In this document: positions 1 through 64,000 of the stretch, in pieces | How the letters are laid out: each line of letters starts with the position of its first letter | How positions within the stretch are numbered: position 1 is the stretch's first letter | DNA from: Gordius albopunctatus | Lineage: Eukaryota | Direction: 5' to 3' | Length of the DNA: 64,000 nucleotides | Assembly: GCA_964276515.1 (NCBI GenBank) | Contig: OZ193909.1 | Coordinates: 17,174,001 to 17,238,000 of the forward strand | Position numbers and translations under genes: made by a program | Notes under the pieces: generated by a model | What the model was told of the DNA's origin: nothing | What the model saw: the letters and a program-made list of their open reading frames with translations, nothing else | The model's database searches: none

Positions 1-720
1 ATGGTCAGAACGTTTCTCGGAATTCGGGTTAAAGGTCAGCGAGAAGAAAACGGTTTACATGCAAACGATGGGCGGTAGTCCGCAAATGCACAAAATTGAA
101 GGTCCAAGGTACACGGAGGTTGATAAGTTCACATATCTTGGCTCGCTATTACATCAAGAGGGAGGATGTACCGCCGAAGTCCATTCTCGGATCAAGAAAG
201 CATGGCTCAAGTGGCGCAGCATCTCCGGTGTCATGTGTGACAAAAAGATACCAATTTGGTTGAAAAGCAAGGCGTACAAAACCATCGTGCGACCGGTCTT
301 GCTTTACGGGAGCGAAACATGGGCTGTAACCAGCGCGGAGGAGAAACTCTTGCAAGTCACGGAAATGAGAATGGTGCGATGGAGCTTAGGCTACACCAAG
401 CTGGATCGCATGACGAACGAATCCTTGATGACAAAGATGGGTATACAAGCGACGAAGGACTTCTTAAGAGAAAATCGACTGCGGTGGTACGGCCATGTAT
501 TACGAAGAGACGAAGACGATGTCACACGCCGAACGCTGGAGATGGACGTGCCTGGAAGAAGAGGAAGGGGCAGACCACGTGCCACCTGGAAACGACTGGT
601 CGAAAAGGATATGGACGTCAAACAGATGGAAATTGGGATGGCATTCACACGACTCAGATGGAAGAGGCTGCTGAAAACGTACCCCACGTCTGTGGGATTT
701 TCAACACGATAAAGGAGTGA
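1..720 (+). mobile_element. RTE-clade non-LTR retrotransposon, 3' part (RT C-terminus), cut by window edge
   Basis: ORF 59-712 has FTYLGS, YKTIVRPVLLYGSETW, RLRWYGHVLRR and GRRGRGRPRATW motifs typical of RTE ORF C-termini; nearly identical to 31438-32150. Confidence 0.93.
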
Positions 721-999
721 GTCACAATTTGAAAAATAAATTTAAATCGCATCATAAATATAGATTATGACATTTACCCCATCTATATATTAATTTAACC
801 ACCTGTACAAAATATTTATACCTAAAAACTCAAAGTGTATATAATTACATGTAGGGTAAAAAATCAAATATACAATCTCATCTTATTATCGTGTAATCCA
901 TCATTTTATGCTCAACATGCTTAATTTCTTATAAAACTATAATATAACAACTTTATAATATACCATGAGCAAATTTTGTTAGTAACTAAAAAAGTTTAA

Positions 1000-1210
1000 C
1001 AAAAGCAATTCAATCTACTATCTGCTCGAGCTCCTGCTAAATTTTTTAACAGATTTGGCTGCTTCGACTAACTTCTCGAGCATTTTTTATGTGCTACTGT
1101 TAAAACTAACGCACCGAACAGTTAGCACTCATTGTGCTAAACTAGCATATTACCCAGCTACTGTTCGTGCTCGCGTTTTTAGTTGAAGCTGCTTAGCAAT
1201 TTAACAACTA
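1000..1210. mobile_element. Degenerate MITE related to the hAT MITE at 54705-54907
   Basis: Shares ctgctcgag / ctcgagcattttttatg / ttgtgctaa and the end ttagcaatttaacaact with the 54.7 kb copy. Confidence 0.6.
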
Positions 1211-2009
1211 TAGTGTCCAGGTAGGAGCACAGGCACGGCACAAGTAGGTGACGTGCCTCAGGCTACTCCTGAGGTAACGCCGAGAGCGTGGGAGGCGTCG
1301 CTGAGTGCGGAGGAGGCACTACGACATCTGTCCCTGGGCCATAATTAGGAGGTGCCGGAGAAGGTAAAAGAGGAAGGTCTTGTGGTTGCTAGTTTTTTAG
1401 GCCTATTCGAATGAGCTTAGTTATTGTTGTAGCCGTGGTTAAGTAGTTAAATCACTTAACATTCACGCGCCTATGCTAATGAGATAGCGTTTTGTATCTT
1501 GCCCACTAATGGGGAGAATAATTAGCGTGTGAATAAATGGTAATGTAGGTTGGTTATGTGAATAGACGTGCAGTAGTTAGAAGCAGACGTCGAACGGTCG
1601 GCAGCTCTCATTCAAATTGAGAGCCGCATCGACTGTGATAAAAGGCTGGATTGTACACTGTTTTTTAATCATATATTGTTTTCTTCTCTCTGTGTAGTAA
1701 CAGCGATTATCAACCGAGAAAAAGAAGTCCCTTGATCCAATACCCCCACCGACTCGTATACGTCACCATTTCTAGTCGATTAAGTTCACGGATAATTACT
1801 CACGGCCTTCGTCCAACTTATATTTCATTATTACCTGTTCAATATTTTGTTTATCGGGATTATAACACACATTCGTCCAATATTGTTGATACTATTACTG
1901 GCACTAATAAAAGATTGTTGCAGAGGTTATTTCATTATTGTTTGCCAAGAGCGTTAACAATACGTTGATATTTATTACTAGGTTTTTCCATAGAGTGTTA
2001 CTATGTGGT

Positions 2010-2735
2010 ATGCTTATGATACTTGAAGAAGTTTTTTCTCTGTTTTTTAGACCATGCCTGTGGCCTCCATGATTTTGCTAATGGCGATCTTTTCGTACGT
2101 GGGAGTTTAAATCCGCCCCAATAATTAGCTTTTATTCCTGTCGTATTCATTGTATTTTTTTCTACAATAAATTGTAGAACATGTCTTTCTCTCATTCCAT
2201 AAATCCACTTTGGGGACCATCAGCACACATAGCAGTTAGGAGGCCCCCTTACCTGTCTAAACAACGCATGACTTCCACCACTTTGTCCTTGAATAATTCG
2301 CGTAGAATGATACCAACCCCGTTACGATTTGATGACCCACTGTGGAAAAGTATGTATCTTTATCCTAACTCCCGGGCTTTGGTTCCGTTCCACCTGGTCT
2401 CTTGTAGGCAGGCCATTTTGTACTTTTTTTTAGTATTTATGGGATTCCGATGCTATTCCCCGTCAATGTGCCCTCATTCTAGCATGTTATTTGCATTCTT
2501 TCCACAACTAATTTGAACTTGAACAGCCTTCGCTATGACTCAGACAGGAAACCTAGTATATTTTTTACATTGCACGCGTTGGAGATGCAGCCAGCGTCGT
2601 TTGTGAAGGACGCCATAGCTTTCTTTTATAAAGATTTGTTTAAAACTATCATGATTTTCGAGTTGGCTTTTACAGCCGGTTCCTGACTTGACACCAACCT
2701 TCCACTTATTGCAAACGTACTTGAGACCGGTGTAA
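2010..2735 (-). mobile_element. Degenerate RTE LINE 5' fragment (5' UTR + APE endonuclease remnant)
   Basis: Collinear with 37370-37940 (CLQETRWNGTKARELG region); frameshifted. Confidence 0.85.
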
Positions 2736-3337
2736 TATAATCAAAATTATGATTGCACTTTTTTTATATATTATTAATTTAATAGCCTATCTGTTATGAT
2801 GGTTGCTTGTGACTAATTATAAAAAACTGATTATTTTAAAACTAAAATCCCTCAGCTAATCCCTAACCTCTTACATATTTCAATTGGACTACAAATCTCT
2901 TTTTAACTTTGTTTTTTTCTCCTATATCCTTTATATTTTTAAATGTGGCTTGAGAAAATAAAAACAAATTACCCTTTTCTTATATTTATTTGATAAACAC
3001 GCTTATTTCGAATTTAAGGCAATTTACTTTGGCCCAAGGCTCAACCCGGTTGTGCTTTGTAGCCAACTTTTTACATTAATGCCCCTTTGGAATTATAAAC
3101 CATGAATTCTTGGTGGACGGCGTTTTCCTATACGTACCACCCCCTTGAGAAGCTATTGATTTAAAATAGTTCCATACAATCTATAGAAATCATACTGCTT
3201 TTTAATATGTAATTATAAAAAAAGTGAATTATTGATAATCATATTTTAAAAAGATAGGCATCATTTGATATGGAAATTTTCAACTTGGCTGGGGTAAGAC
3301 CATAATTTCTATCCCTAGTGTTTATATGTGTTTTGAT

Positions 3338-3501
3338 CATAGGTGTAACCAAGGGAGGGGTAGGTAGGGGTCGCTGCCCTTCTCTAATTCCTAAAATTTG
3401 TTGAAATTTATTAAAATTATGACGAAAATTTCAAAAATGGATATTTCCACCTATCTAAATCATTAATGCCCCCTCTAATTCCAGTGCTGGCTACGCCTAT
3501 G
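3338..3501. mobile_element. hAT-type MITE (CATGGGCGTAGCC TIR family)
   Basis: TIR cataggtgtaacc/ggctacgcctatg; 8-bp TSD gttttgat/gtattgat. Confidence 0.85.
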
Positions 3502-5429
3502 GTATTGATCTACTATTAAGATTCGTACTGTGCTTGCTTTAAGAATTCACTTGATTTATTCAACACATGAATGCTTTGATCATACCTTTTTTAAATCAAG
3601 CAGCACTTTATTTGTGTTTACATTTTTTTATTATTGAGGAGACCTGGGATCTTGGCTATTATAAATTGAAACGTGTGTGTTTTTTCATAAGGTATAAATA
3701 ACAAAAAATTTGATCGGAAAAAATATAAAATATTATAGGCGAAAAGGGGTTTATTAGGGCAGATGTAGCCTTGCCACAATTATGTGCCTTTTTATTTGAT
3801 ATTTTCAACTAATTTTGATTTTATATTTTAGAGGGGAATTTCCTGGTTTTAAAAATTGATTTGAGGATATTGTTTTGTTATAATAAAATCCATACAAGAC
3901 TTAATAATTACGACATTGCTACTCAAAGCTGCTATACCATACCTACTTTGTTTTATTTTATGAAAAACATAATTGTAAGAAAATATGTTTGTAATGATAA
4001 AATAAATTTTTTCAACCACTTATATTATTTTTTAAAATAATAATATCGTAATGCTTTATAAATTCTCATACTTTTAATGTAATTACATTAAAATTATAAC
4101 ATTTGAAAATGGGAAGAACATGTTAATAGTTAAAGCGATGATAAAGTTAGTGAAGAAATTACACCTCGAATAGGGCTCCATTATAGGTATTCCGCACGAA
4201 TTTAATAAAATGGATTCATGATCATCACCTAACTTTTTGAAAACATAGGACACTAAATTAATGTTCATTAGTGATTGATAAATTTATTCTTGTGGTTAAA
4301 AATATCTAAAAACTTTAAACTGGAAATTTAACAGATTTAAAAAGTCTCAATAATGGCTGCTGTAGTAAACCTGGTATTGATGTGTCTGTAATTTTAAATT
4401 TTTATGGGCCATATAAAATATGTAAAATTTCAAAAATGTTAATTTCAATTTTAAAATAAATGATTTTAATGACTAAATTGAGAAGGTGTCGAGCCACGCA
4501 TATTAATGTTGTATGACATAAAAGTTGAGAAAAAATTGTTTAAATGGATAATGAAATTTTAGCTTCTACCAAATACATATTCAAATTTTGATTTTATTAT
4601 AAATACTAAAAATTATGCTTCCTTGGATTGTAATAGTTCGATAGACGAATAAAAAAAGATACAAAGCACTAACAAATTTTTTACTGTAATGCTTTATTTT
4701 TATAAAGACAATAATCCTTAACGCTATTATAAAGAAGTTGATAACTAATTGTTTTTAAAATAATGCTTTGAATTCTTAGGTCATATGTTTTCTCTGACGT
4801 TGCCCATCAACAATAACAGTATTAATGCCTGTCTATGTTTAGCTATAAATTAAAACGTTCGGCGTTGCAAACAAATAAATAAAGAAGGAAATAAGTTATT
4901 AAACTAGCATCTGCAAACAATGGCTGCTATATTTTTAAATTTTTAGGCTAAGCATATATAACATAAAAAAGAGCAAATATTAAATAGCTTATTTTAAATT
5001 TATAATTTGAAGATTGCTATAGACAATGGTAAGATTGGAATATGTAAGATCCTCTTTAATGCTAAATTGCTTACAATATAAGTACTATATTAAATGGAAT
5101 CATGTTCGAATAACAAATTAAGTTATATTAAGCAAAATTAACCATGAAATAACTTCAATTCTAAATATTTATATTCGTTTCTAAACTTTTAAACCATTAC
5201 AGTTATATATATGTAATTTATCCAAATACTTCATGCATTTCTTAGAGTCCTATTGCCCACGGCTATAAAATGGCTCTATAAACGATTAATAAGTTTATAA
5301 AAATGAATTCTAAAAGTACAGAATGATATTGGTCGTTGTACTATGAAAATTTTGATTATCGTTGAATTCGGTTAGAATATATTTAAAACAAAAGACGATT
5401 TTAGTAATTATTTCTTATTGCCTCATTCC

Positions 5430-6888
5430 TAGTGATGCGGAAAAACCGAGAAAAATCTCGGTCTCGTCTCGTCTCGGTTGAAAAATGGAGTCGAGATCGA
5501 GACGAGAATTTTGATGTCGAGACGAGACGATACGAGATTTTTTCGGCGAGATCTCGACTTTTTTTATCGTTAGATTTTAGTAAATTATTGTGTATTTTAA
5601 TTTGGATGATTTACATTTAAGGTATTAAGTGTAAATCAATATGTATGGAATATATTTGATATGAAAAAAATTCCTGCAAATATTATATTTTTTGCAACAT
5701 TTACCTAAGTATGGTTGACCCTTAGGGTATGTGAATAATTTTATAATATCTTTATCACATATTTGAATCCATAACATTATTAAATATTACAAAATTATAG
5801 GCTTAGAATGAGATCTGATTGAATAGTAAATATAAACAATTCATATTTATATTTCGCAGTTACTCATCCTGCATAATGCGGTAATTATAAATTGGTAGTA
5901 AATCAGTTTGAATAATTAAACTAGTTAAGCTAAGGTGGCTCGAGATTTTTGAGCACCCGTTTAACGATTTCAAAAGTACAATAGAGTATTTAATGACACC
6001 GTAATAGATTAAATCTAAAGCATGAGTTTTCTAGAAGTTTTATGCTTCAACTATATTCGATAAATAACTATTTAATGTCAAAGTTAGTTAGAATTGGAAG
6101 ATAATTATTTGGAATATAAATTTGATTTTAATTACTTTTGTCATAAATTTAAATAAGTGCAATTTAAAGTTTAAAACATCATATTCTTATTCCTATAATA
6201 ATGATGCTTTTATTGTTGTTTCTACTACCCGTTTTTATAGGGGCATCTAGTTATCAATTCTGTAATTCATAATATTATCATTAAAAGTCACTCGCACTTT
6301 GTGGTTTATAGCGCTATAGTAAACATGCAATAAACACTATGGGCTATAATTGATGATCGTACTAATGGACTTAAATGTTTGCCTTAAATATGTTAAAGTC
6401 TACTTTGAAGCTTTAGCCAGGGTTAATAAAGGGTCTCAATTTGCTAAATTGTGCCACCAAGTCAACTATAACCTATTTATTATTATCTAAGTCTATATAG
6501 TTGACAAACACAGTGATTTGATACAAATGTTATAATTTGCTAGAACAATAAAATTGATTTTTATATACTTCAAATTTATTTATAGTTTTTTAGTCTGCAC
6601 TTTCCATAGAAAATGTTATTTTTTTGAATGAATTCATATCTTTATATTGTCAATGATATGTCGTGTCGCGCTAAATCTTTAAAAAGTTTGTGTTTTAAAG
6701 TTTATAAAAAAATATAAATATTTGCCATTTTAATTTTTAACACTTATTTAATATTTTTAATAAAACAGGAGAAATTTTTATTCATTATATATTTTTTTTT
6801 AAAGTCGAGACGAGACGAGATCGAGATTTTTCTAGACCGAGACGAGACGAGATTTTGTTTTCGAGACCGAAAGGAGATCGAAACACTA
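5430..6888. mobile_element. Non-autonomous hAT-like DNA transposon with GAGAC subterminal repeats
   Basis: TIR tagtgatgcg/cgaaacacta; clusters of gagacgagacgaga near both ends; flanking 6-bp direct repeat cattcc. Confidence 0.75.
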
Positions 6889-8140
6889 CATTCCTCAAGA
6901 GTCACAAACAACAAATATCAAGGCAACATGAATTTTTGTGTTTTTGAATCATGATCATAGTGACAATAATTCGTAACTTTTCTAATGATCCTCAAAGGCG
7001 ATATTATTAAAATTACTAAGATATTATGTGAGATCAAATGGACGTATGAAAGTTAGACTTTATCCTTTCAATATTTAATTTAAGTTTAATCCCTTAAAAC
7101 TTACAACTATGTGCGTTTATTAATTTTTTTGCAAATGAATCTAAAATAATGTATTGGGTGATTTCTTTCAAACATTTTTCCCCAGGCTAAATGTACCTAG
7201 TTAAGGTTGGCTATAATTCAAATGTTTTGGATCCTCATGTCCGCTTTGATTTGTCATTACGTGTTTAAATAAAATGATCATGAGAGCATTATAGGTAGGT
7301 TCAAGGTTATTTTAATCAAATTAATAAAAGTTGGAAACATCATTGAAAGTGATATTTTAAAAATGGGAAAATTTCTACATCTAAATCTAGGTTTAAATAA
7401 AAAGTTATACAAAACTACAAAATTTGTTGTGGTTATATCAATGTGCACCCAGATACCCACTCCTCCCAATCTTATTCTAACGCGTATTTATAATGTAGGG
7501 GGTATTTCTTTTTTACGTGTTGGGTATGGTCATCGCGTAATTCCCTAGGTGTTACTTTGTCTCGCTTGCTCACATGGGGAGCAAACGAATTAGTGGGAAT
7601 ACTGAATATACATTGTGCGAAATTTCCTATCGTGGTTAATTATTATATATAAGATTCTGAATAACTTTTATTAGATTTTATGATGCTGATATTTTATATA
7701 ATAGTCCATTAGTAAGGAAAGTTATATATTAGATCTTTGTTTATATTTTCAATAGTTACCATCATTTTGGCATAACAAATTCGCAGAAAATAAGTTTCAC
7801 ATCTTCATAAAAAATCAAGCGATTCTTTGCACTTTTTATCCAAAAACTAATTTATCATTAATTAGATAAAGTTTTTAGATCAATAGTGTTGGAACTCTTA
7901 GTTGAGGAATTCAAAATTTTAAGGCCTTGGGAAGATTTAAATGATATATATTACTGTTGCGCAATTCGTTTTCCTTATTTTAAAGTGCTTGGTTATAATC
8001 GTTAATTATATCATCTAGTTTCTGAACTTATATGTAAATTGACGTGATATATTCGTATCCAATTATCCATCGTGTATTACCTATATAAATAAGCTATCTG
8101 TAAAGTAATAAAACGTAGTTAACCAATCTGTCTCTTATAG

Positions 8141-8199
8141 CATTATCTACCATTAATAATTCGCGTCCAGCATTATCTACCATTAATAATTCGCGTCCA
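8141..8199. repeat. 30-bp tandem duplication
   Basis: cattatctaccattaataattcgcgtcca at 8141 and 8171. Confidence 0.9.
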
Positions 8200-8444
8200 A
8201 AAATTCTTTATCAGATATTTATATTTAGCCCATTAATTTGACGGGTTTATATGCAAAGGCATTGATTTTCTTTTAATTTCGCACAGTTTGAAATAAATGA
8301 ATGATAGTCTTAAACAACTTTTGAGCATATCAGGGCTACACCTTTCATTTTACTAATAAAATAAATTATATATTATTAAAATAATATCTAAAAATTCTTA
8401 TTTGATTAAAGCTATTATTTATAGCTATAGCAAATGTAATTTTT

Positions 8445-9086
8445 TCGGCCTTAGCCCGACGTCTCAATTTTTATTTTACCCGAACCCAAAAGACTTTTTT
8501 ATTTTTGTCATAACCTAAACCCAAGCCCGACAGATTTTCAAATAGAATAGTTTAAAAAATTTTATTTTTAATTATTACACCATATAAATTTTGAGTGAAT
8601 TAAATTGTTGTTACTCTTAATTTACAACTAGGATAAGTTAGAAATAAAAATCCATTTTCACTCGCTACAATTTATTCAGCTAATAATCTTAAACTAAAAA
8701 TCTAATTTTATAAAATATATTTATTTAACAGTTCCAAATAAAAAAACTTTTAAAAATATTTCCCTATTTATTTTCCTATTAACAGCTAATAAAAATATAT
8801 TTGAATATTAGAATAAGTTTTGCAATACAAGTCAAAATATTAAAATTCACAATAGAAAAAAGCAAAAGTTTGGAAGCTATATTATGTACGCTGTAGTTGA
8901 GTTTATTAGAATAATATTTTATAAAATATTAGTTTGGTTTAGTTTAATTTGATCACGACTCGGACCTCGGGTTACACATTAATCTCGACCTTAGCCTGAG
9001 ACCCGATTATTTTATTAAATTATGTCCGAGTCCGGCCCGGAACCCAATCGGGCCGGGTAGAGCTTCGGGCGACCGTGCACAACTCT
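8445..9086. mobile_element. Degenerate hAT-type MITE with CCCGA/CCGAAC subterminal motifs
   Basis: Right end ccgtgcacaactct resembles the TAGAG..TGCACGGG TIR family (cf. 15578, 45200); left end eroded. Confidence 0.5.
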
Positions 9087-9460
9087 TTTTATAGCTCATG
9101 ATTAAAAAACAAGCCTTGCTTGCTACATTCATATTGCGTGTATAGAGAAGTAAATACCAAACAATAAAGTAATAAATACTTTATTATATATCCAATTAAA
9201 GTAAAACGTTTGCGGGAAAAGTAAGTAGTAAAGAAATGTTTTACACGTCCTTTATATAATCACGAATTAATTGAAATACATTAAATCAATTAACATTTAG
9301 TGGTAAATCCGCGAGTTAACATCGCGAAGTAGTAAGGTAATCTAAATGAGTCAATTAAGTTTCGAAGTAGACTTAAGTAATATGCGGCGAGACATCAATT
9401 AAGTAGTAATGGATGCAACACGTGTATGAAAAATGATGCCTAAAATAAGTCATAAATGTG

Positions 9461-10666
9461 TTTTGTAGAGAAATAAGTTTCTACTTTTAATATAACCCAA
9501 ATGATTCAAGAGAATGAATTCTTTTATGTAACATATTGTGTTTATATACATCTAGTAAGTTTACTTGTGTGAATAATAACGAGAGATTTAAATTATAATG
9601 AGTGGTCAAATACAAGGTTAAGATTTATGAATAGTGAGAGTTGTGAATGCTCGAATAATAAAGGTTAAGTTTTTCCTAGGTAACCGATGTTCGAGTTGCT
9701 TTATTCAAATTGCCTAGGTAACCATATAATTCCCCTCCTATTTGCAAGGAGTGCTAAAAATGAAAGTAAAAATTATCAGTTAGCTTAGTTTATCAAGGGT
9801 TTATTGTTTGCACTAGTGTTTGCTGGTGTTGTGACCGAGGACCCTGGAAGTTGATGTGCTATCCAATATATAATTAGATTTGTCGGAGCAGACATATCTA
9901 TTTTAGAATCGCATTCTTCCCTCAGTTAAATCGGTCAGTATTGGTTAAAACCTTGATAGTGGTAGGTAGTAGTTAGTAAGTGTTTTTGCGTTGCCGAACG
10001 TCATCTTTGCTCGTTGCAATCGGTCCTGCGATGTGTTTTGCAAATAAGTTCATTGGCAGAGCAGTGGACCAATAGGACGTTCAGTAGACGGTGTTGTTGC
10101 TTGTGTAGCGGAGTAGTAGGGTAACCTGGTTTTCTTCGTATTAACAATTAGATAGGTAGGTAGATTGTATCTTTCCCAGCAGTCGGACAAATATGGATGC
10201 CGAATTTAGAAGATAATGCCCTATATCTGAATTGTTTTATTTTAACTAAGAAAACCAACTGATATTACTAAATGGACTGTTATGGGGGGAGAAAAATTAT
10301 GTCACCTCCGACAGTCGGGTTAATGTTTACCTGGGTTATAAATTTATAGGGGGGAGGAATTTAAAAAAATTCGGCTCCCCCGAAACGTCGGGGTCACCAT
10401 TTTTTAGAGAAATAAGTTTCTACTTTTAATATAACCCAAATGATTCAAGAGAATGAATTCTTTTATGTAACATATTGTGTTTATATACATCTAGTAAGTT
10501 TACTTGTGTGAATAATAACGAGAGATTTAAATTATAATGAGTGGTCAAATACAAGGTTAAGATTTATGAATAGTGAGAGTTGTGAATGCTCGAATAATAA
10601 AGGTTAAGTTTTTCCTAGGTAACCGATGTTCGAGTTGCTTTATTCAAATTGCCTAGGTAACCATAT
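9461..10666 (-). mobile_element. Non-autonomous Gypsy-type LTR retrotransposon (TRIM-like), tRNA-Trp PBS
   Basis: 267-bp direct repeats 9461-9727 and 10400-10666 (one mismatch seen); minus-strand PBS TGGTGACCCCGACGT (10385-10399) complementary to tRNA-Trp 3' end; PPT GGAGGGGAA before the other LTR; flanks (a)tgtg on both sides; no internal ORF. Confidence 0.9.
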
Positions 10667-11098
10667 GTGAGAATTATAAAAACAAATTGATTAATAAGTT
10701 TATTATCACTTATGGAGTATGATGGAGCCAAGATTTGTTAGGGAGGTCAACGGGTTTAAATTTTGCTCTTAAGAACATAAATTTTCTTAAGTTTAGGATC
10801 AGAGTGTAACAAATTTAAAATATATTGTACACAACTGAATTGGCATAGCAACGTTTTCGAATATTTTTTTGAGACTAAGAGATATTTGTCAGAGAGTTGT
10901 TATAATAAATAAAAAATTGCTTTATACAGTCTTTTATAAAAATAGCCACTCAATTTAAGCGAATAACGAATAATTATAACTTAAATGAATAAGATTTAAG
11001 CATTATTTGTTAATAAAACGGATACGCGATGTAATAGACATGTGCCATATGTTTTCTATTCGAAGGATTGAAATTTTGATTTCGATAGTTTTAGACCC

Positions 11099-11787
11099 AT
11101 GGATGTTCAAAAACAGGAGAGAATAAGTTTAATAATAAGAATATAAAAATAGTTTTAACTTTTAGCCAGGCCTCGACAAAATACGGGTGGCTCCATAATA
11201 AAATTTGATGATGCTACTAAAAATCGTAGAATCTTAAAAAAATTAGAATTCTTAGAAAAGGATAATTTTCAGGAAGATCCTCAGGCGAATTTTATAATAA
11301 ATAAAAAAGCTCCAAAATTTGATGAATTAAAAACAAAGGGTTTTTATAAATTGGTATTTTTAATATCACCTTAGATAAGAAACGTAGAAAATCTAAAAAT
11401 GATTGGAGAAGAGAAAAATATAAAAAAAGCTTAGCTATGCTTTTGGAAGAAGTATATTTTATTATGTATTAATGTGTAGTGTTTAGCAAATTGACCATGA
11501 AAAAGTTCCTAATTATTTTACTATAAAGGCCAAACCATCCAATCTTCCCCCAAGGCATTTTTGCTCAGTTTGTGGATATCCTTTTTAGTGTTTTATATAA
11601 TATTTTGTTAATCATAAATCCTGCTATTTAACTTTAACTTATTGAAATTACATTGCTTTCTAATTATGTATGCATTCAATGTGAGACAAGGTATTGCTCA
11701 ATTAAATGTTTGCATATTCATAAAGATACAAGGTACTTATACCATTCTATAATTTATTTTTTTAGATGTTTAAAATGGACTGCATGA
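11099..11787 (+). CDS. ZNHIT1: Zinc finger HIT domain-containing protein 1 (SRCAP/SWR1 subunit, Vps71/SWC6 orthologue), 6 exons
   Basis: Exons 11099-11126, 11166-11339, 11375-11451, 11487-11575, 11652-11732, 11766-11787 splice to MDVQKQERIT...LEFLEKDNFQEDPQ...LAMLLEEQIDHEKVPNYF...RHFCSVCGLLSNYVCIQCETRYCSIKCLHIHKDTRCLKWTA*, matching ZNHIT1 hallmark motifs (LExDNFQxDP, HIT zinc finger, RCLKWT). Exon 1 is least certain. Confidence 0.93.
11576..11651 (+). other. U12-type (minor spliceosome) AT-AC intron in ZNHIT1
   Basis: 5' ATATCCTTT, branch-like ACTTTAAC at 11631-11638, 3' AC; its removal restores the CSVCG-L-L-S-N-Y-V-C HIT finger frame. Confidence 0.9.
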
Positions 11788-12881
11788 TATTGAAATTTGG
11801 AATCTCATATATTTTGGATGGCTAGATTATTTTATATAACAGCCTATATTTATCTGTTATCAGTGTCACGTTTTAATAAGATTATTATCTAGCTAAGTTT
11901 AGATAGAATACTATTTGTAACTTTTATATATGATGTTTATATGTATTGTTTTAAAGTTGATTAATACATGAAGTGCTGATATACACGACTTAGAAATTAT
12001 ATTGATCTATTATGTTTTGTTACCAATCTTGATCCTGTAGCCTACACAAGAAGAGAATTTTTGATTTTATGGAAAAAATATGTCTCATTTTCAATGTTGT
12101 GTTGAAATTACAAATAGTTAAACAACCAAATTTGCTTAATTTTTTTTATTTGTTTTAAATTAAATTTTCACCAAAATTGTTAAGCCAGCTCTTATATAAA
12201 GTTTTTCCCACCTTATAGGTGTTTATATATTGGATTATCATTATCTTTATACTCTTTAATTATACTTAAGTTTATTCCAAATACACGATTGTGTAAAATT
12301 TAATGATTAAATTTATTGACCCTAGGCACATACCCAGGATTTTCTCAAGGGGGAATTTTCAATTTTTTAAAATTTTTATTTATCATATAATAAAGATAAG
12401 AAGAGTCCCCGTTCTGCTTAAGGTCTTTTGCGGGCTTGGGTGGGAACCGTAATAAGATTAGAGCGATTCCCGCCTAATAAGATTATTATTGTTTTAGTGT
12501 ATTATTTTGTTACCTTATTATTAGATATAATAATATTTATTAATAGTGTTTCTTATCTAAAAAACGACAATTAAATTTATAGCCTTTCAAAAATATAATG
12601 AAATTACCATGGGCAAAATTTTCTGAAATTCATTATAATTATGGCTAAAATTTCAAAAAATGATCATTTTGCTTCTCCCTAAATCATTAATGCCCCCCTT
12701 TAATCCCAATGCTGGCTATGCCCATGGAAATTACTGCTAAAAATTAAGTGTTCGGGCATGGCCGTGCGGACTTTTCGAAGAGTTTAAGCAGGCCATGATG
12801 CCTAATTTAATTATAAAATCGGATGGGGTTCGGGCTGAAATTTTAACAGATCTGACCTCTTAAAAGTATAAAATGTGTATA

Positions 12882-13765
12882 TCTATATATATAAAGTAAA
12901 GTCTATGTATGTAAGGGCTAAATTCTGAAACTACCGGTCCGATTCGCGCGAAAATTGAACTGTAGATGCCCAGGAGGGCCAGGGGTAAACAGCTTTTTCA
13001 GAATCCTAAAATTCCTTTTAGTTTTACAAATATGGGCCTTTTAGTTTTAAAAAAGGGCTAAATTATGAAACTACCGGCCCGATTCGCGCGAAAATTTAGC
13101 CGTAGATGGCCAGGGGTAAAATAGCTTTTTCAGAATCCTAAAATTCCTTTTAGTTTTAAAAATATCGGACATTTCCCGGCCAGTTTCGTTTATAGCAGCA
13201 TACACAATAATGACGTCATACATACAAGGCTGAAGTTTTCTCGAATTAGATATTTAAAAGTATAATAAAAATGTTACAGTATACGGTCAAAATTATTGGG
13301 GTTTAACAAACTATTTAAATTAAATAAATAATATTTAAATTATTATCACGTAGTCGATCATAGAAGCATATTTTTAATAATTATCCATCCATCCTTCAAT
13401 TAATTATTTTATTATATTAAAGAAAATTGTATCTCAAATAAATCAGCTAACTAGAAAAATAAAATAATGGTATTATTGTATAATAAGTAACAGCATTGAT
13501 CAGCAATTTTTTCAAAAACCTTTAATTTTAGTCGGATTTGATGAGTAAAACAGAATTCGCATTTCGTTTGTCTTATTATATATATACTAAAAATAGTGTG
13601 TTCATAAAATCCACGACGTGATAAAATTCGTGCTCTAAATAAATATTATGGATATTTTATTTATTTGAATTATTATTTCATATATGACCCCATTTTAGAT
13701 AAGTCTTATTAATAGGTTATACTTATTTAACCACTTAAGGACTGAGCCAAAGCAACGTTTGGCCG
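12882..13765 (+). mobile_element. Non-autonomous Helitron-like element (3' CTAG end missing)
   Basis: A|TC start (tctatatatataaa), internal tandem duplication, 3' hairpin gccaaagcaacgtttggc; homologous to 24226-24947. Confidence 0.7.
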
Positions 13766-14227
13766 AAAACGGTATCAAAAAATGGATTTAGGCCTTTGGC
13801 CGGGGTCAGATCAACTGAGACAATAGCGGCAATATATGCCTATTTACACGCCGTCCACAAAGTCGTCACAGACTCCACTACCGCATACTTTGTCTTATTA
13901 AAAGGAGGGTCAAATTCACCAGTGGTGGAAACCATCATTGCGAACTTCGTAGCAGCATACGACCTATCACACCTACTTAAACTCCACTACAATATTAGAT
14001 GGATTGCCTCCAGTAGCAACCCAGCGGACCTCCCATCCAGAACATGGCTCCCGCCAGAACGATACTCAATACCGAAAAGGGACACCAATATCCCTCCGCA
14101 GGGATTCGAATTGCCGGACCTCACCCTTCACAACAAAGACCTAGACGAGCAAATAGATATCGGCTTCTGGGAAGACGAAAATTTGGGCAATAGCAGCGAG
14201 GAAAACGGAACTGAAACCCCCTCTTAA
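13763..14227 (+). mobile_element. RNase H C-terminal fragment of a hepadnavirus-like (HEART-type) or DIRS-type reverse-transcribing element
   Basis: Frame reads STETIAAIYAYLHAVHKVVTDSTT...IRWIASSSNPADLPSR: RNase H E, D and NPADxPSR motifs; E-to-D spacing 18 aa. Confidence 0.7.
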
Positions 14228-14228
14228 A

Positions 14229-14280
14229 CACGTGACCTACGGCTATATAAACGAAGAAAAAAGACGCACCCTCATTCGCT
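14229..14280 (+). promoter_or_regulatory. Candidate Pol II core promoter (E-box, TATA, initiator)
   Basis: CACGTG 14229-14234, TATATAA 14244-14250, TCATTC 14272-14277 with the A 30 nt after the TATA start. Confidence 0.55.
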
Positions 14281-14291
14281 CTTATTTTTTC

Positions 14292-14566
14292 TGTTCCACG
14301 ATTGTTTACGCACTTTGCCCTCTCTGCTTTCTATTTACACCCTTTATTCTCCCCAAAATTTTCGTCTTACATACATATATGTTTTTTATATAGTTATGAG
14401 TTATACGCGTTAATAAAAGCCCCTGGTGAAACGTAAAAGCGTAGCCAGGGGATCCGAGAAAATAAGGCTTAACCTTCCTCTCGGATATATTTTTTTTGTT
14501 CCACGATTGTTTACGCGCTTTGCCCTCTCTGCTTTCTATTTACACCCTTTATTCTCCCCAAAATTT
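14292..14566 (+). repeat. 70-bp direct repeat pair flanking AATAAA and two stem-loops
   Basis: 14292-14361 and 14497-14566 (one mismatch); AATAAA 14412-14417; stems cccctgg/ccagggg (14420-14451) and atccgaga/tctcggat (14452-14486). Confidence 0.9.
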
Positions 14567-14583
14567 ATCCGTTTCCCCGTTAC

Positions 14584-15070
14584 ATGCCTAGAACCAAAAA
14601 CACGGAGGATAACACAGAGGATATCAGAGCCTCGCTGAGCCCTGTTAGACCAGGGGTTCCCGGTGCGGGCTCAGCGGACCTGGTAGCCCAACTGGTGGAT
14701 ATGCAGAAGGAACAGAACAGAGCGAATCAACACCAAATCGATAGCATTAGGGAGATGCTCGCCACATCGATGTCCATGGTGGGAACTAGTTATAGGCAAC
14801 CTGAGCAGCCAACAACTGCCGCTCCGATTCAGATGCCGTCGACAGTACAAATTATACCGGCACCTGACCCACCTAAGACGCCGGCCTTTTTATACCGAGG
14901 AAATCGCAAAACACACACAGGGTCTAGAAGAGTTGTTGAGGGATCCGGATCAACGAGTCCAAAAAAGGGACAGACACGAAGCCAAATATGCAATCATGAT
15001 GTCGCAAGTCTGCCTCCCGACCTCACCTCTCGAGATACTAGCAGCCCATGATAAACAACTAAAAACACTT
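14584..15070 (+). pseudogene. Frameshifted ORF1/gag- or core-like reading frame of the same element
   Basis: GC-balanced ORF MPRTKNTED...LVAQLVDMQKEQNRANQ (coiled-coil-like), apparently continuing after a frameshift near 14890 as EEIAKHTQGLEELLRDPDQRVQKRDRHEAKYAIMM; no recognised domain. Confidence 0.5.
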
Positions 15071-15577
15071 TCTTGGCGACTTGGGTGTTGCGATTTCGAC
15101 ATCTTTGAACCCCATTTCGGTTAACCAGGTTGTGTCATGCTTGGCCGCTGTTGCCCAATTGAATTTAATGGCCAGCTCGAATTTTTTTTTCGGTACATGT
15201 GGATGCGGGGAGAAAAAAAGTGTGATTATATTAGGCAATGGTTTTCATAACATTTTATAAACTGCTAGGGTGTGTGGTGATTTAAGTTCAAAACAAAGCC
15301 CATTACCATAAACTATCTTATTTTCGTTGATGGTTGTGTCATCTAAACCTTTTCAATAAAAATTGAGCCATAAACACCTAGCACAATAATTTATGAATCT
15401 TGCCAATACAGAATTTTAAGTTATTATTTATAAATTGTTTTAACTTGTATGATAGAGGATTCGATCAAGAAGATAAAAATGTTAATGTGAATAAACTTCA
15501 ATGATTTTAATTAAAATATTAGTAGAAAATTTTGCCTCTTATAACATCTATTAGGTTACCTTAACTTATGTATACTA

Positions 15578-15721
15578 AAGAGCTGTACGGGCCATTTTTA
15601 CAAGGTCGGCCCGTCTACCCGTTTTACAAACTGCTAGGCCCGTCCGAACCCGCCCGTAATTTTTTTTAATCATTTTAGGCCCGTCCGTACCCGCACCCGG
15701 ACCTGCCCGTGCAGATCTCTA
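15578..15721. mobile_element. hAT-type MITE
   Basis: TIR-like aagagctgtacggg / cccgtgcagatctcta with GGCCCGTCCG subterminal repeats. Confidence 0.65.
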
Positions 15722-16215
15722 TTACATTTTGTACGGAGAGCCTTTTATACCATTGATTAAACGATTACAATCATCTCTTTTACAGAGAGAAGGAAAGTAG
15801 AAAAATACAAATACCTCAATAATTTCATTTTAGTCCTAGTAATGGCCACGACCCTCGGTAATTTAGGTCCCGAGGGTAGTCAACAAATATCAAAATTTAA
15901 ACCTAAATTACATACGACCCCAAAGAATTTTTTAATATTAATCAGAAAATCACGATAGAAATTGTAAAATCCAATACAATTCCGATCCACGGTTCTATGC
16001 CTGCTCAATCTATAATATTTTAGCATATGGCTTATACAATAAGTTGGAAATAAACATCTATTAGCTTCAAATATATGATTAAAATTGATTAATTTTAAAA
16101 CAAAAGCCCTATCCGTAAGCCCAAAATTTAATCTCGTGGACACAATATTGATTCAAGTAGTGGCAACCACAATCGGAAATTTACTCTCTTTAAACAAATT
16201 GAAAAAACGATCTCT

Positions 16216-16504
16216 AAGGGCTTGTTTTAATATCGGATTCAGATTCAAATGGCGCGAATTTATCTTTATCAAATATCCGATTCAATTTCATGTGTCAAAT
16301 TCGGTTGAAATTATTAATATTTTGTTTTTTGTTAGTTAAAACTGTTTTTTTTTGTTTATTTCAACTCTTGATATTAATTGCTGTTTTGTTATGCGTCTGA
16401 AATGTGAATCTGCTGCTGTGAATTCGAAGTTAAGACACGGCTATATTATAACCCGTACAATGATTTTTGCTGCGCAGCTAAATCCGATATTAAGACAAGC
16501 CCTA
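16216..16504. mobile_element. MITE with 24-bp TIRs
   Basis: agggcttgttttaatatcggatt / aatccgatattaagacaagccct; flanks atctct/acctct. Confidence 0.8.
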
Positions 16505-18343
16505 ACCTCTCATTGGATTTTGAAAGAGTCCTTTTTATCATGCAAAAGATCACAATAAAAATGGTTAAATCCAACACGATTTACATACACGGATCAATGC
16601 CATCCGTTTAGTTTAAGCGCGTTTTTATAGTTTTTTAGTCGTGAATGTTTGTTTTTTTAGCTACCTATTCTACCATAGATTAAATTTTATGATTTAAAAC
16701 GAAAGATATTATCTAATTTTTGCACGATATTCAATTTAAACAATGAATAAATTTAATTTTTTATTTTTTTAGGCAGTAATTTTTTAATTTAAACTCAATT
16801 TTAATTAAACTTTTTTAAATCAAATTATATAATGTAAAGAAATGTAAAAAAAGTATTTGGCTCCAAACAATGTTTTGACGGTAAAATAACAAAATTAAGT
16901 GAAAGCAAAATCCGGATAATTGGAAATTTTTAAAATAGTCAATTAGATTTCGACTGGGCCTACTTTTTTTGCAGTTAATAATTTAAAATTAAATTTTCAT
17001 TTTTAATTAATTTGTTCTCTAAATTCTCAATTCTAAAAATCGGAAATGTCCAAAACTAAGACCTGGTTAATATTCATTCATACTGCTGTCAATTTACAGA
17101 GGTTAGTTTATATTTTTAACAGAATTTATTACAACAAATAATAATATTTGTAATACTTTTTGAGATTTTTTTATATTAGTTTTCTAGTAAAATTGATTAT
17201 TTTTTAGTAATGGGTCATGTTGAGTTTATCTATGATGTAAATTGTCAAGAAAATTTGGGAGGGTTAATAAACTGTGTTAATTTTATTTTAATTCTCATAT
17301 TTACAGAAAAATCCGTGAAAATATAGAGGAATAACACTATTTAATAAAATTTTATACTTAAAAAAATTAATTTTAAAAGTTAATAATCAAACTTTACATC
17401 GGATTGGTAATTTATTTCAACGAATAAAACTATAAATTAGCTATAAATAATTCAACAATTTCAATAAACACATCGAAATCTAAAATGAATTTTAAAAGTA
17501 TTTTAAAAACGTACATTAAATTTAAAATAAATGGGGATTTCAACTAGTCAATCATCTATTCTTTTAATAAAAAACAAAATTTTGCGAATTTTTCTGAATT
17601 AAAATTAGAAATTAAATCAAAATTACAATTTTTATTATATTTATAGGTGTATCGACCTTCGATTCAAACACCTCTACAAGTAAAATAAATTCCATTTAAT
17701 AACAAACAGCACGAGCTATTATTTTTTTCCTTTAGCTTCTTTAGATAGGATGGCATTAGCTTTGAATGGTAAATTTGAGTTATCTTTAAAAATAATAAAA
17801 TATGATAAATATAAAATTTTATGTCAATAACCGTTATTTAAATTATACCCTTGTCTTTTAAATCAGCGAAAATCCAAAAACTCGCCTATTTAAGTAAGCT
17901 TCTATAAAACTTTCCTTTTCGTGGCCGTAGCCGAGGTCTAAATCCAAAATTTTTTTAAAATGTATTGAAATTATGGTTAAAATTTCAAAAAATTATCATT
18001 TTGCCCCTCCATTACCCCCTCCCCTCTAAAAAATACTGTTATCGAGTCATTCCTGATAATGTATAGATTTATGGGTTATACCTATGGTTTTATTTTATTA
18101 ATTCTAGCTAACCAGTTATAACGTATGAAGAAAAGTAAGCAATGCTTTGCAACTCATATAGACCATGTATTGAACTTTAAAGTGTTTTTAAAGGGGGGGG
18201 GGCAAATACTTGACATTTTCCCATATAATTTTTGATGATCCTATTTTATGCTACTAGCTTTCAAAATCTTTTATTTTTACAAATAACGACTCTGGTAATA
18301 TGCCTTATTAGTTTTTAAAATTGATAGCTACGAAAAACATATA

Positions 18344-18668
18344 CAGTAGAAACTTCTTAATCGCAAATCGGATTATCGCGAAATCTTTTACTCGCGAAGT
18401 TAACCGCCATTGTGTTTTTTTTCAAACGATAATATTAACAAAAACATCGTTTATGGACAAATCGGTTAATAGTACAATATCGGATATTCACAAACATTTT
18501 CGAGTCCTTAAATCAACCATACAATTATATAAAATATCGTTTTATTGCGAAGCGTAAGAAATGAATATTTACTATATGTCTTTATATATTTAATATTTTC
18601 TACTTTTACATCGGTTAATCGCGAATTTTTTTGAGGCACAAGGCTTTGCAATTAAACTGTTTTGACTG
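18344..18668. mobile_element. Tc1/mariner-pogo-type MITE
   Basis: TA|CAGT...ACTG|TA termini with imperfect TIRs. Confidence 0.7.
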
Positions 18669-18873
18669 TAAACATAAAAAAACTAGCACGCCTGAGCTGT
18701 TTTTTAAGCACTTCAGGATGGATCGAACCCGTCGGTCATCTTTTTTATGCACTTTAAACCCGGCACCTACCAACCCCATATAAATTTCAAATTTAAAAAA
18801 TATTTTCTTAAAAACGTTTTAATATTTATAAATTGGATATGCTAGAATAATATATGCAAAAAACATAAAACGA

Positions 18874-19041
18874 CATGGGCCTAGCCAAGGGGGGTGGGCA
18901 GAGAGGGGCGGATGCCCCCTCTAAATCCAGAAATTTGTTAAAATTTAATAAAATTATGCCTAAAATTTCAAAAAATGTTCATTTTGCCCCTCCCTAAATC
19001 ATTTTCGCCCTCCTATAATTCGAATGCTGGCTACGTCCATG
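18874..19041. mobile_element. hAT-type MITE (CATGGGCGTAGCC family)
   Basis: TIRs plus 8-bp TSD taaaacga/tataacga; partial copies near 12608, 17921, 20336. Confidence 0.85.
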
Positions 19042-19694
19042 TATAACGATAATAATAATAATTAATAGAACAATGATAATATATATATACACACTAGGAA
19101 TGCAATATCTATATCAATAACATTATATTAAAATAGTCCCCCATAAGATTAATATTCATCGTATTATCTTTTTGGGGGTCTAAGTCTATGAGGTCTTGGC
19201 ACAGCATTGCTACACCGAACAAAATGAAATATCTTTAAAACTGTGTTGTTAATTTATGTCACAACATCAGTTCTAAAAGTATTCAACCCACGGAAGAAAA
19301 AATTTTAGCTTTAAAGAATGGTAAAAGATCCACAGATAAATCCGAACTTAAGGGATTAGGACGTATTTAGGCAAATTTATACGTATGTTAAAATCACGTG
19401 TTCCATTGCACAACCTTTTAACAAAGAGTCTAAATGTAAATATGAATTTGAGATAGCAACAACAGGATTGGGGGGCGGTGTTAATGCCCGTGGGTTCGGA
19501 TGAACAAAGGCCTATTGCCCATGCTATGCGTATGCAGCAAGGGTTTTAGGTCGAGCAGAAAAGAAATATTCCATATTCGACTCTTTCCAAAGAAGCTGCT
19601 GTTAACAAATTTTCCCGATAGATTTATGGGACAACATTCATATTAAAAAGAGATCACCGACCGTTACAATACATTTTTGGTCAAGACGGACATC

Positions 19695-19955
19695 CATAGA
19701 CTAAAAAAACCATAGACTGCCGAACAGCCGATTTTTACTATTTATTAAAATAATTCATACACTAAAATAGCTGCCATATTGTAGGAAAAACTCTCCACGA
19801 TAAAATATTGAAGAAAATAAATAAGACTAATAGCTTAATTTATAAATTAATAAAAAATAAGTAAATTAAAATAATATTTTATTGTTTGGTTGCAATTGCT
19901 ATATTTTCTGAAAAATTATCAGCTGTTCGGCAGTGTATGGTTTTATTAGTCTATG
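19695..19955. mobile_element. P-element-like MITE (CATAGAC TIR)
   Basis: ~34-bp TIRs catagactaaaaaaaccatagactgccgaacagc; 8-bp TSD cggacatc/cgaacatc. Confidence 0.85.
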
Positions 19956-22900
19956 CGAACATCACTATAATTGCAACCTGGGGTTATAAAGATAGAATAC
20001 TAAAATGGCCTATGAATTTAAGATTGAGTATATTTCTGAAAAGACAAACTAAATCGCAGATACACGATTGAAGATTAAAAGTTTTCCAGAAAAACGTTAG
20101 TAGATGAAGAAAAGACCGAAGGTTGAATTATGCTATTGATTTGATAATTGATAGGTTGTAATTGGAGCAAACCTATCAATGATGCAACCAATCGAGGATC
20201 ATTTTCCCCGAAAAAAGATGAGATATCGATTGAAAATGATTTAATCTTCACCTATATTAAAGTTATTGTTTAGCAGTTTATCATAAATTATTATTGAAAT
20301 TAATTTCAAATGAGAACCAACTAAATTCTGTGAAATAGGCGTAGCCAAGGGGATGGGGACAGGGAGGGGTGGCTGCACCTCTCTAAATTTAAAAATTTGT
20401 TATCAAAATTATGGCTAAAATTTCAAAAAATAATCATTTTGCCCCTTCCTAAATCATTGTTAATTGGTATTAAAAGTATTGTGTTGAGCGGTTCTAAGTG
20501 TTGAAATTTGATGTAAACTTTCTTGTGAGGCAACGATTTGGCGAACCAATTTTTTTTTATCCTTTGTCAAGCAATTTAGTCTATAATCCACAACGATGTT
20601 TAAACTATCAAACGAGACTGATTTGTGCTCCTACAAAAGTTGGTGGGCAGTCGCTCGAAGAGGAGAAAAATTATATTTTTCTAAAATCAAAATATAATTA
20701 AATAAAGAAATACATAACCTTAAAAATCAAAAATTGGCTATGGGACTATAGATGAGATAACATTTATAAATATTCATTCAGATATTCGGTTGCAAAATAC
20801 AACAACCATCGTAACCTCGCAAGGGGGTCATGATGAAAATGAGACTTTGCATTAAGGCCATTGAAGAAGGTGATGAATTATAAATATTACATTTAAACAC
20901 ATTCTTATTAAGTACTTAACAATATGTAAATCTTTTCATTCAATTACCACATCATTAATAAACGAACTTCATTTAGTCTACTACTATGTGTTGATCATTA
21001 ATTTCATTTTTAACTAATTTTAAATACTTTTGAAGAGTTGTTAATCTTTTTGTAAGGTAAACTAAGTCTGATAGCGGATATAAATCAAATAATTGTAGTA
21101 GTGATAGTTTTGTCAAATAAAAAATCGCTTCAAGCGCCTATTGCATTTCTCTAATAATTAAAAGCAAAAACGCCAGTCCAAGTTATATTAGTAGTCACAG
21201 AAATAAAAGTAATTGATGGGGATTACTACGTGTGACGTTCGAATAAAACTGGGGAATCAACAAGTTTGCAGGTTTTTAACCGATATTGCCCTTTAAAATT
21301 GTTGGTTTCCCAATGCGACGCTCAAACTATCACTATTCTACCGTAAATTGGGTTAATATATTATTAAGTTTATTATTATATTTCAAATAGATTATAGTCA
21401 AGTGAGAGTCAAACTTACACCGAGAGAAGCCAAAATAATAAAATTTGAAATGTGTTTGCAACAATTCTCAAGTTTAAGCCATCTGGTCGCATTCCCTAGC
21501 ACGGGTATAATTTTATTTATAGTCGTTGATAAACATTCCGTAGAAGGTTAAAGGTGTCCCCATCTCTTATAAAAAAGTGTCATGTAGTTACAAAAAATTG
21601 AAACATGCGAAAAATGTTGTGTAACTTCATGAAAATTATTATAATTTTTGAAGGGCAGATTTTGATTTGCAAAACACATATACTACCTTTCGTTGTATAA
21701 ACTCAATAAAATAATAAAGATATATAATTTATTAATTCTCAAACACATATCATATTTATAAAAAAATTAATATTGTTTAGCTTGGTATTAACAACATATT
21801 TGGATTTTTACTATGTCTCCATACTATCATATAAAGATATTAATTCACTTGATAACTGAAAAAATAGAAAGGGGCCCGGGCCCAGTTTTAGCTTATAATT
21901 TGTTTCCACTTTACAAAATCCAAAGTCATTTTAGATTTTCCTTCCCACAAGTCGCGTTTCCAAATTTCTTAATTTAAAACACATGACACCATCTTCTTCA
22001 TATTGTGATTGAGGTTTGAGCCATTCTCTTGAATTATCCGTGCTCGTACCATAACATTATTCGACCGAATTTAAACAATAGTATTAGAGACGTAAGGGCG
22101 CAGAGGAACAGTGATGTGGCACACCAATATATGATGTATTGATTGATTTAAACAATTATTAAATGACAAATTCCTTATAATCCTTTGTTAATTTACATTA
22201 CAAAAACTGGTAGTGACTTTACTATTATTTACCTTAGGATGGGCGATGCTTAAGCGAACTGGTGCTAACATAACCTGTAAATCATGTTTTCTTTCGTTTT
22301 TGCGATTAAAGTCAAAACTGATGAGATATCAATAGACAAAAGAGATTAGAAATACATTATCGCCAAACTCGTTGCACCTTTCAAAATGGTAACAGAGTTG
22401 GGGACCTAGGAGTCCAGCAGTTTTACCAACTGCGACCAATATATATTATATACTATTTGAAATTTTTTTAGCAAATCAATTTAATTAAATAGATTAAATT
22501 TAATATTTATAATAAATAACACAAAAAATTGTAAAAAGACATAAAAACTAATGTAAATTTTTCACAAGTTTTACATGATTATTAAATGAAAATGCTTTAC
22601 AACTATGAATAGGAAACACTGATAAATAAGGTACCTTAAATGCAGGTATCCTACCAATGGTCAGATAAGAGTATATATAAGCACATTATTCAAACACACG
22701 CCACTGCACAAATAAAGATATATATATATATATATATATATATTTAATTCACTCATTTATTGAATCATATGTAACATTATTTTAAAATGAAATAATGTTG
22801 TTGGGTATGATTTTTCATTTAAAATACAAATTATATGAAAAAGATTTATAAATTTGAAAACTAATGTAAAACCAACAAAAATATCATATCTAAATAATGA

Positions 22901-23495
22901 AAATAAATTTTGAAAAAAGTGATATTGTGTGATAAATCTATATTTATTGCCTTCCAAAGGTAACTATCAACGGTTGTATTCTTCAGCGCGGAAAATTTGG
23001 ATTAAACATAGGTCCCTTGCGTGGAGGACCCACTAAAAAGATAATATTGATTTAATAGCTAAAATTAGTAACTAAAGTATTTTAATTTAGGTAATATATT
23101 TTAATTAACAAAAATTAAAAATCGAGCTAATTTCAAAAAATCGTCTGCGTTTTTAGGGTATGAACAAATTCAAAAACTGATCTTCCCCAAGTCAAATTCA
23201 AAAATTACATATTAGTTGATTCAAATTCATAATATTTTGCATATCCATAATTAGAAAAATCCTCAAAATTTCAAAAATACAAGTTTATTTTAAAAAATAG
23301 CCAGTATTTCCTAAAGTACACGTTATTTTCATGTTAATTAGACTAATAAATAAATCATAACCTTTGCCAATTACTAATTATTATGCAATAGAAGCATTAA
23401 AGGCACTTCATGAGTAAAAACAATACATTTAAGTACATGAGGATTTGAAACAAGCATATATGTAAGTTTTTAATTTTAAAAAGTATGAAAGGGGG

Positions 23496-26400
23496 TCAAC
23501 AACTATTACTCATCATGAATGGAAATCTCATGGGGTCTGGTCCCATACCAGGGCCCCCAGCAGGCCTAAACATGGGAGTACCCCTCATAAACTGAGGTGG
23601 GCCTCCGAATTGTGATGGCCTCATAAGTTGATGATGTGGCAGTGGAGGTCCGCGTGGGTAAAAATTGTTGTTTTGAGCAGGGGCTTCTGTTGGCCCTCCT
23701 ACAAAGTAACCATCTGGCGTAGGGAAATAATTAGAGGATTGAGATAGGTAGAGATAGGGATTGTTTGGTGGACCATCTGAAAGACCCTGCGATACTGGTT
23801 TAGGAGGTGAAGGCTGACCATCGCTGGCTGGATAGAGATTTGAGGCTTCCGTACTAAAAATGTCTGCTGAGTGGTGTAATTATTAAAAAATACTCGTGAT
23901 AAGAAAGAATGGGTTTAAGTTTTTAATATATAAAACCTCCTTGACCAAATAGAAACTTTCGAGAAAGTTTTTATATATATGTTTAATATTATTTACACTT
24001 TTCTGGTTTAAGTGCATTCCTTAATAATATTAAGTGTTGAGGTGTAAAAGATTATCTCATTAAAAACATGTGACTGCCAGAGCCAACATTCAGTAAAGTT
24101 TTCTGTCAACTTAAATTCCGAGGTCTTGTTTTTACCATTAGTCTTAAAGTTAAGATTATATATAAGGCCTAAGCTTGTAAATATCGAACCTGGCAACCAA
24201 TAAAACTTGCCTACATTAAATAGATTTTCAGATTCCTAAAATTCCTTTTAGTTTTAAAAATATCTGACATTTCCTGGCCAGTTTCATTTATAGCATCATA
24301 TACAATAATGACGTCATACATACAAGGCTGAAGTTTTCTCGAATTAGATATTTAAAAGTATGATAAAAGTGTTACAGTATACGGTCAAAATTATTGGGTT
24401 TTAACAAACTATTTAAATTAAATAAATAATATTTAAATTAATAGCTTTTGTAGAATCCTTAAATTCCTTTTAGTTTTAAAAATATCGGACATTTCCCGGC
24501 CAGTTTCATTTATAGCATCATATACAATGATGACGTCATACATACAAGGCTGAAGTTTTCTCGAATTAGATATTTAAAACTTTTAAAATTAAAAGTATAA
24601 TAAAAATGTTACAGTATAAGGTCAAAATTATTGGGGTTTAAGAAACATTTAATTTAAATAAATAAAATAGTGGTTTATAAACACTTTTGTCACTCAACTG
24701 TGCATGTTATCGCTAAACATCGCTACCTAATAAGTATTTAAAGCTATTAAAAATCTATTTAATTAATAATAAATATGCCTTTTTCTATTAAGTTAATATT
24801 TATTTGCATAATATAAAAATACATTTTTCACATCACAAACTCTCTTTCAGCTGACCCAAATGCTTTCATATATTTCCTATTGCTAGGTACCAATTATTTT
24901 GCCAAATAAGTACTAAGCCAAAGCAATGCTTGGCCGGGCACAGGTAGTATATTAATATTTGTCAATATATTTAGCAATAACAATTTTATATAATGTAAAT
25001 TAAAGTTTTATAAGCTTGCTTATTTTACTTTTATTCAGTAGCAAACTAATGTATATCCTTTAATTTATATGATTTAGTGTATATAGCAAATTTAGTTTTC
25101 AATTTTTTGTCAATTAGATATTAACAATTGTAGAATTTGTAAACTTTATCTTAATGTTAAATTTTTTAAATTTTCCTAATTCTATATATGATTTAAATTT
25201 ATCAATCACCAGGTTAAAAATAGTTTAAATTTTTGATAATATCTAATATTTATTAATCATAAAGTTCTAATAGCCTTTCTTATGGAAACATAAATGGCTA
25301 ACTTGGTGCACTGAAGATTGATACTGCAGGCATAAGGTCTGGCATTGAGGGGAAAGGAGGTGGTGGCCTAAAAGGAATGATTTTTGGCTGATTTGAAGTT
25401 TGATTGGGCAACATAGGTGGTACAATATTATTCATGTCAGTTGGAAAGGTAGGAGGATGTAGAACATTTAGCATTTGAGGTGTTGATTGAGGTATTATTT
25501 GCAAAACAACATTTTCACTTACGTTTGAGTCTCTTGTAAGCAGCTTTTCGACACACTTAGATTTATATTTGGGTAAAAGTGCCCTGAGCTCCTCCTTCAC
25601 ATAAAAAAATATAGAAAATTAGTTTTTTATGATAAGGAAGTTGATGCAATTCAACAAATTATAAAAATACTTGTAAAAATTAAACTTATAATAATTACGG
25701 CAGATAAATTAGGGTCTGGGTGCATGATTTTAACAACTAATCCGGAGGAAGAAAGTATGACAGGTGAATTATGGGTGGTTGATTTTATTCCATTTAGTAC
25801 TGTCTCATTTGAACTATTTAAGAAATTTTTGAGTGTTGGATTTAGTTCAATATTGGTGGTGACATTAGAAGGTAAAGGTGAAACATGTTGTTGAGGGGGT
25901 AGATGATTCACATTATTTGTTCTGTCAAATAAGAATTCAAAAGACTATTAAATACAAAAAAAAATTAATTACTTAGATGACATATTGGATTCTAAATTAG
26001 CATAGGCTGGAAACATTGGTCTTACATTTCCAGGTTCTAAAACACCCATAATCTATATAATAATAACAATATAAAGTTTGTAGTAATTATTTATATCTTA
26101 ATAATCCAAAAACTGATTAAGATAAGGCAACAATAGGTGATAAAATTACTTGATTAGAATGAAAATTTTGCCTCAATGGTGGTGGTGGAATATTAGGAGG
26201 TATAGCAATGTTGTGTGAGGCAATGCTATGGATCCTAAAAAAATTAGTTATTAGCAATTATAAGTACAACTAACATGGGAGGTAAAATTGGGGGAGGACC
26301 CAATGGAGGTGCATTCATTGAAACTGGTGGTGGATTGCACATGGGAAAATATCCTTTAATCATAAGAGTATTATAGATTATACAATTTTCTATAATTTAT

Positions 26401-26899
26401 TTGTTATTTAGTACCTTGAAATGGAGGAATGTTAGGAATTAAATTGGATGATGATGGCTGATTAATATAATTTCCTATTATTGGGCCTCCTTGGAGAATA
26501 TTAAGTTATAATGTATATAATTACCTCTCATTTCGTTGTGGGAAAGAATATCTTCATCTGGAATACCTTCCATTCCATAAATTTCTAATGTTATATTTGT
26601 CCTATGGGGTAAAGAATTAGGCACCTTATCAATATCCTCCTTGTGCACCTAGAGGAAAAGATGAATTTATATGAAATCTACTATTTACCTGTAAGCAGTG
26701 GATTTGCAAACCTGGACCGGTAAATAATCTCTTATGACACATATGGCATTTAAAGTGTTTCGCTTTTTGATGCTGGATGAGAATTTTTTCATCATCAAAA
26801 TCACGATTACAATACCTAACATGCGTTTATAAGCATTAACAAGTATACTAAGATTTACCAGCACCAAGGTTTGGAAAACTTTTTTTTCTTTCGACCCAT
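23496..26899 (-). CDS. ZNF207: BUB3-interacting GLEBS-motif zinc finger protein BuGZ/ZNF207, 10 exons
   Basis: Exons 26859-26899, 26689-26815, 26525-26648, 26415-26489, 26275-26353, 26150-26234, 25973-26052, 25699-25921, 25303-25594, 23496-23866. N-terminus [60 protein letters not shown]...[14 protein letters not shown]-like [21 protein letters not shown]; Pro-rich linkers. Middle and last exon boundaries are less certain. Confidence 0.93.
24226..24947 (+). mobile_element. Helitron-like element in ZNF207 last intron
   Basis: Two tandem copies of the unit at 13130-13340; 3' hairpin gccaaagcaatgcttggc followed by GTAG|T. Confidence 0.7.
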
Positions 26900-27026
26900 T
26901 TATATTTAAGAATTATACAACTTAATACTTCAATTTTTTGATACGGTTAAATTTACTTCAATTCAACTCGTCGGTTAAACTAAAAACGCCACATATTAAA
27001 AAACCACCAAATACATAAGTTACATT

Positions 27027-27193
27027 AATAGGGGTAGCCAAGGAAGGGAGCAGAAAAGAGCAACTGCCCCATCTAAATCCAAAAATTTGTTAGAATATAT
27101 TAAAATTATGGCTTAAATTTTATAAAATAATCTATTTGCCTCTCCCTATTATTATTGCCACCCCCTCTAATTTAAATGTTGGCTACGCCCATG
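27027..27193. mobile_element. hAT-type MITE just upstream of ZNF207
   Basis: TIRs and perfect 8-bp TSD gttacatt. Confidence 0.9.
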
Positions 27194-27380
27194 GTTACAT
27201 TAGTTTGCAATTTTCATGTTACTATATAGTAATTTCTAGCAATAAAAATATCTCGGTTTAAAGGTGTAAGTTGTAATTTATTTTATAGCAACTTGTAGTT
27301 TCAAATAGACGATGTATTGATTTTTTATATAGACCTACAAAAGTTCTAAATATTTTTCATGAGATGACTCTATAAATCAA

Positions 27381-27778
27381 TCTAATATATAATATTCTCG
27401 TGAAACGGTGTTTGGTCGTCAACTCCTCCAAAACGGCTGGACCGATTTAGATGGAAATTTCTGTGAATATTTGGTTGGTGTGAGCCTAGGTTTTAAACTA
27501 TATTCCAAATCTCTAAGTGACAGGAATGTCAAGTTATTTAGTTTTATATATTTTGACGTTTAATAAAATGTCAATCCAACGCAACCTCATGACGTAATGC
27601 GTATCTATCGTGTTCTTTGAAAATTTGAATATACAGTTCTTTAATAAAAGTGTATCACTTATAGTATTTTCTAGACCGTTGTAGTGTAGCGGCATTCAAG
27701 GTTGCAATTTGAATACACGCGTTTTTCCTATACTTGAGCGTGGTCACAGATAATTGGATATACGCTTAGTCAATTAAA
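27381..27778 (+). mobile_element. Helitron-like 5' portion (second family)
   Basis: A|TCTAATATATAA start and aactcctccaaaacggctggaccgattt motif; a Helitron-type 3' end (gcaaaacaacgtttac..CTAG|T) lies at 32160-32188. Confidence 0.55.
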
Positions 27779-28949
27779 TATACCTTAGTTTACCCCGTAC
27801 TTTATGTCTTATTTGATTACTATTTTTATATATGTCCTTCGCTATGTGTATATAAAGCCTTATCCACCTAATAAAACAGTCTCTGTCTTTTGACTTAGTC
27901 TCTTGGTTTAGAATCGGAGTTAGTATTATACGGGAGCCTAGTATACGGGAGCTTAGGGTTCTACCAGCCGGCCACTTCGTTACAACCGTCATGCGTCTAG
28001 GTAGTTTAGTGTGATAAATGTAGGTATGTGCTGGGGAAAATGGAAACTTTTTATGATTTTAAACATTAAATCAAAGTCATATTTTTGCTTATTTTTCACG
28101 TTAATTATTATTATAGGACGGTCGTGTCCCCTCCCGCGTGGCTAAATAAATTAAAAAATCTAATTTTGTCATTTTTTGAGCGTTAAATAGGGAGAAAAAT
28201 GAAAATACTTTTAACAAAGTGCCAATAAGTGTTAATATATCTCAGTTCTTCGGACCTCATAGAAGAGCTCCACCCCTAACTCCTAACAAGGTAATTATCC
28301 TCGGTTCTTTGGTGTTAGGTAGCGCCCCCGGGCCCCGTGTTGTTTTTTTGTTGAGTCTTTAACCTAAACTCTTTTACACTTCGTTGAAAAACATTTCATT
28401 TGCTGTGAAATTTAAGCAGGGGACAAAAACGGACCTTAATGTTTGATGGCTTGGCTACATCCATGCTTATACCGGTTGCTTTAAGTTTTTATAAATTATC
28501 TGAGTAGACTGATAGCTTATTGACCAAAGTAAGGTTTGTGGGCAATGCTTTTTTACTACCCCTCATAATATCTCAGTTTTTAATGCTGTATATCTTATCT
28601 AGGCATATTTTAAACAAAAAAGAAGATTTGCTTAGGAAGTTAGGGGATATTCGCATGTTTGGGAAATAACCGAGATTAATGATGTTGCTCCGGGCCTGAT
28701 TCGGATGCAAAAATAAAAAGGGCTTTTCGCCCCCGGCCGGACTACTCATACAAATTAACGTAAGACAGTGGTCCTTTTATGGAGCATTTTAAACATTGAC
28801 TGTGGATTATTAAAATAATTAAATAAAGATAGAATACATGCGAACAACAAAGTTAGTTTAAAAAACCTTATTTTTTGTCGAACTTGACATTATGATAATA
28901 AATTAAATAAGGAATTAAAAATTGATTAATAAGCATCGGCATTAAACAC

Positions 28950-29338
28950 CATGGAAGGGAAGCTTATAAAAGCCACAGAGATGAGAATTCTACGGTGGAG
29001 CTTGGCGTAAACTAAGCTCAACCATATGACGAATGACTTTCTGATGACAAAAATGAATATTCAACCTATGGCGGACATGATTAACGAAAATCGATTAAGG
29101 TGGTATGAAGATATACTAAGAAGGGACACGAATGACCTAAATCGAAAAGTACTGGACATGGAGGTGCCGGAGAAGAGAGTTAGAGGACGACCCCGTGTCA
29201 CATGGAACGGGCAAGGCGATAAAGTTAGGAAAACTAAAGAGTAGTCAAGACATGGAACTCACCCGGTCAAGATGCAGGAAACTTATCACAAAAAACCCCA
29301 CGACCGTGGGACCAAATAGCTGATAAAGAAGAAGAAGA
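28950..29338 (+). mobile_element. RTE LINE 3' fragment with (GAA)n tail
   Basis: ENRLRWYEDILRR..RVRGRPRVTW; ends taaagaagaagaag. Confidence 0.88.
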
Positions 29339-29759
29339 TTCAAACTAAGGGCTTTACCCCTGTACCCCGGCTGGGGCTGCCCCTCTAAATCTTACTCAAG
29401 GGGCTCCGCCCCTTAAACCCCTGTCTACTTGCTGTCTTTGTGTGGCCTTATTAGGCTCTTCTAAATTCGTATAGGAGCATTCATTTGCTATGCAATTTAA
29501 GCAATAGTAAAAATTAACGGAGGGCAAATTGAGGGTAGAGGGTCGGGCTACGTCTATAATGGTACCTGTTAGCTGAAACTACACAATATATCAGCAAAAA
29601 ATGATAACAATGAGACCCTATTGCAATAAAGTTGGATTGGCGGCCAATCATATACCTAAAGTTTCTAAGCTGGTGTAAGCAGAATTGTAGTTTGCCCAAA
29701 TAAGTGAAAAGCTTGACGCGCTAAAATATGTTCAGGCCTAAAAATAAAACAGGTTTTCA

Positions 29760-32152
29760 GGGCGCGTTGGGGTTTCGATTGAAGTCCTAAAACGGCCATT
29801 TGTGAAAAATAAAGAGAGAGAGAAGTTACTACAGATGGCGCAAGCTTACGATATGGCCATTGTGAATACCTTCTTTTAGAAGCGTACCGAACATTTAGCG
29901 ACGTACAGTAGTGGGGATCACCTTACACAGGTCGACTACATATTAATGAAGCACAAAAATTTGTGGCAAGTTAAAGATTGCAAGGTTATACCGGGGGAAG
30001 AAATCGCCAAACAACATCGGCCAGTTGTCCTCGATATAGCAAGAAAGATTTTTCCCGTAAGGAGAAAAGTTTAAACACCAAGGACAAAGTACGAAAAGCT
30101 TAAGGATGATCGTGCAAATGAAATGTTTCACGCTCGAGCAACTCCGCTCTTGAAGGTTGCAGGCTTGGAGGGCGACATTAACAAAAGGTGGGGTACCGTT
30201 GCAAATGTTCTAAAGGAAACGGCCTTTCAAATATTGGGACGAACTAAGGGCGGCAGAGCTCACAAGCGTGAACTATGGTGGTGGAATGACTAGGTCAAAG
30301 AGGTTATAGAAGAAAAGAAGGCGTTGTACCTACGATGGTACAAAACGAAGAAAGGAGAAGACTACGAGGCATATCGTTAACCTAAACGCAAAGCTAAGAT
30401 AGCGGTCGCGATAGCGAAGAACGAGGCTTACACCGAGATGGCAAACAAGCTAGATACCAAGGGCGGCGACATAGTCATGTATAAACTCGCAAAGATCAGG
30501 GAGAAAAAAAGTCGAGATGTCGGGACACTTAAAGTCATTAAAAGCGAAGAGGGACGAACGTTGTGCAAACCGAAGGAAGTCATCAAAAGATGGAAAGATT
30601 ATTTACAAAATATGATGAACAGAACGAATGATAGAAGACCGCTAGAGAGGGTGGAACCGAACTCGAACTTTTACCATTGCAGGCTTATGAAATAGGAGCA
30701 CAACTAACGAAGATGCGGAAAGGGAAAGCGCTAGGTCCCGATGATCTACCGATCGAAGCTTGGCTTGGGTGCAAAGGAGAAGGAATCGACATAATGACAG
30801 GCCTATTTAACGCTATGCTGTATGAGAGTCGTATCCCTGACCAATGGAGGGAAAGTACGATCATACCCATATACAAAGGTAAAGGAGACGCGCAGGAATG
30901 TGGCAACTTTAGAGGTATCAAGTTGACCTGCCACTAACTAAAACTACTAGAAAGGGTGCTAGTGAAAAGGCTCAATGACGAAGTTTGTCTCTCGCCCAAT
31001 CAGTTTAGATTTGTGGCCGGTAAATCAACGATGGACCCAATCTTTGCGTTGAAGCAGACGATGGAAAAATATGGCGGCATAAGAAAGAACTTACACATGG
31101 TCTTCATCAATTTAGAAAAGGCCTACGATACGGTTCCGAGAGGCTTAATATGGTGGTCCCTTTGAGCCAGAAATATACCCGAAGGATATGTTCGACTTAT
31201 CAAGGAAATGTATAATGGCGCGGTTGCATCTGTTAGGACTACCGTAGGAGTAACGAAACCCTTCCGAATAATGATCGGACTACATCAAGGATCAGCGTTA
31301 AGCCCATTCTTGTTTAATCTAATTATGGATACAATAACAAAGGACTTGCACAAGCCAGCCCCTTGGACTATGCTATGTGCCGACGATATTGTCCTATGCG
31401 ATGAAACAAGAGAAGGGGTTTTTCATCAGGGGAAAAAATGGTCAGAACGTTTTTCGGAATTCGGGTTAAAGGTCAGCGAGAATAAAACGGTTTACATGCA
31501 AACGATGGGCGGTAGTCCGCAAATGCACAAAAATGACGGTCCAAGGTACACGGAGGTTGATAAGTTAACATACCTTGGCTCGCTATTACATCAAGAGGGA
31601 GGATGTACCGCCGAAGTCCATTCTCGGATCAAGAAAGCATGCCTCAAGTGACGCAGCATCTCCGGTGTCATGTGTGACAAAAAGATACCAATTTGGTTGA
31701 AAAGCAAGGCATACAAAACCATCGTGCGACCGGTCTTGCTTTACGGGAGCGAAACATGGGCTGTAACCAGAAACTCTTGCAACTCACGGAAATGAGAATG
31801 GTGCAATGGAGCTTAGGCTACACCAAGCTGGATAGCATGACGAACGAATCCTTCATGACAAAGATGGGTATACAAGCGACGAAGGACTTCTTAAGAGAAA
31901 ATCGACTGCGGTGGTACGGCCATGTATTACGAAGAGACAAAGACGATGTCACACGCCGAACGCTGGAGATGGACGTGCCTGGAAGAAGAGGAAGGGGCAG
32001 ACCACGTGCCACCTGGAAACGACTGTTCGAAAAGGATATGAACGTCAAACAGATGAAAATTGGCATGGCATTACCACGACTCAGATGGAAGAGGCTGCTG
32101 AAAACGTACCCCACCAACGTCTGTGGGATTTTCAACACGATAAAGAAGAAAA
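29760..32152 (+). mobile_element. 5'-truncated, disrupted RTE LINE (endonuclease C-term, linker, RT)
   Basis: Collinear ORF pieces 30438-32199 with GPDD, IIPIYKGKGD, LEKAYD, GLHQGSALSP, CADD, YLGS; many stops/frameshifts; taaagaagaa tail. Confidence 0.93.
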
Positions 32153-32690
32153 TGTATATAGCAAAACAACGTTTACCGGGTCAGCTAGTAACTCTATAAT
32201 AAACTCGTGTTTTAATAACAGGATTTAGAAAATCATACGTAAAATTTGAGATGCAGAATACTTATAAAATAAATATTTAATTTATGTTATAAGTGCAGAG
32301 AAGGATTGCCTAAAATATTTCATTCTTACCTAACCCTTCCGACCTATCTGGTCTAATCCCATATATTGCCTGGTCTAATTTGTTTTCATTTGCAAATCAT
32401 ATCGCACACAAATATTTTTATCTTCACCTAAATATTTTATTTATCCTTTGTAGAAGTAATCTCTTCTTCTTCTTTATCAGTTATTTGGTCCCACATTGGT
32501 GGGGTTTGTTTTGATAAGTTTCTTCCATCTTGACCGGGTGAGTGCCATGTCTTGACTAATCTCTTTATTCATAACTTTATCGACTTGCCCTTTCCACGTG
32601 ACACGGGGTCATCATCTTTCTCTCTTCCCCGGTACCTCCATGTCCAGTACTTTTCGATTTACGTCATCCGTGTCCCTTCTTAGTATATGC

Positions 32691-33160
32691 TAGTGTTGTA
32701 AAAACGGCTGGCTGGTTTTTCCCAGCGTATTGCTAAGCTTAGTTGTTGGCGTTTTTTTTCACCCAACCCTATCAGTGTTAGGTGAATTTTCTTGGGAGGG
32801 CTTTGGCGTTTGGCGTTTTCATAAAAAACACCCAAAGCGTTTTGGGTGTTTTTTTGTGGGCCACCCTTGGCGTTTAGGTTTGGGTGTATTAAACACCTAA
32901 AGGGTTTGGGTGGATAATATATTTAACCTTTTGGTTTGGTTTTGGTCGTTTTGGGTTGGGCATGCAAATATATCAATTTGTTTGTATTGTTCGTCATATT
33001 TGCTGTATTTAGATTTAGTTAATGAACTTTTAATTTAAGAAAATAAAAATAGATGTATCATGACGTCACTGATTGGAAACTTTTCCCATTGTGACGTCAT
33101 AGTGAAAAGTATTATAATCTAATCTCTAGTAAATTATAGTTAATTATATTTTTGTGAAGT
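32691..33160. mobile_element. Truncated hAT-like element (TAGTGTTGTAAAAACGGC TIR) inside the LINE
   Basis: Left TIR equals those at 47450 and 53243; right TIR absent. Confidence 0.65.
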
Positions 33161-33570
33161 TTTGCCCCCCCCCCCCTTTATTTTTTACCCTCTTTCTGAT
33201 GCAGGGGAAGGGGGGACATGGTGGGTGTTTTGCCCCCCCCCCCTATTTTTTACCCTCTTTCTGATGCGGGGGAAAGGGGGGGGGGCATGGTGGGTGTTTT
33301 GCCCCCCCCCTAATTTTTTACCCTCTTTTTGATGCGGGGGAAAGGGGGGGGGCATGGTGGGTATTTTGCCCCCCCCCCCTAATTTTTTACCCTCTTTCTG
33401 ATGCGGGGGAAAGGGGGGGGGCATGGTGGGTGTTTTGCCCCCCCCCTCTAATTTTTTACCCTCTTTCTGATGCGGGGGAAAGGGGGGGGGGCATGGTGGG
33501 TGTTTTGCCCCCCCCCTCTAATTTTTTACCCTCTTTCTGATGCGGGGGAAAGGGGGGGGCATGGTGGGTG
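33161..33570. repeat. G/C-run minisatellite, ~68-bp unit, ~6 copies
   Basis: Unit ttttttaccctctttctgatgcgggggaaaG(n)catggtgggtgttttgC(n)taa. Confidence 0.95.
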
Positions 33571-33690
33571 TAAGCTTTGCTCTTCAACCATATTGGCATT
33601 TTCTTGTCGCACATTACACCGGATATACTTCGCCATTTAATCCATCCTTTTTGGATCCGGGAATTGACTTCCGTTGCGCAACCTCCCTCT

Positions 33691-35661
33691 TGTAGTGACA
33701 AACGAATAGCTATTCTAAGAAGCGAATCCATTGACGTCCATTATTTTTGTAGAATCGAATCCAATGACACCTATCAATATTACTTCTGGGAAACTTAATT
33801 CTAGTCTAAGGCCTTCCCAGAAAATAATCGATCTTCATGGAAACTCTTCGATTAGTTTAGATCTTCCAGGAATATTACCAATTTTTCAATAATAATGATT
33901 AAGTATTTTATAATAACTTTATAAACTCAATATACGCACACGTTCAATGAGTCGTGTAATTTTTATTCCCAGTTTTATATATTAGTCGAGAAATAAAGTA
34001 ACTTGTAACTGCGTATAAGTTATTAAATTGGTGACCGCGCTTTACGGGGGGCCAAAAAATTTTTTTTAACTTCCACGAACCCACCCCCTCGAGCACTACC
34101 TTTTGGTATTATTTTCGGCATTCAGGGAATCGCATATAAAACTGTCGCAAGAACCAATTATTCGTTAAAAATCCCTATTCACACAACTATGCCGTACATC
34201 AAGTGGAATTATCAACGCCATCAAGGAACATATTCAGTACAAGTAACTGATCTATTAGGGGAAACTATATATATTCTATACATATTCACCGACCCCTGCT
34301 AATTCTAGTTAGGACATACCTGGAATAACTCGCAAATAATATTTTTTTTCCTTTTTAACCTCCTCCCTCGAAATTCGTTAAGTCAATTAAATGGAAACAA
34401 AAGACTTGCCATCTTTCACCCCGGACCCATCCATTTCGGACAACAATATCCCACCTGTGGAAACTGTAAAACAGGAATCATCAGTATCCATAAAACTTCC
34501 TGAATTCCACTCGGGGAATATTCAAATATGGATAGCCCAAATAGACGCTATTCTTTACAACAAGAAGGATAATTTCCAAAAAAGTAAAGTATGCGTATTT
34601 ATTGGAATCCCTCTCCGCGGATGTGGCCGAAGAAGATACAGAAAAACTAGGTGATTTGCATTGCATCGCTACTACTACCACCGAACCAATTACTGATGTC
34701 AAACAATCTGGGTTATCGTCATAGGCATTTCGCCACCGAAAAACAACCTTTACATCTACTTTCATGATAGTATACAATGTAACTTTTCGACAGACGGGTT
34801 TCCCTACAACATACACCATTGACACACTTTTACTAGTTGGTTCCTTAACAAAAGCGATATTTTATTTTGCAACATTTTACAAATTAATCACCACTAAATT
34901 CAGTTACCTGAAAACAATGGCAACGTCAACAACTTTACCAGGCCTAATAAATCATTTTTTAGCGCAACTAAAAGCAGCGCACATGGACTTTTTACTCGAT
35001 TGCACTTTGCTGTCGTACTAAAAAAAACACGTCCATATCTTTAACCTAACCAACTTACAATTTTATTTCACCTGGTTGGCGAACATATTAACACTCCATT
35101 AACACAAATCGTGAACTTTTAATCGATTGCGGAGCTAGGATGCATCCAAATAAAAAATATCACGACTAATGGCACCGGTTGATTTCATTTGCCAATTACG
35201 CAAACACGACACACGCCATCACATTTAACGCAGTGACCAATCTACAAATTCTAGGTAATATTTTGCATGATTTACAATTATTTTAATCGATACATATTTG
35301 TATGTATCTGGGAAGAGAGTATCTGTAGTGGCAAACGAATAGCTATTCTAAGAAGCGAATCCATTGACGTCAATTATTTTTGTAGAATCGAATCCAATGA
35401 CGTCCATCAATATTATTTCTGGGAAACTTAATTCTAGTCTAAGGCCTTCCCAGAAAATAATCGATCTTCATGGAAACTCATCGATTAGTTTAGATCTTCC
35501 AAGAATATTATCGATTTTCCAATAATAATGATTATGTATTTTATAATAACTTTATAAACTCAATATACGCACATGTTCAATGAGTCGTGTAATTTTTATT
35601 CCCCAGTTTTATATATTCGACGAGAAATAAAGTAACTTTTAACTGCGTATAGTTTATTAAA
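33691..35661 (+). mobile_element. Internally deleted Gypsy LTR retrotransposon inserted in the RTE LINE
   Basis: LTRs 33691-34027 and 35324-35661 (TG...AA), 4-bp TSD ctct, PBS TGGTGACC at 34029, PPT GGGAAGAGAG 35310-35319, gag N-terminal remnant IKLPEFHSGNIQIWIAQIDAIL (34391-34654). Confidence 0.92.
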
Positions 35662-38600
35662 CTCTTGATGTAGCATGGATCCGAGGTATGTGAACCTGTC
35701 TAGATTTGGGTAAATTCTTCTTATTTAATTCTCCTATTGTGTTTTCCTGGTTAGTGTTTTCGATTACAGGCCCCTTTTCAATTGATAAATTGCTATAATA
35801 GTCCTACCATCTTTGTAGTATATGGCTGTCGTGTGTTAGTATTTCTGCCTTTTGACCCTTGATTAGCCGGCATTCTAGGTAATCTTTAGAATTTCGGGCC
35901 CTTGACTTTGCGATTTTGTAGATCAATCTTTCTCCTTCCTTGATCTGAGTTTAAGGCTTCATAAATATTTTTCATAAGCCGTATATATGCGTCAGGTATA
36001 TTTTGTTTCCTCAGGCACCGCCATATTAAATCGCGGGGGACCGTATCAAAAGCTTTATCCAAGTCGATAAAAACCATATGTAAGTCTTTCCTCTTTTCAC
36101 CATACTTATCCATCATTTGTCCTAGGGCGAAGATAGGATCGATTGTGGATTTGCCGGCCACGAATCCGAATTGATTAGCCGATATTTCCACCTCATCTTT
36201 CAGCCTTGTTACTAAGATCCTTTCAATAAGCTTCAAGGAGCGGCAAGTTAGCTCGATACCTCTGTAATTGCAGCAGTCCTGAGGGTCTCCTTTGCCTTTA
36301 AATAAGGGTATAATCGTGCTTGCTCTCCACTGATTAGGGATAGGCTCTTCTACCAATATCTTGTTAAAGAGGTTCGTCATGGTGGTGACTCCTTCTTCAC
36401 GACATCCGAGCAATGCTTCCATAGGTATTCCATCTGGGCCATTTGCTTTTCCTTTTTGCATCTTGTTCATTTGTGTCCTAACTTCATCCTCCTGAAAGAG
36501 TTCGACCATACTTATATTTGGCTCAATTTCGGGAAGGGGATCCTTGTCATTTGCAATATTCATAAGTTTCTTAAAATATCCTTTTCACCTTTATATCACT
36601 TCTTTCGGCTTGAATAAGGTTTGACCCTTCTCGCTTTTGACTATTTTAAGAACTCCGACATCGCGACTTTTCTTCTCCCTTATCTTGGCCAATTTGTACA
36701 TAAACCTATCGCCCCCTTTATGAACCAGTTTGTTTGCCATCTCAGGTGTACGCGGCATTCTTCGCTTTTGCAACGGCTTTTTTTGCGGTCCTCTTTGCGT
36801 ACCTGTACTCTTGATAATCCTCTCACTTTTTTCATTTATGCCACCGTCTATATAGATTTTTCTTTCTTTCGATGAAATCTTTAACCGATTGATCCCACCA
36901 CCATAATTCCCTATTCATAGCTTTGCCTCCTTTGGTCTGTCCTGGAACACGAATCGCTGTTTCCTTAATGTCCTGAGGTAGCGTCTCCCAATCGTCGTCT
37001 ACGTCCCTTTGCAACTTACTTGCCCCCAAGAGTGAGGAGGCTTTTTGATGGTATTCTTTGTTCGTCGACGTATCATTTAGCCTTTCGTATCGAATTCGAG
37101 GTTCATAGATCTTTCTTCTTTCGGGAAATACTCTTCTGTCAAGATCTATAACAAGGGGACGATGTTGCCTGGCGATTTCTTCTCCCGGTATTACCTTGCA
37201 ATCCTTGATACTCCATAAGTCCTTTCGCCGTATAAGCAAATATTCGATTATACTAAAATACTTCCCACTTCTATAGGTCACAATATGATCTTCGCGCCTT
37301 TGAAAAAAGGTGTTAAAAATCGCCATGTCATATGCTTGGGATACTTGTAGAAGTTTTCCCCCTTCTTTGTTCTTCAGACCATGCGGATAGCCTCCATGAT
37401 TGCGTTCATACACGAGGCGATCTTTCCCAACGTGAGCGTTGAAATCTGCCCCAATAATTAGCCTTTCTTTCTGTCCTATTCCTTGTATTTCCTTTTCCAA
37501 TGAATCGAAGAATATGTCTTTCTCTGATTCCAAACATCCAATTTGGGGAGCTTACGCGCACACAACGGTTAGGAGGCCCCCTTGATCTGCAATCTTTACC
37601 CACATTAGCCTGTCGGAACAACGCTTGACTTCCACCACCTTATCCTTGAACTATTCGCTTAGAACGATACCGAACCCGTTTCTACGATTTGGTGATCCAC
37701 TGTAGAAAAGATTGTATCCTTCTCCTAATTCCCGAGCTTTCGTTCCGTTCCACCTCGTCTCTTGTAGGCAGGGGATGTGTACATTTCTTCTTTTTGGCAT
37801 CTGTGCGACCTCGATTATCTTCCCCGTCAACGTTCCCACATTCCAGCACGTAATTCGCTTTCTTTCCACAACTAGTTTCCTTAACCGCCTTCGTTGTGAG
37901 TTAAGCAGTAACCCTAGTGTATTTTTCATATTGCACGAGCGGGGTTGGAGAAAGAATACAATTAAATATAATTTAAACATACCTAAAAAAGTTCTTAAAT
38001 TTTACTGTTATTTGGATTTGTCTAATAAAAAATCAGTATTTAATTAAATCAAAATTTTGAGGTTGAGATATTCCAAAATTTTAGAAGTAAATATTGATAA
38101 AAAAAATAAAAAAGTGAATTAAAGATTAAACTCATATTTACCCCGCTCCACCCAATAAAGTTCCTAACACTTATTAAGTGAGTTATATATCTTTGATAAA
38201 AAACTACTTTTTTGTATCTGAAAAATCGAGAGGCCTTATACGCAAGGCGCGGAAATCATAAAGAAATCAATGGCTTAGCGGTCTTAATTCCCTGGCTGGG
38301 GGATTTAATTTTACTCAGAAGGGGTAAACGGCAGCTGATATTTTTGTAAGTTTGCCTGGCTAACTTAGTGGATAACTGGTTTTTTTATAAAGTTATTCCT
38401 AGGACTGTAGTAACAATTTCGCCTTAACTCGTCATTTTACGTCAATTAATAATAGGTTTTCAAATCAAGTTAAATATTCTCACTATTGTTTCCATTTGAT
38501 ATACATTTATAACATATTCCTTTTAAGGAACTCTAACTGCTCTGGCTAGGAGTTTATATACTTGAACTTATGGCATTATAATAATTTTTTTACCGTCTAT

Positions 38601-39477
38601 ATTACTTTAAATTTAATTCCGCTGGCAGGTACAGTTTAATTGAGAACTTTCTGAAGATGTTCAATTTTGATATAAATTTGAATATCAAGCATAATCTTAC
38701 ATTATTAATTTATTTATGGCTAGATTAGTAAAAAAGATTTAAGGATATATTTTTTTACATTACATGGGGTTTTACACTATCATAGAATCGTTTTATACTT
38801 GCAATTATTAACTTATGTTCCTATTCCAGTAACAATGCTAGCGTAACTAAATTTTGTAAGAAGTTCTAATGTCAGAATATAATATCTCTTAAAACTATAA
38901 TAAGAATGCTCTCGCACCTCAAAGGCTTTTACAGCATTAACCTCATCTATATAAAATCTTGAGGTTTTGACAAATTACGAATAATTTTCTCTCCGCGTTT
39001 TAAAGGTTACCTTTAATTTTACACGTTTAATATTTTGTCACGTAACTATTATATTAAAGAATCCATCAAGCGTTTCGTATTGCTTTGTATAAATATAAAT
39101 TTGGATTGCTCAAATTTTATGCAATTATTGATATCCTTATACTTAATATTAGTCTAAATAACTTATTTTATCATACACCTTCAAGAGTCAAATCACAATA
39201 TTTATTATTTTTTACTTAAAAATCATGTTATGACATGAGTTAAACAAATTGAAATAAAAAAGTACATATATTTTAAGGAATGTAGAACTAGATTAATAAT
39301 AACTAGTAGAAATTCAATTCTACTGTAGAATTGTTTCATTGATTTGCCTTGTTAGATCTGTTAAGGATTAAAAAAATGTAAAAAAAACTTATGTCGACAA
39401 AATGCTACATTTGACCTATTAAAGATATGTTTATAAGTAAAGTGAAATAAATAAAATAAAATTATTTATTATCTCAC

Positions 39478-42400
39478 TTATAGTTTCAAAGTTTTTTATC
39501 AGTTCTTTTTATAATAAAATATAGTTAGAATTTTTAAAAATAAGTGTAAGTTACAGGATGTGTTAAATTTAATTAAATATTTATATAATTACCTTTACAC
39601 ACATCTAATTATAATAAGTAAATTTTTGAGATGATCTTAAACCTCAACAAATATTTAATTATAGTTTTCTTTCTATTAATATATAATATTTTATTTTTAA
39701 TTTTTTAAAATTTGGAGGTGTATAAAATGAATAAAACTTGTTACTTGATTGATTCTTATCTGGACAATCTAAATTCGATAAAATAGTTATGGATGTATTT
39801 GAGTATTTATATTAAATTATAGTTTAATTAAAGACATTATTTTTACATGGACATATCTCTCGCAGGGTGTATACTAATTTACAAAAATTTTAAAATTATA
39901 TAATAAAAAAAGATTTATATTAAGAGTTTACCTCAAAATTTTTATTGCAGTGTTATTATTGGAATAGAAGATTAGAGAAGTTTTAAAGTTAAGATACTTA
40001 AAAATGAAGAAAAACCATTTTCCCTTACGCATATCATTGAGTGAAATATAATTAGAGCTGTTAAAGGATCTAGTTCCTTTTTTTCTCAATTTATCGCAAA
40101 AGGAACTGCTTACAAGTTACTTTTAAGTTCCTTTTGCCAATTTCAATTTGCATTAAAATTTTTTAAATTAATTTATAATTTAGTATTTTATTCACGGTAG
40201 TGTTTGTTAAATAAATTTTTCGACTTAATTTATATAAAGTGAAAGCAAATATTTTAGAGGATATCAATTTGTTTTTTCCTAAATCTCAACAGGCTGGACC
40301 TATTTTATAAGAAATGGATTTTTTTGAATTAAAAAATGATGAAAATAATGAATCAATTGAACGTTACTTTGCTTTCTAATAACCGGAATTTAAGTCTTTT
40401 AGACAGTTTTCCCCATTAAAAAAACTATTTATTAAATATAATACGCCACTACCATCAAGTTCCCCTGTGGAAAGATTATTTAGTTTGGGCAAAATTTTAT
40501 TTGGAGACAAGCGAACATGTATTTTAGATGACAACTTAAATAATATTTTGTTAAAATCAAATAAACATTTATTACCTGATGATTTTTATAAATTGTAATA
40601 TATAATATATTGTTTTTATGGATTAATAAAAGATGTTTGTACATTAAAAAAAAATTTAAAAAAGGAACTTCAAAAGGAACTGGAACTAGTTCCATTTTAG
40701 GCAAAGGAACTGGAACTTGACAAGTTCCTTTTTAAAAGGAACTTTTAACAGCTCTAAATATAATATATATTTTTTAAACTATAATATATTATAAATGTCC
40801 AATTTTTACGGTAGTTCTGAATTGCTTTATTAAAAAAAATATATTATAACGATAAAGAAAATTTACTGGAATCTATAAAATTTAGCAAAAAAACAACTTA
40901 ATAGTAATTATGACTTTGGTTGTAGGCTTCTAAGGTTTCCCCCGAATAAAAATATAAGTTGCATAATTTTAATAAATGGAAAAATATATACATTTAAAAA
41001 GATAATTAAGCGCGTCAAAAACATCTTTTCATAAAACTTTTATAAAATAGTACTGGATAATAGTGAATAAAATTTGATATAAATATTATAATATTTTAGT
41101 TTTAATAAAAAAAACAAAAAAATTAAACTACGCTTATGAAAAATATATAAAGCATCATGTTATATAGATTTTACCAAGGACGTGGTGGGCTTCTGAATTT
41201 TAAAAACATACATAGGTAATTAATTGTATAAAAAATTCCACTTTTATATATTTAATTTCAAATTTTTAAATAGATATTTCGCAACTTTTATACAACTTAC
41301 GATCAAAAATTGTGTTAACTATGTTTTTGATATTTAATAATTAAATAACACTATCAGATCAATAATAATAAAACTGCTTACAGACATTGGATAGGTGCGC
41401 TAAATATATTTATGAACATTATATATATATATATATATGTGCAACAAAATTATGTTTTGTATTCATGTAATTATATAAATTGACTCTTGTATTTGTTCTC
41501 GGTTTGAAGCGTATAACTTTCTAGAATATTTAATTAATGGATTTATTTTTAAAATATAAAATCGCTAATTTACCGTAGGGGTCTAATCTCACTAATTTTA
41601 AAGGTTACAGTTAAAATACGTAGTATCAAATAAATGATTTTACCTGTAGAAACATTTAATGACCCTAAAATATTTAAGGAAATAAAATAAAATAGTGTTA
41701 ACAAGTGATTATTAAAAAATAATAATTATTATTATATACTAGCGATAGAATATTTTTCCATAGTTTCTAAATAAGAAGTTTGTCAATATTAATTCAATGA
41801 TTGCAAAAACCAGTATTATATGATTATTATAAATTTTTTACCTTCGAAGGCATCATCTATATTGGTATATTGGTAAGTAGTTTTAGACATATTATTTTTG
41901 ATTTAGTTTAATTTTTATTACTATTCATCTCAAGCGCTATATAATCTAGATTAACTAAAAAATAAATTTATTTATTTAATTATTAAAATATTTATTTTTA
42001 CTTTCAAACGTGCTCTGGTTAAAGGTTAATTCATCTATAAAATATAAAACAATAGGAATTAACATTTTGATAAAATATTTTTGTTAGAGATATAGATAAA
42101 AAATATTTAAAATATCTTTAAAAGTTTAGATATGAATTAAATTTTGTTAATACTTGGACAATTTTTAATCATATTATTATAGATATTATTTATTCTAATA
42201 AAATCTCACTAGTAATACCGTTAAGGTTTAAGTCTAAAGATATGAGTTCAAAAAGTTTTAAAAAATAAATTTTTATAATTATAATATATTACAAAAATTT
42301 TTTATAAAATAGTTGAATATAATTATTTACTCGAGATATATGTATCATTGATGGCTTCTAAAAATAAAAAAGAATTTAATGTAATTTGTAAATATAATTA

Positions 42401-45400
42401 TTAAAAAAGCTCAGTATATAAATTTACCAACCTAAAACTAAAAAACGATGAATATAGTTTTAAAATTGTGGTAAAATAATATTAATTTTAGCTTTACAAC
42501 GTAATTTTTAAAAATTACCTGCTTTGATGTTGCTTTGAAGGGTCAAATCTGTTCGATTTCGTAATTATTTTAGATGCCAATTTTAAGTTAATGTAAAATT
42601 AACAAGTCCTATAGTTTTATCATACTTGCGCTATCAATTTTTTCTTTCATCTCTGTAATTTTTTGTAAATAATTAATAAGCTTCAATCTAAGACTTATTA
42701 AATGTTTATATTTAAATTTGTACCTTTGCATATTGAATCTATGAAGAATTTTTATATTGTAATTAAACTTATCTACAAGTGGCCGTTTAAAGTGAGAAAA
42801 TATGTATCACAAAAATCATTCCAACGTGTTTCTATGAGTGCAACCATCATTTGTCAAATCAGAATGTTACATTTAAAAACATTTTTAGCCAAACTTAAGA
42901 AAATTTTGACCTTTGTAATTTATATTTTTCCTAATATTTTTTTTTTGGGGGGGGGGGGAAATCTATGAAAAGTATTTTTTTGTAAAATAATATAAAAGAC
43001 GCGTTCCACCCCTTATATATAGACCCATTTTATTATGTTTTAATATTATAGTCTATGATTATACAATACAAAATTTGATATGAGAAACGAAGGTTAATTA
43101 AGATAAAATACCGTTGGGCCAATACTTTTGGTAATCTTATGGAATATTATTTAATTTTATTCAAATTTAATAATTAAATTATACAAAAAATAGATATAAA
43201 CTCCTTACAAAGACAAAGTGAGAGAGATTTATCTAAATATAATATTAAATATCTTATATTTGTGATACATAATTTTATTACTTATTCGATTGACGTATAA
43301 CTGTTGCCAGTTGCATACTATAAAATAACAAGTTTTTTAATTTGAGATTCTTTAAATGTTTTCTTGTAATAAATATTGTAATACTTGCAATGAATTGCCT
43401 AACTGAAGAAGTATTATATAAAGGGTTTAGGTAAAATATTTTCTTATATTGATATTACCTCGGTCGGTTAAGATTGGATAAGGAAAAGTGACATTTTTTA
43501 TTCCTAAAAACATATACAAAAATTATATCGATAATTTACTCATTAGTCCTGCTGTAGCATTCGCTAAATCAAATATTATGGAATAAAAATTAATTTTAAA
43601 TTACAATTTAAGCTAAAATATTTGATTATCATTACCGAACCGTTCTATAAAGCAAAATTAAACAGAAATTGAGGAATAATGTTTAACTCGTACTCTATAG
43701 AAACCTTGCAAAATTATATAGGCAAAAAGAAATTAAAAATAAATGTAGAAAACATTAATTCAAAAAATTTATCTAAAAATTTAGTAAAATTAATATAAAG
43801 CATAGCAAAAGTAAAAGTTGTGGTGAGAGCATAACAACTTGCCTTTAACTAAAGGTGCTAAAAATAATTGTTTGTAATAAATAGGTCAGGATTTTGTAAT
43901 AACATAATTATAAATTATACTATCATACCGAGGTGATCTAAATATTTAATATAGTAACCCATTTATTTGCAATCTAATTTTTTTACAACGGTTTATAAAG
44001 AATTAATCTATATTAGGTTAAATACTTAGTTGTGTTTTAAAGTGTCGCTCTATCATTTCTTCTATAATTTAAAATAACAAAGAATTAATATCATCAAGAA
44101 AAACGACCCAAAATTTATTAATTGCTAAGCTATTCATGTGCCATCCCTCTCTAGTAGAAACTGTGCTGTCCTAAATGATTTCAACCTCTGCTTACCAAAT
44201 TGACAGTAATTCTACATACGAATGAACTGCACGGGCGTCGCCCAACCCAGCCCGAGGTGGTTCTTTAATGCAAAATCTGCCTAAAAGTTTTAATCTAAAC
44301 AAGCATAAGTCTAGGTTCAAGTCAGGTCTTATATAAAAAAAGATTTTAAAGTAGGGACGGGCTTGGACAAATTAAAAAGATAAATACTTTGAAGCTTGAC
44401 ACTAAAAGCACATGGCTTTTCGGAGCCGAATTCAGTTTGTACTGTTCAAAATCTTAAAATACTGTTCGATCATAAAAAATTTGAATGTTTAACGATCAAG
44501 TGACAAATTTGATAAAAGTTCACTTGGCATCCAACTTTTTAAAGGATTTAATTTTATCATCGCGAAGAAAAGCTATTACAAGCATAGACAACATAGACTG
44601 CTCATCACGGTATAAAATGTGTGTGTGTTCTTCCGCCATTTTGATGAACACTACCGTCCTATATCACATAATGGCGTTTTGCGCTGTGCCGTTTTGTTCG
44701 AACAGGAGAGGTAAAGAAAAAAGGTTTTGATTCCATAAATAAGTAAGATATTACAAAATATATGATATTTTTAAAAAATATATTATTGACACATTTAATA
44801 AAAATTAAAAATGTAAAAACTGTAATGATATTAAAATTTTTTAAAAATATCATATATTTTGTAATATCTTACTTATTTATGGAATCAAAACCTTTTTTCT
44901 TTACCTCTCCTGTTCGAACAAAACGGCACAGCGCAAAACGCCATTGCGTGATATAGGACGGTAGTGTTCATCAAAATGGAGGCAAATTTCACACACAATT
45001 TGCCATATGGAACATATGACATGGGCAGTCTATGTAGTCTATGATTACAAGCCACAGAGATGAGAATGATACGGTTGTTCTGATAATCAAAACCTAGGTT
45101 CTGCATCCCAAACCTCGACCTGAGCTTCATCCCGAAAGTCAACTTGAAAAGCTTCAAGTCCATTTTACACCCAACCTGAAACCCCAGGTTGACCTCAGGT
45201 AGAGGCCTGCACGGGTCATCCGAAATCCGAACCCGATCCGACCTTAGAGTCGGGTCAAAGGATATGAATCTTACATTACAAAATGAACGAAACGTATTTG
45301 TTAAATTAATGCTATTATCTATAATTTTTGTAAAACAATATCGAATTGTATAACTAATTATAATCATTCATTCATATAATCCATTTCCTTTCCTATTTTT

Positions 45401-48400
45401 TTAATTCGTTTAATTTGGAGGCAAATTTAAATTTAAAGCTGAATCACGAAAGGTAAAATAACAAATGAGTATTTATTATTCTTTATTTAACTAAATAAAG
45501 TTATAACTAAATATTCATAAATCAACACGAAATTGTAGACGCCAAAATATTTATACATAATTATTATAAATCAATTTAAATTTATCAATGAAATTTTGTA
45601 TGATGGTTTCTGTCGAATAAATTTTTCATCCTCAAATTTTTCTACTTGGTCGGGTGCGGGTTGAAAATTTAAAAACGCTTTCGGGTCGGGTGGGGTTGAA
45701 AAAAAGTGATTTTGCAGGCCTCTAACCTCAGGTTAGCCTAGAAAATTCTTTTATTTATGTGATAAATTTAAGTATAAATTTTTTCTTATTTTAAATATTT
45801 TCCTTTATCAAGATGCACTAAATTTTTTAAATATTCACAATTTTAAATAAATAAAAAATAGGTTGTTGTTATTAGTTTTCAAAAAAGTTGAGTAATTTTT
45901 AATATACAAATGATTTAAATATTGAAAATGTTATTTTATAAAAGCGCCATCTATGTATTAACAAATTTTCACAAAGCGTTGGGATGCATTCTATTCCACG
46001 CATTCACATAGTATATAGTGCTATCATACGACGGCACTTCAATCAATTGTTTTACCCGAAGGTGCACATATATTATATATTGCATGCGCGCCCCCTTGTT
46101 ATCTCACACGTGCTAAGCTAATCATATTGCATTGCAAAAACAAGCAAATAAAGGGGAGAGGGAGGGGGAGGTGAATTAAGGCAGGAATGAGGGGTGTGTC
46201 TAGGTGGGAACCGGGTGGGTCAAGGTTGGAAGGGAGAATTGCAGCAGGAGAGAACGGGGTGTGTGTATAGTTCCCACTCCGAAGATATCATAACGATAAG
46301 GTTTACAAGATAGATACGCATGTAACACACACACCCTACCCAGCCCCATAATTTTATCACACAACAATCTGCTATGCTACTACATAGTATATGCATAGAC
46401 TAGATAGACTGCTCATGCCATATGGTTAATTGTGTGTCAAATTTTCCTCCATTTTCAAGAGAGCAACTGGTGTATTTAAACCATGTAATTTTGCCTTATA
46501 ATTATAACAGTCAATTTACTTTCTCCACTAGTTTATAAATTAAAACGAACGTCAATAAATGAATTATTGATGGCGCTATATTATTAAACAAACTTTAATC
46601 GCAGTTTTTACATGTTTAATTTTTATGTATTGTGTAAATGATATTTATTTTAAAATGCTGTTTTTGATATCTACCCAATTCAATATTTATTTATTTACCT
46701 TTTTAAGATTATTAAATTTGCGAAAATTACTCATTTCTATATGATCACCACTTGACCATGTTCACATCAAAATGGTAGAAAAAGGGGTACACAATTTATG
46801 CGTTGGTGAGCAGTCTATCAAGTCTATGCGTAGTATATGCATACAATGCAATGCATCCAAAGCTTCATGAAAACTTGTTAATATATAGTATAGATGTTTA
46901 ATATTAAAATCATTTGTATATCAATAATTTCTCAATTTTTTTAAATAATAACAACAAACTGTTTTTCCTTCATTCAAGTTGTGAATGTTTAAAAAAATTA
47001 TTGCATCTTGAAAAGGGGAAATATTAAATAAAATATAAAATTTATACTTAAATTTATCACATAGAAAAAGAATTTTCTAGGTTAACCCGAGGTCAACCTG
47101 GGGTTTCAGGTTGGGTGTAAAATTGACCTGAAGGTTTTTCAGGTTGAATTTCGGGATTAACATCAGGACCTAAAACCGACCTCAGGTTGAACCTCGGGAA
47201 AACCTGACCTAGGTTTTGATCATCACTAATACCTTGGAGCTTGGGGCATACTAAGCTCTACCATATGACGAATGACTTTCTCGTGACAAAAATTGGGTAT
47301 TAAACCTATGGCGGACGTGATTAACGAAAATCGGCTAAGGTGGAATGGCCATATACTAAGAAGGGGGAAGAATGATGTAAATCGGAAAGTATAGGACATG
47401 GAGGTACCGGGGAAGGAAGGAGGAGGACGAGCTCGTGTTACGTAGAAAGTAGTGTTGTAAATTCGGCAGGGTTTTGTTAGATCGACCCTTAGTTTTGGTC
47501 GATTAAACATTAACAAACAAAAGGTTTTTTGGTCTGATTTTCTTGGTCTACCTCTAGGCTTAGTCAAAATTTGAAAAGCAGACCAGAGTCGACCGTTAGT
47601 CTTAGTATAACCAAAGATCGACCAAACAAAAACCAGTGTTTTTACAACACTAGTGGAAAGGGTAAATCGACAAAGTTATGAAATCTAAGAAAGACCAAGA
47701 TGGAAAAAAGTCATCAAAACGAATACTTGATAAAGAAGAAGAGATTTAACAATAGATGTCTTAAGTTCCTTATACCGAAGTCCTTCTTTTTAGGAACATT
47801 AATAACATAGCTTAAATTCGGCACTTGATGGTATCAATTGTGATAAGTTTAAATGAAACACTTTTTAAGCACAAAAAGAAGGATCAAGATGGAAAAAAGT
47901 CATCAAAACGAATACTTGATAAAGAAGAAGAGATTTAACAATAGATGTCTAAAGTTCCTTATACCGGAGTCCTTCTTTTTAGGAACATTAATAACATAGC
48001 TTAAATTCGGTACTTGATGGTATCAATTGTGATAAGTTTAAATGAAACACTTTTTAAGCACAAAAAGTGTCATCTCAAATGTTATTTGAAAAATATTTTT
48101 TATTGTGACTAATCAGTGCAAATAATCAATTGATTTTGTCGTGATTACCAGTATTGGAAAGCTCCCTCTGTAAATCTGTAAACGTAAATTTTTAATCGAG
48201 ATCAATATTTGGCAAATTTACAAATAATGTTAAAAATTAAATTATTTTATCGTTAAAACCTGTATTGTTTTTCACCATTGACCCTGAGAAAATGAAATTT
48301 AAAAAGGTTAATATAAGTTTTTTTGGTAATTAAAAATATTGAATTGAATTACTTCTTTTTGCTAACACATATTTTAAGTCTTCAAAGCAAAAATAAATTA

Positions 48401-50846
48401 TTTGTAAAAGGAATAATAATTAAAATCATAATTAAATAGTAAGATTTTAAATTACGATAATGTTTCAACGCTGTAAAATATTTTTTATTTTTAGCTAGGT
48501 TAGTTAAAAATATGTTCAACAAGATAAAAATTAATTTAACCCACCAGTTTCTTCCAGCGATTTAAAGATATTTTTGCTGTATGTAGTGTCTGTAATAAAT
48601 AGGTATAAATTAGACTAAAAAATGAATTATATTTTAAAAGTATTTTTAAGATATTTTTCCCCTAAATACCAGATATCTATATTGTTTAAACGATTTGGTA
48701 TTTTAAAGATTGGCGAGAATAAATTCATATTGTTAAAATTTGAATGTATGTTAATATTAGTGGAGATCGGAGGTCAGATTTGTTTGGAATTTTATGCCCG
48801 AACCCGGCCCGGTTTAATTTTTTAACTTCATTGCCCGCCCGAAACATTGGAGCTGCCCGAAATGCCCGGCCCGGAATATTAAATTTGCCTGTTAGGCCCA
48901 ACATTTTGCGATCCCAAATTCTTTCAACCACTAGTAAAAAATAAGCATCAAATTAATGGCATATTTAATAAATCAAATATAGCAATATTTTATCATTCCG
49001 GACAAAATCTAAATTCCAATATTATTTAAAAGTCGAATGATTTTCCCAAGTGAAACTTTTGAGCTTTAATCTTAATCCTAATAGGTCAAAAAAAACCTAG
49101 TATTTGGTCTTTCTAAAAATTTGGCCATAGTTTCTTTAAAATATTGGCATCACTGGCAAAACCGCTTTAGGTCACAATATTTTAGTATATTAATTGCTAA
49201 TGCATTTAGGTACAAACATGGTGGAGCGTTTACAAATCATGTAACAGCAATGTATTAATTAAATGCAGCCGATGTCCATGAAGATATTTATGTAGCAATT
49301 TTTTAATTATGTTTAAAGTACACATATTTTTATAAATAATCTTACAATAAGCAAAATTATACTCCCCTTTTAAGTTAACCCGTTTAAGCCCCTGCCCTAT
49401 AAATAAACTTCTTGTGAATAAAATTAGCTCAATTAGTCAATCTGTGCTCTTAGAACTTACTTTTTTGATAAAAAACAATAATTTACCAATAGAATTTAAA
49501 TGAATTTATGGAAAATTTTTTTTAGTTTAAAGCAAAAATAGAAAGGCATAGAAATTTATTGTTATAAAAATAAGTAATAGTTTAGCGATAGCAACGAGTT
49601 TTAAGGGAATAATATAGGCGAATTGGGGAAGCTTTGTTAAACCAAATCAGATTTGTTAAAAATATTAAAAGATATTAGAATGAAATTTAAGACTTGTACG
49701 CATTGTGTCAGTTTAGGCATGACGCTTTTTATCACGTATAGACGGCGCACATGTGAATTACGAACAATTAAAGGGCTACATAAATATAAATATTTCTATC
49801 CTTTCCATGAACGTAGTTAAGGATGGATAGACTTGATGGAAATAGATTTGTTCGGGCAAAATAGAAATAACTTAGGGACGGATGGCGAAATCAAGTTTCT
49901 TACTCTTTTAGCACTTTCATATACAATCAAATAAAAAAGTAACAAAACAATACATTATCTAAAAAATTTCATTAAGCCCGAATCCTATCATGGTGGCCGC
50001 CCGAAAATAAAAATATATGGTGGAGATAGCAAGCACAACTATATAAAATATTGAATCATCTTTAATTACACCAACATATGTTTGCAAATTTTTTAAATAT
50101 AGCTCTTCAATTTAGATTTAGCCTTTTTAACACTTTATATTTGCCTTCAATTTTGTTAGCCTAATAGTGATAATTGAGTAATAAGTGATTCATTGATTAA
50201 CTTGAAGAGACTTCACGTTCCACTTGTCCTAAATAATTGTTATAAAATGGTTTGAGCATACGCGTTATTAATTGTTATAATTTCTATATTACTTATAAAT
50301 TCCCGCACTGCCAATTTGGAGAAATAAAGCAAACCATAAAATGTTTATATATAGTGTAAAATCATGGGCATAGCCAGGATTGAAAGTAGGGGGAGGCGAT
50401 AATACTTCAGATAGGTAAAAGACCTTAAAGGTCTGTAATTTATTTTTAAATATAATCTTAATGTAATGTTGGGGGGGGGGAGTCTGGTTATACCATGAGC
50501 TTAATAGATTTAAAATGCCTACCCATATTATATATTTGTTCTGTAAAATCAAAAATTAAATTTTATATTCAACGAATTTAATGATATTTTTTATAATATT
50601 ATTACACATTGTTTACTATTTGCACTGAAAATTATCTCATCTAAAGAGAATAGACTATAATCCTGTACAGAATTATTCTTACATGCGTAAGCCACTATTT
50701 ATGTTTATAAATATTATATTTGGTAAATAAGGTTATAATATTTAAACTTACAAAACGTTTGGTATTCTGTTTGAAGAACTAAAGCACATAAAATTAGTGT
50801 AATTTTAATTAAAAGTCGCATTATATTTTGCACTTACTGCGTATAA
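39478..50846 (-). CDS. Micro-exon array, downstream block (~41 symmetric phase-1 exons of a putative secreted glycoprotein); termini unresolved
   Basis: AG/GT-bounded stop-free exons: 50838-50846, 50752-50766, 50683-50694, 50617-50640, 50523-50540, 50293-50307, 50202-50228, 48541-48576, 48456-48470, 48353-48361, 48260-48283, 48149-48175, 43929-43937, 43843-43857 (GC donor), 43636-43644, 43540-43563, 43459-43503, 43385-43402, 43282-43317, 43209-43232, 43112-43135, 42724-42738, 42626-42652, 42519-42548, 42331-42357, 42219-42233, 42002-42034, 41922-41936, 41842-41856, 41740-41766, 41644-41664, 41574-41582, 41382-41399, 41301-41318, 41175-41192, 40867-40872, 40810-40824, 39847-39873, 39745-39768, 39593-39604, 39478-39504. 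Confidence 0.75.
40053..40756 (+). mobile_element. Internally deleted hAT transposon with dimerisation-domain remnant
   Basis: TIR tagagctgttaaa/tttaacagctcta, perfect 8-bp TSD aatataat, GGAACT subterminal repeats, frame LKKLFIKYNTPLPSSSPVERLFSLG (~40410-40560) typical of hAT C-terminus. Confidence 0.92.
44583..45043. mobile_element. P-element-derived foldback MITE with inverted THAP exon-1 copies
   Basis: CATAGAC TIRs, perfect 8-bp TSD attacaag, ~144-bp near-perfect arms (44635-44778 / 44836-44979) each encoding MAFCAVPFCSNRRGKEKRF*FHK. Confidence 0.9.
45200..45724. mobile_element. hAT-type MITE
   Basis: TIR tagaggcctgca/tgcaggcctcta; perfect 8-bp TSD acctcagg. Confidence 0.92.
46394..46828. 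mobile_element. P-element-like MITE
   Basis: TIR catagactagatagactgctca / tgagcagtctatcaagtctatg; flanking repeat catagtatatg/cgtagtatatg. Confidence 0.85.
47450..47652. mobile_element. hAT-type MITE
   Basis: TIR tagtgttgtaaa/tttacaacacta; TSD gtagaaag/gtggaaag. Confidence 0.88.
47696..48067. repeat. 189-bp tandem duplication spanning a LINE tail and its flank
   Basis: 47696-47878 and 47885-48067 nearly identical. Confidence 0.92.
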
Positions 50847-51154
50847 CTAAAACAAATACAGAAATAAAGATGTAAATAATTTATAGTTAATTTTTAAATT
50901 GGGTACACTATTCTCAAGTTTATAAAGCAGGGGCGTAGCAGGATTTGTCAATGGGGAGTGAACGCTTTTATTTATATTATCATAAAATACAAATTTTAGG
51001 TCAAATTCATATTAGATATTGTAATTTTATAGCGATTTTTTCTTTGAGCGGGAATTTTCAAAAAATCATTCTTACATTCTATTCCTTAATTTAGGTTTTA
51101 GTATAATGCGCGTTATAAAACTGCGCTCATCCGTGCATGTGGTAATCGGATATT

Positions 51155-51329
51155 CACGGGCGTAGGCAGTATTGGAATTAGAGGGGGGCAATAATGATTT
51201 CGGGAGGGGTAAAATGATTATTTTTTGAATATTTTCAGACATAATTTTAATCTTTTTAAGGAAATCTTTGGATTTAGAGGGGGGCAGCCGCCCCTCCCTT
51301 CTACCACCCCCCCCTTAGCTACGCCCTTG
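51155..51329. mobile_element. hAT-type MITE (CATGGGCGTAGCC family), reverse orientation
   Basis: Reverse complement of 18874-19041; no clear TSD. Confidence 0.8.
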
Positions 51330-52216
51330 GTTACATAGGCAATGGCCTAATTATAAATTTTAAGGATGATACGGCGTCAGAAAATTCTACGGGCTACACA
51401 ATTCAATACTTTGAAACTACGTCATAGGCCATAATAAATAAAATTATGATATTATAAATGTTTGGGCTCTTTTTACCACCTAATTAAATAAGGTTAACGC
51501 AAAATTTTGTTATATCGTCTAGCAAAATAATTAATAATTTTTAAAAATTCAATTTGAAAGTCACCAAGGTCTTGCTTCACATATCACGATCGTTGTTGAC
51601 TTAAGTGTAATAGTTATTGAATGTACCTCAACCTATTCAATTCGAATATTTTTTACGATTCAGCAAATCGAAGTTATTTAAATCAAAATCACACATTTGA
51701 TTTTATTAGTTGGTTCAAAAGCACACATAGAAGTAAAATCGATAAAACAGTAACAAAATGCATCATTAAAAAAATCTAGCTTCCCACACTGGTCATGAAT
51801 CCGTAGACAACTAGAAAATGCAATTAGCAATAAGAATGTCAAATCTCCGTTAATACGACCAAAGGGATGAAAATATTAGAGTGCAATAGGGTTTTTGTAT
51901 TTGTGGTTTTTCAAACCCACGACAATAAAGAGAAGGTTTTTTTGTTGTTTTCAGGGAAGCCAATAGGTCGATTAAAGGCATCAGGGCACATAAGTGGCTG
52001 CAACGAGGATCAGATGGCATACACTGCCCTTATATTGTCTAACTTATTTAAATTCGTTTGCCAGACAGTGTAGGGGATAATTAGCATGTTCATGATAAAG
52101 TGAATGCTATTGCGATAAGTAAATGACTTCGAAAGTTTTATCCTTCATAGACTCACTCTTGAGTGCAAGGAAGCTGCAAAGGGATAGACGACGATTGAGA
52201 AACACTATCAACAGCA

Positions 52217-55200
52217 TCATCGCGGAGAGACTGCTAGGTACTCATGTAGCAGCCTTTCGTTGCCTGAGCCAATAAACAGATAGTACTTTATATTAGAATT
52301 GGCTTTGGTCTCCACTAATAAGATATTTTGATGGAATTTATTAACTAAATTATTACGAATGGATTTTATACGCAGAATGTTATTAGGTAATAGAATAACT
52401 CGTTGATGGTCAAGATCCTTTTCTTCTGCCTCTGCTATTGCTTACCAAAAGTGATATGTAATTGATAAATATATAATATTAGAGGAAATTATATTATTCG
52501 AATTGCAGAATTACACACAAGGTATACAACTTTTAATGGCATCTTAAAGCTAAGTAGTATATTAGTAGGAGTGTCGTATACATTTGCTATAACTTTTCTA
52601 CCTTTAATTAATGACATTTTTAAGGAAACATCGTTATGAATTATACTTTTTAAATAAAAATTATGGTACAAGCATTAGGCGTATGTATTTAAGTTAACAA
52701 GAGGTTTTGAAATAGAAAAACAGAAGGCTAAAAACATTTGTTGAAAAAATGCAATAGTAAAAAGAATTGCTGAGATTTCGAGTTATTTAAAAGTGACTTT
52801 TATGCGAAACCAATTAAATATTTATTTTTATGATAAATAAAAAAGTTTCAACTATCAAGGCGGTGGGAAAAATACGCACTCGCTTTTGCAACGTGACACT
52901 TTAATGCAAGAAAGACAATCGTCATATTCAGCATTATATGGTAAAGCAACAGTCAAATCTGATGTAGGTGAATTAAAAGAGCTTAACAATTTATTTCTTC
53001 TAATTTTACAGTGGTGGTTTATTAAAATTGAAATTCTGATTAGCTGCAACTTACGCCCGAATATTGATGTTTCTATAAGATTTTTGCGGTATTTAATATA
53101 ATTCCATTATTACAAAAGTAAGTTGGAGCAATATTTTGTTAAATGCTTCGAACAAAAATAATATAGCAATGACTTACTTTCCCTTTCTTTATATTAAAAT
53201 ATGTTTAAACCACGATGTGAATTTTATGGCTTTAATGATATATAGTTTTGTAAAAACGGCTGGGTTTGGTAGATCTTTAATTTAACTAAGACTAGCCGCC
53301 GAATCTGGTGTTTTTTTAAATTTTGACCAAGCTTGGAGATTGACCATGGAAAATAGACCAAAAGACCCTGGTTTTGTTTATGAAAGGTTGGCCAGACAAT
53401 CCCAGTCGTTTTTATAACACTAATGATATACCTGCTTTATCATGCATTCGAGATTCTATTCCAAATATTAAGATTTGTTAAAAAAAATAACGCTACTTGT
53501 TTTTATATTTTATCTTGTAATGAAATCTAATATTTTTATAAGTTTAGCTAATTATATCATTACGGATAAGAGAAGCCATCGCTATAAAATATTGATCAAA
53601 ATTAAGCCACAAAATCACTTTAAAACCATAAGTTATATTACAGAATGCGGATAGGATGCGGTTTTCACTATAAGCTAAAAAAAATATTATTATTTTATGA
53701 ATAAGATTTTTGTAATTATGTTACGTGTAACTGGAGTTATCATCTCTTTATATACATAAAAACAGTTTAGGTATATATATCAAATAAGTGGTAAGCTTAC
53801 TTATCTCTGTTAAATCTAATATAGGAACAAATAAAAACAAAAATGATAAATCTTTTAATTTTTATCAATTTAATTTAAAGCCTTAAGCTTATAGCATGGT
53901 AGGTTTATAATTTAAAGACCTCCGGTTAAATATGCCGTCTCATGGGGGTAATCAGGTTGGGAACTAAAGGGGCACATTAATTATTTAGAGAGGGGCAGAA
54001 TGTAAATTTTTTGAAATTTTACCTATAAATCGTATTTAATTATTAAAGAATTTTCGGATTTGTAGGGGGCAGCTGCCCCTCCCTGCCCCCCCCCCTGCCT
54101 ACGCGCATGTGACGTCTCAACTTTACAAATTATTTAATACCTTTTTCAATATCTTTTAACAATTTATCTGCATATCGTATATAATATAATGTTTAGTTTT
54201 AGTATATTTTAATACATTAAATTCAATCGACATACCCACTGAGTTTAACAAATCTTTAGAGAATTTATAGATAATTAGATAATACACGCATATGTCGTCA
54301 ATATAAAATAATAAGTCATTTATGTGTTTAAGAATTAGTTTTTTTTCTTCTATTGATAGCCCTAAAATAGTAACTCCTCCAAAATTAAAATAAATATCAA
54401 AACTCAAATATCTATTTGTCTTTAATAGTATTAATATAACCTTATAAAGCAAATAATATATGTCTACAAAATGGCTTACAATATAATAATAATATATGAT
54501 AGTATCGATAACGGTCCCATATATAAAGATGCGATTACTTTTTAATATTTAGATGTAAGAAATATTTGTCAAGGATTTTATCATTTTTATCTTCAATAAA
54601 AATTAAACATTGATTAACCTGTTACAACGCATGCCTGTAAGATTCCTTGATAGATAAGAAAAATAGATAGTTATTTTACACATATGTTCAATGATATTAA
54701 TTGATAGAGTTGTTATATTGCTAACTTTCTTCAACTCCAGCTACCATCTGCTCGAGTTTCTGCTCGGCCCTCGAGCATTTTTTTATGCTACTGCTCTGCC
54801 TAGTGCACCAAACAGCGAGCACATATTGTGCTAACGCGCATATTAAGTAACTCATTGTGCGTGCTCGGGTCTGGAGTTTGAAGAAAGTTAGCAATTTAAC
54901 AACTCTATTAATTGATCTTATATTCAAACTAGGATACCTTTGTACAACTCTAAAGAGCAAATGTTGTGCAATTTATATATAATTTTTAAAAATCATCTAA
55001 TTCTAAAATAATTTTTCAAATTTTAATTTTTTTCAAATTTTCTTTTGACTTACGAACGAAATTCTTGTGCAAGTCGTGCAACACTTCGTCTGTAATTTAA
55101 GAAAAGTGTTAAAGTTAGGTGTAGTTGTGCTAATTAGTATAAGCCATAGACTGCTCAATTATGCTTATAATGGTTTCTGCTATGACCTATATATTTATTT

Positions 55201-58200
55201 TGATTAAAAATGTAAATCATTTTGAGTTTCATCAACATGCGCTTTTGAAAAATAAAGTATTGTATAAAAATTAATAATTATTTATAAGTAAAATAAACTT
55301 TCATAGCGCCATCTACATCTGAACTTATTTTCCAACATGAATTTTGGGCAATTCATATGGTTTGATGAATTTTTAAAATTGCTATAATGGTTAAAATGGG
55401 TTTTTCATGTTATAAGATTAATGATTATTGACCAATACAATCCATCGCTATACAAACTATACGTCACTTCTCAAAATGGTGGTCGTTTTTTGCAACACTT
55501 TTGATGCGTGTGAATATATAAGAGATGAGCAGTCTATTACTCTATGGTCTTATCATTAAAATGTCTAATCACATTAGACATTAGCTAAATTATTTATCAA
55601 AATGTTAGATGAATATTCCTTTTGTACACAATAACCTTCAAAGGAACTTATGTTCACTGTTTGGTGAATTATGACGCTCGAATCAGAATTTAATATGACT
55701 GAGAATGTTTTAGCAATACAACAGTATATTATGGGCAGTGGAAACATATATTGCTTTTATATGCAGTGACTCACCAATGTGCTTGTAATGCGGAGATACT
55801 GTTGGCAATAATGAGGATACCAAATTTATTTATTTGAACTTATACAGATTTATTAAGAGCGTGAATGATATTTAGCCAAAATAGCGCATAAATAATCTAG
55901 AATATAATCATTTTAGTTAATAAGATTATTAGGTTTTATAGAGAAGTTGCAAAATGCTTACAATGTAACACATCTAAAGAGTCCACTAAATAATATGTAC
56001 TTAAAATAGGTTTGCTAGTTTTTTAATTTACGTGTTAGCTTCAATTCTTTTCTTAAATCTAAGAAGAAACAGATGAATTATAATTTTAATATCAAGACAT
56101 TTATCCCAGAACGATGCATCCTGGACTATTAATTCTAGAGGACATATCATTTCATAAATACTAATCTATTTTAAATTATTAGTTTATACTTATAAATTTT
56201 GAAATTGAGATGGAGTCAGGCGCGTAACCAGGATTTTCTCAAGGGAGAGGAAAAATTCAAAAAAAATTTCGACACTTTTATTTATAATGTAACAAAAATA
56301 AACTTCGCGTACAAATATCATCATTTAGATAAAATTGAATAATGGCGGAAACAAAAGCAAAATTATATGAGTTTGATCTGAAAAAATTCTCAAGTTGCTA
56401 ATATGCAAAATTATACAGTCACTCAATCTGTTTACTTGACATTTTTGAGTACAGCTAAATGAACGATGTTTAGATGAACAAAAAACAAGTTTTTCATAAT
56501 TTACAATCGATGGTGGATAATTATAATGGTGGGTGGGGTAGTGCAAGCTTTTAGTCGAAAATTAAATTCGGAAAAATGAATGTACATATTATGTTTCCAG
56601 GCTTTTATGAGTGTCTCAAAATCTTTTATGCAACTAAATTATAATATTTTAAACCATTTAATCTAATTATTAATCAAAAAAAATTCAAATTTTGGTCAAG
56701 GGGGTAGAAAAGTCTCGCTTTTCGCCCTCTTGGCTACGCGCTTGTGGAGTCCTATATAATATATGTTAATTGATAGCACGTTGGCAAAGCTTCATGTTTA
56801 GTTATAGCCTTACTTTGAGAGCTTGATTCTAGATATTAACATTAATTATACATTCCACTATCATTCTAAATATGTTTGGCATAGACTAATTGCTTGCACC
56901 ATTATTATTTATGCAAACGCAAGTGTGTCAAATTAGAGATTCAAATAATAAACTAAATTACTTCTATTAATAAGGTTAGGGCATAAACCTATGACGCCTC
57001 CTTTCTTTTAAAACTTAAACACTTTTCATTGCCATTTTTAGGGCTATCTCATTCTAATTTTCATCGCACATATCAATTTTTTGAATTACATTCGGAGGAT
57101 GATAATCCCTTTAAATTTTACAAAATCATTAAAAACTTAAAGATTTTTTGTATACTATGAAATTAAACAGCGTCTAGATTTCAACGATATAGAGAAAGGA
57201 AAAATAGAAAACCAGTCATCATAAGTCTTCTAAATAGTTGCGATCATAAATGGAAATCTTCTGTGTATGTCCAGGGATAGAAAAAAGAAAATGTTGAATC
57301 TTAATAATTTCAAAATTCCCTACATGTAACAAAATTCTAATTTGTAAAAATCATCATTAAGGAAGCCCCCTTACACTTTATACTGCGTTTGTATAAGAGA
57401 ACTCATGTGTTGTCATGATGAGGCGCCGCTGTTAAAACATATATTAGGAAAGTATTACCCAATTTGCTAATGTTTAGGTCCTCTAAACCAAGTTAAATGT
57501 TTAAACAATGATGGGAGGAGAACTAACACGAATAATTTTACTTGGAGATGTATGGAGAAGACTTGAATATTCGAAGGCTTTATATCAAATTTTGTGAATA
57601 GAATCGTATAAATAACTAATACACAATTATGCTAATACAGGAATGATATTAAAATATCAATTTAAATTTGTGTGTATATGACAATTATAATTTATTTGAT
57701 AAAACGGGCGTAGGGAGGGGGAGGCAGAAAGGTGCTCAACATTTAATATTATGATGGCTAAAATTACAAAATATTACCATTTTTCACTGCCCTAAATCAA
57801 TATTAACCCCCTCTAATTTCAATCCTGCCAACGCCCATGTTTTAATGAATGTATTTTATATATCTAAATATGACTAAATATATTTAAACTGCCAGTTGTT
57901 ATATACATGCTTATTTTTAAATTTACCCTTTTCTATCAAGTCTAAATAAATTATAAAATTTATGAATAACATTACATAAATAAATTTATACCCAAGCAAA
58001 CATATTTTTATCACATGAATGTATCTAAGATTTCAACAAAGTCATAAAAATTCCTATACCTTTTATAAAATGTCTAGCCGTTTCAACTAAAACAATTTTA
58101 AATGTGATAGTTAATTCTCTTAAATTTCTTACCTAATAGCACATTATCATCTAATGTAAACATTAATTGATATGTTATATATTAATTCAGTTTTGTAGCT

Positions 58201-60360
58201 ATTAAGTTCCTGATATAAAATTATATATAGGTATATTGTATAAATGACTATTTCCAACTTTGATAAGTTTTATATAAATAACAGAAACCCCTAGGGTTAA
58301 CTTTTGAAATTAGAATATTTAGATTTTGTGATTTATTAGATTGGTATAAAAAAATTAGATTCAGGACTAAGAACTATAAAAACGCGCTAAAACTAAACGG
58401 ATGGCATTGATCCGTGTATGGAAATCATATGGGATTTAAAAATTTAAAATCTCATATATTTGGATTTTTATCTCGATTAAAGATAAAATTAAAATAACTT
58501 CTAACTTTTAAAAATTATTGTTGAATAAAATCATTAATATTTCTTGATAATAGATGAAAATTTAATATTGTTTAAATAATAATTTTCGCCAAAATGCTAA
58601 CATTTTCTATTATACTAAAAGATAATTAAAATAATATAAAATAGTTATTAGTTTACATGTAGGCTCTTCTTGAACTTATATTATATTAATTACAAACACT
58701 CAAAAATTATTTATACTTTTATATATATAGACCAGTTTCTGATAGTATTGATCTATTGTAAATTGCATAAGTCATAAACCAAATATATCAATTAAAATTA
58801 TAGAATAAAATTAATGTATAAGTATTTATTTGACTATATTTATAGCTTTACTTATATGCATCATAATTTTGTTCAACACTACGATATGGTCAAAATTCAT
58901 TTATTTCACATTTATTTACTATATAAAAAATGAAGCACACAAATTTAGATAGATGGATTACTTAAAGAATTTTCTAAAAATATACGTTTAGGTTTGAATT
59001 AAAATAGAATATCAAAATTAATTACAGAAAAGCAATTTATAAATATAAGCAAATATGAAACCCAACAAAATCATCAATAATTTAAACTTATTATTTTGGT
59101 CGGGTTTTATAAAAAATAAATTTCATTAATAAATAAATGATAAAGTGTCTATATTTTTGTCAGCCCACAAATATTTGGAATATTTATATGTTTATTAACT
59201 TGAGGAAATGACTTATCATAATTTGTTATTGTAATGTGAATATCCGTCCGATCAAAAATTATAATAAAAACATTTTATATTATGTATAAATTATCCTTAC
59301 TTTGGCAACTGTCGATAATCTTAGTCTCTGTAAAATTATACAACGAACATTTATATTTATTGATACAGCATTACAATCACTAATAGTCACCAAATGTTAA
59401 TAATTAATAAATGCTATAAGAAAAGTTTTATAAAATGTTTTTATAAAAAGGCGTTTGAATATACCTAAATTTTTGATTTCTCGCTGAATAACTATATAAA
59501 AGAACAAATTTATTATAAAAGTAATATATATATTGCTCACCTTGACTCGAAGCATTGTATTGTAGCTCTAAAAAAGTTATTTTAAAATTATCATACTATA
59601 CTTTCCAAATAACAGTTTTATATTTTTTTTAATAAGTGCCTCCCCCCCCCCAAAAAAAAAAATTAAATGTGTCCTTCCATTTTTAGATCTAGGACACTGA
59701 ACAGGAAAAAATAGACTTTTTTTCCCTAAAAGACACCCATCTTACAGTAAATTTGCTTATCGGTTAATTTAAAAAATCTATATATATTACACATTTCTTA
59801 CCATAATTACTAGAGCTAAAATGCTTTTGACCTAGCAAACATTCATAAATGTTTTCAGCGTTTAAAATTTCAAACATTCTAACAATAATTTAATGAGTAT
59901 ACTTTTAAGATCGTCTAAGATTTTATTAGTGTAAGGATAAATAACAAACATATATAATAGTTGCTAAAAAAGCATACCAAGAGGTTGAAGAGCCAAATTA
60001 TCAACTAAGAATAAAGGCAAAAAGTTGTAAAATATAAATAATTTTTTAATAAAAGGTCTTATAAAGTTTTAAAAAATCTCACTTTTTTCAATAGTCACTT
60101 TAACTAAATCGGTTAAATAAGTTGCTGATATGATAAGCTAGTTAAACTTACAAAAATCGGAAAGACATTCAACATTATGCCAATAATGTAGGTCCCCATA
60201 CACTAAATAAGTGATTACGAATTAACATTAAAATAGTTTATTTCTTAATGGCTTAGTTTAGGTTTGTTTAATTAGCAAACCAAACTGTTTTAAGATGATT
60301 ACCTTTCGATAAAAGGGGAGCACACAATAATACATAAAAGTTGGCGAACCAGAAATTCAT
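52217..60360 (-). CDS. Micro-exon gene, upstream block: signal-peptide exon plus ~30 symmetric phase-1 exons; putative secreted glycoprotein
   Basis: Exons 60303-60360 (MNFWFANFYVLLCAPLLSK), 60152-60202, 59978-60004, 59802-59831, 59541-59567, 59465-59491, 59301-59327, 58962-58973, 58852-58878, 58717-58752, 58657-58674, 58133-58150, 58060-58086, 57927-57941, 57542-57577, 57459-57482, 56962-56988, 56814-56828, 55962-55973, 55775-55798, 55636-55656, 55054-55089, 54938-54949, 54236-54253, 54141-54167, 53801-53815, 53642-53674, 53564-53581, 53432-53455, 53178-53186, 53055-53072; possible terminal exon 52217-52434. Confidence 0.78.
53243..53422. mobile_element. hAT-type MITE
   Basis: TIR tagttttgtaaaaacg/cgtttttataacacta; perfect 8-bp TSD atgatata. 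Confidence 0.9.
53941..54109. mobile_element. hAT-type MITE (CATGGGCGTAGCC family)
   Basis: TSD tgccgtct/tgacgtct. Confidence 0.85.
54705..54907. mobile_element. hAT-type MITE with ~36-bp TIRs
   Basis: tagagttgttatattgctaactttcttcaa / ttgaagaaagttagcaatttaacaactcta; perfect TSD ttaattga. Confidence 0.92.
55145..55546. mobile_element. P-element-like MITE
   Basis: catagactgctca ... tgagcagtctattactctatg; internal similarity to 46394-46828. Confidence 0.7.
56217..56744. mobile_element. hAT-type non-autonomous element
   Basis: TIR caggcgcgtaacca/tggctacgcgcttg; flanking 6-bp repeat tggagt. Confidence 0.8.
57703..57839. mobile_element. hAT-type MITE (CATGGGCGTAGCC family), degenerate
   Basis: Same internal sequence as 18874-19041; ends acgcccatg. 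Confidence 0.75.
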
Positions 60361-63328
60361 CGATTAAATGTGGAAATATAACGGATAAAACGTAACTTTT
60401 TCAGAGACAAAAAAATGTATAAATTGGTATTTGAAAAACACTAAATATTTAATTTAATTTTTATTAAGTAATTAATTAACAAATTACATAAGTTTGAACT
60501 CTTGTTTATATTTATAGTAAAAGTTTAAATTCAAATAGTTTAATTAAAAATGTAATTAATTATATAGGCATTTTTAAGAAATCTAATTTTGAATTTGTTT
60601 TATGTTTAGATTTAAAAATATAAAGTTTGATAATTAATAGAACATATTATGAAGTATAGAGTTGTATTTTAGTAATTTAACATTTATTCTTCTGATTGAA
60701 AAATTTTTAAATATATGTTTATGTACTTTTTACTATGGTTATTTAAATTAATTTATTCACTTTACTGTTTAGTTTAACACAGCCTTACTTACCAATATTT
60801 GCTAAGAGCAATTTTTCATATTTCAAATTAAACATAAACTTAAAAGTGTTGACCACTAAAATACATATTCTAATTTCACCGATTTCAAATAAATAACCAA
60901 TGCGCATAGTATATTTTAAAATAGAAGCTCATTCCTAAGTAAGATGATTAACCATTACAACGAGCTCGCTTTTAGAATCAGTTGGCCAGGATGTGGCGAA
61001 TGGGGTGGACCTATTCCAATGACTAGAAGAGGCGAGCATATTGCGTGCATCCAGATCTGATGTTTAGCTACTAAACCTTTTTAACAATATAAATATGGGT
61101 AATCGTTCTCAGCAATTATTAGGCAACTATACTATGGACGACGAGATTTTAATAAAAACATGGCTAAGCAAGTTGCCAGGCAATTTTAACAATATATTGC
61201 CAGTTTTTTCCGGGGATTAGTATTTAAATAAACTAACAGAAACAGCTAATTGCACAGCATAGCTAAGTTAAAACAACTCAGTCAATAGCCGAGTTTTGAT
61301 TGATAAGTTAAGATTAAGGTAAAAGATTTTAAAAATAAATCCTATACTCTTACACTTTTTTCTTTTGTAGTTATCAAGACTCCTTTTCACGACGAGGCAA
61401 TAGTTTGATTGACATTTCGCTAGCTGAGAATTGGAGTGCTCTATCTGCACAAAACTCCGAACTGAGATAATTGAGTTCAAAGTTTGAAATGCTATAAAAT
61501 CTAAACTAATTATTCATATGACTTGAAATTAAGTTTGATAGTGTAAATTATTAGCATCTATATTATTTTAGCCAAAAATGTGGATTTTTTCTTTTATTTC
61601 ATAAAAAAATTGATTTTTTAAATTTCAGATAGAGCAAAGTTCTAAATTTTTTGCAATTTTATTTAGCTACTTTGCTCTATCTGCATTTTTAACCGCAAGT
61701 TTTAAGGTTTTATTGACATTAGATTTATGACTTATAACTTTAATAATAAAATAAATATGAGATTATTAAATTAGTTATATATTATTTACTCAAATTTATT
61801 CAATATTATAAAAAACTATGGTAATTTGGGGTTAGGTACATTATAAGGTAAACTATGAAATTTTTTAAATATCTTTGAGTATATAATTAAATTTCTAAAA
61901 CAATTATAATGATTTCTATCCTTTATATAGCTAAAATATTTAATTCTAGCAATTTGTAGCAATCATACTATTTACAACAAATACTATTAATTTATTAATT
62001 ATAAAATAAATGATACATACAAAAGAATATCTAGTAGAAGTACAATCAATTATATCTATTTTTATATAAATATTTCCTTTAAAAATTTAACTCTTGACAA
62101 TTTTGAATAATCTTAAATATTCTCTTTTAAAAATTGAATTTTTTTCCTTTCTCTTGCAAACTTTGTTTTGGCCATAAAAATCATTTTTTTCCATGCGCAA
62201 TAATGAACAAAGCCTAAAATTAATATTATTATTAATCATTTATACAAATTTTGCCTCTAGTCTAATTTCAACCATCATTTACAATTTTTTGATTTGTTTT
62301 GGCTATATTTTTATATTAATTTTACTTATCTTCACCCGAAATAGTTCTTATTTATCAATGTTTGACATACAACAATGTGAAAAGTAATTGTAGAGATATT
62401 ATTCGAATTAAAATTTAAAAGCAGACGATTTACTCACGTGATTAAATGAGCGCGATTGGGTGATTGCAGATAGTGCAAACCAATTCTGAAAAATATTAAC
62501 ATTCGTGATTTTAGCCAAATAAGAGCCTTAATAGCGAAGTCAAAAAAAAAGTTTATGATAGAATATATAAAAATATACCAAATAGCACTTTTACTTTAAA
62601 ATTTTCAAAAATTGCAGATAGAGAACTCAATTCTCAGGTAGCGATTTGTTGATACCATTGAATTTTGAAAATAAAGCAAAAAAGTGTAGCCAACTTTGCA
62701 CCTTCTAGTTTTGCTTTTTCACAAACTGCTTAACCAGCTTGAACGGCGACCGCTTAGTAGTGACCATCGCAGTCACTAGTTTTATACTGACAAACTTTCT
62801 GGTCACCATTGACTTGTGGATACCGATGCCTTCATTAGCGTATTTCTTTAAAAAAAATGAAAGCCCTTTACCTGGACTATTTCAATAACAAACTAACAAT
62901 AGTTACATTAAAACTTAAGGCCAAATTTATTTTTCATCGAATTTTAACCTATGGAAAACCTTAAGGTGAGATTCTAAAATCGTAACCCTTAGATTCACTC
63001 ATTTTTAAGACAGATTTTATTATTTTTTTTAATTTTCCGGTAGATCTAAGATCACCTTTGTCTCCCGAAAAAGGTGTCAAGTGGTATGCCCACATCAACG
63101 ATATCTTTGAAAACTGGTGTTTTTACAGTACACAAATAGACGTATAACCAATTCCCTTAAGTAATAAAGTCCTTCAATTACAGAACTTAGGTTCATGGAA
63201 CAGTCCATCATATCTACACTAAAGGTACTTCGAGCTATAAAAGAAAATTAAAAATTAGCATTCGCAAATTAGCTGGGCCTCACCATTGCACATTGCTCGA
63301 ACGAAAATAGGGCGACTTGTATTGACAC

Positions 63329-64000
63329 CTTAGACTAGATAGACTGCTCATCGAAGTGGCATTCATTTGAAAATTGTGTACCCAATACTCCGCCATTTAA
63401 ATAAGTGAAAATTTGGCAAAGACATAGGTAACTTATATGTTTTGTGTATATATTTGATTATTTATTTACATCCCTATATCATATTATATGAATTTAAACT
63501 TGCTTATTAATTAATTAAGTGCTTACAAATACCATTAAGTCTAATTGTGACATCATGATGCTAGGTGTTCAATTATTTTAAATATAATAGGAATAACTCA
63601 AATAATATTATGGCTTATTGTGCAGCTTATGGATCCAACAACTCAAAACCTAAAAATAAGGAGCTTTCCTTCCACAAGTAAATTTAAAAATATATCAATC
63701 CATCATACATTTTAATATATATTTAACCTTTTTTATATATTCTCATGTTATTTTTTATATATTTCTTTGCTCATCAACTAACCAATTAGGTTTCCCCTAA
63801 AGAACAAACCACTTCTTAAGAATTGGCTTCATAATGCCAAAAGAGATTTTATTCCAGCCAAAAACTCCCTACTGTACAGTGCTCATTTTACTCCTGATTC
63901 ATTTTATGCCACCCCCAATAAATATAAGCAACTTAGAGAAGGTTCAATGCCTACAATTTTTAATTTACCAGAGCATCTTCAAAAATTATTATTAAATCAA
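63329..64000 (+). mobile_element. 5' end of a P-element-like transposon with spliced THAP domain
   Basis: TIR cttagactagatagactgctca; ATG 63610, exon 63610-63677, GT-AG intron 63678-63789, exon 63790-64000: MAYCAAYGSNNSKPKNKELSFHKFPLKNKPLLKNWL...LYSAHF...LREGSMPTIF. Confidence 0.88.

Follow-up and report, generated by a model that had tools for sequence, protein, structure and literature searches.

A broken copy of an unclassified retroelement in the hepadnavirus, HEART and VIPER zone in Gordius albopunctatus

The question raised by this locus was what kind of element carries a hepadnavirus-like RNase H directly in front of a promoter, a repeated segment and a new open reading frame. The locus lies in a 64,000-nucleotide stretch of the Gordius albopunctatus genome (the window; contig OZ193909.1, with all positions counted from the first letter of the stretch), and a first-pass annotation had taken it for a candidate endogenous pararetrovirus-like element. 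We found that the locus does hold a retroelement fragment, unclassified and falling in the zone of hepadnaviruses, HEART and VIPER elements, and its viral nature is unproven. The reading that we prefer, with a probability of about 45%, is a HEART-like element without a recombinase, whose copying would use an RNA with terminal redundancy and a DNA form that is circular or tandem.

The element extends from 13766 to 15174 (about 1.4 kb) within AT-rich, repeat-laden, animal-type DNA, and is a broken, dead copy of a multi-copy retroelement. The frame carrying the motifs quoted in the annotation ends at 14227, as claimed, and proved to be chimeric. Positions 13739-13765 belong to an upstream repeat, 13766-13811 (+ strand) are the start of pol, the stretch directly before the reverse transcriptase (RT), and the RNase H begins at a joint at about 13811, where a deletion of about 360 codons, RT included, joins the two pieces in frame. 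The first ten codons of the copy had their best ungapped match at residues 6-15 of protein P0001 and residues 46-55 of P0006 (0 of 500 shuffles in each case), and contigs from two runs depart from the window at 13778 and 13811. BLASTP gave no alignment between the 13766-13811 piece and P0029. From left to right, the copy consists of the start of pol, the deletion, the end of the RNase H, a TATA box with initiator, repeat A, AATAAA, a pair of hairpins, repeat A' and a broken ORF1. Read round, the parts make up a single unit (ORF1, pol, control region) whose opening lies between ORF1 and RT, a permuted order consistent with a circle or a tandem pair. The circular or tandem junction order that had been proposed is borne out by the RNase H end, the control region and ORF1, together with the start of pol at the left of the copy, and it is stronger than originally described because the copy also starts with the beginning of pol. 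The interval between ORF1 and RT, where VIPER/TATE elements hold their recombinase, is absent from the window copy.

On the left, the element abuts a very-high-copy repeat (12881-13765, + strand) that lies outside it, is cut about 12 nt before its own end and, as far as 13765, has roughly a thousandfold the depth of single-copy DNA. The end of a second copy of this repeat, which runs from 24218 to 24936-24950, continues beyond the matching point. The repeat family, which we take to be Helitron-like, has internal 140-bp repeats; the retroelement starts at the point where the first copy breaks off. On the right, the copy ends in a 108-bp inverted piece of ORF1 (15067-15174, - strand), delimited by opposite-strand joints at 15066-15069 and 15174-15175 in runs X1 and X2; past 15174, coverage falls to near single copy. 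TGGCC occurs close to both junctions of the copy. Elsewhere in the window, broken pieces of non-LTR retrotransposons, presumably RTE-like, lie at 31166-32199, 35886-37551 and 241-720 (two match RVT_1). A perfect 267-bp direct repeat (9461-9727 and 10400-10666, 939 bp apart) may reflect either a local duplication or a small element of LTR type, and successive tiles across 33213-33555 fold strongly (-34 to -39 kcal/mol per 76 nt).

Positions 13812-14104 (+ strand) encode the C-terminal half of a retroelement RNase H, with the E helix, TDS, KxGSxSP and NPADLPSR, as judged from relatives and third-position bias; the first catalytic aspartate is missing from the window copy. Pol then ends in an acidic tail and stop (14105-14227, + strand; residue composition and sequence), with 12 acidic residues among the last 40 and 11 in P0003 and P0005. 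Among the 40 of 303 copy differences listed, 13 of the 16 in the RNase H core were at third codon positions (p 0.0001) and 12 of the 16 were silent. The element family is multi-copy and, by this pattern of differences, under coding selection. Pfam gave no match to three window peptides, PDB sequence searches with the RNase H piece and ORF1 gave no real match, and a structure model of the RNase H was unusable (pLDDT 48).

The claim that the frame encodes a retroelement RNase H was confirmed by its relatives. A HMMER scan of 1.84 billion proteins returned four matches at E ≤ 0.001, of which three were from the horsehair worm Gordionus (E 7e-11 to 7e-8; 38-46% identity to the window peptide) and the fourth was unrelated. 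One Gordionus protein, P0001, combines RT (RVT_1, E 2e-21) with RNase H. The Gordionus relatives have a short tail after the RNase H and no further Pfam domain, and further Gordionus pieces were recovered, spread over several chromosomes. A word-based search for longer relatives yielded none among 361 candidates, related loci were absent from the scanned viral contigs and metagenomes, and a Toolik virus pattern was looked for and not found. P0004, a repeat-rich protein, was rejected as unrelated, and L014, the sole prokaryote match, has a stop-broken frame and was taken as chance. No report was found in the literature on DIRS retrotransposons of Nematomorpha or transposable elements of Gordionus; Repbase and the 2018 HEART paper lay outside this search, and the element may already be catalogued.

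The 18-residue E-D spacer had been offered as a hepadnavirus sign. The glutamate lies 6 nt past the deletion joint, and the spacer is 24 residues in all five Gordionus relatives, so its length in the window is uninformative on hepadnaviruses and the argument fails. Among hepadnaviruses, 11 of 13 had 19 residues there, and seven of ten DIRS-like rows had 25. The window and the Gordionus relatives share a next spacer of 52 residues; hepadnaviruses have 40 at that place and DIRS1/PAT have 50-51. The compact hepadnaviral RNase H (spacers 19 and 40, read in 11 of 13 records, the pattern having missed two) is absent from the window and its relatives, and NPADLPSR is also present in the DIRS1-like protein P0007. 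The lack of an adjoining recombinase, likewise put forward, does not discriminate either: the VIPER order is gag, tyrosine recombinase (YR), then RT/RNase H, so no recombinase is expected after the RNase H and its absence downstream says nothing. We detected no recombinase in the window, none in fusion with a relative, and no methyltransferase or recombinase after the RNase H, neither in the window, where the stop at 14227 is followed by the promoter, nor in the relatives. We weakly favour a family without an integration enzyme of its own.

Trees were built from 13 hepadnavirus records and uncharacterised retroelement proteins, a set that leaves out VIPER, TATE and published HEART sequences and in which Ngaro is represented by one RT. 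The RT tree with more groups was built on 27 of 39 trimmed rows, the RNase H tree on 28 of 38 and the RT+RNase H tree on 22; the rows removed were fragments, near-duplicates and a single misaligned one. The DIRS1, PAT and Ngaro labels on uncharacterised proteins come from motifs, Dam matches and a match by eye of P0041 to a Ngaro row in the accessible part of PMC12691608. In the first RT tree, Gordionus adjoined DIRS-like rows (87/74); in a later RT tree that included more groups, its neighbours were hepadnaviruses and uncharacterised RT-RNase H proteins (76/82). In the RNase H tree, the window, Gordionus, hepadnaviruses and uncharacterised RT-RNase H proteins joined at 98/94 (86/84 once the last motif was dropped), and the RT+RNase H tree gave the same hepadnavirus-side grouping at 83/74. 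Support for the grouping beside hepadnaviruses was starred in one of the four trees; the branches are long, and long branches meet. AU tests rejected a grouping of Gordionus with DIRS1/PAT for RT+RNase H (p-AU 0.008) and did not reject it for the single domains (p 0.176 and 0.163), nor did they reject Gordionus with hepadnaviruses alone (p 0.117). The P0001 RNase H scored 25.9 bits on a DIRS1/PAT profile versus 15.9 on a hepadnavirus profile, and the window peptide scored 8.5 versus 14.5. The atlas clusters ranked first for the window peptide and P0001 were mostly Euglenozoa (0.93 and 0.96), and the hepadnavirus P cluster ranked 20th.

As the first-pass annotation had anticipated, the best trees did not nest the RNase H within DIRS1/PAT. 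These trees place the family outside DIRS1/PAT, loosely beside hepadnaviruses and uncharacterised RT-RNase H elements, and the RNase H probably has closer kin among hepatitis-B-like viruses than among classic DIRS elements. Alternatively, the window copy could stem from a divergent member of Ngaro, PAT or DIRS1 and have lost its recombinase, which would explain the DIRS-like spacers and KxGSxSP segment, the occurrence of NPADLPSR in P0007 and the two of three AU tests that do not reject such a placement. However, RT+RNase H rejects the DIRS1/PAT grouping (p 0.008), the RNase H runs gaplessly into the promoter here and in other copies alike, and it is not followed by the methyltransferase domain seen in several DIRS1/PAT rows; we regard this origin as improbable. 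Eight of the uncharacterised RT-RNase H proteins (P0014, P0022, P0019, P0030, P0031, P0033, P0055 and P0057) have a compact RNase H with nothing after it, and four of them pass the Pfam cut-off for the hepadnavirus polymerase C-terminal domain. As a group they are placed closer to hepadnaviruses than is the Gordionus family (83/78), and P0014 has a 300-residue N-terminal part without a Pfam match. It is possible that these are HEART-type elements.

Behind pol, TATATAAA begins at 14244 and TCATTC sets the predicted +1 at 14274, 30 nt on, with TCAKTY taken by us as the initiator pattern; TATA box and initiator are both where the first-pass annotation had placed them (predicted promoter, 14244-14277, + strand, from sequence). 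A TATA-initiator pair is not by itself above chance (7 in the window, 4 from one TA run, versus 2.7 expected). A contig from a second study spans 14161-14290 at about 90%. The direct repeat described as bracketing AATAAA is present and does so, at a length of 79 bp instead of 70: A (14283-14361, + strand) and A' (14488-14566, + strand) are 97% alike. The predicted polyadenylation signal AATAAA (14412-14417, + strand) is 138 nt after +1 and is the sole + strand instance within 13760-15260. An additional feature, beyond those annotated earlier, is a pair of abutting stem-internal loop-stem-loop hairpins (14419-14486, + strand) found by folding and predicted to be a replication or packaging signal. 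The pair folds at -33.3 kcal/mol (z -6.2; 0 of 200 shuffles), and -30 kcal/mol was reached by 14 of 1683 window tiles. Rfam gave no match to the hairpins (best E 4.2), which correspond to no known ribozyme or epsilon there. The pol tail (14172-14184) and the end of repeat A (14356-14368) match exactly over 13 nt in inverted orientation; the match may be fortuitous, or it could let a terminally redundant RNA pair its ends.

ORF1 opens with the ATG at 14584 that had been reported, and extends to 15066 (+ strand) with a frame change near 14890; it is gag-like by position only. Beyond 14895, among the 40 of 303 copy differences listed, four of four were silent in the second frame and none of four in the first. 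Its product has a long helix followed by a proline-rich stretch. Comparison with the hepadnaviral core fold, suggested in the first-pass annotation, came out negative: the model had one helix at 30-66 (pTM 0.26) and no match to viral folds at E 0.001, a weak test with a partial ORF and about 50 out-of-frame residues modelled, and sequence searches likewise gave no core match.

These features bear on whether the locus derives from a true virus of the Blubervirales, similar to proto-nackednaviruses, that became endogenous. The order RNase H, TATA box, poly(A) signal and ORF is as in those genomes, judging from the available portions of PMC12691608 and PMC11551314, and a grouping of Gordionus and hepadnaviruses alone was not rejected (p 0.117). 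Bulged hairpins are also present, but they are placed after AATAAA. Against such a virus, the RNase H spacers differ, ORF1 has no core-like fold or match, no DR1/DR2-like repeat pair of at least 10 nt (10-14 nt range) was found across the promoter, and the relatives sit on several host chromosomes. Nor was a terminal-protein domain detected in the relatives: PF00242 was absent from P0001 and P0006, whose gene models may miss the true start, and the window copy does not include that part. We do not class the element as a virus because neither a terminal protein nor a core fold was found, and we consider a true virus very improbable.

In the HEART-like reading, the RNA would start at 14274, at the TATA box and initiator behind the RNase H, pass AATAAA once, run through the hairpins, ORF1 and pol, and end at its second encounter with AATAAA. 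Repeat A would be present at both RNA ends and permit a strand jump, and the hairpins, unique to the RNA 5' end, could act in priming or packaging. The ORF1 product would be the particle protein, and copying would yield circular or tandem DNA. Since the hairpins are beyond AATAAA, they would be inherited only if the RNA starts upstream, implying a circular or tandem template or a B repeat (none seen). DNA repair is the likely means by which the window copy was inserted, with its openings in ORF1 and pol, part of its sequence deleted and its end inverted; the breaks inside genes, TGGCC near both junctions and the end inversion point to this route. The promoter, AATAAA and hairpins stand in a pararetrovirus-like order, which supports the HEART-like reading. 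Also in its favour are the RT-RNase H relatives with their short tail, the later trees with the RT+RNase H AU test, the permuted order with its breaks inside genes, the joints in other copies and the lack of a second repeat pair. Counting against it are the lack of a clear role for repeat A', the missing ORF1-RT stretch, the first RT tree, the lower RNase H support once the last motif is dropped, the better DIRS1/PAT profile score of the P0001 RNase H, the Euglenozoa clusters and two of the three AU tests.

Other copies of the element were abundant. The whole element was covered by 253, 440 and 20 contigs (the first two counts from separate runs within a single study, the third from a run in a different study), mostly less than 95% alike, and one contig had six times single-copy depth. 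The many copies and the six-fold depth suggest efficient insertion, which counts against the HEART-like reading. These copies have 13 joints, six of them strand switches, and in them the RNase H also passes gaplessly into the promoter.

An animal tyrosine-recombinase retrotransposon similar to VIPER/TATE (gag, YR, RT/RNase H and terminal direct repeats) is the main alternative, which we rate less likely than not and below the HEART-like reading. A' would then be the left end, A an internal copy, the hairpins would lie at the recombination joint and the window would hold a tandem or circle junction. Coverage drops steeply across the hairpin/A' border, as this alternative would have it, although A'-fitting reads may have been placed on A. 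The gag-YR-RT/RNase H order is given for VIPER in the excerpted text of PMC5146736. In that of PMC6681497, the VIPER RNase H groups with hepadnaviruses, TATE makes tandem clusters, and the RNase H in a TATE sequence, read by eye, carries NPAD and a last spacer of 54 residues, with a stop shortly downstream. The top-ranked atlas clusters are mostly Euglenozoa (0.93 and 0.96), their equation with VIPER/TATE being our inference. Against this alternative, there is no recombinase in the window or fused to relatives, and no second (B) repeat pair, needed for split direct repeats, was found before A (168 of 300 shuffles scored equally; one copy). VIPER is also described from kinetoplastids only in the available text of PMC3783388, with few matches outside them according to that of PMC6681497.

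Hepadnaviruses are thought to derive from invertebrate retroelements (PMC12691608, accessible part), and the mobilisation of HEART elements is described as unresolved (PMC12440569, accessible part). The family falls in this zone of hepadnavirus ancestry, with a full control region and copies in a chromosome-level worm genome. It is a tentative and rather doubtful proposition that it represents an undescribed animal lineage without integrase or recombinase, which copies like a pararetrovirus, spreads in genomes and is intermediate between recombinase retrotransposons and hepatitis-B-like viruses; were it so, the window copy would lay out the control region of that lineage. If the VIPER-like alternative is true, a VIPER-like element in animals would also be notable.

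Among known systems, the closest are the RT-RNase H proteins of Gordionus sp. (XP_065317776.1, XP_065315196.1, CAK9300581.1 and others), with a 38-46% identical RNase H, the same motifs and, like the window, a 52-residue last spacer and a short tail. Unlike the window copy, they keep the RT and have an E-D spacer of 24; they were compared as proteins alone. HEART retroelements were reportedly introduced by Gong and Han in 2018, and we know of no integrase or recombinase in a whole HEART element. The comparison with HEART is by description, with HEART ends and RNase H outside it. HEART elements are invertebrate retroelements beside hepadnaviruses, as described in the parts available of PMC12691608, PMC12440569 and bioRxiv 10.1101/829473; in seven HEART RTs from ticks the active-site motif is IDN or LDN (PMC12691608, in part), whereas the Gordionus RT has YLDD. 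VIPER/TATE elements (order DIRS) share the RT/RNase H as last gene followed by direct repeats, the hepadnavirus-like RNase H and tandem copies, and differ in their kinetoplastid hosts and in requiring both a recombinase and repeats arranged B-A-B, of which the window showed neither (all from partial sources). The split direct repeats of VIPER/TATE, Ngaro and PAT run A1 ... B1 A2 B2, and the window has the A pair and no B pair. Compared to hepadnaviruses and nackednaviruses, the element has long repeats instead of DR1/DR2 of 11-14 nt, no terminal protein or core fold that we found, other spacers and many host copies; with these viruses and proto-nackednaviruses it shares NPADxPSR, the order of RNase H, TATA box, poly(A) signal and ORF, and a bulged hairpin near the RNA 5' end.

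Follow-up and report, generated by a model that had tools for sequence, protein, structure and literature searches.

The bicycle genes of aphids, as described in the available portions of Stern and Han (10.1101/2021.09.24.461719) and of a structural study (PMC13552887), have an N-terminal signal sequence and many micro-exons, and their products are helical. According to the same part of Stern and Han, nearly all internal bicycle exons begin at codon position 2, that is, after a phase-1 intron. Bicycle genes have a mean of about 17 exons, and megacycle has 118 exons and 2092 residues over about 100 kb; CYC motifs are found in most bicycle proteins and lacking in some, and tandem internal repeats are found in megacycle (10.1101/2021.09.24.461719, same portions). 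The micro-exon genes (MEGs) of Schistosoma mansoni are reported, in the accessible text of PMC10526429 and PMC4015677, to have 10–20 exons, mostly of 15 nt, introns of 0.1–5 kb and proteins of at most 189 residues. A third example, the pea-aphid gene KQY1a, has 37 exons over 45.7 kb, 33 of them of 15 nt or less (PMC7495047, accessible text).

Here we analysed a window of 64,000 nucleotides and found on its minus strand, at 39.3–60.4 kb, a locus whose closest design match is the aphid bicycle and megacycle genes. Schistosoma MEGs had been proposed as the sole model in a first-pass annotation; the likeness in signal peptide and 3n micro-exons was retained, but in phase and number of exons the locus is closer to bicycle and megacycle genes. 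We consider it rather likely that the locus contains 50–60 exons of one gene, which would encode a secreted helical glycoprotein through ordered, bicycle- or megacycle-like splicing.

The pattern of tiny frame-keeping exon-like segments is real and lies beyond chance. Between 39.4 and 60.25 kb, at a splice-score cut of −0.5, 47 of the 71 scored AG..GT segments on the minus strand have a length of 3n (binomial p = 1.6e-8). Of these 47, 46 are open in phase 1, the phase of exon 1, as against 27/47 in either other frame. On the plus strand, the same region and cut gave 10/45 segments of 3n length, four of them open, and on the minus strand in the rest of the window the corresponding values were 37/90 and 18. 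Local dinucleotide shuffles (n = 40) yielded a mean of 9.7 open segments. To cross-validate the count, splice weights derived from either half of the region were applied to the other half (cut 0). The minus-strand halves had 16/26 and 20/25 segments of 3n length (16 and 18 open), and the plus-strand halves 4/16 and 4/12 (2 and 0 open). The excess of 3n, phase-1-open segments on the minus strand over the plus strand and shuffles is present and survives cross-validation. Some 10–20 entries of the 70-segment list are probably chance calls, by arithmetic on the cross-validated scan, but that the whole pattern consists of chance AG..GT segments in AT-rich DNA is scarcely credible: the shuffles never exceeded 16 open segments against the 46 observed, the cross-validation holds and a helical signal described below is missing in control sets.

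The first coding exon, as identified from sequence, lies at 60360–60303 (minus strand, 58 nt); it encodes MNFWFANFYVLLCAPLLSK, and its donor is a phase-1 GT, as the first-pass annotation had stated. Its peptide has an uncharged hydrophobic core (8-residue hydropathy 2.8) and is signal-peptide-like; a Pfam search in its frame gave no match. Eight candidate signal-like first exons were found in the window, and 60303–60360 is the only phase-1 candidate on the minus strand. At the other end, a candidate last exon at 39357–39320 (minus strand, phase 1) reads 11 codons and then TAG; its acceptor score is 2.4, and AATAAA is found at 39206. Alternative last exons were considered and rejected. The originally proposed span, 39478..60360, agrees with this first exon at 60360, and at its lower end the gene probably continues beyond 39478 to 39357–39320. 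The joins, the exon order and the last exon of the micro-exon gene are predictions from genomic sequence.

Between these ends, 67 candidate exons, all on the minus strand, were assigned to six clusters, and an exon was called strong if both of its splice scores exceeded 0. Cluster A (57927..60202; 13 candidates, 10/13 strong) comprises 60202–60152, 60103–60083, 60004–59978, 59914–59903, 59831–59802, 59567–59541, 59491–59465, 59327–59301, 58973–58962, 58878–58852, 58150–58133, 58086–58060 and 57941–57927. Cluster B (53055..57482; 14 candidates amid repeats, 10/14 strong) comprises 57482–57459, 56828–56814, 56058–56032, 55985–55962, 55798–55775, 55089–55054, 54949–54938, 54645–54619, 54253–54236, 54167–54141, 53815–53801, 53581–53564, 53186–53178 and 53072–53055; the isolated candidates of this cluster are the likeliest chance calls. 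Cluster C (50217..50846; 5/6 strong) holds 50846–50838, 50778–50752, 50694–50683, 50640–50617, 50540–50523 and 50228–50217, and cluster D (48149..48589; 3/5 strong) holds 48589–48545, 48470–48456, 48379–48353, 48283–48260 and 48175–48149. The largest, cluster E (40867..44061; 25 candidates, 16/25 strong), comprises 44061–44026, 43937–43929, 43644–43636, 43563–43540, 43503–43459, 43402–43385, 43317–43282, 43232–43209, 43135–43112, 42738–42724, 42652–42626, 42548–42519, 42437–42432, 42357–42331, 42233–42210, 42034–42002, 41954–41922, 41856–41842, 41766–41740, 41664–41644, 41591–41574, 41399–41382, 41318–41301, 41192–41175 and 40872–40867. Only one of the four candidates of cluster F (39478..39873) is strong (39873–39847, 39768–39745, 39604–39593 and 39504–39478). 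All eight segments quoted in the first-pass annotation were found in the sequence. Its most frequent exon length, 27 nt, is borne out (17/67 candidates), as is the mostly short spacing: 43 of the 66 gaps do not exceed 150 nt (median 83.5 nt).

The initial count of about 70 exons is probably too high, and we estimate the true number at about 45–56. Subtracting half of the non-3n picks from the 3n picks gave 45 exons in the cross-validated scan and about 52 to 56 over the whole region, an estimate that leans low because greedy picking can displace true exons. The 67-exon list was picked by hand with the earlier claims in view; both splice scores are above 0 in 45 of its entries. Stops are absent at 68 junctions (p = 0.09). 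Codon-position bias and G+C content were rejected as exon evidence: control picks show the bias too (p = 0.009 and 0.006), and G+C is similar in exon candidates and control picks. The 17 exons of 27 nt show weak in-register likeness to one another (p = 0.037). DNA scores between exons are low (best 24), and recent exon duplication is without support.

The longest intron (4087 nt) is mostly filled by nested repeat and transposon-like sequence at 44582..48067, which was delimited by self-BLAST intervals, long inverted repeats and gap sizes. A second intronic insertion, at 40052..40757, is a MITE-like, high-copy inverted-repeat element recognized by contig depth and inverted arms, its ends being set by eye; depth at 40600–40779 was 3e4–6e5, compared with about 100–900 on the covered flank. 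Candidate segment 40464–40453 lies inside this element and was dropped. Such transposon-like insertions break the array, by up to about 4 kb, and support for cluster F and for the last exon is weak, as might be expected of a recently dead gene or of at least two shorter micro-exon genes in tandem. We regard this as improbable, since 46/47 of the 3n segments are open, a single phase-1 signal-like first exon is present on the minus strand, and unused strong acceptors are without excess early phase-1 stops (16, 14 and 15 of 55 by frame). Furthermore, closed 3n picks (11/79) are not above chance expectation, by arithmetic on the cross-validated scan, which gives no indication that exons have decayed.

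The exon peptides resemble segments of a folded helical protein. Their helical hydrophobic moment was 0.369, compared with 0.313 in shuffles (p = 0.004, 37 peptides); at the beta angle, p was 0.85. The helical moment was also significant in blind exon picks (p = 0.005, 0.01 and 0.005) and in none of six control sets (p = 0.14–0.59). Helical phase was carried over from one exon to the next in the hand-picked list (27 pairs, p = 0.022) and in the most stringent blind set (9 pairs, p = 0.013), and not significantly so in two looser blind sets (p = 0.15 and 0.24). Sequons within exons of the hand list numbered nine, with 3.4 expected (p = 0.006); those at exon junctions gave p = 0.23. No membrane segment was detected in the exon model (maximum 19-residue hydropathy 1.47). 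The predicted product is one secreted, mostly alpha-helical glycoprotein of about 360–530 residues. The earlier proposal of a micro-exon gene for a secreted glycoprotein has gained statistical support in the predicted exons, through the segment excess and its cross-validation, the sequons, the signal-like exon and the helical peptides.

An alternative reading, less probable in our view though deserving attention, is a MEG-like combinatorial system in which one locus, through many combinations of exon skipping, would give rise to a large set of secreted variants that dull recognition by the host immune system. Every candidate internal exon is symmetric, only 61 of the 2346 possible forward joins create a stop, and weak splice sites are common (score ≤ 0 in 22/67). 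Precedents in the available portions of the literature are Schistosoma MEGs, which yield up to seven variants via skipping (PMC4015677), and the pea-aphid KQY/KHI genes, with 2–4 isoforms (PMC7495047). The exon peptides themselves argue against this: they are amphipathic helices with some phase carried over junctions, and 7-residue exons, which would keep the register, are rare (2/67), 9-residue exons being commonest (17/67). By inferred geometry, a skipped 9-residue exon would rotate the helix by half a turn and flip its face. In addition, the splicing-variation terms looked for do not appear in the available text of the bicycle paper (10.1101/2021.09.24.461719).

To compare the gene structures quantitatively, we applied the published coefficients of the bicycle gene-structure classifier (threshold 0.72), which scores structure only and is no proof of homology; the 45- and 67-exon models both scored about 1.0 (logit 35.6 and 51.5). 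The locus shares with bicycle and megacycle genes many micro-exons starting at codon position 2, here in predicted exons, and its exon number of about 55 is intermediate between the two. In contrast to them, it has no CYC (C-x-C) motif in the 67-exon model, read with split-codon residues excluded, and no detectable internal repeat (best alignment 33, compared with 32.4 ± 4.7 in exon-order shuffles, a weak test on an uncertain chain). Most introns here are below 150 nt, and the gene is carried by a probable nematomorph, its neighbour ZNF207 grouping with Gordionus, rather than by an aphid, phylloxerid or coccid. Bicycle proteins have a saposin-like helical fold and salivary-gland expression in the portions of that literature available, whereas helical amphipathy is here read from sequence. 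A true bicycle homologue, inherited from a distant common ancestor or acquired from an insect host, would account for the shared phase, the signal-like exon, the micro-exons, the helical character and the classifier result, and some bicycle proteins also lack CYC (10.1101/2021.09.24.461719, available text). We nevertheless hold this to be very improbable: the classifier is based on gene structure alone, the locus lacks both C-x-C motif and repeat, and a phase-1 intron after the signal peptide is common among secreted-protein genes. Moreover, the parts of the literature available report bicycle genes from aphids, phylloxerids and coccids only, and none from psyllids, whiteflies or planthoppers. 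We take the likeness to be convergent.

Schistosoma MEGs resemble the locus in having a signal peptide (here, a signal-peptide-like exon), mostly 3n short exons forming most of the coding sequence and a parasitic bearer, the last being inferred here. They differ from its predicted structure (some 55 exons, most often of 27 nt, with a median gap of about 84 nt and about 500 residues) and belong to a different phylum; exon skipping is demonstrated for MEGs in the available text, whereas the present gene is predicted from genomic sequence. The pea-aphid KQY/KHI cassette effector genes likewise have a signal peptide followed by miniature exons, but form multigene families whose isoforms and salivary expression are documented (PMC7495047, accessible text).

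If the preferred reading of one gene with ordered splicing is correct, the spliceosome would link the exons largely in their genomic order, over introns of 36–150 nt, as short as those of ordinary genes here; some skipping may occur but would not be required. Because every internal exon would be symmetric, duplication, loss or transposon-driven separation over evolutionary time would leave the frame intact. The gene would then work like an aphid bicycle or megacycle gene, encoding a fast-changing secreted helical protein that most likely acts at the worm surface or inside the arthropod host; any role against the host is proposed by analogy.

Little is known about the molecules released by horsehair worms into their hosts. 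Such a gene escapes ORF scans and is hard for short-read mappers, so that nematomorph annotations could lack a whole class of secreted proteins. The ORF listing of this stretch holds just three frames of 100 or more codons, by chance or linked to repeats. For Gordionus, only 10,320 genes were predicted (10.1101/2023.06.26.546503, available text). No literature on nematomorph micro-exon genes was found among the matches listed, and subscription papers and supplements may bear on novelty; the available text of 10.1101/2024.06.11.598342 is without terms such as exon, intron or secreted, and that of 10.1101/2023.06.26.546503 without 'exon' or 'intron'. If the reading is true, horsehair worms would join two other animal parasite lineages in this unusual design, raising the question of whether its benefit lies in splicing variation or in evolutionary change. 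A more far-reaching and less probable reading is that nematomorphs independently evolved a third parasite micro-exon secreted system, alongside the MEGs of schistosomes and the bicycle genes of aphids: a family that annotation has overlooked, released into the arthropod host and diversified by exon gain, loss and skipping, as a candidate toolkit for immune evasion or water-seeking manipulation.

Finally, we examined the surroundings of the locus. ZNF207 groups with Gordionus (support 99/96) in a tree with no nematode by name among its sequences; 85/97 residues are identical to Gordionus, compared with at most 78 for 15 others. A search with a ZNHIT1-like exon, used as a second taxon marker, gave no match among 25 candidates. 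Ordinary genes in the window have exons of 41–127 nt in mixed phases. DNA-like contigs from sequencing runs X1 and X2, which belong to a single study that may be the source, cross introns uninterrupted (568 and 454 letters) and show no splice joint; the comparison covered 1341 bases, with 11–12 of 30 bins uncovered, and such DNA-like reads are uninformative on splicing. The X1 and X2 contigs showed a single difference, which is intronic, at 41285.

AG...GT segments of 6-60 nt were scored blind to length class and frame. At a cut of -0.5, 47 of the 71 segments scored on the minus strand between 39.4 and 60.25 kb had a length divisible by 3 (3n), and 46 of these 47 were stop-free in phase 1, versus 27 of 47 in either other frame. 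The plus strand of the same region yielded 3n lengths in 10 of 45 segments at this cut, 4 of them open, and 40 block-wise dinucleotide shuffles yielded a mean of 9.7 open segments (maximum 16). The enrichment check proposed in the first-pass annotation thus came out clearly on the minus strand. The excess was consistent over five score cuts (p 1e-5 to 7e-9), and splice weights taken from one half of the region found it again in the other half. The minus-strand pattern is solid, and that these segments arose by chance is scarcely credible. The exon at 60360-60303 and all eight segments quoted in the annotation are present in the sequence.

The number of true exons, estimated as 3n picks minus half of the non-3n picks, was 45 (cross-validated) to ≈ 52-56 (whole region). 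The earlier count of 70 therefore probably includes 10 to 20 chance calls, in line with the suspicion voiced there that some were spurious. Our hand list holds 67 candidate internal exons (1506 nt; 27 nt × 17, 18 nt × 10, 24 nt × 10), of which 45 have both splice scores above 0. The median gap between them is 83.5 nt, and repeats occupy the long gaps. The last exon is probably at 39357-39320 (minus), with AATAAA at 39206. A 65-nt segment at 39932-39996 (minus) has a strong donor, is closed in phase 1 and does not fit the symmetric chain; it could be an asymmetric exon or a chance occurrence. Two sequencing runs over 1341 bases were DNA-like, without a splice joint. A dead or split gene is an unlikely reading. 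We lean towards 50-60 symmetric exons that would be spliced mostly in order into a single transcript encoding a secreted helical glycoprotein; what was observed is that such segments are in excess, that the first exon matches them and that the peptides carry a helical signal. Symmetric exons could be gained, lost or spaced by transposons without frameshift.

The predicted protein has 533 residues from the 67 internal exons and ≈ 360 from the 45. It contains cysteines in 9 exons, and no membrane segment (top 19-residue hydropathy 1.47), C-x-C motif or internal repeat was found in it. Within-exon sequons numbered 9 in the hand list versus 3.4 expected (p 0.006). Tested at the helical angle, exon peptides were amphipathic (p 0.004; beta angle, p 0.85). 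Three blind exon sets gave the same result (p 0.005-0.01), and none of six control sets did. This amphipathy does not depend on the splice-site or stop criteria and is the strongest indication that a folded protein is encoded here. From one exon to the next, continuity of helical phase was no more than suggestive (p 0.022 in the hand list; 0.013, 0.24 and 0.15 in the blind sets). Codon-position bias and G+C did not distinguish candidates from controls, and neither junction stops (0/68, p 0.09) nor junction sequons (3, p 0.23) were significant.

In design the candidate gene resembles the Schistosoma micro-exon genes (MEGs) and the aphid bicycle and megacycle genes. Exon skipping has been shown for MEGs (PMC4015677). 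Here, of the 2346 forward joins that could be made, only 61 would introduce a stop, so that skipping would be permitted. If an exon of the commonest size (9 residues) were skipped, the helix face would flip, and register-keeping 7-residue exons are rare (2/67). MEG-like skipping is doubtful.

PMC10526429 gives MEGs 10-20 exons separated by long introns, and a protein length of at most 189 residues. The available sections of Stern and Han (10.1101/2021.09.24.461719) give bicycle genes a signal sequence and ≈ 17 small exons, nearly all starting from codon position 2, and megacycle 118 exons and 2092 residues; both are placed there only in aphids, phylloxerids and coccids. Saposin-like helical folds are described for bicycle proteins (PMC13552887). 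The Stern and Han classifier, which judges gene structure alone, scored our gene models at ≈ 1.0. The candidate gene does not share the host, CYC, repeat and size features of the known families, so we assign it to neither; homology to bicycle genes is most improbable. By analogy, the product might have a role in the host. Pairing nematomorph with micro-exon terms retrieved no nematomorph micro-exon gene from open-access main texts, and the words exon and intron are absent from the available parts of two nematomorph genome preprints. Our verdict is a putative variation on a known micro-exon gene design, in a new phylum.

The surrounding DNA is AT-rich animal DNA (G+C 22-45% per 2-kb bin), in which ordinary genes have introns of ≈ 33-41 nt and exons of 41-127 nt in mixed phases. 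A ZNF207/BuGZ gene at 22980-26899 (minus; 3' end read by eye) has first introns of 40-41 nt, mixed phases and ordinary exon sizes. Its nearest named relative is that of Gordionus sp., a horsehair worm: identity over the third exon is 82% versus ≤ 76% for 11 other matches, and 85 of the first 97 residues are identical versus ≤ 78 in 15 others. A tree on the N-terminus made the two a starred pair (99/96), among rows that include no named nematode and after 5 of 21 chosen rows lacking the N-terminus were left out. The DNA is therefore probably from a nematomorph, of a species different from that Gordionus. A ZNHIT1-like gene at 11100-11790 (plus), with a zf-HIT match, has a last intron of ≈ 33 nt that is stop-free in frame; an exon of it, used as a further taxonomic marker, found no match among 25 candidates.

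Broken LINE copies lie in opposite orientation at 35886-38001 (minus; RVT_1 match at 35889-36584) and 29880-32199 (plus), with further fragments at 241-720 and 47226-47675. A G+C-rich element with repeated short segments at 13739-15124 (plus) contains a frame that resembles DIRS/Ngaro retrotransposons at their RNase H end and had no Pfam match. At 44614-45001, a near-perfect 166-nt inverted repeat (95%) has arms 56 nt apart, one of which begins a frame that resembles a THAP-domain N-terminus; this frame too had no Pfam match.
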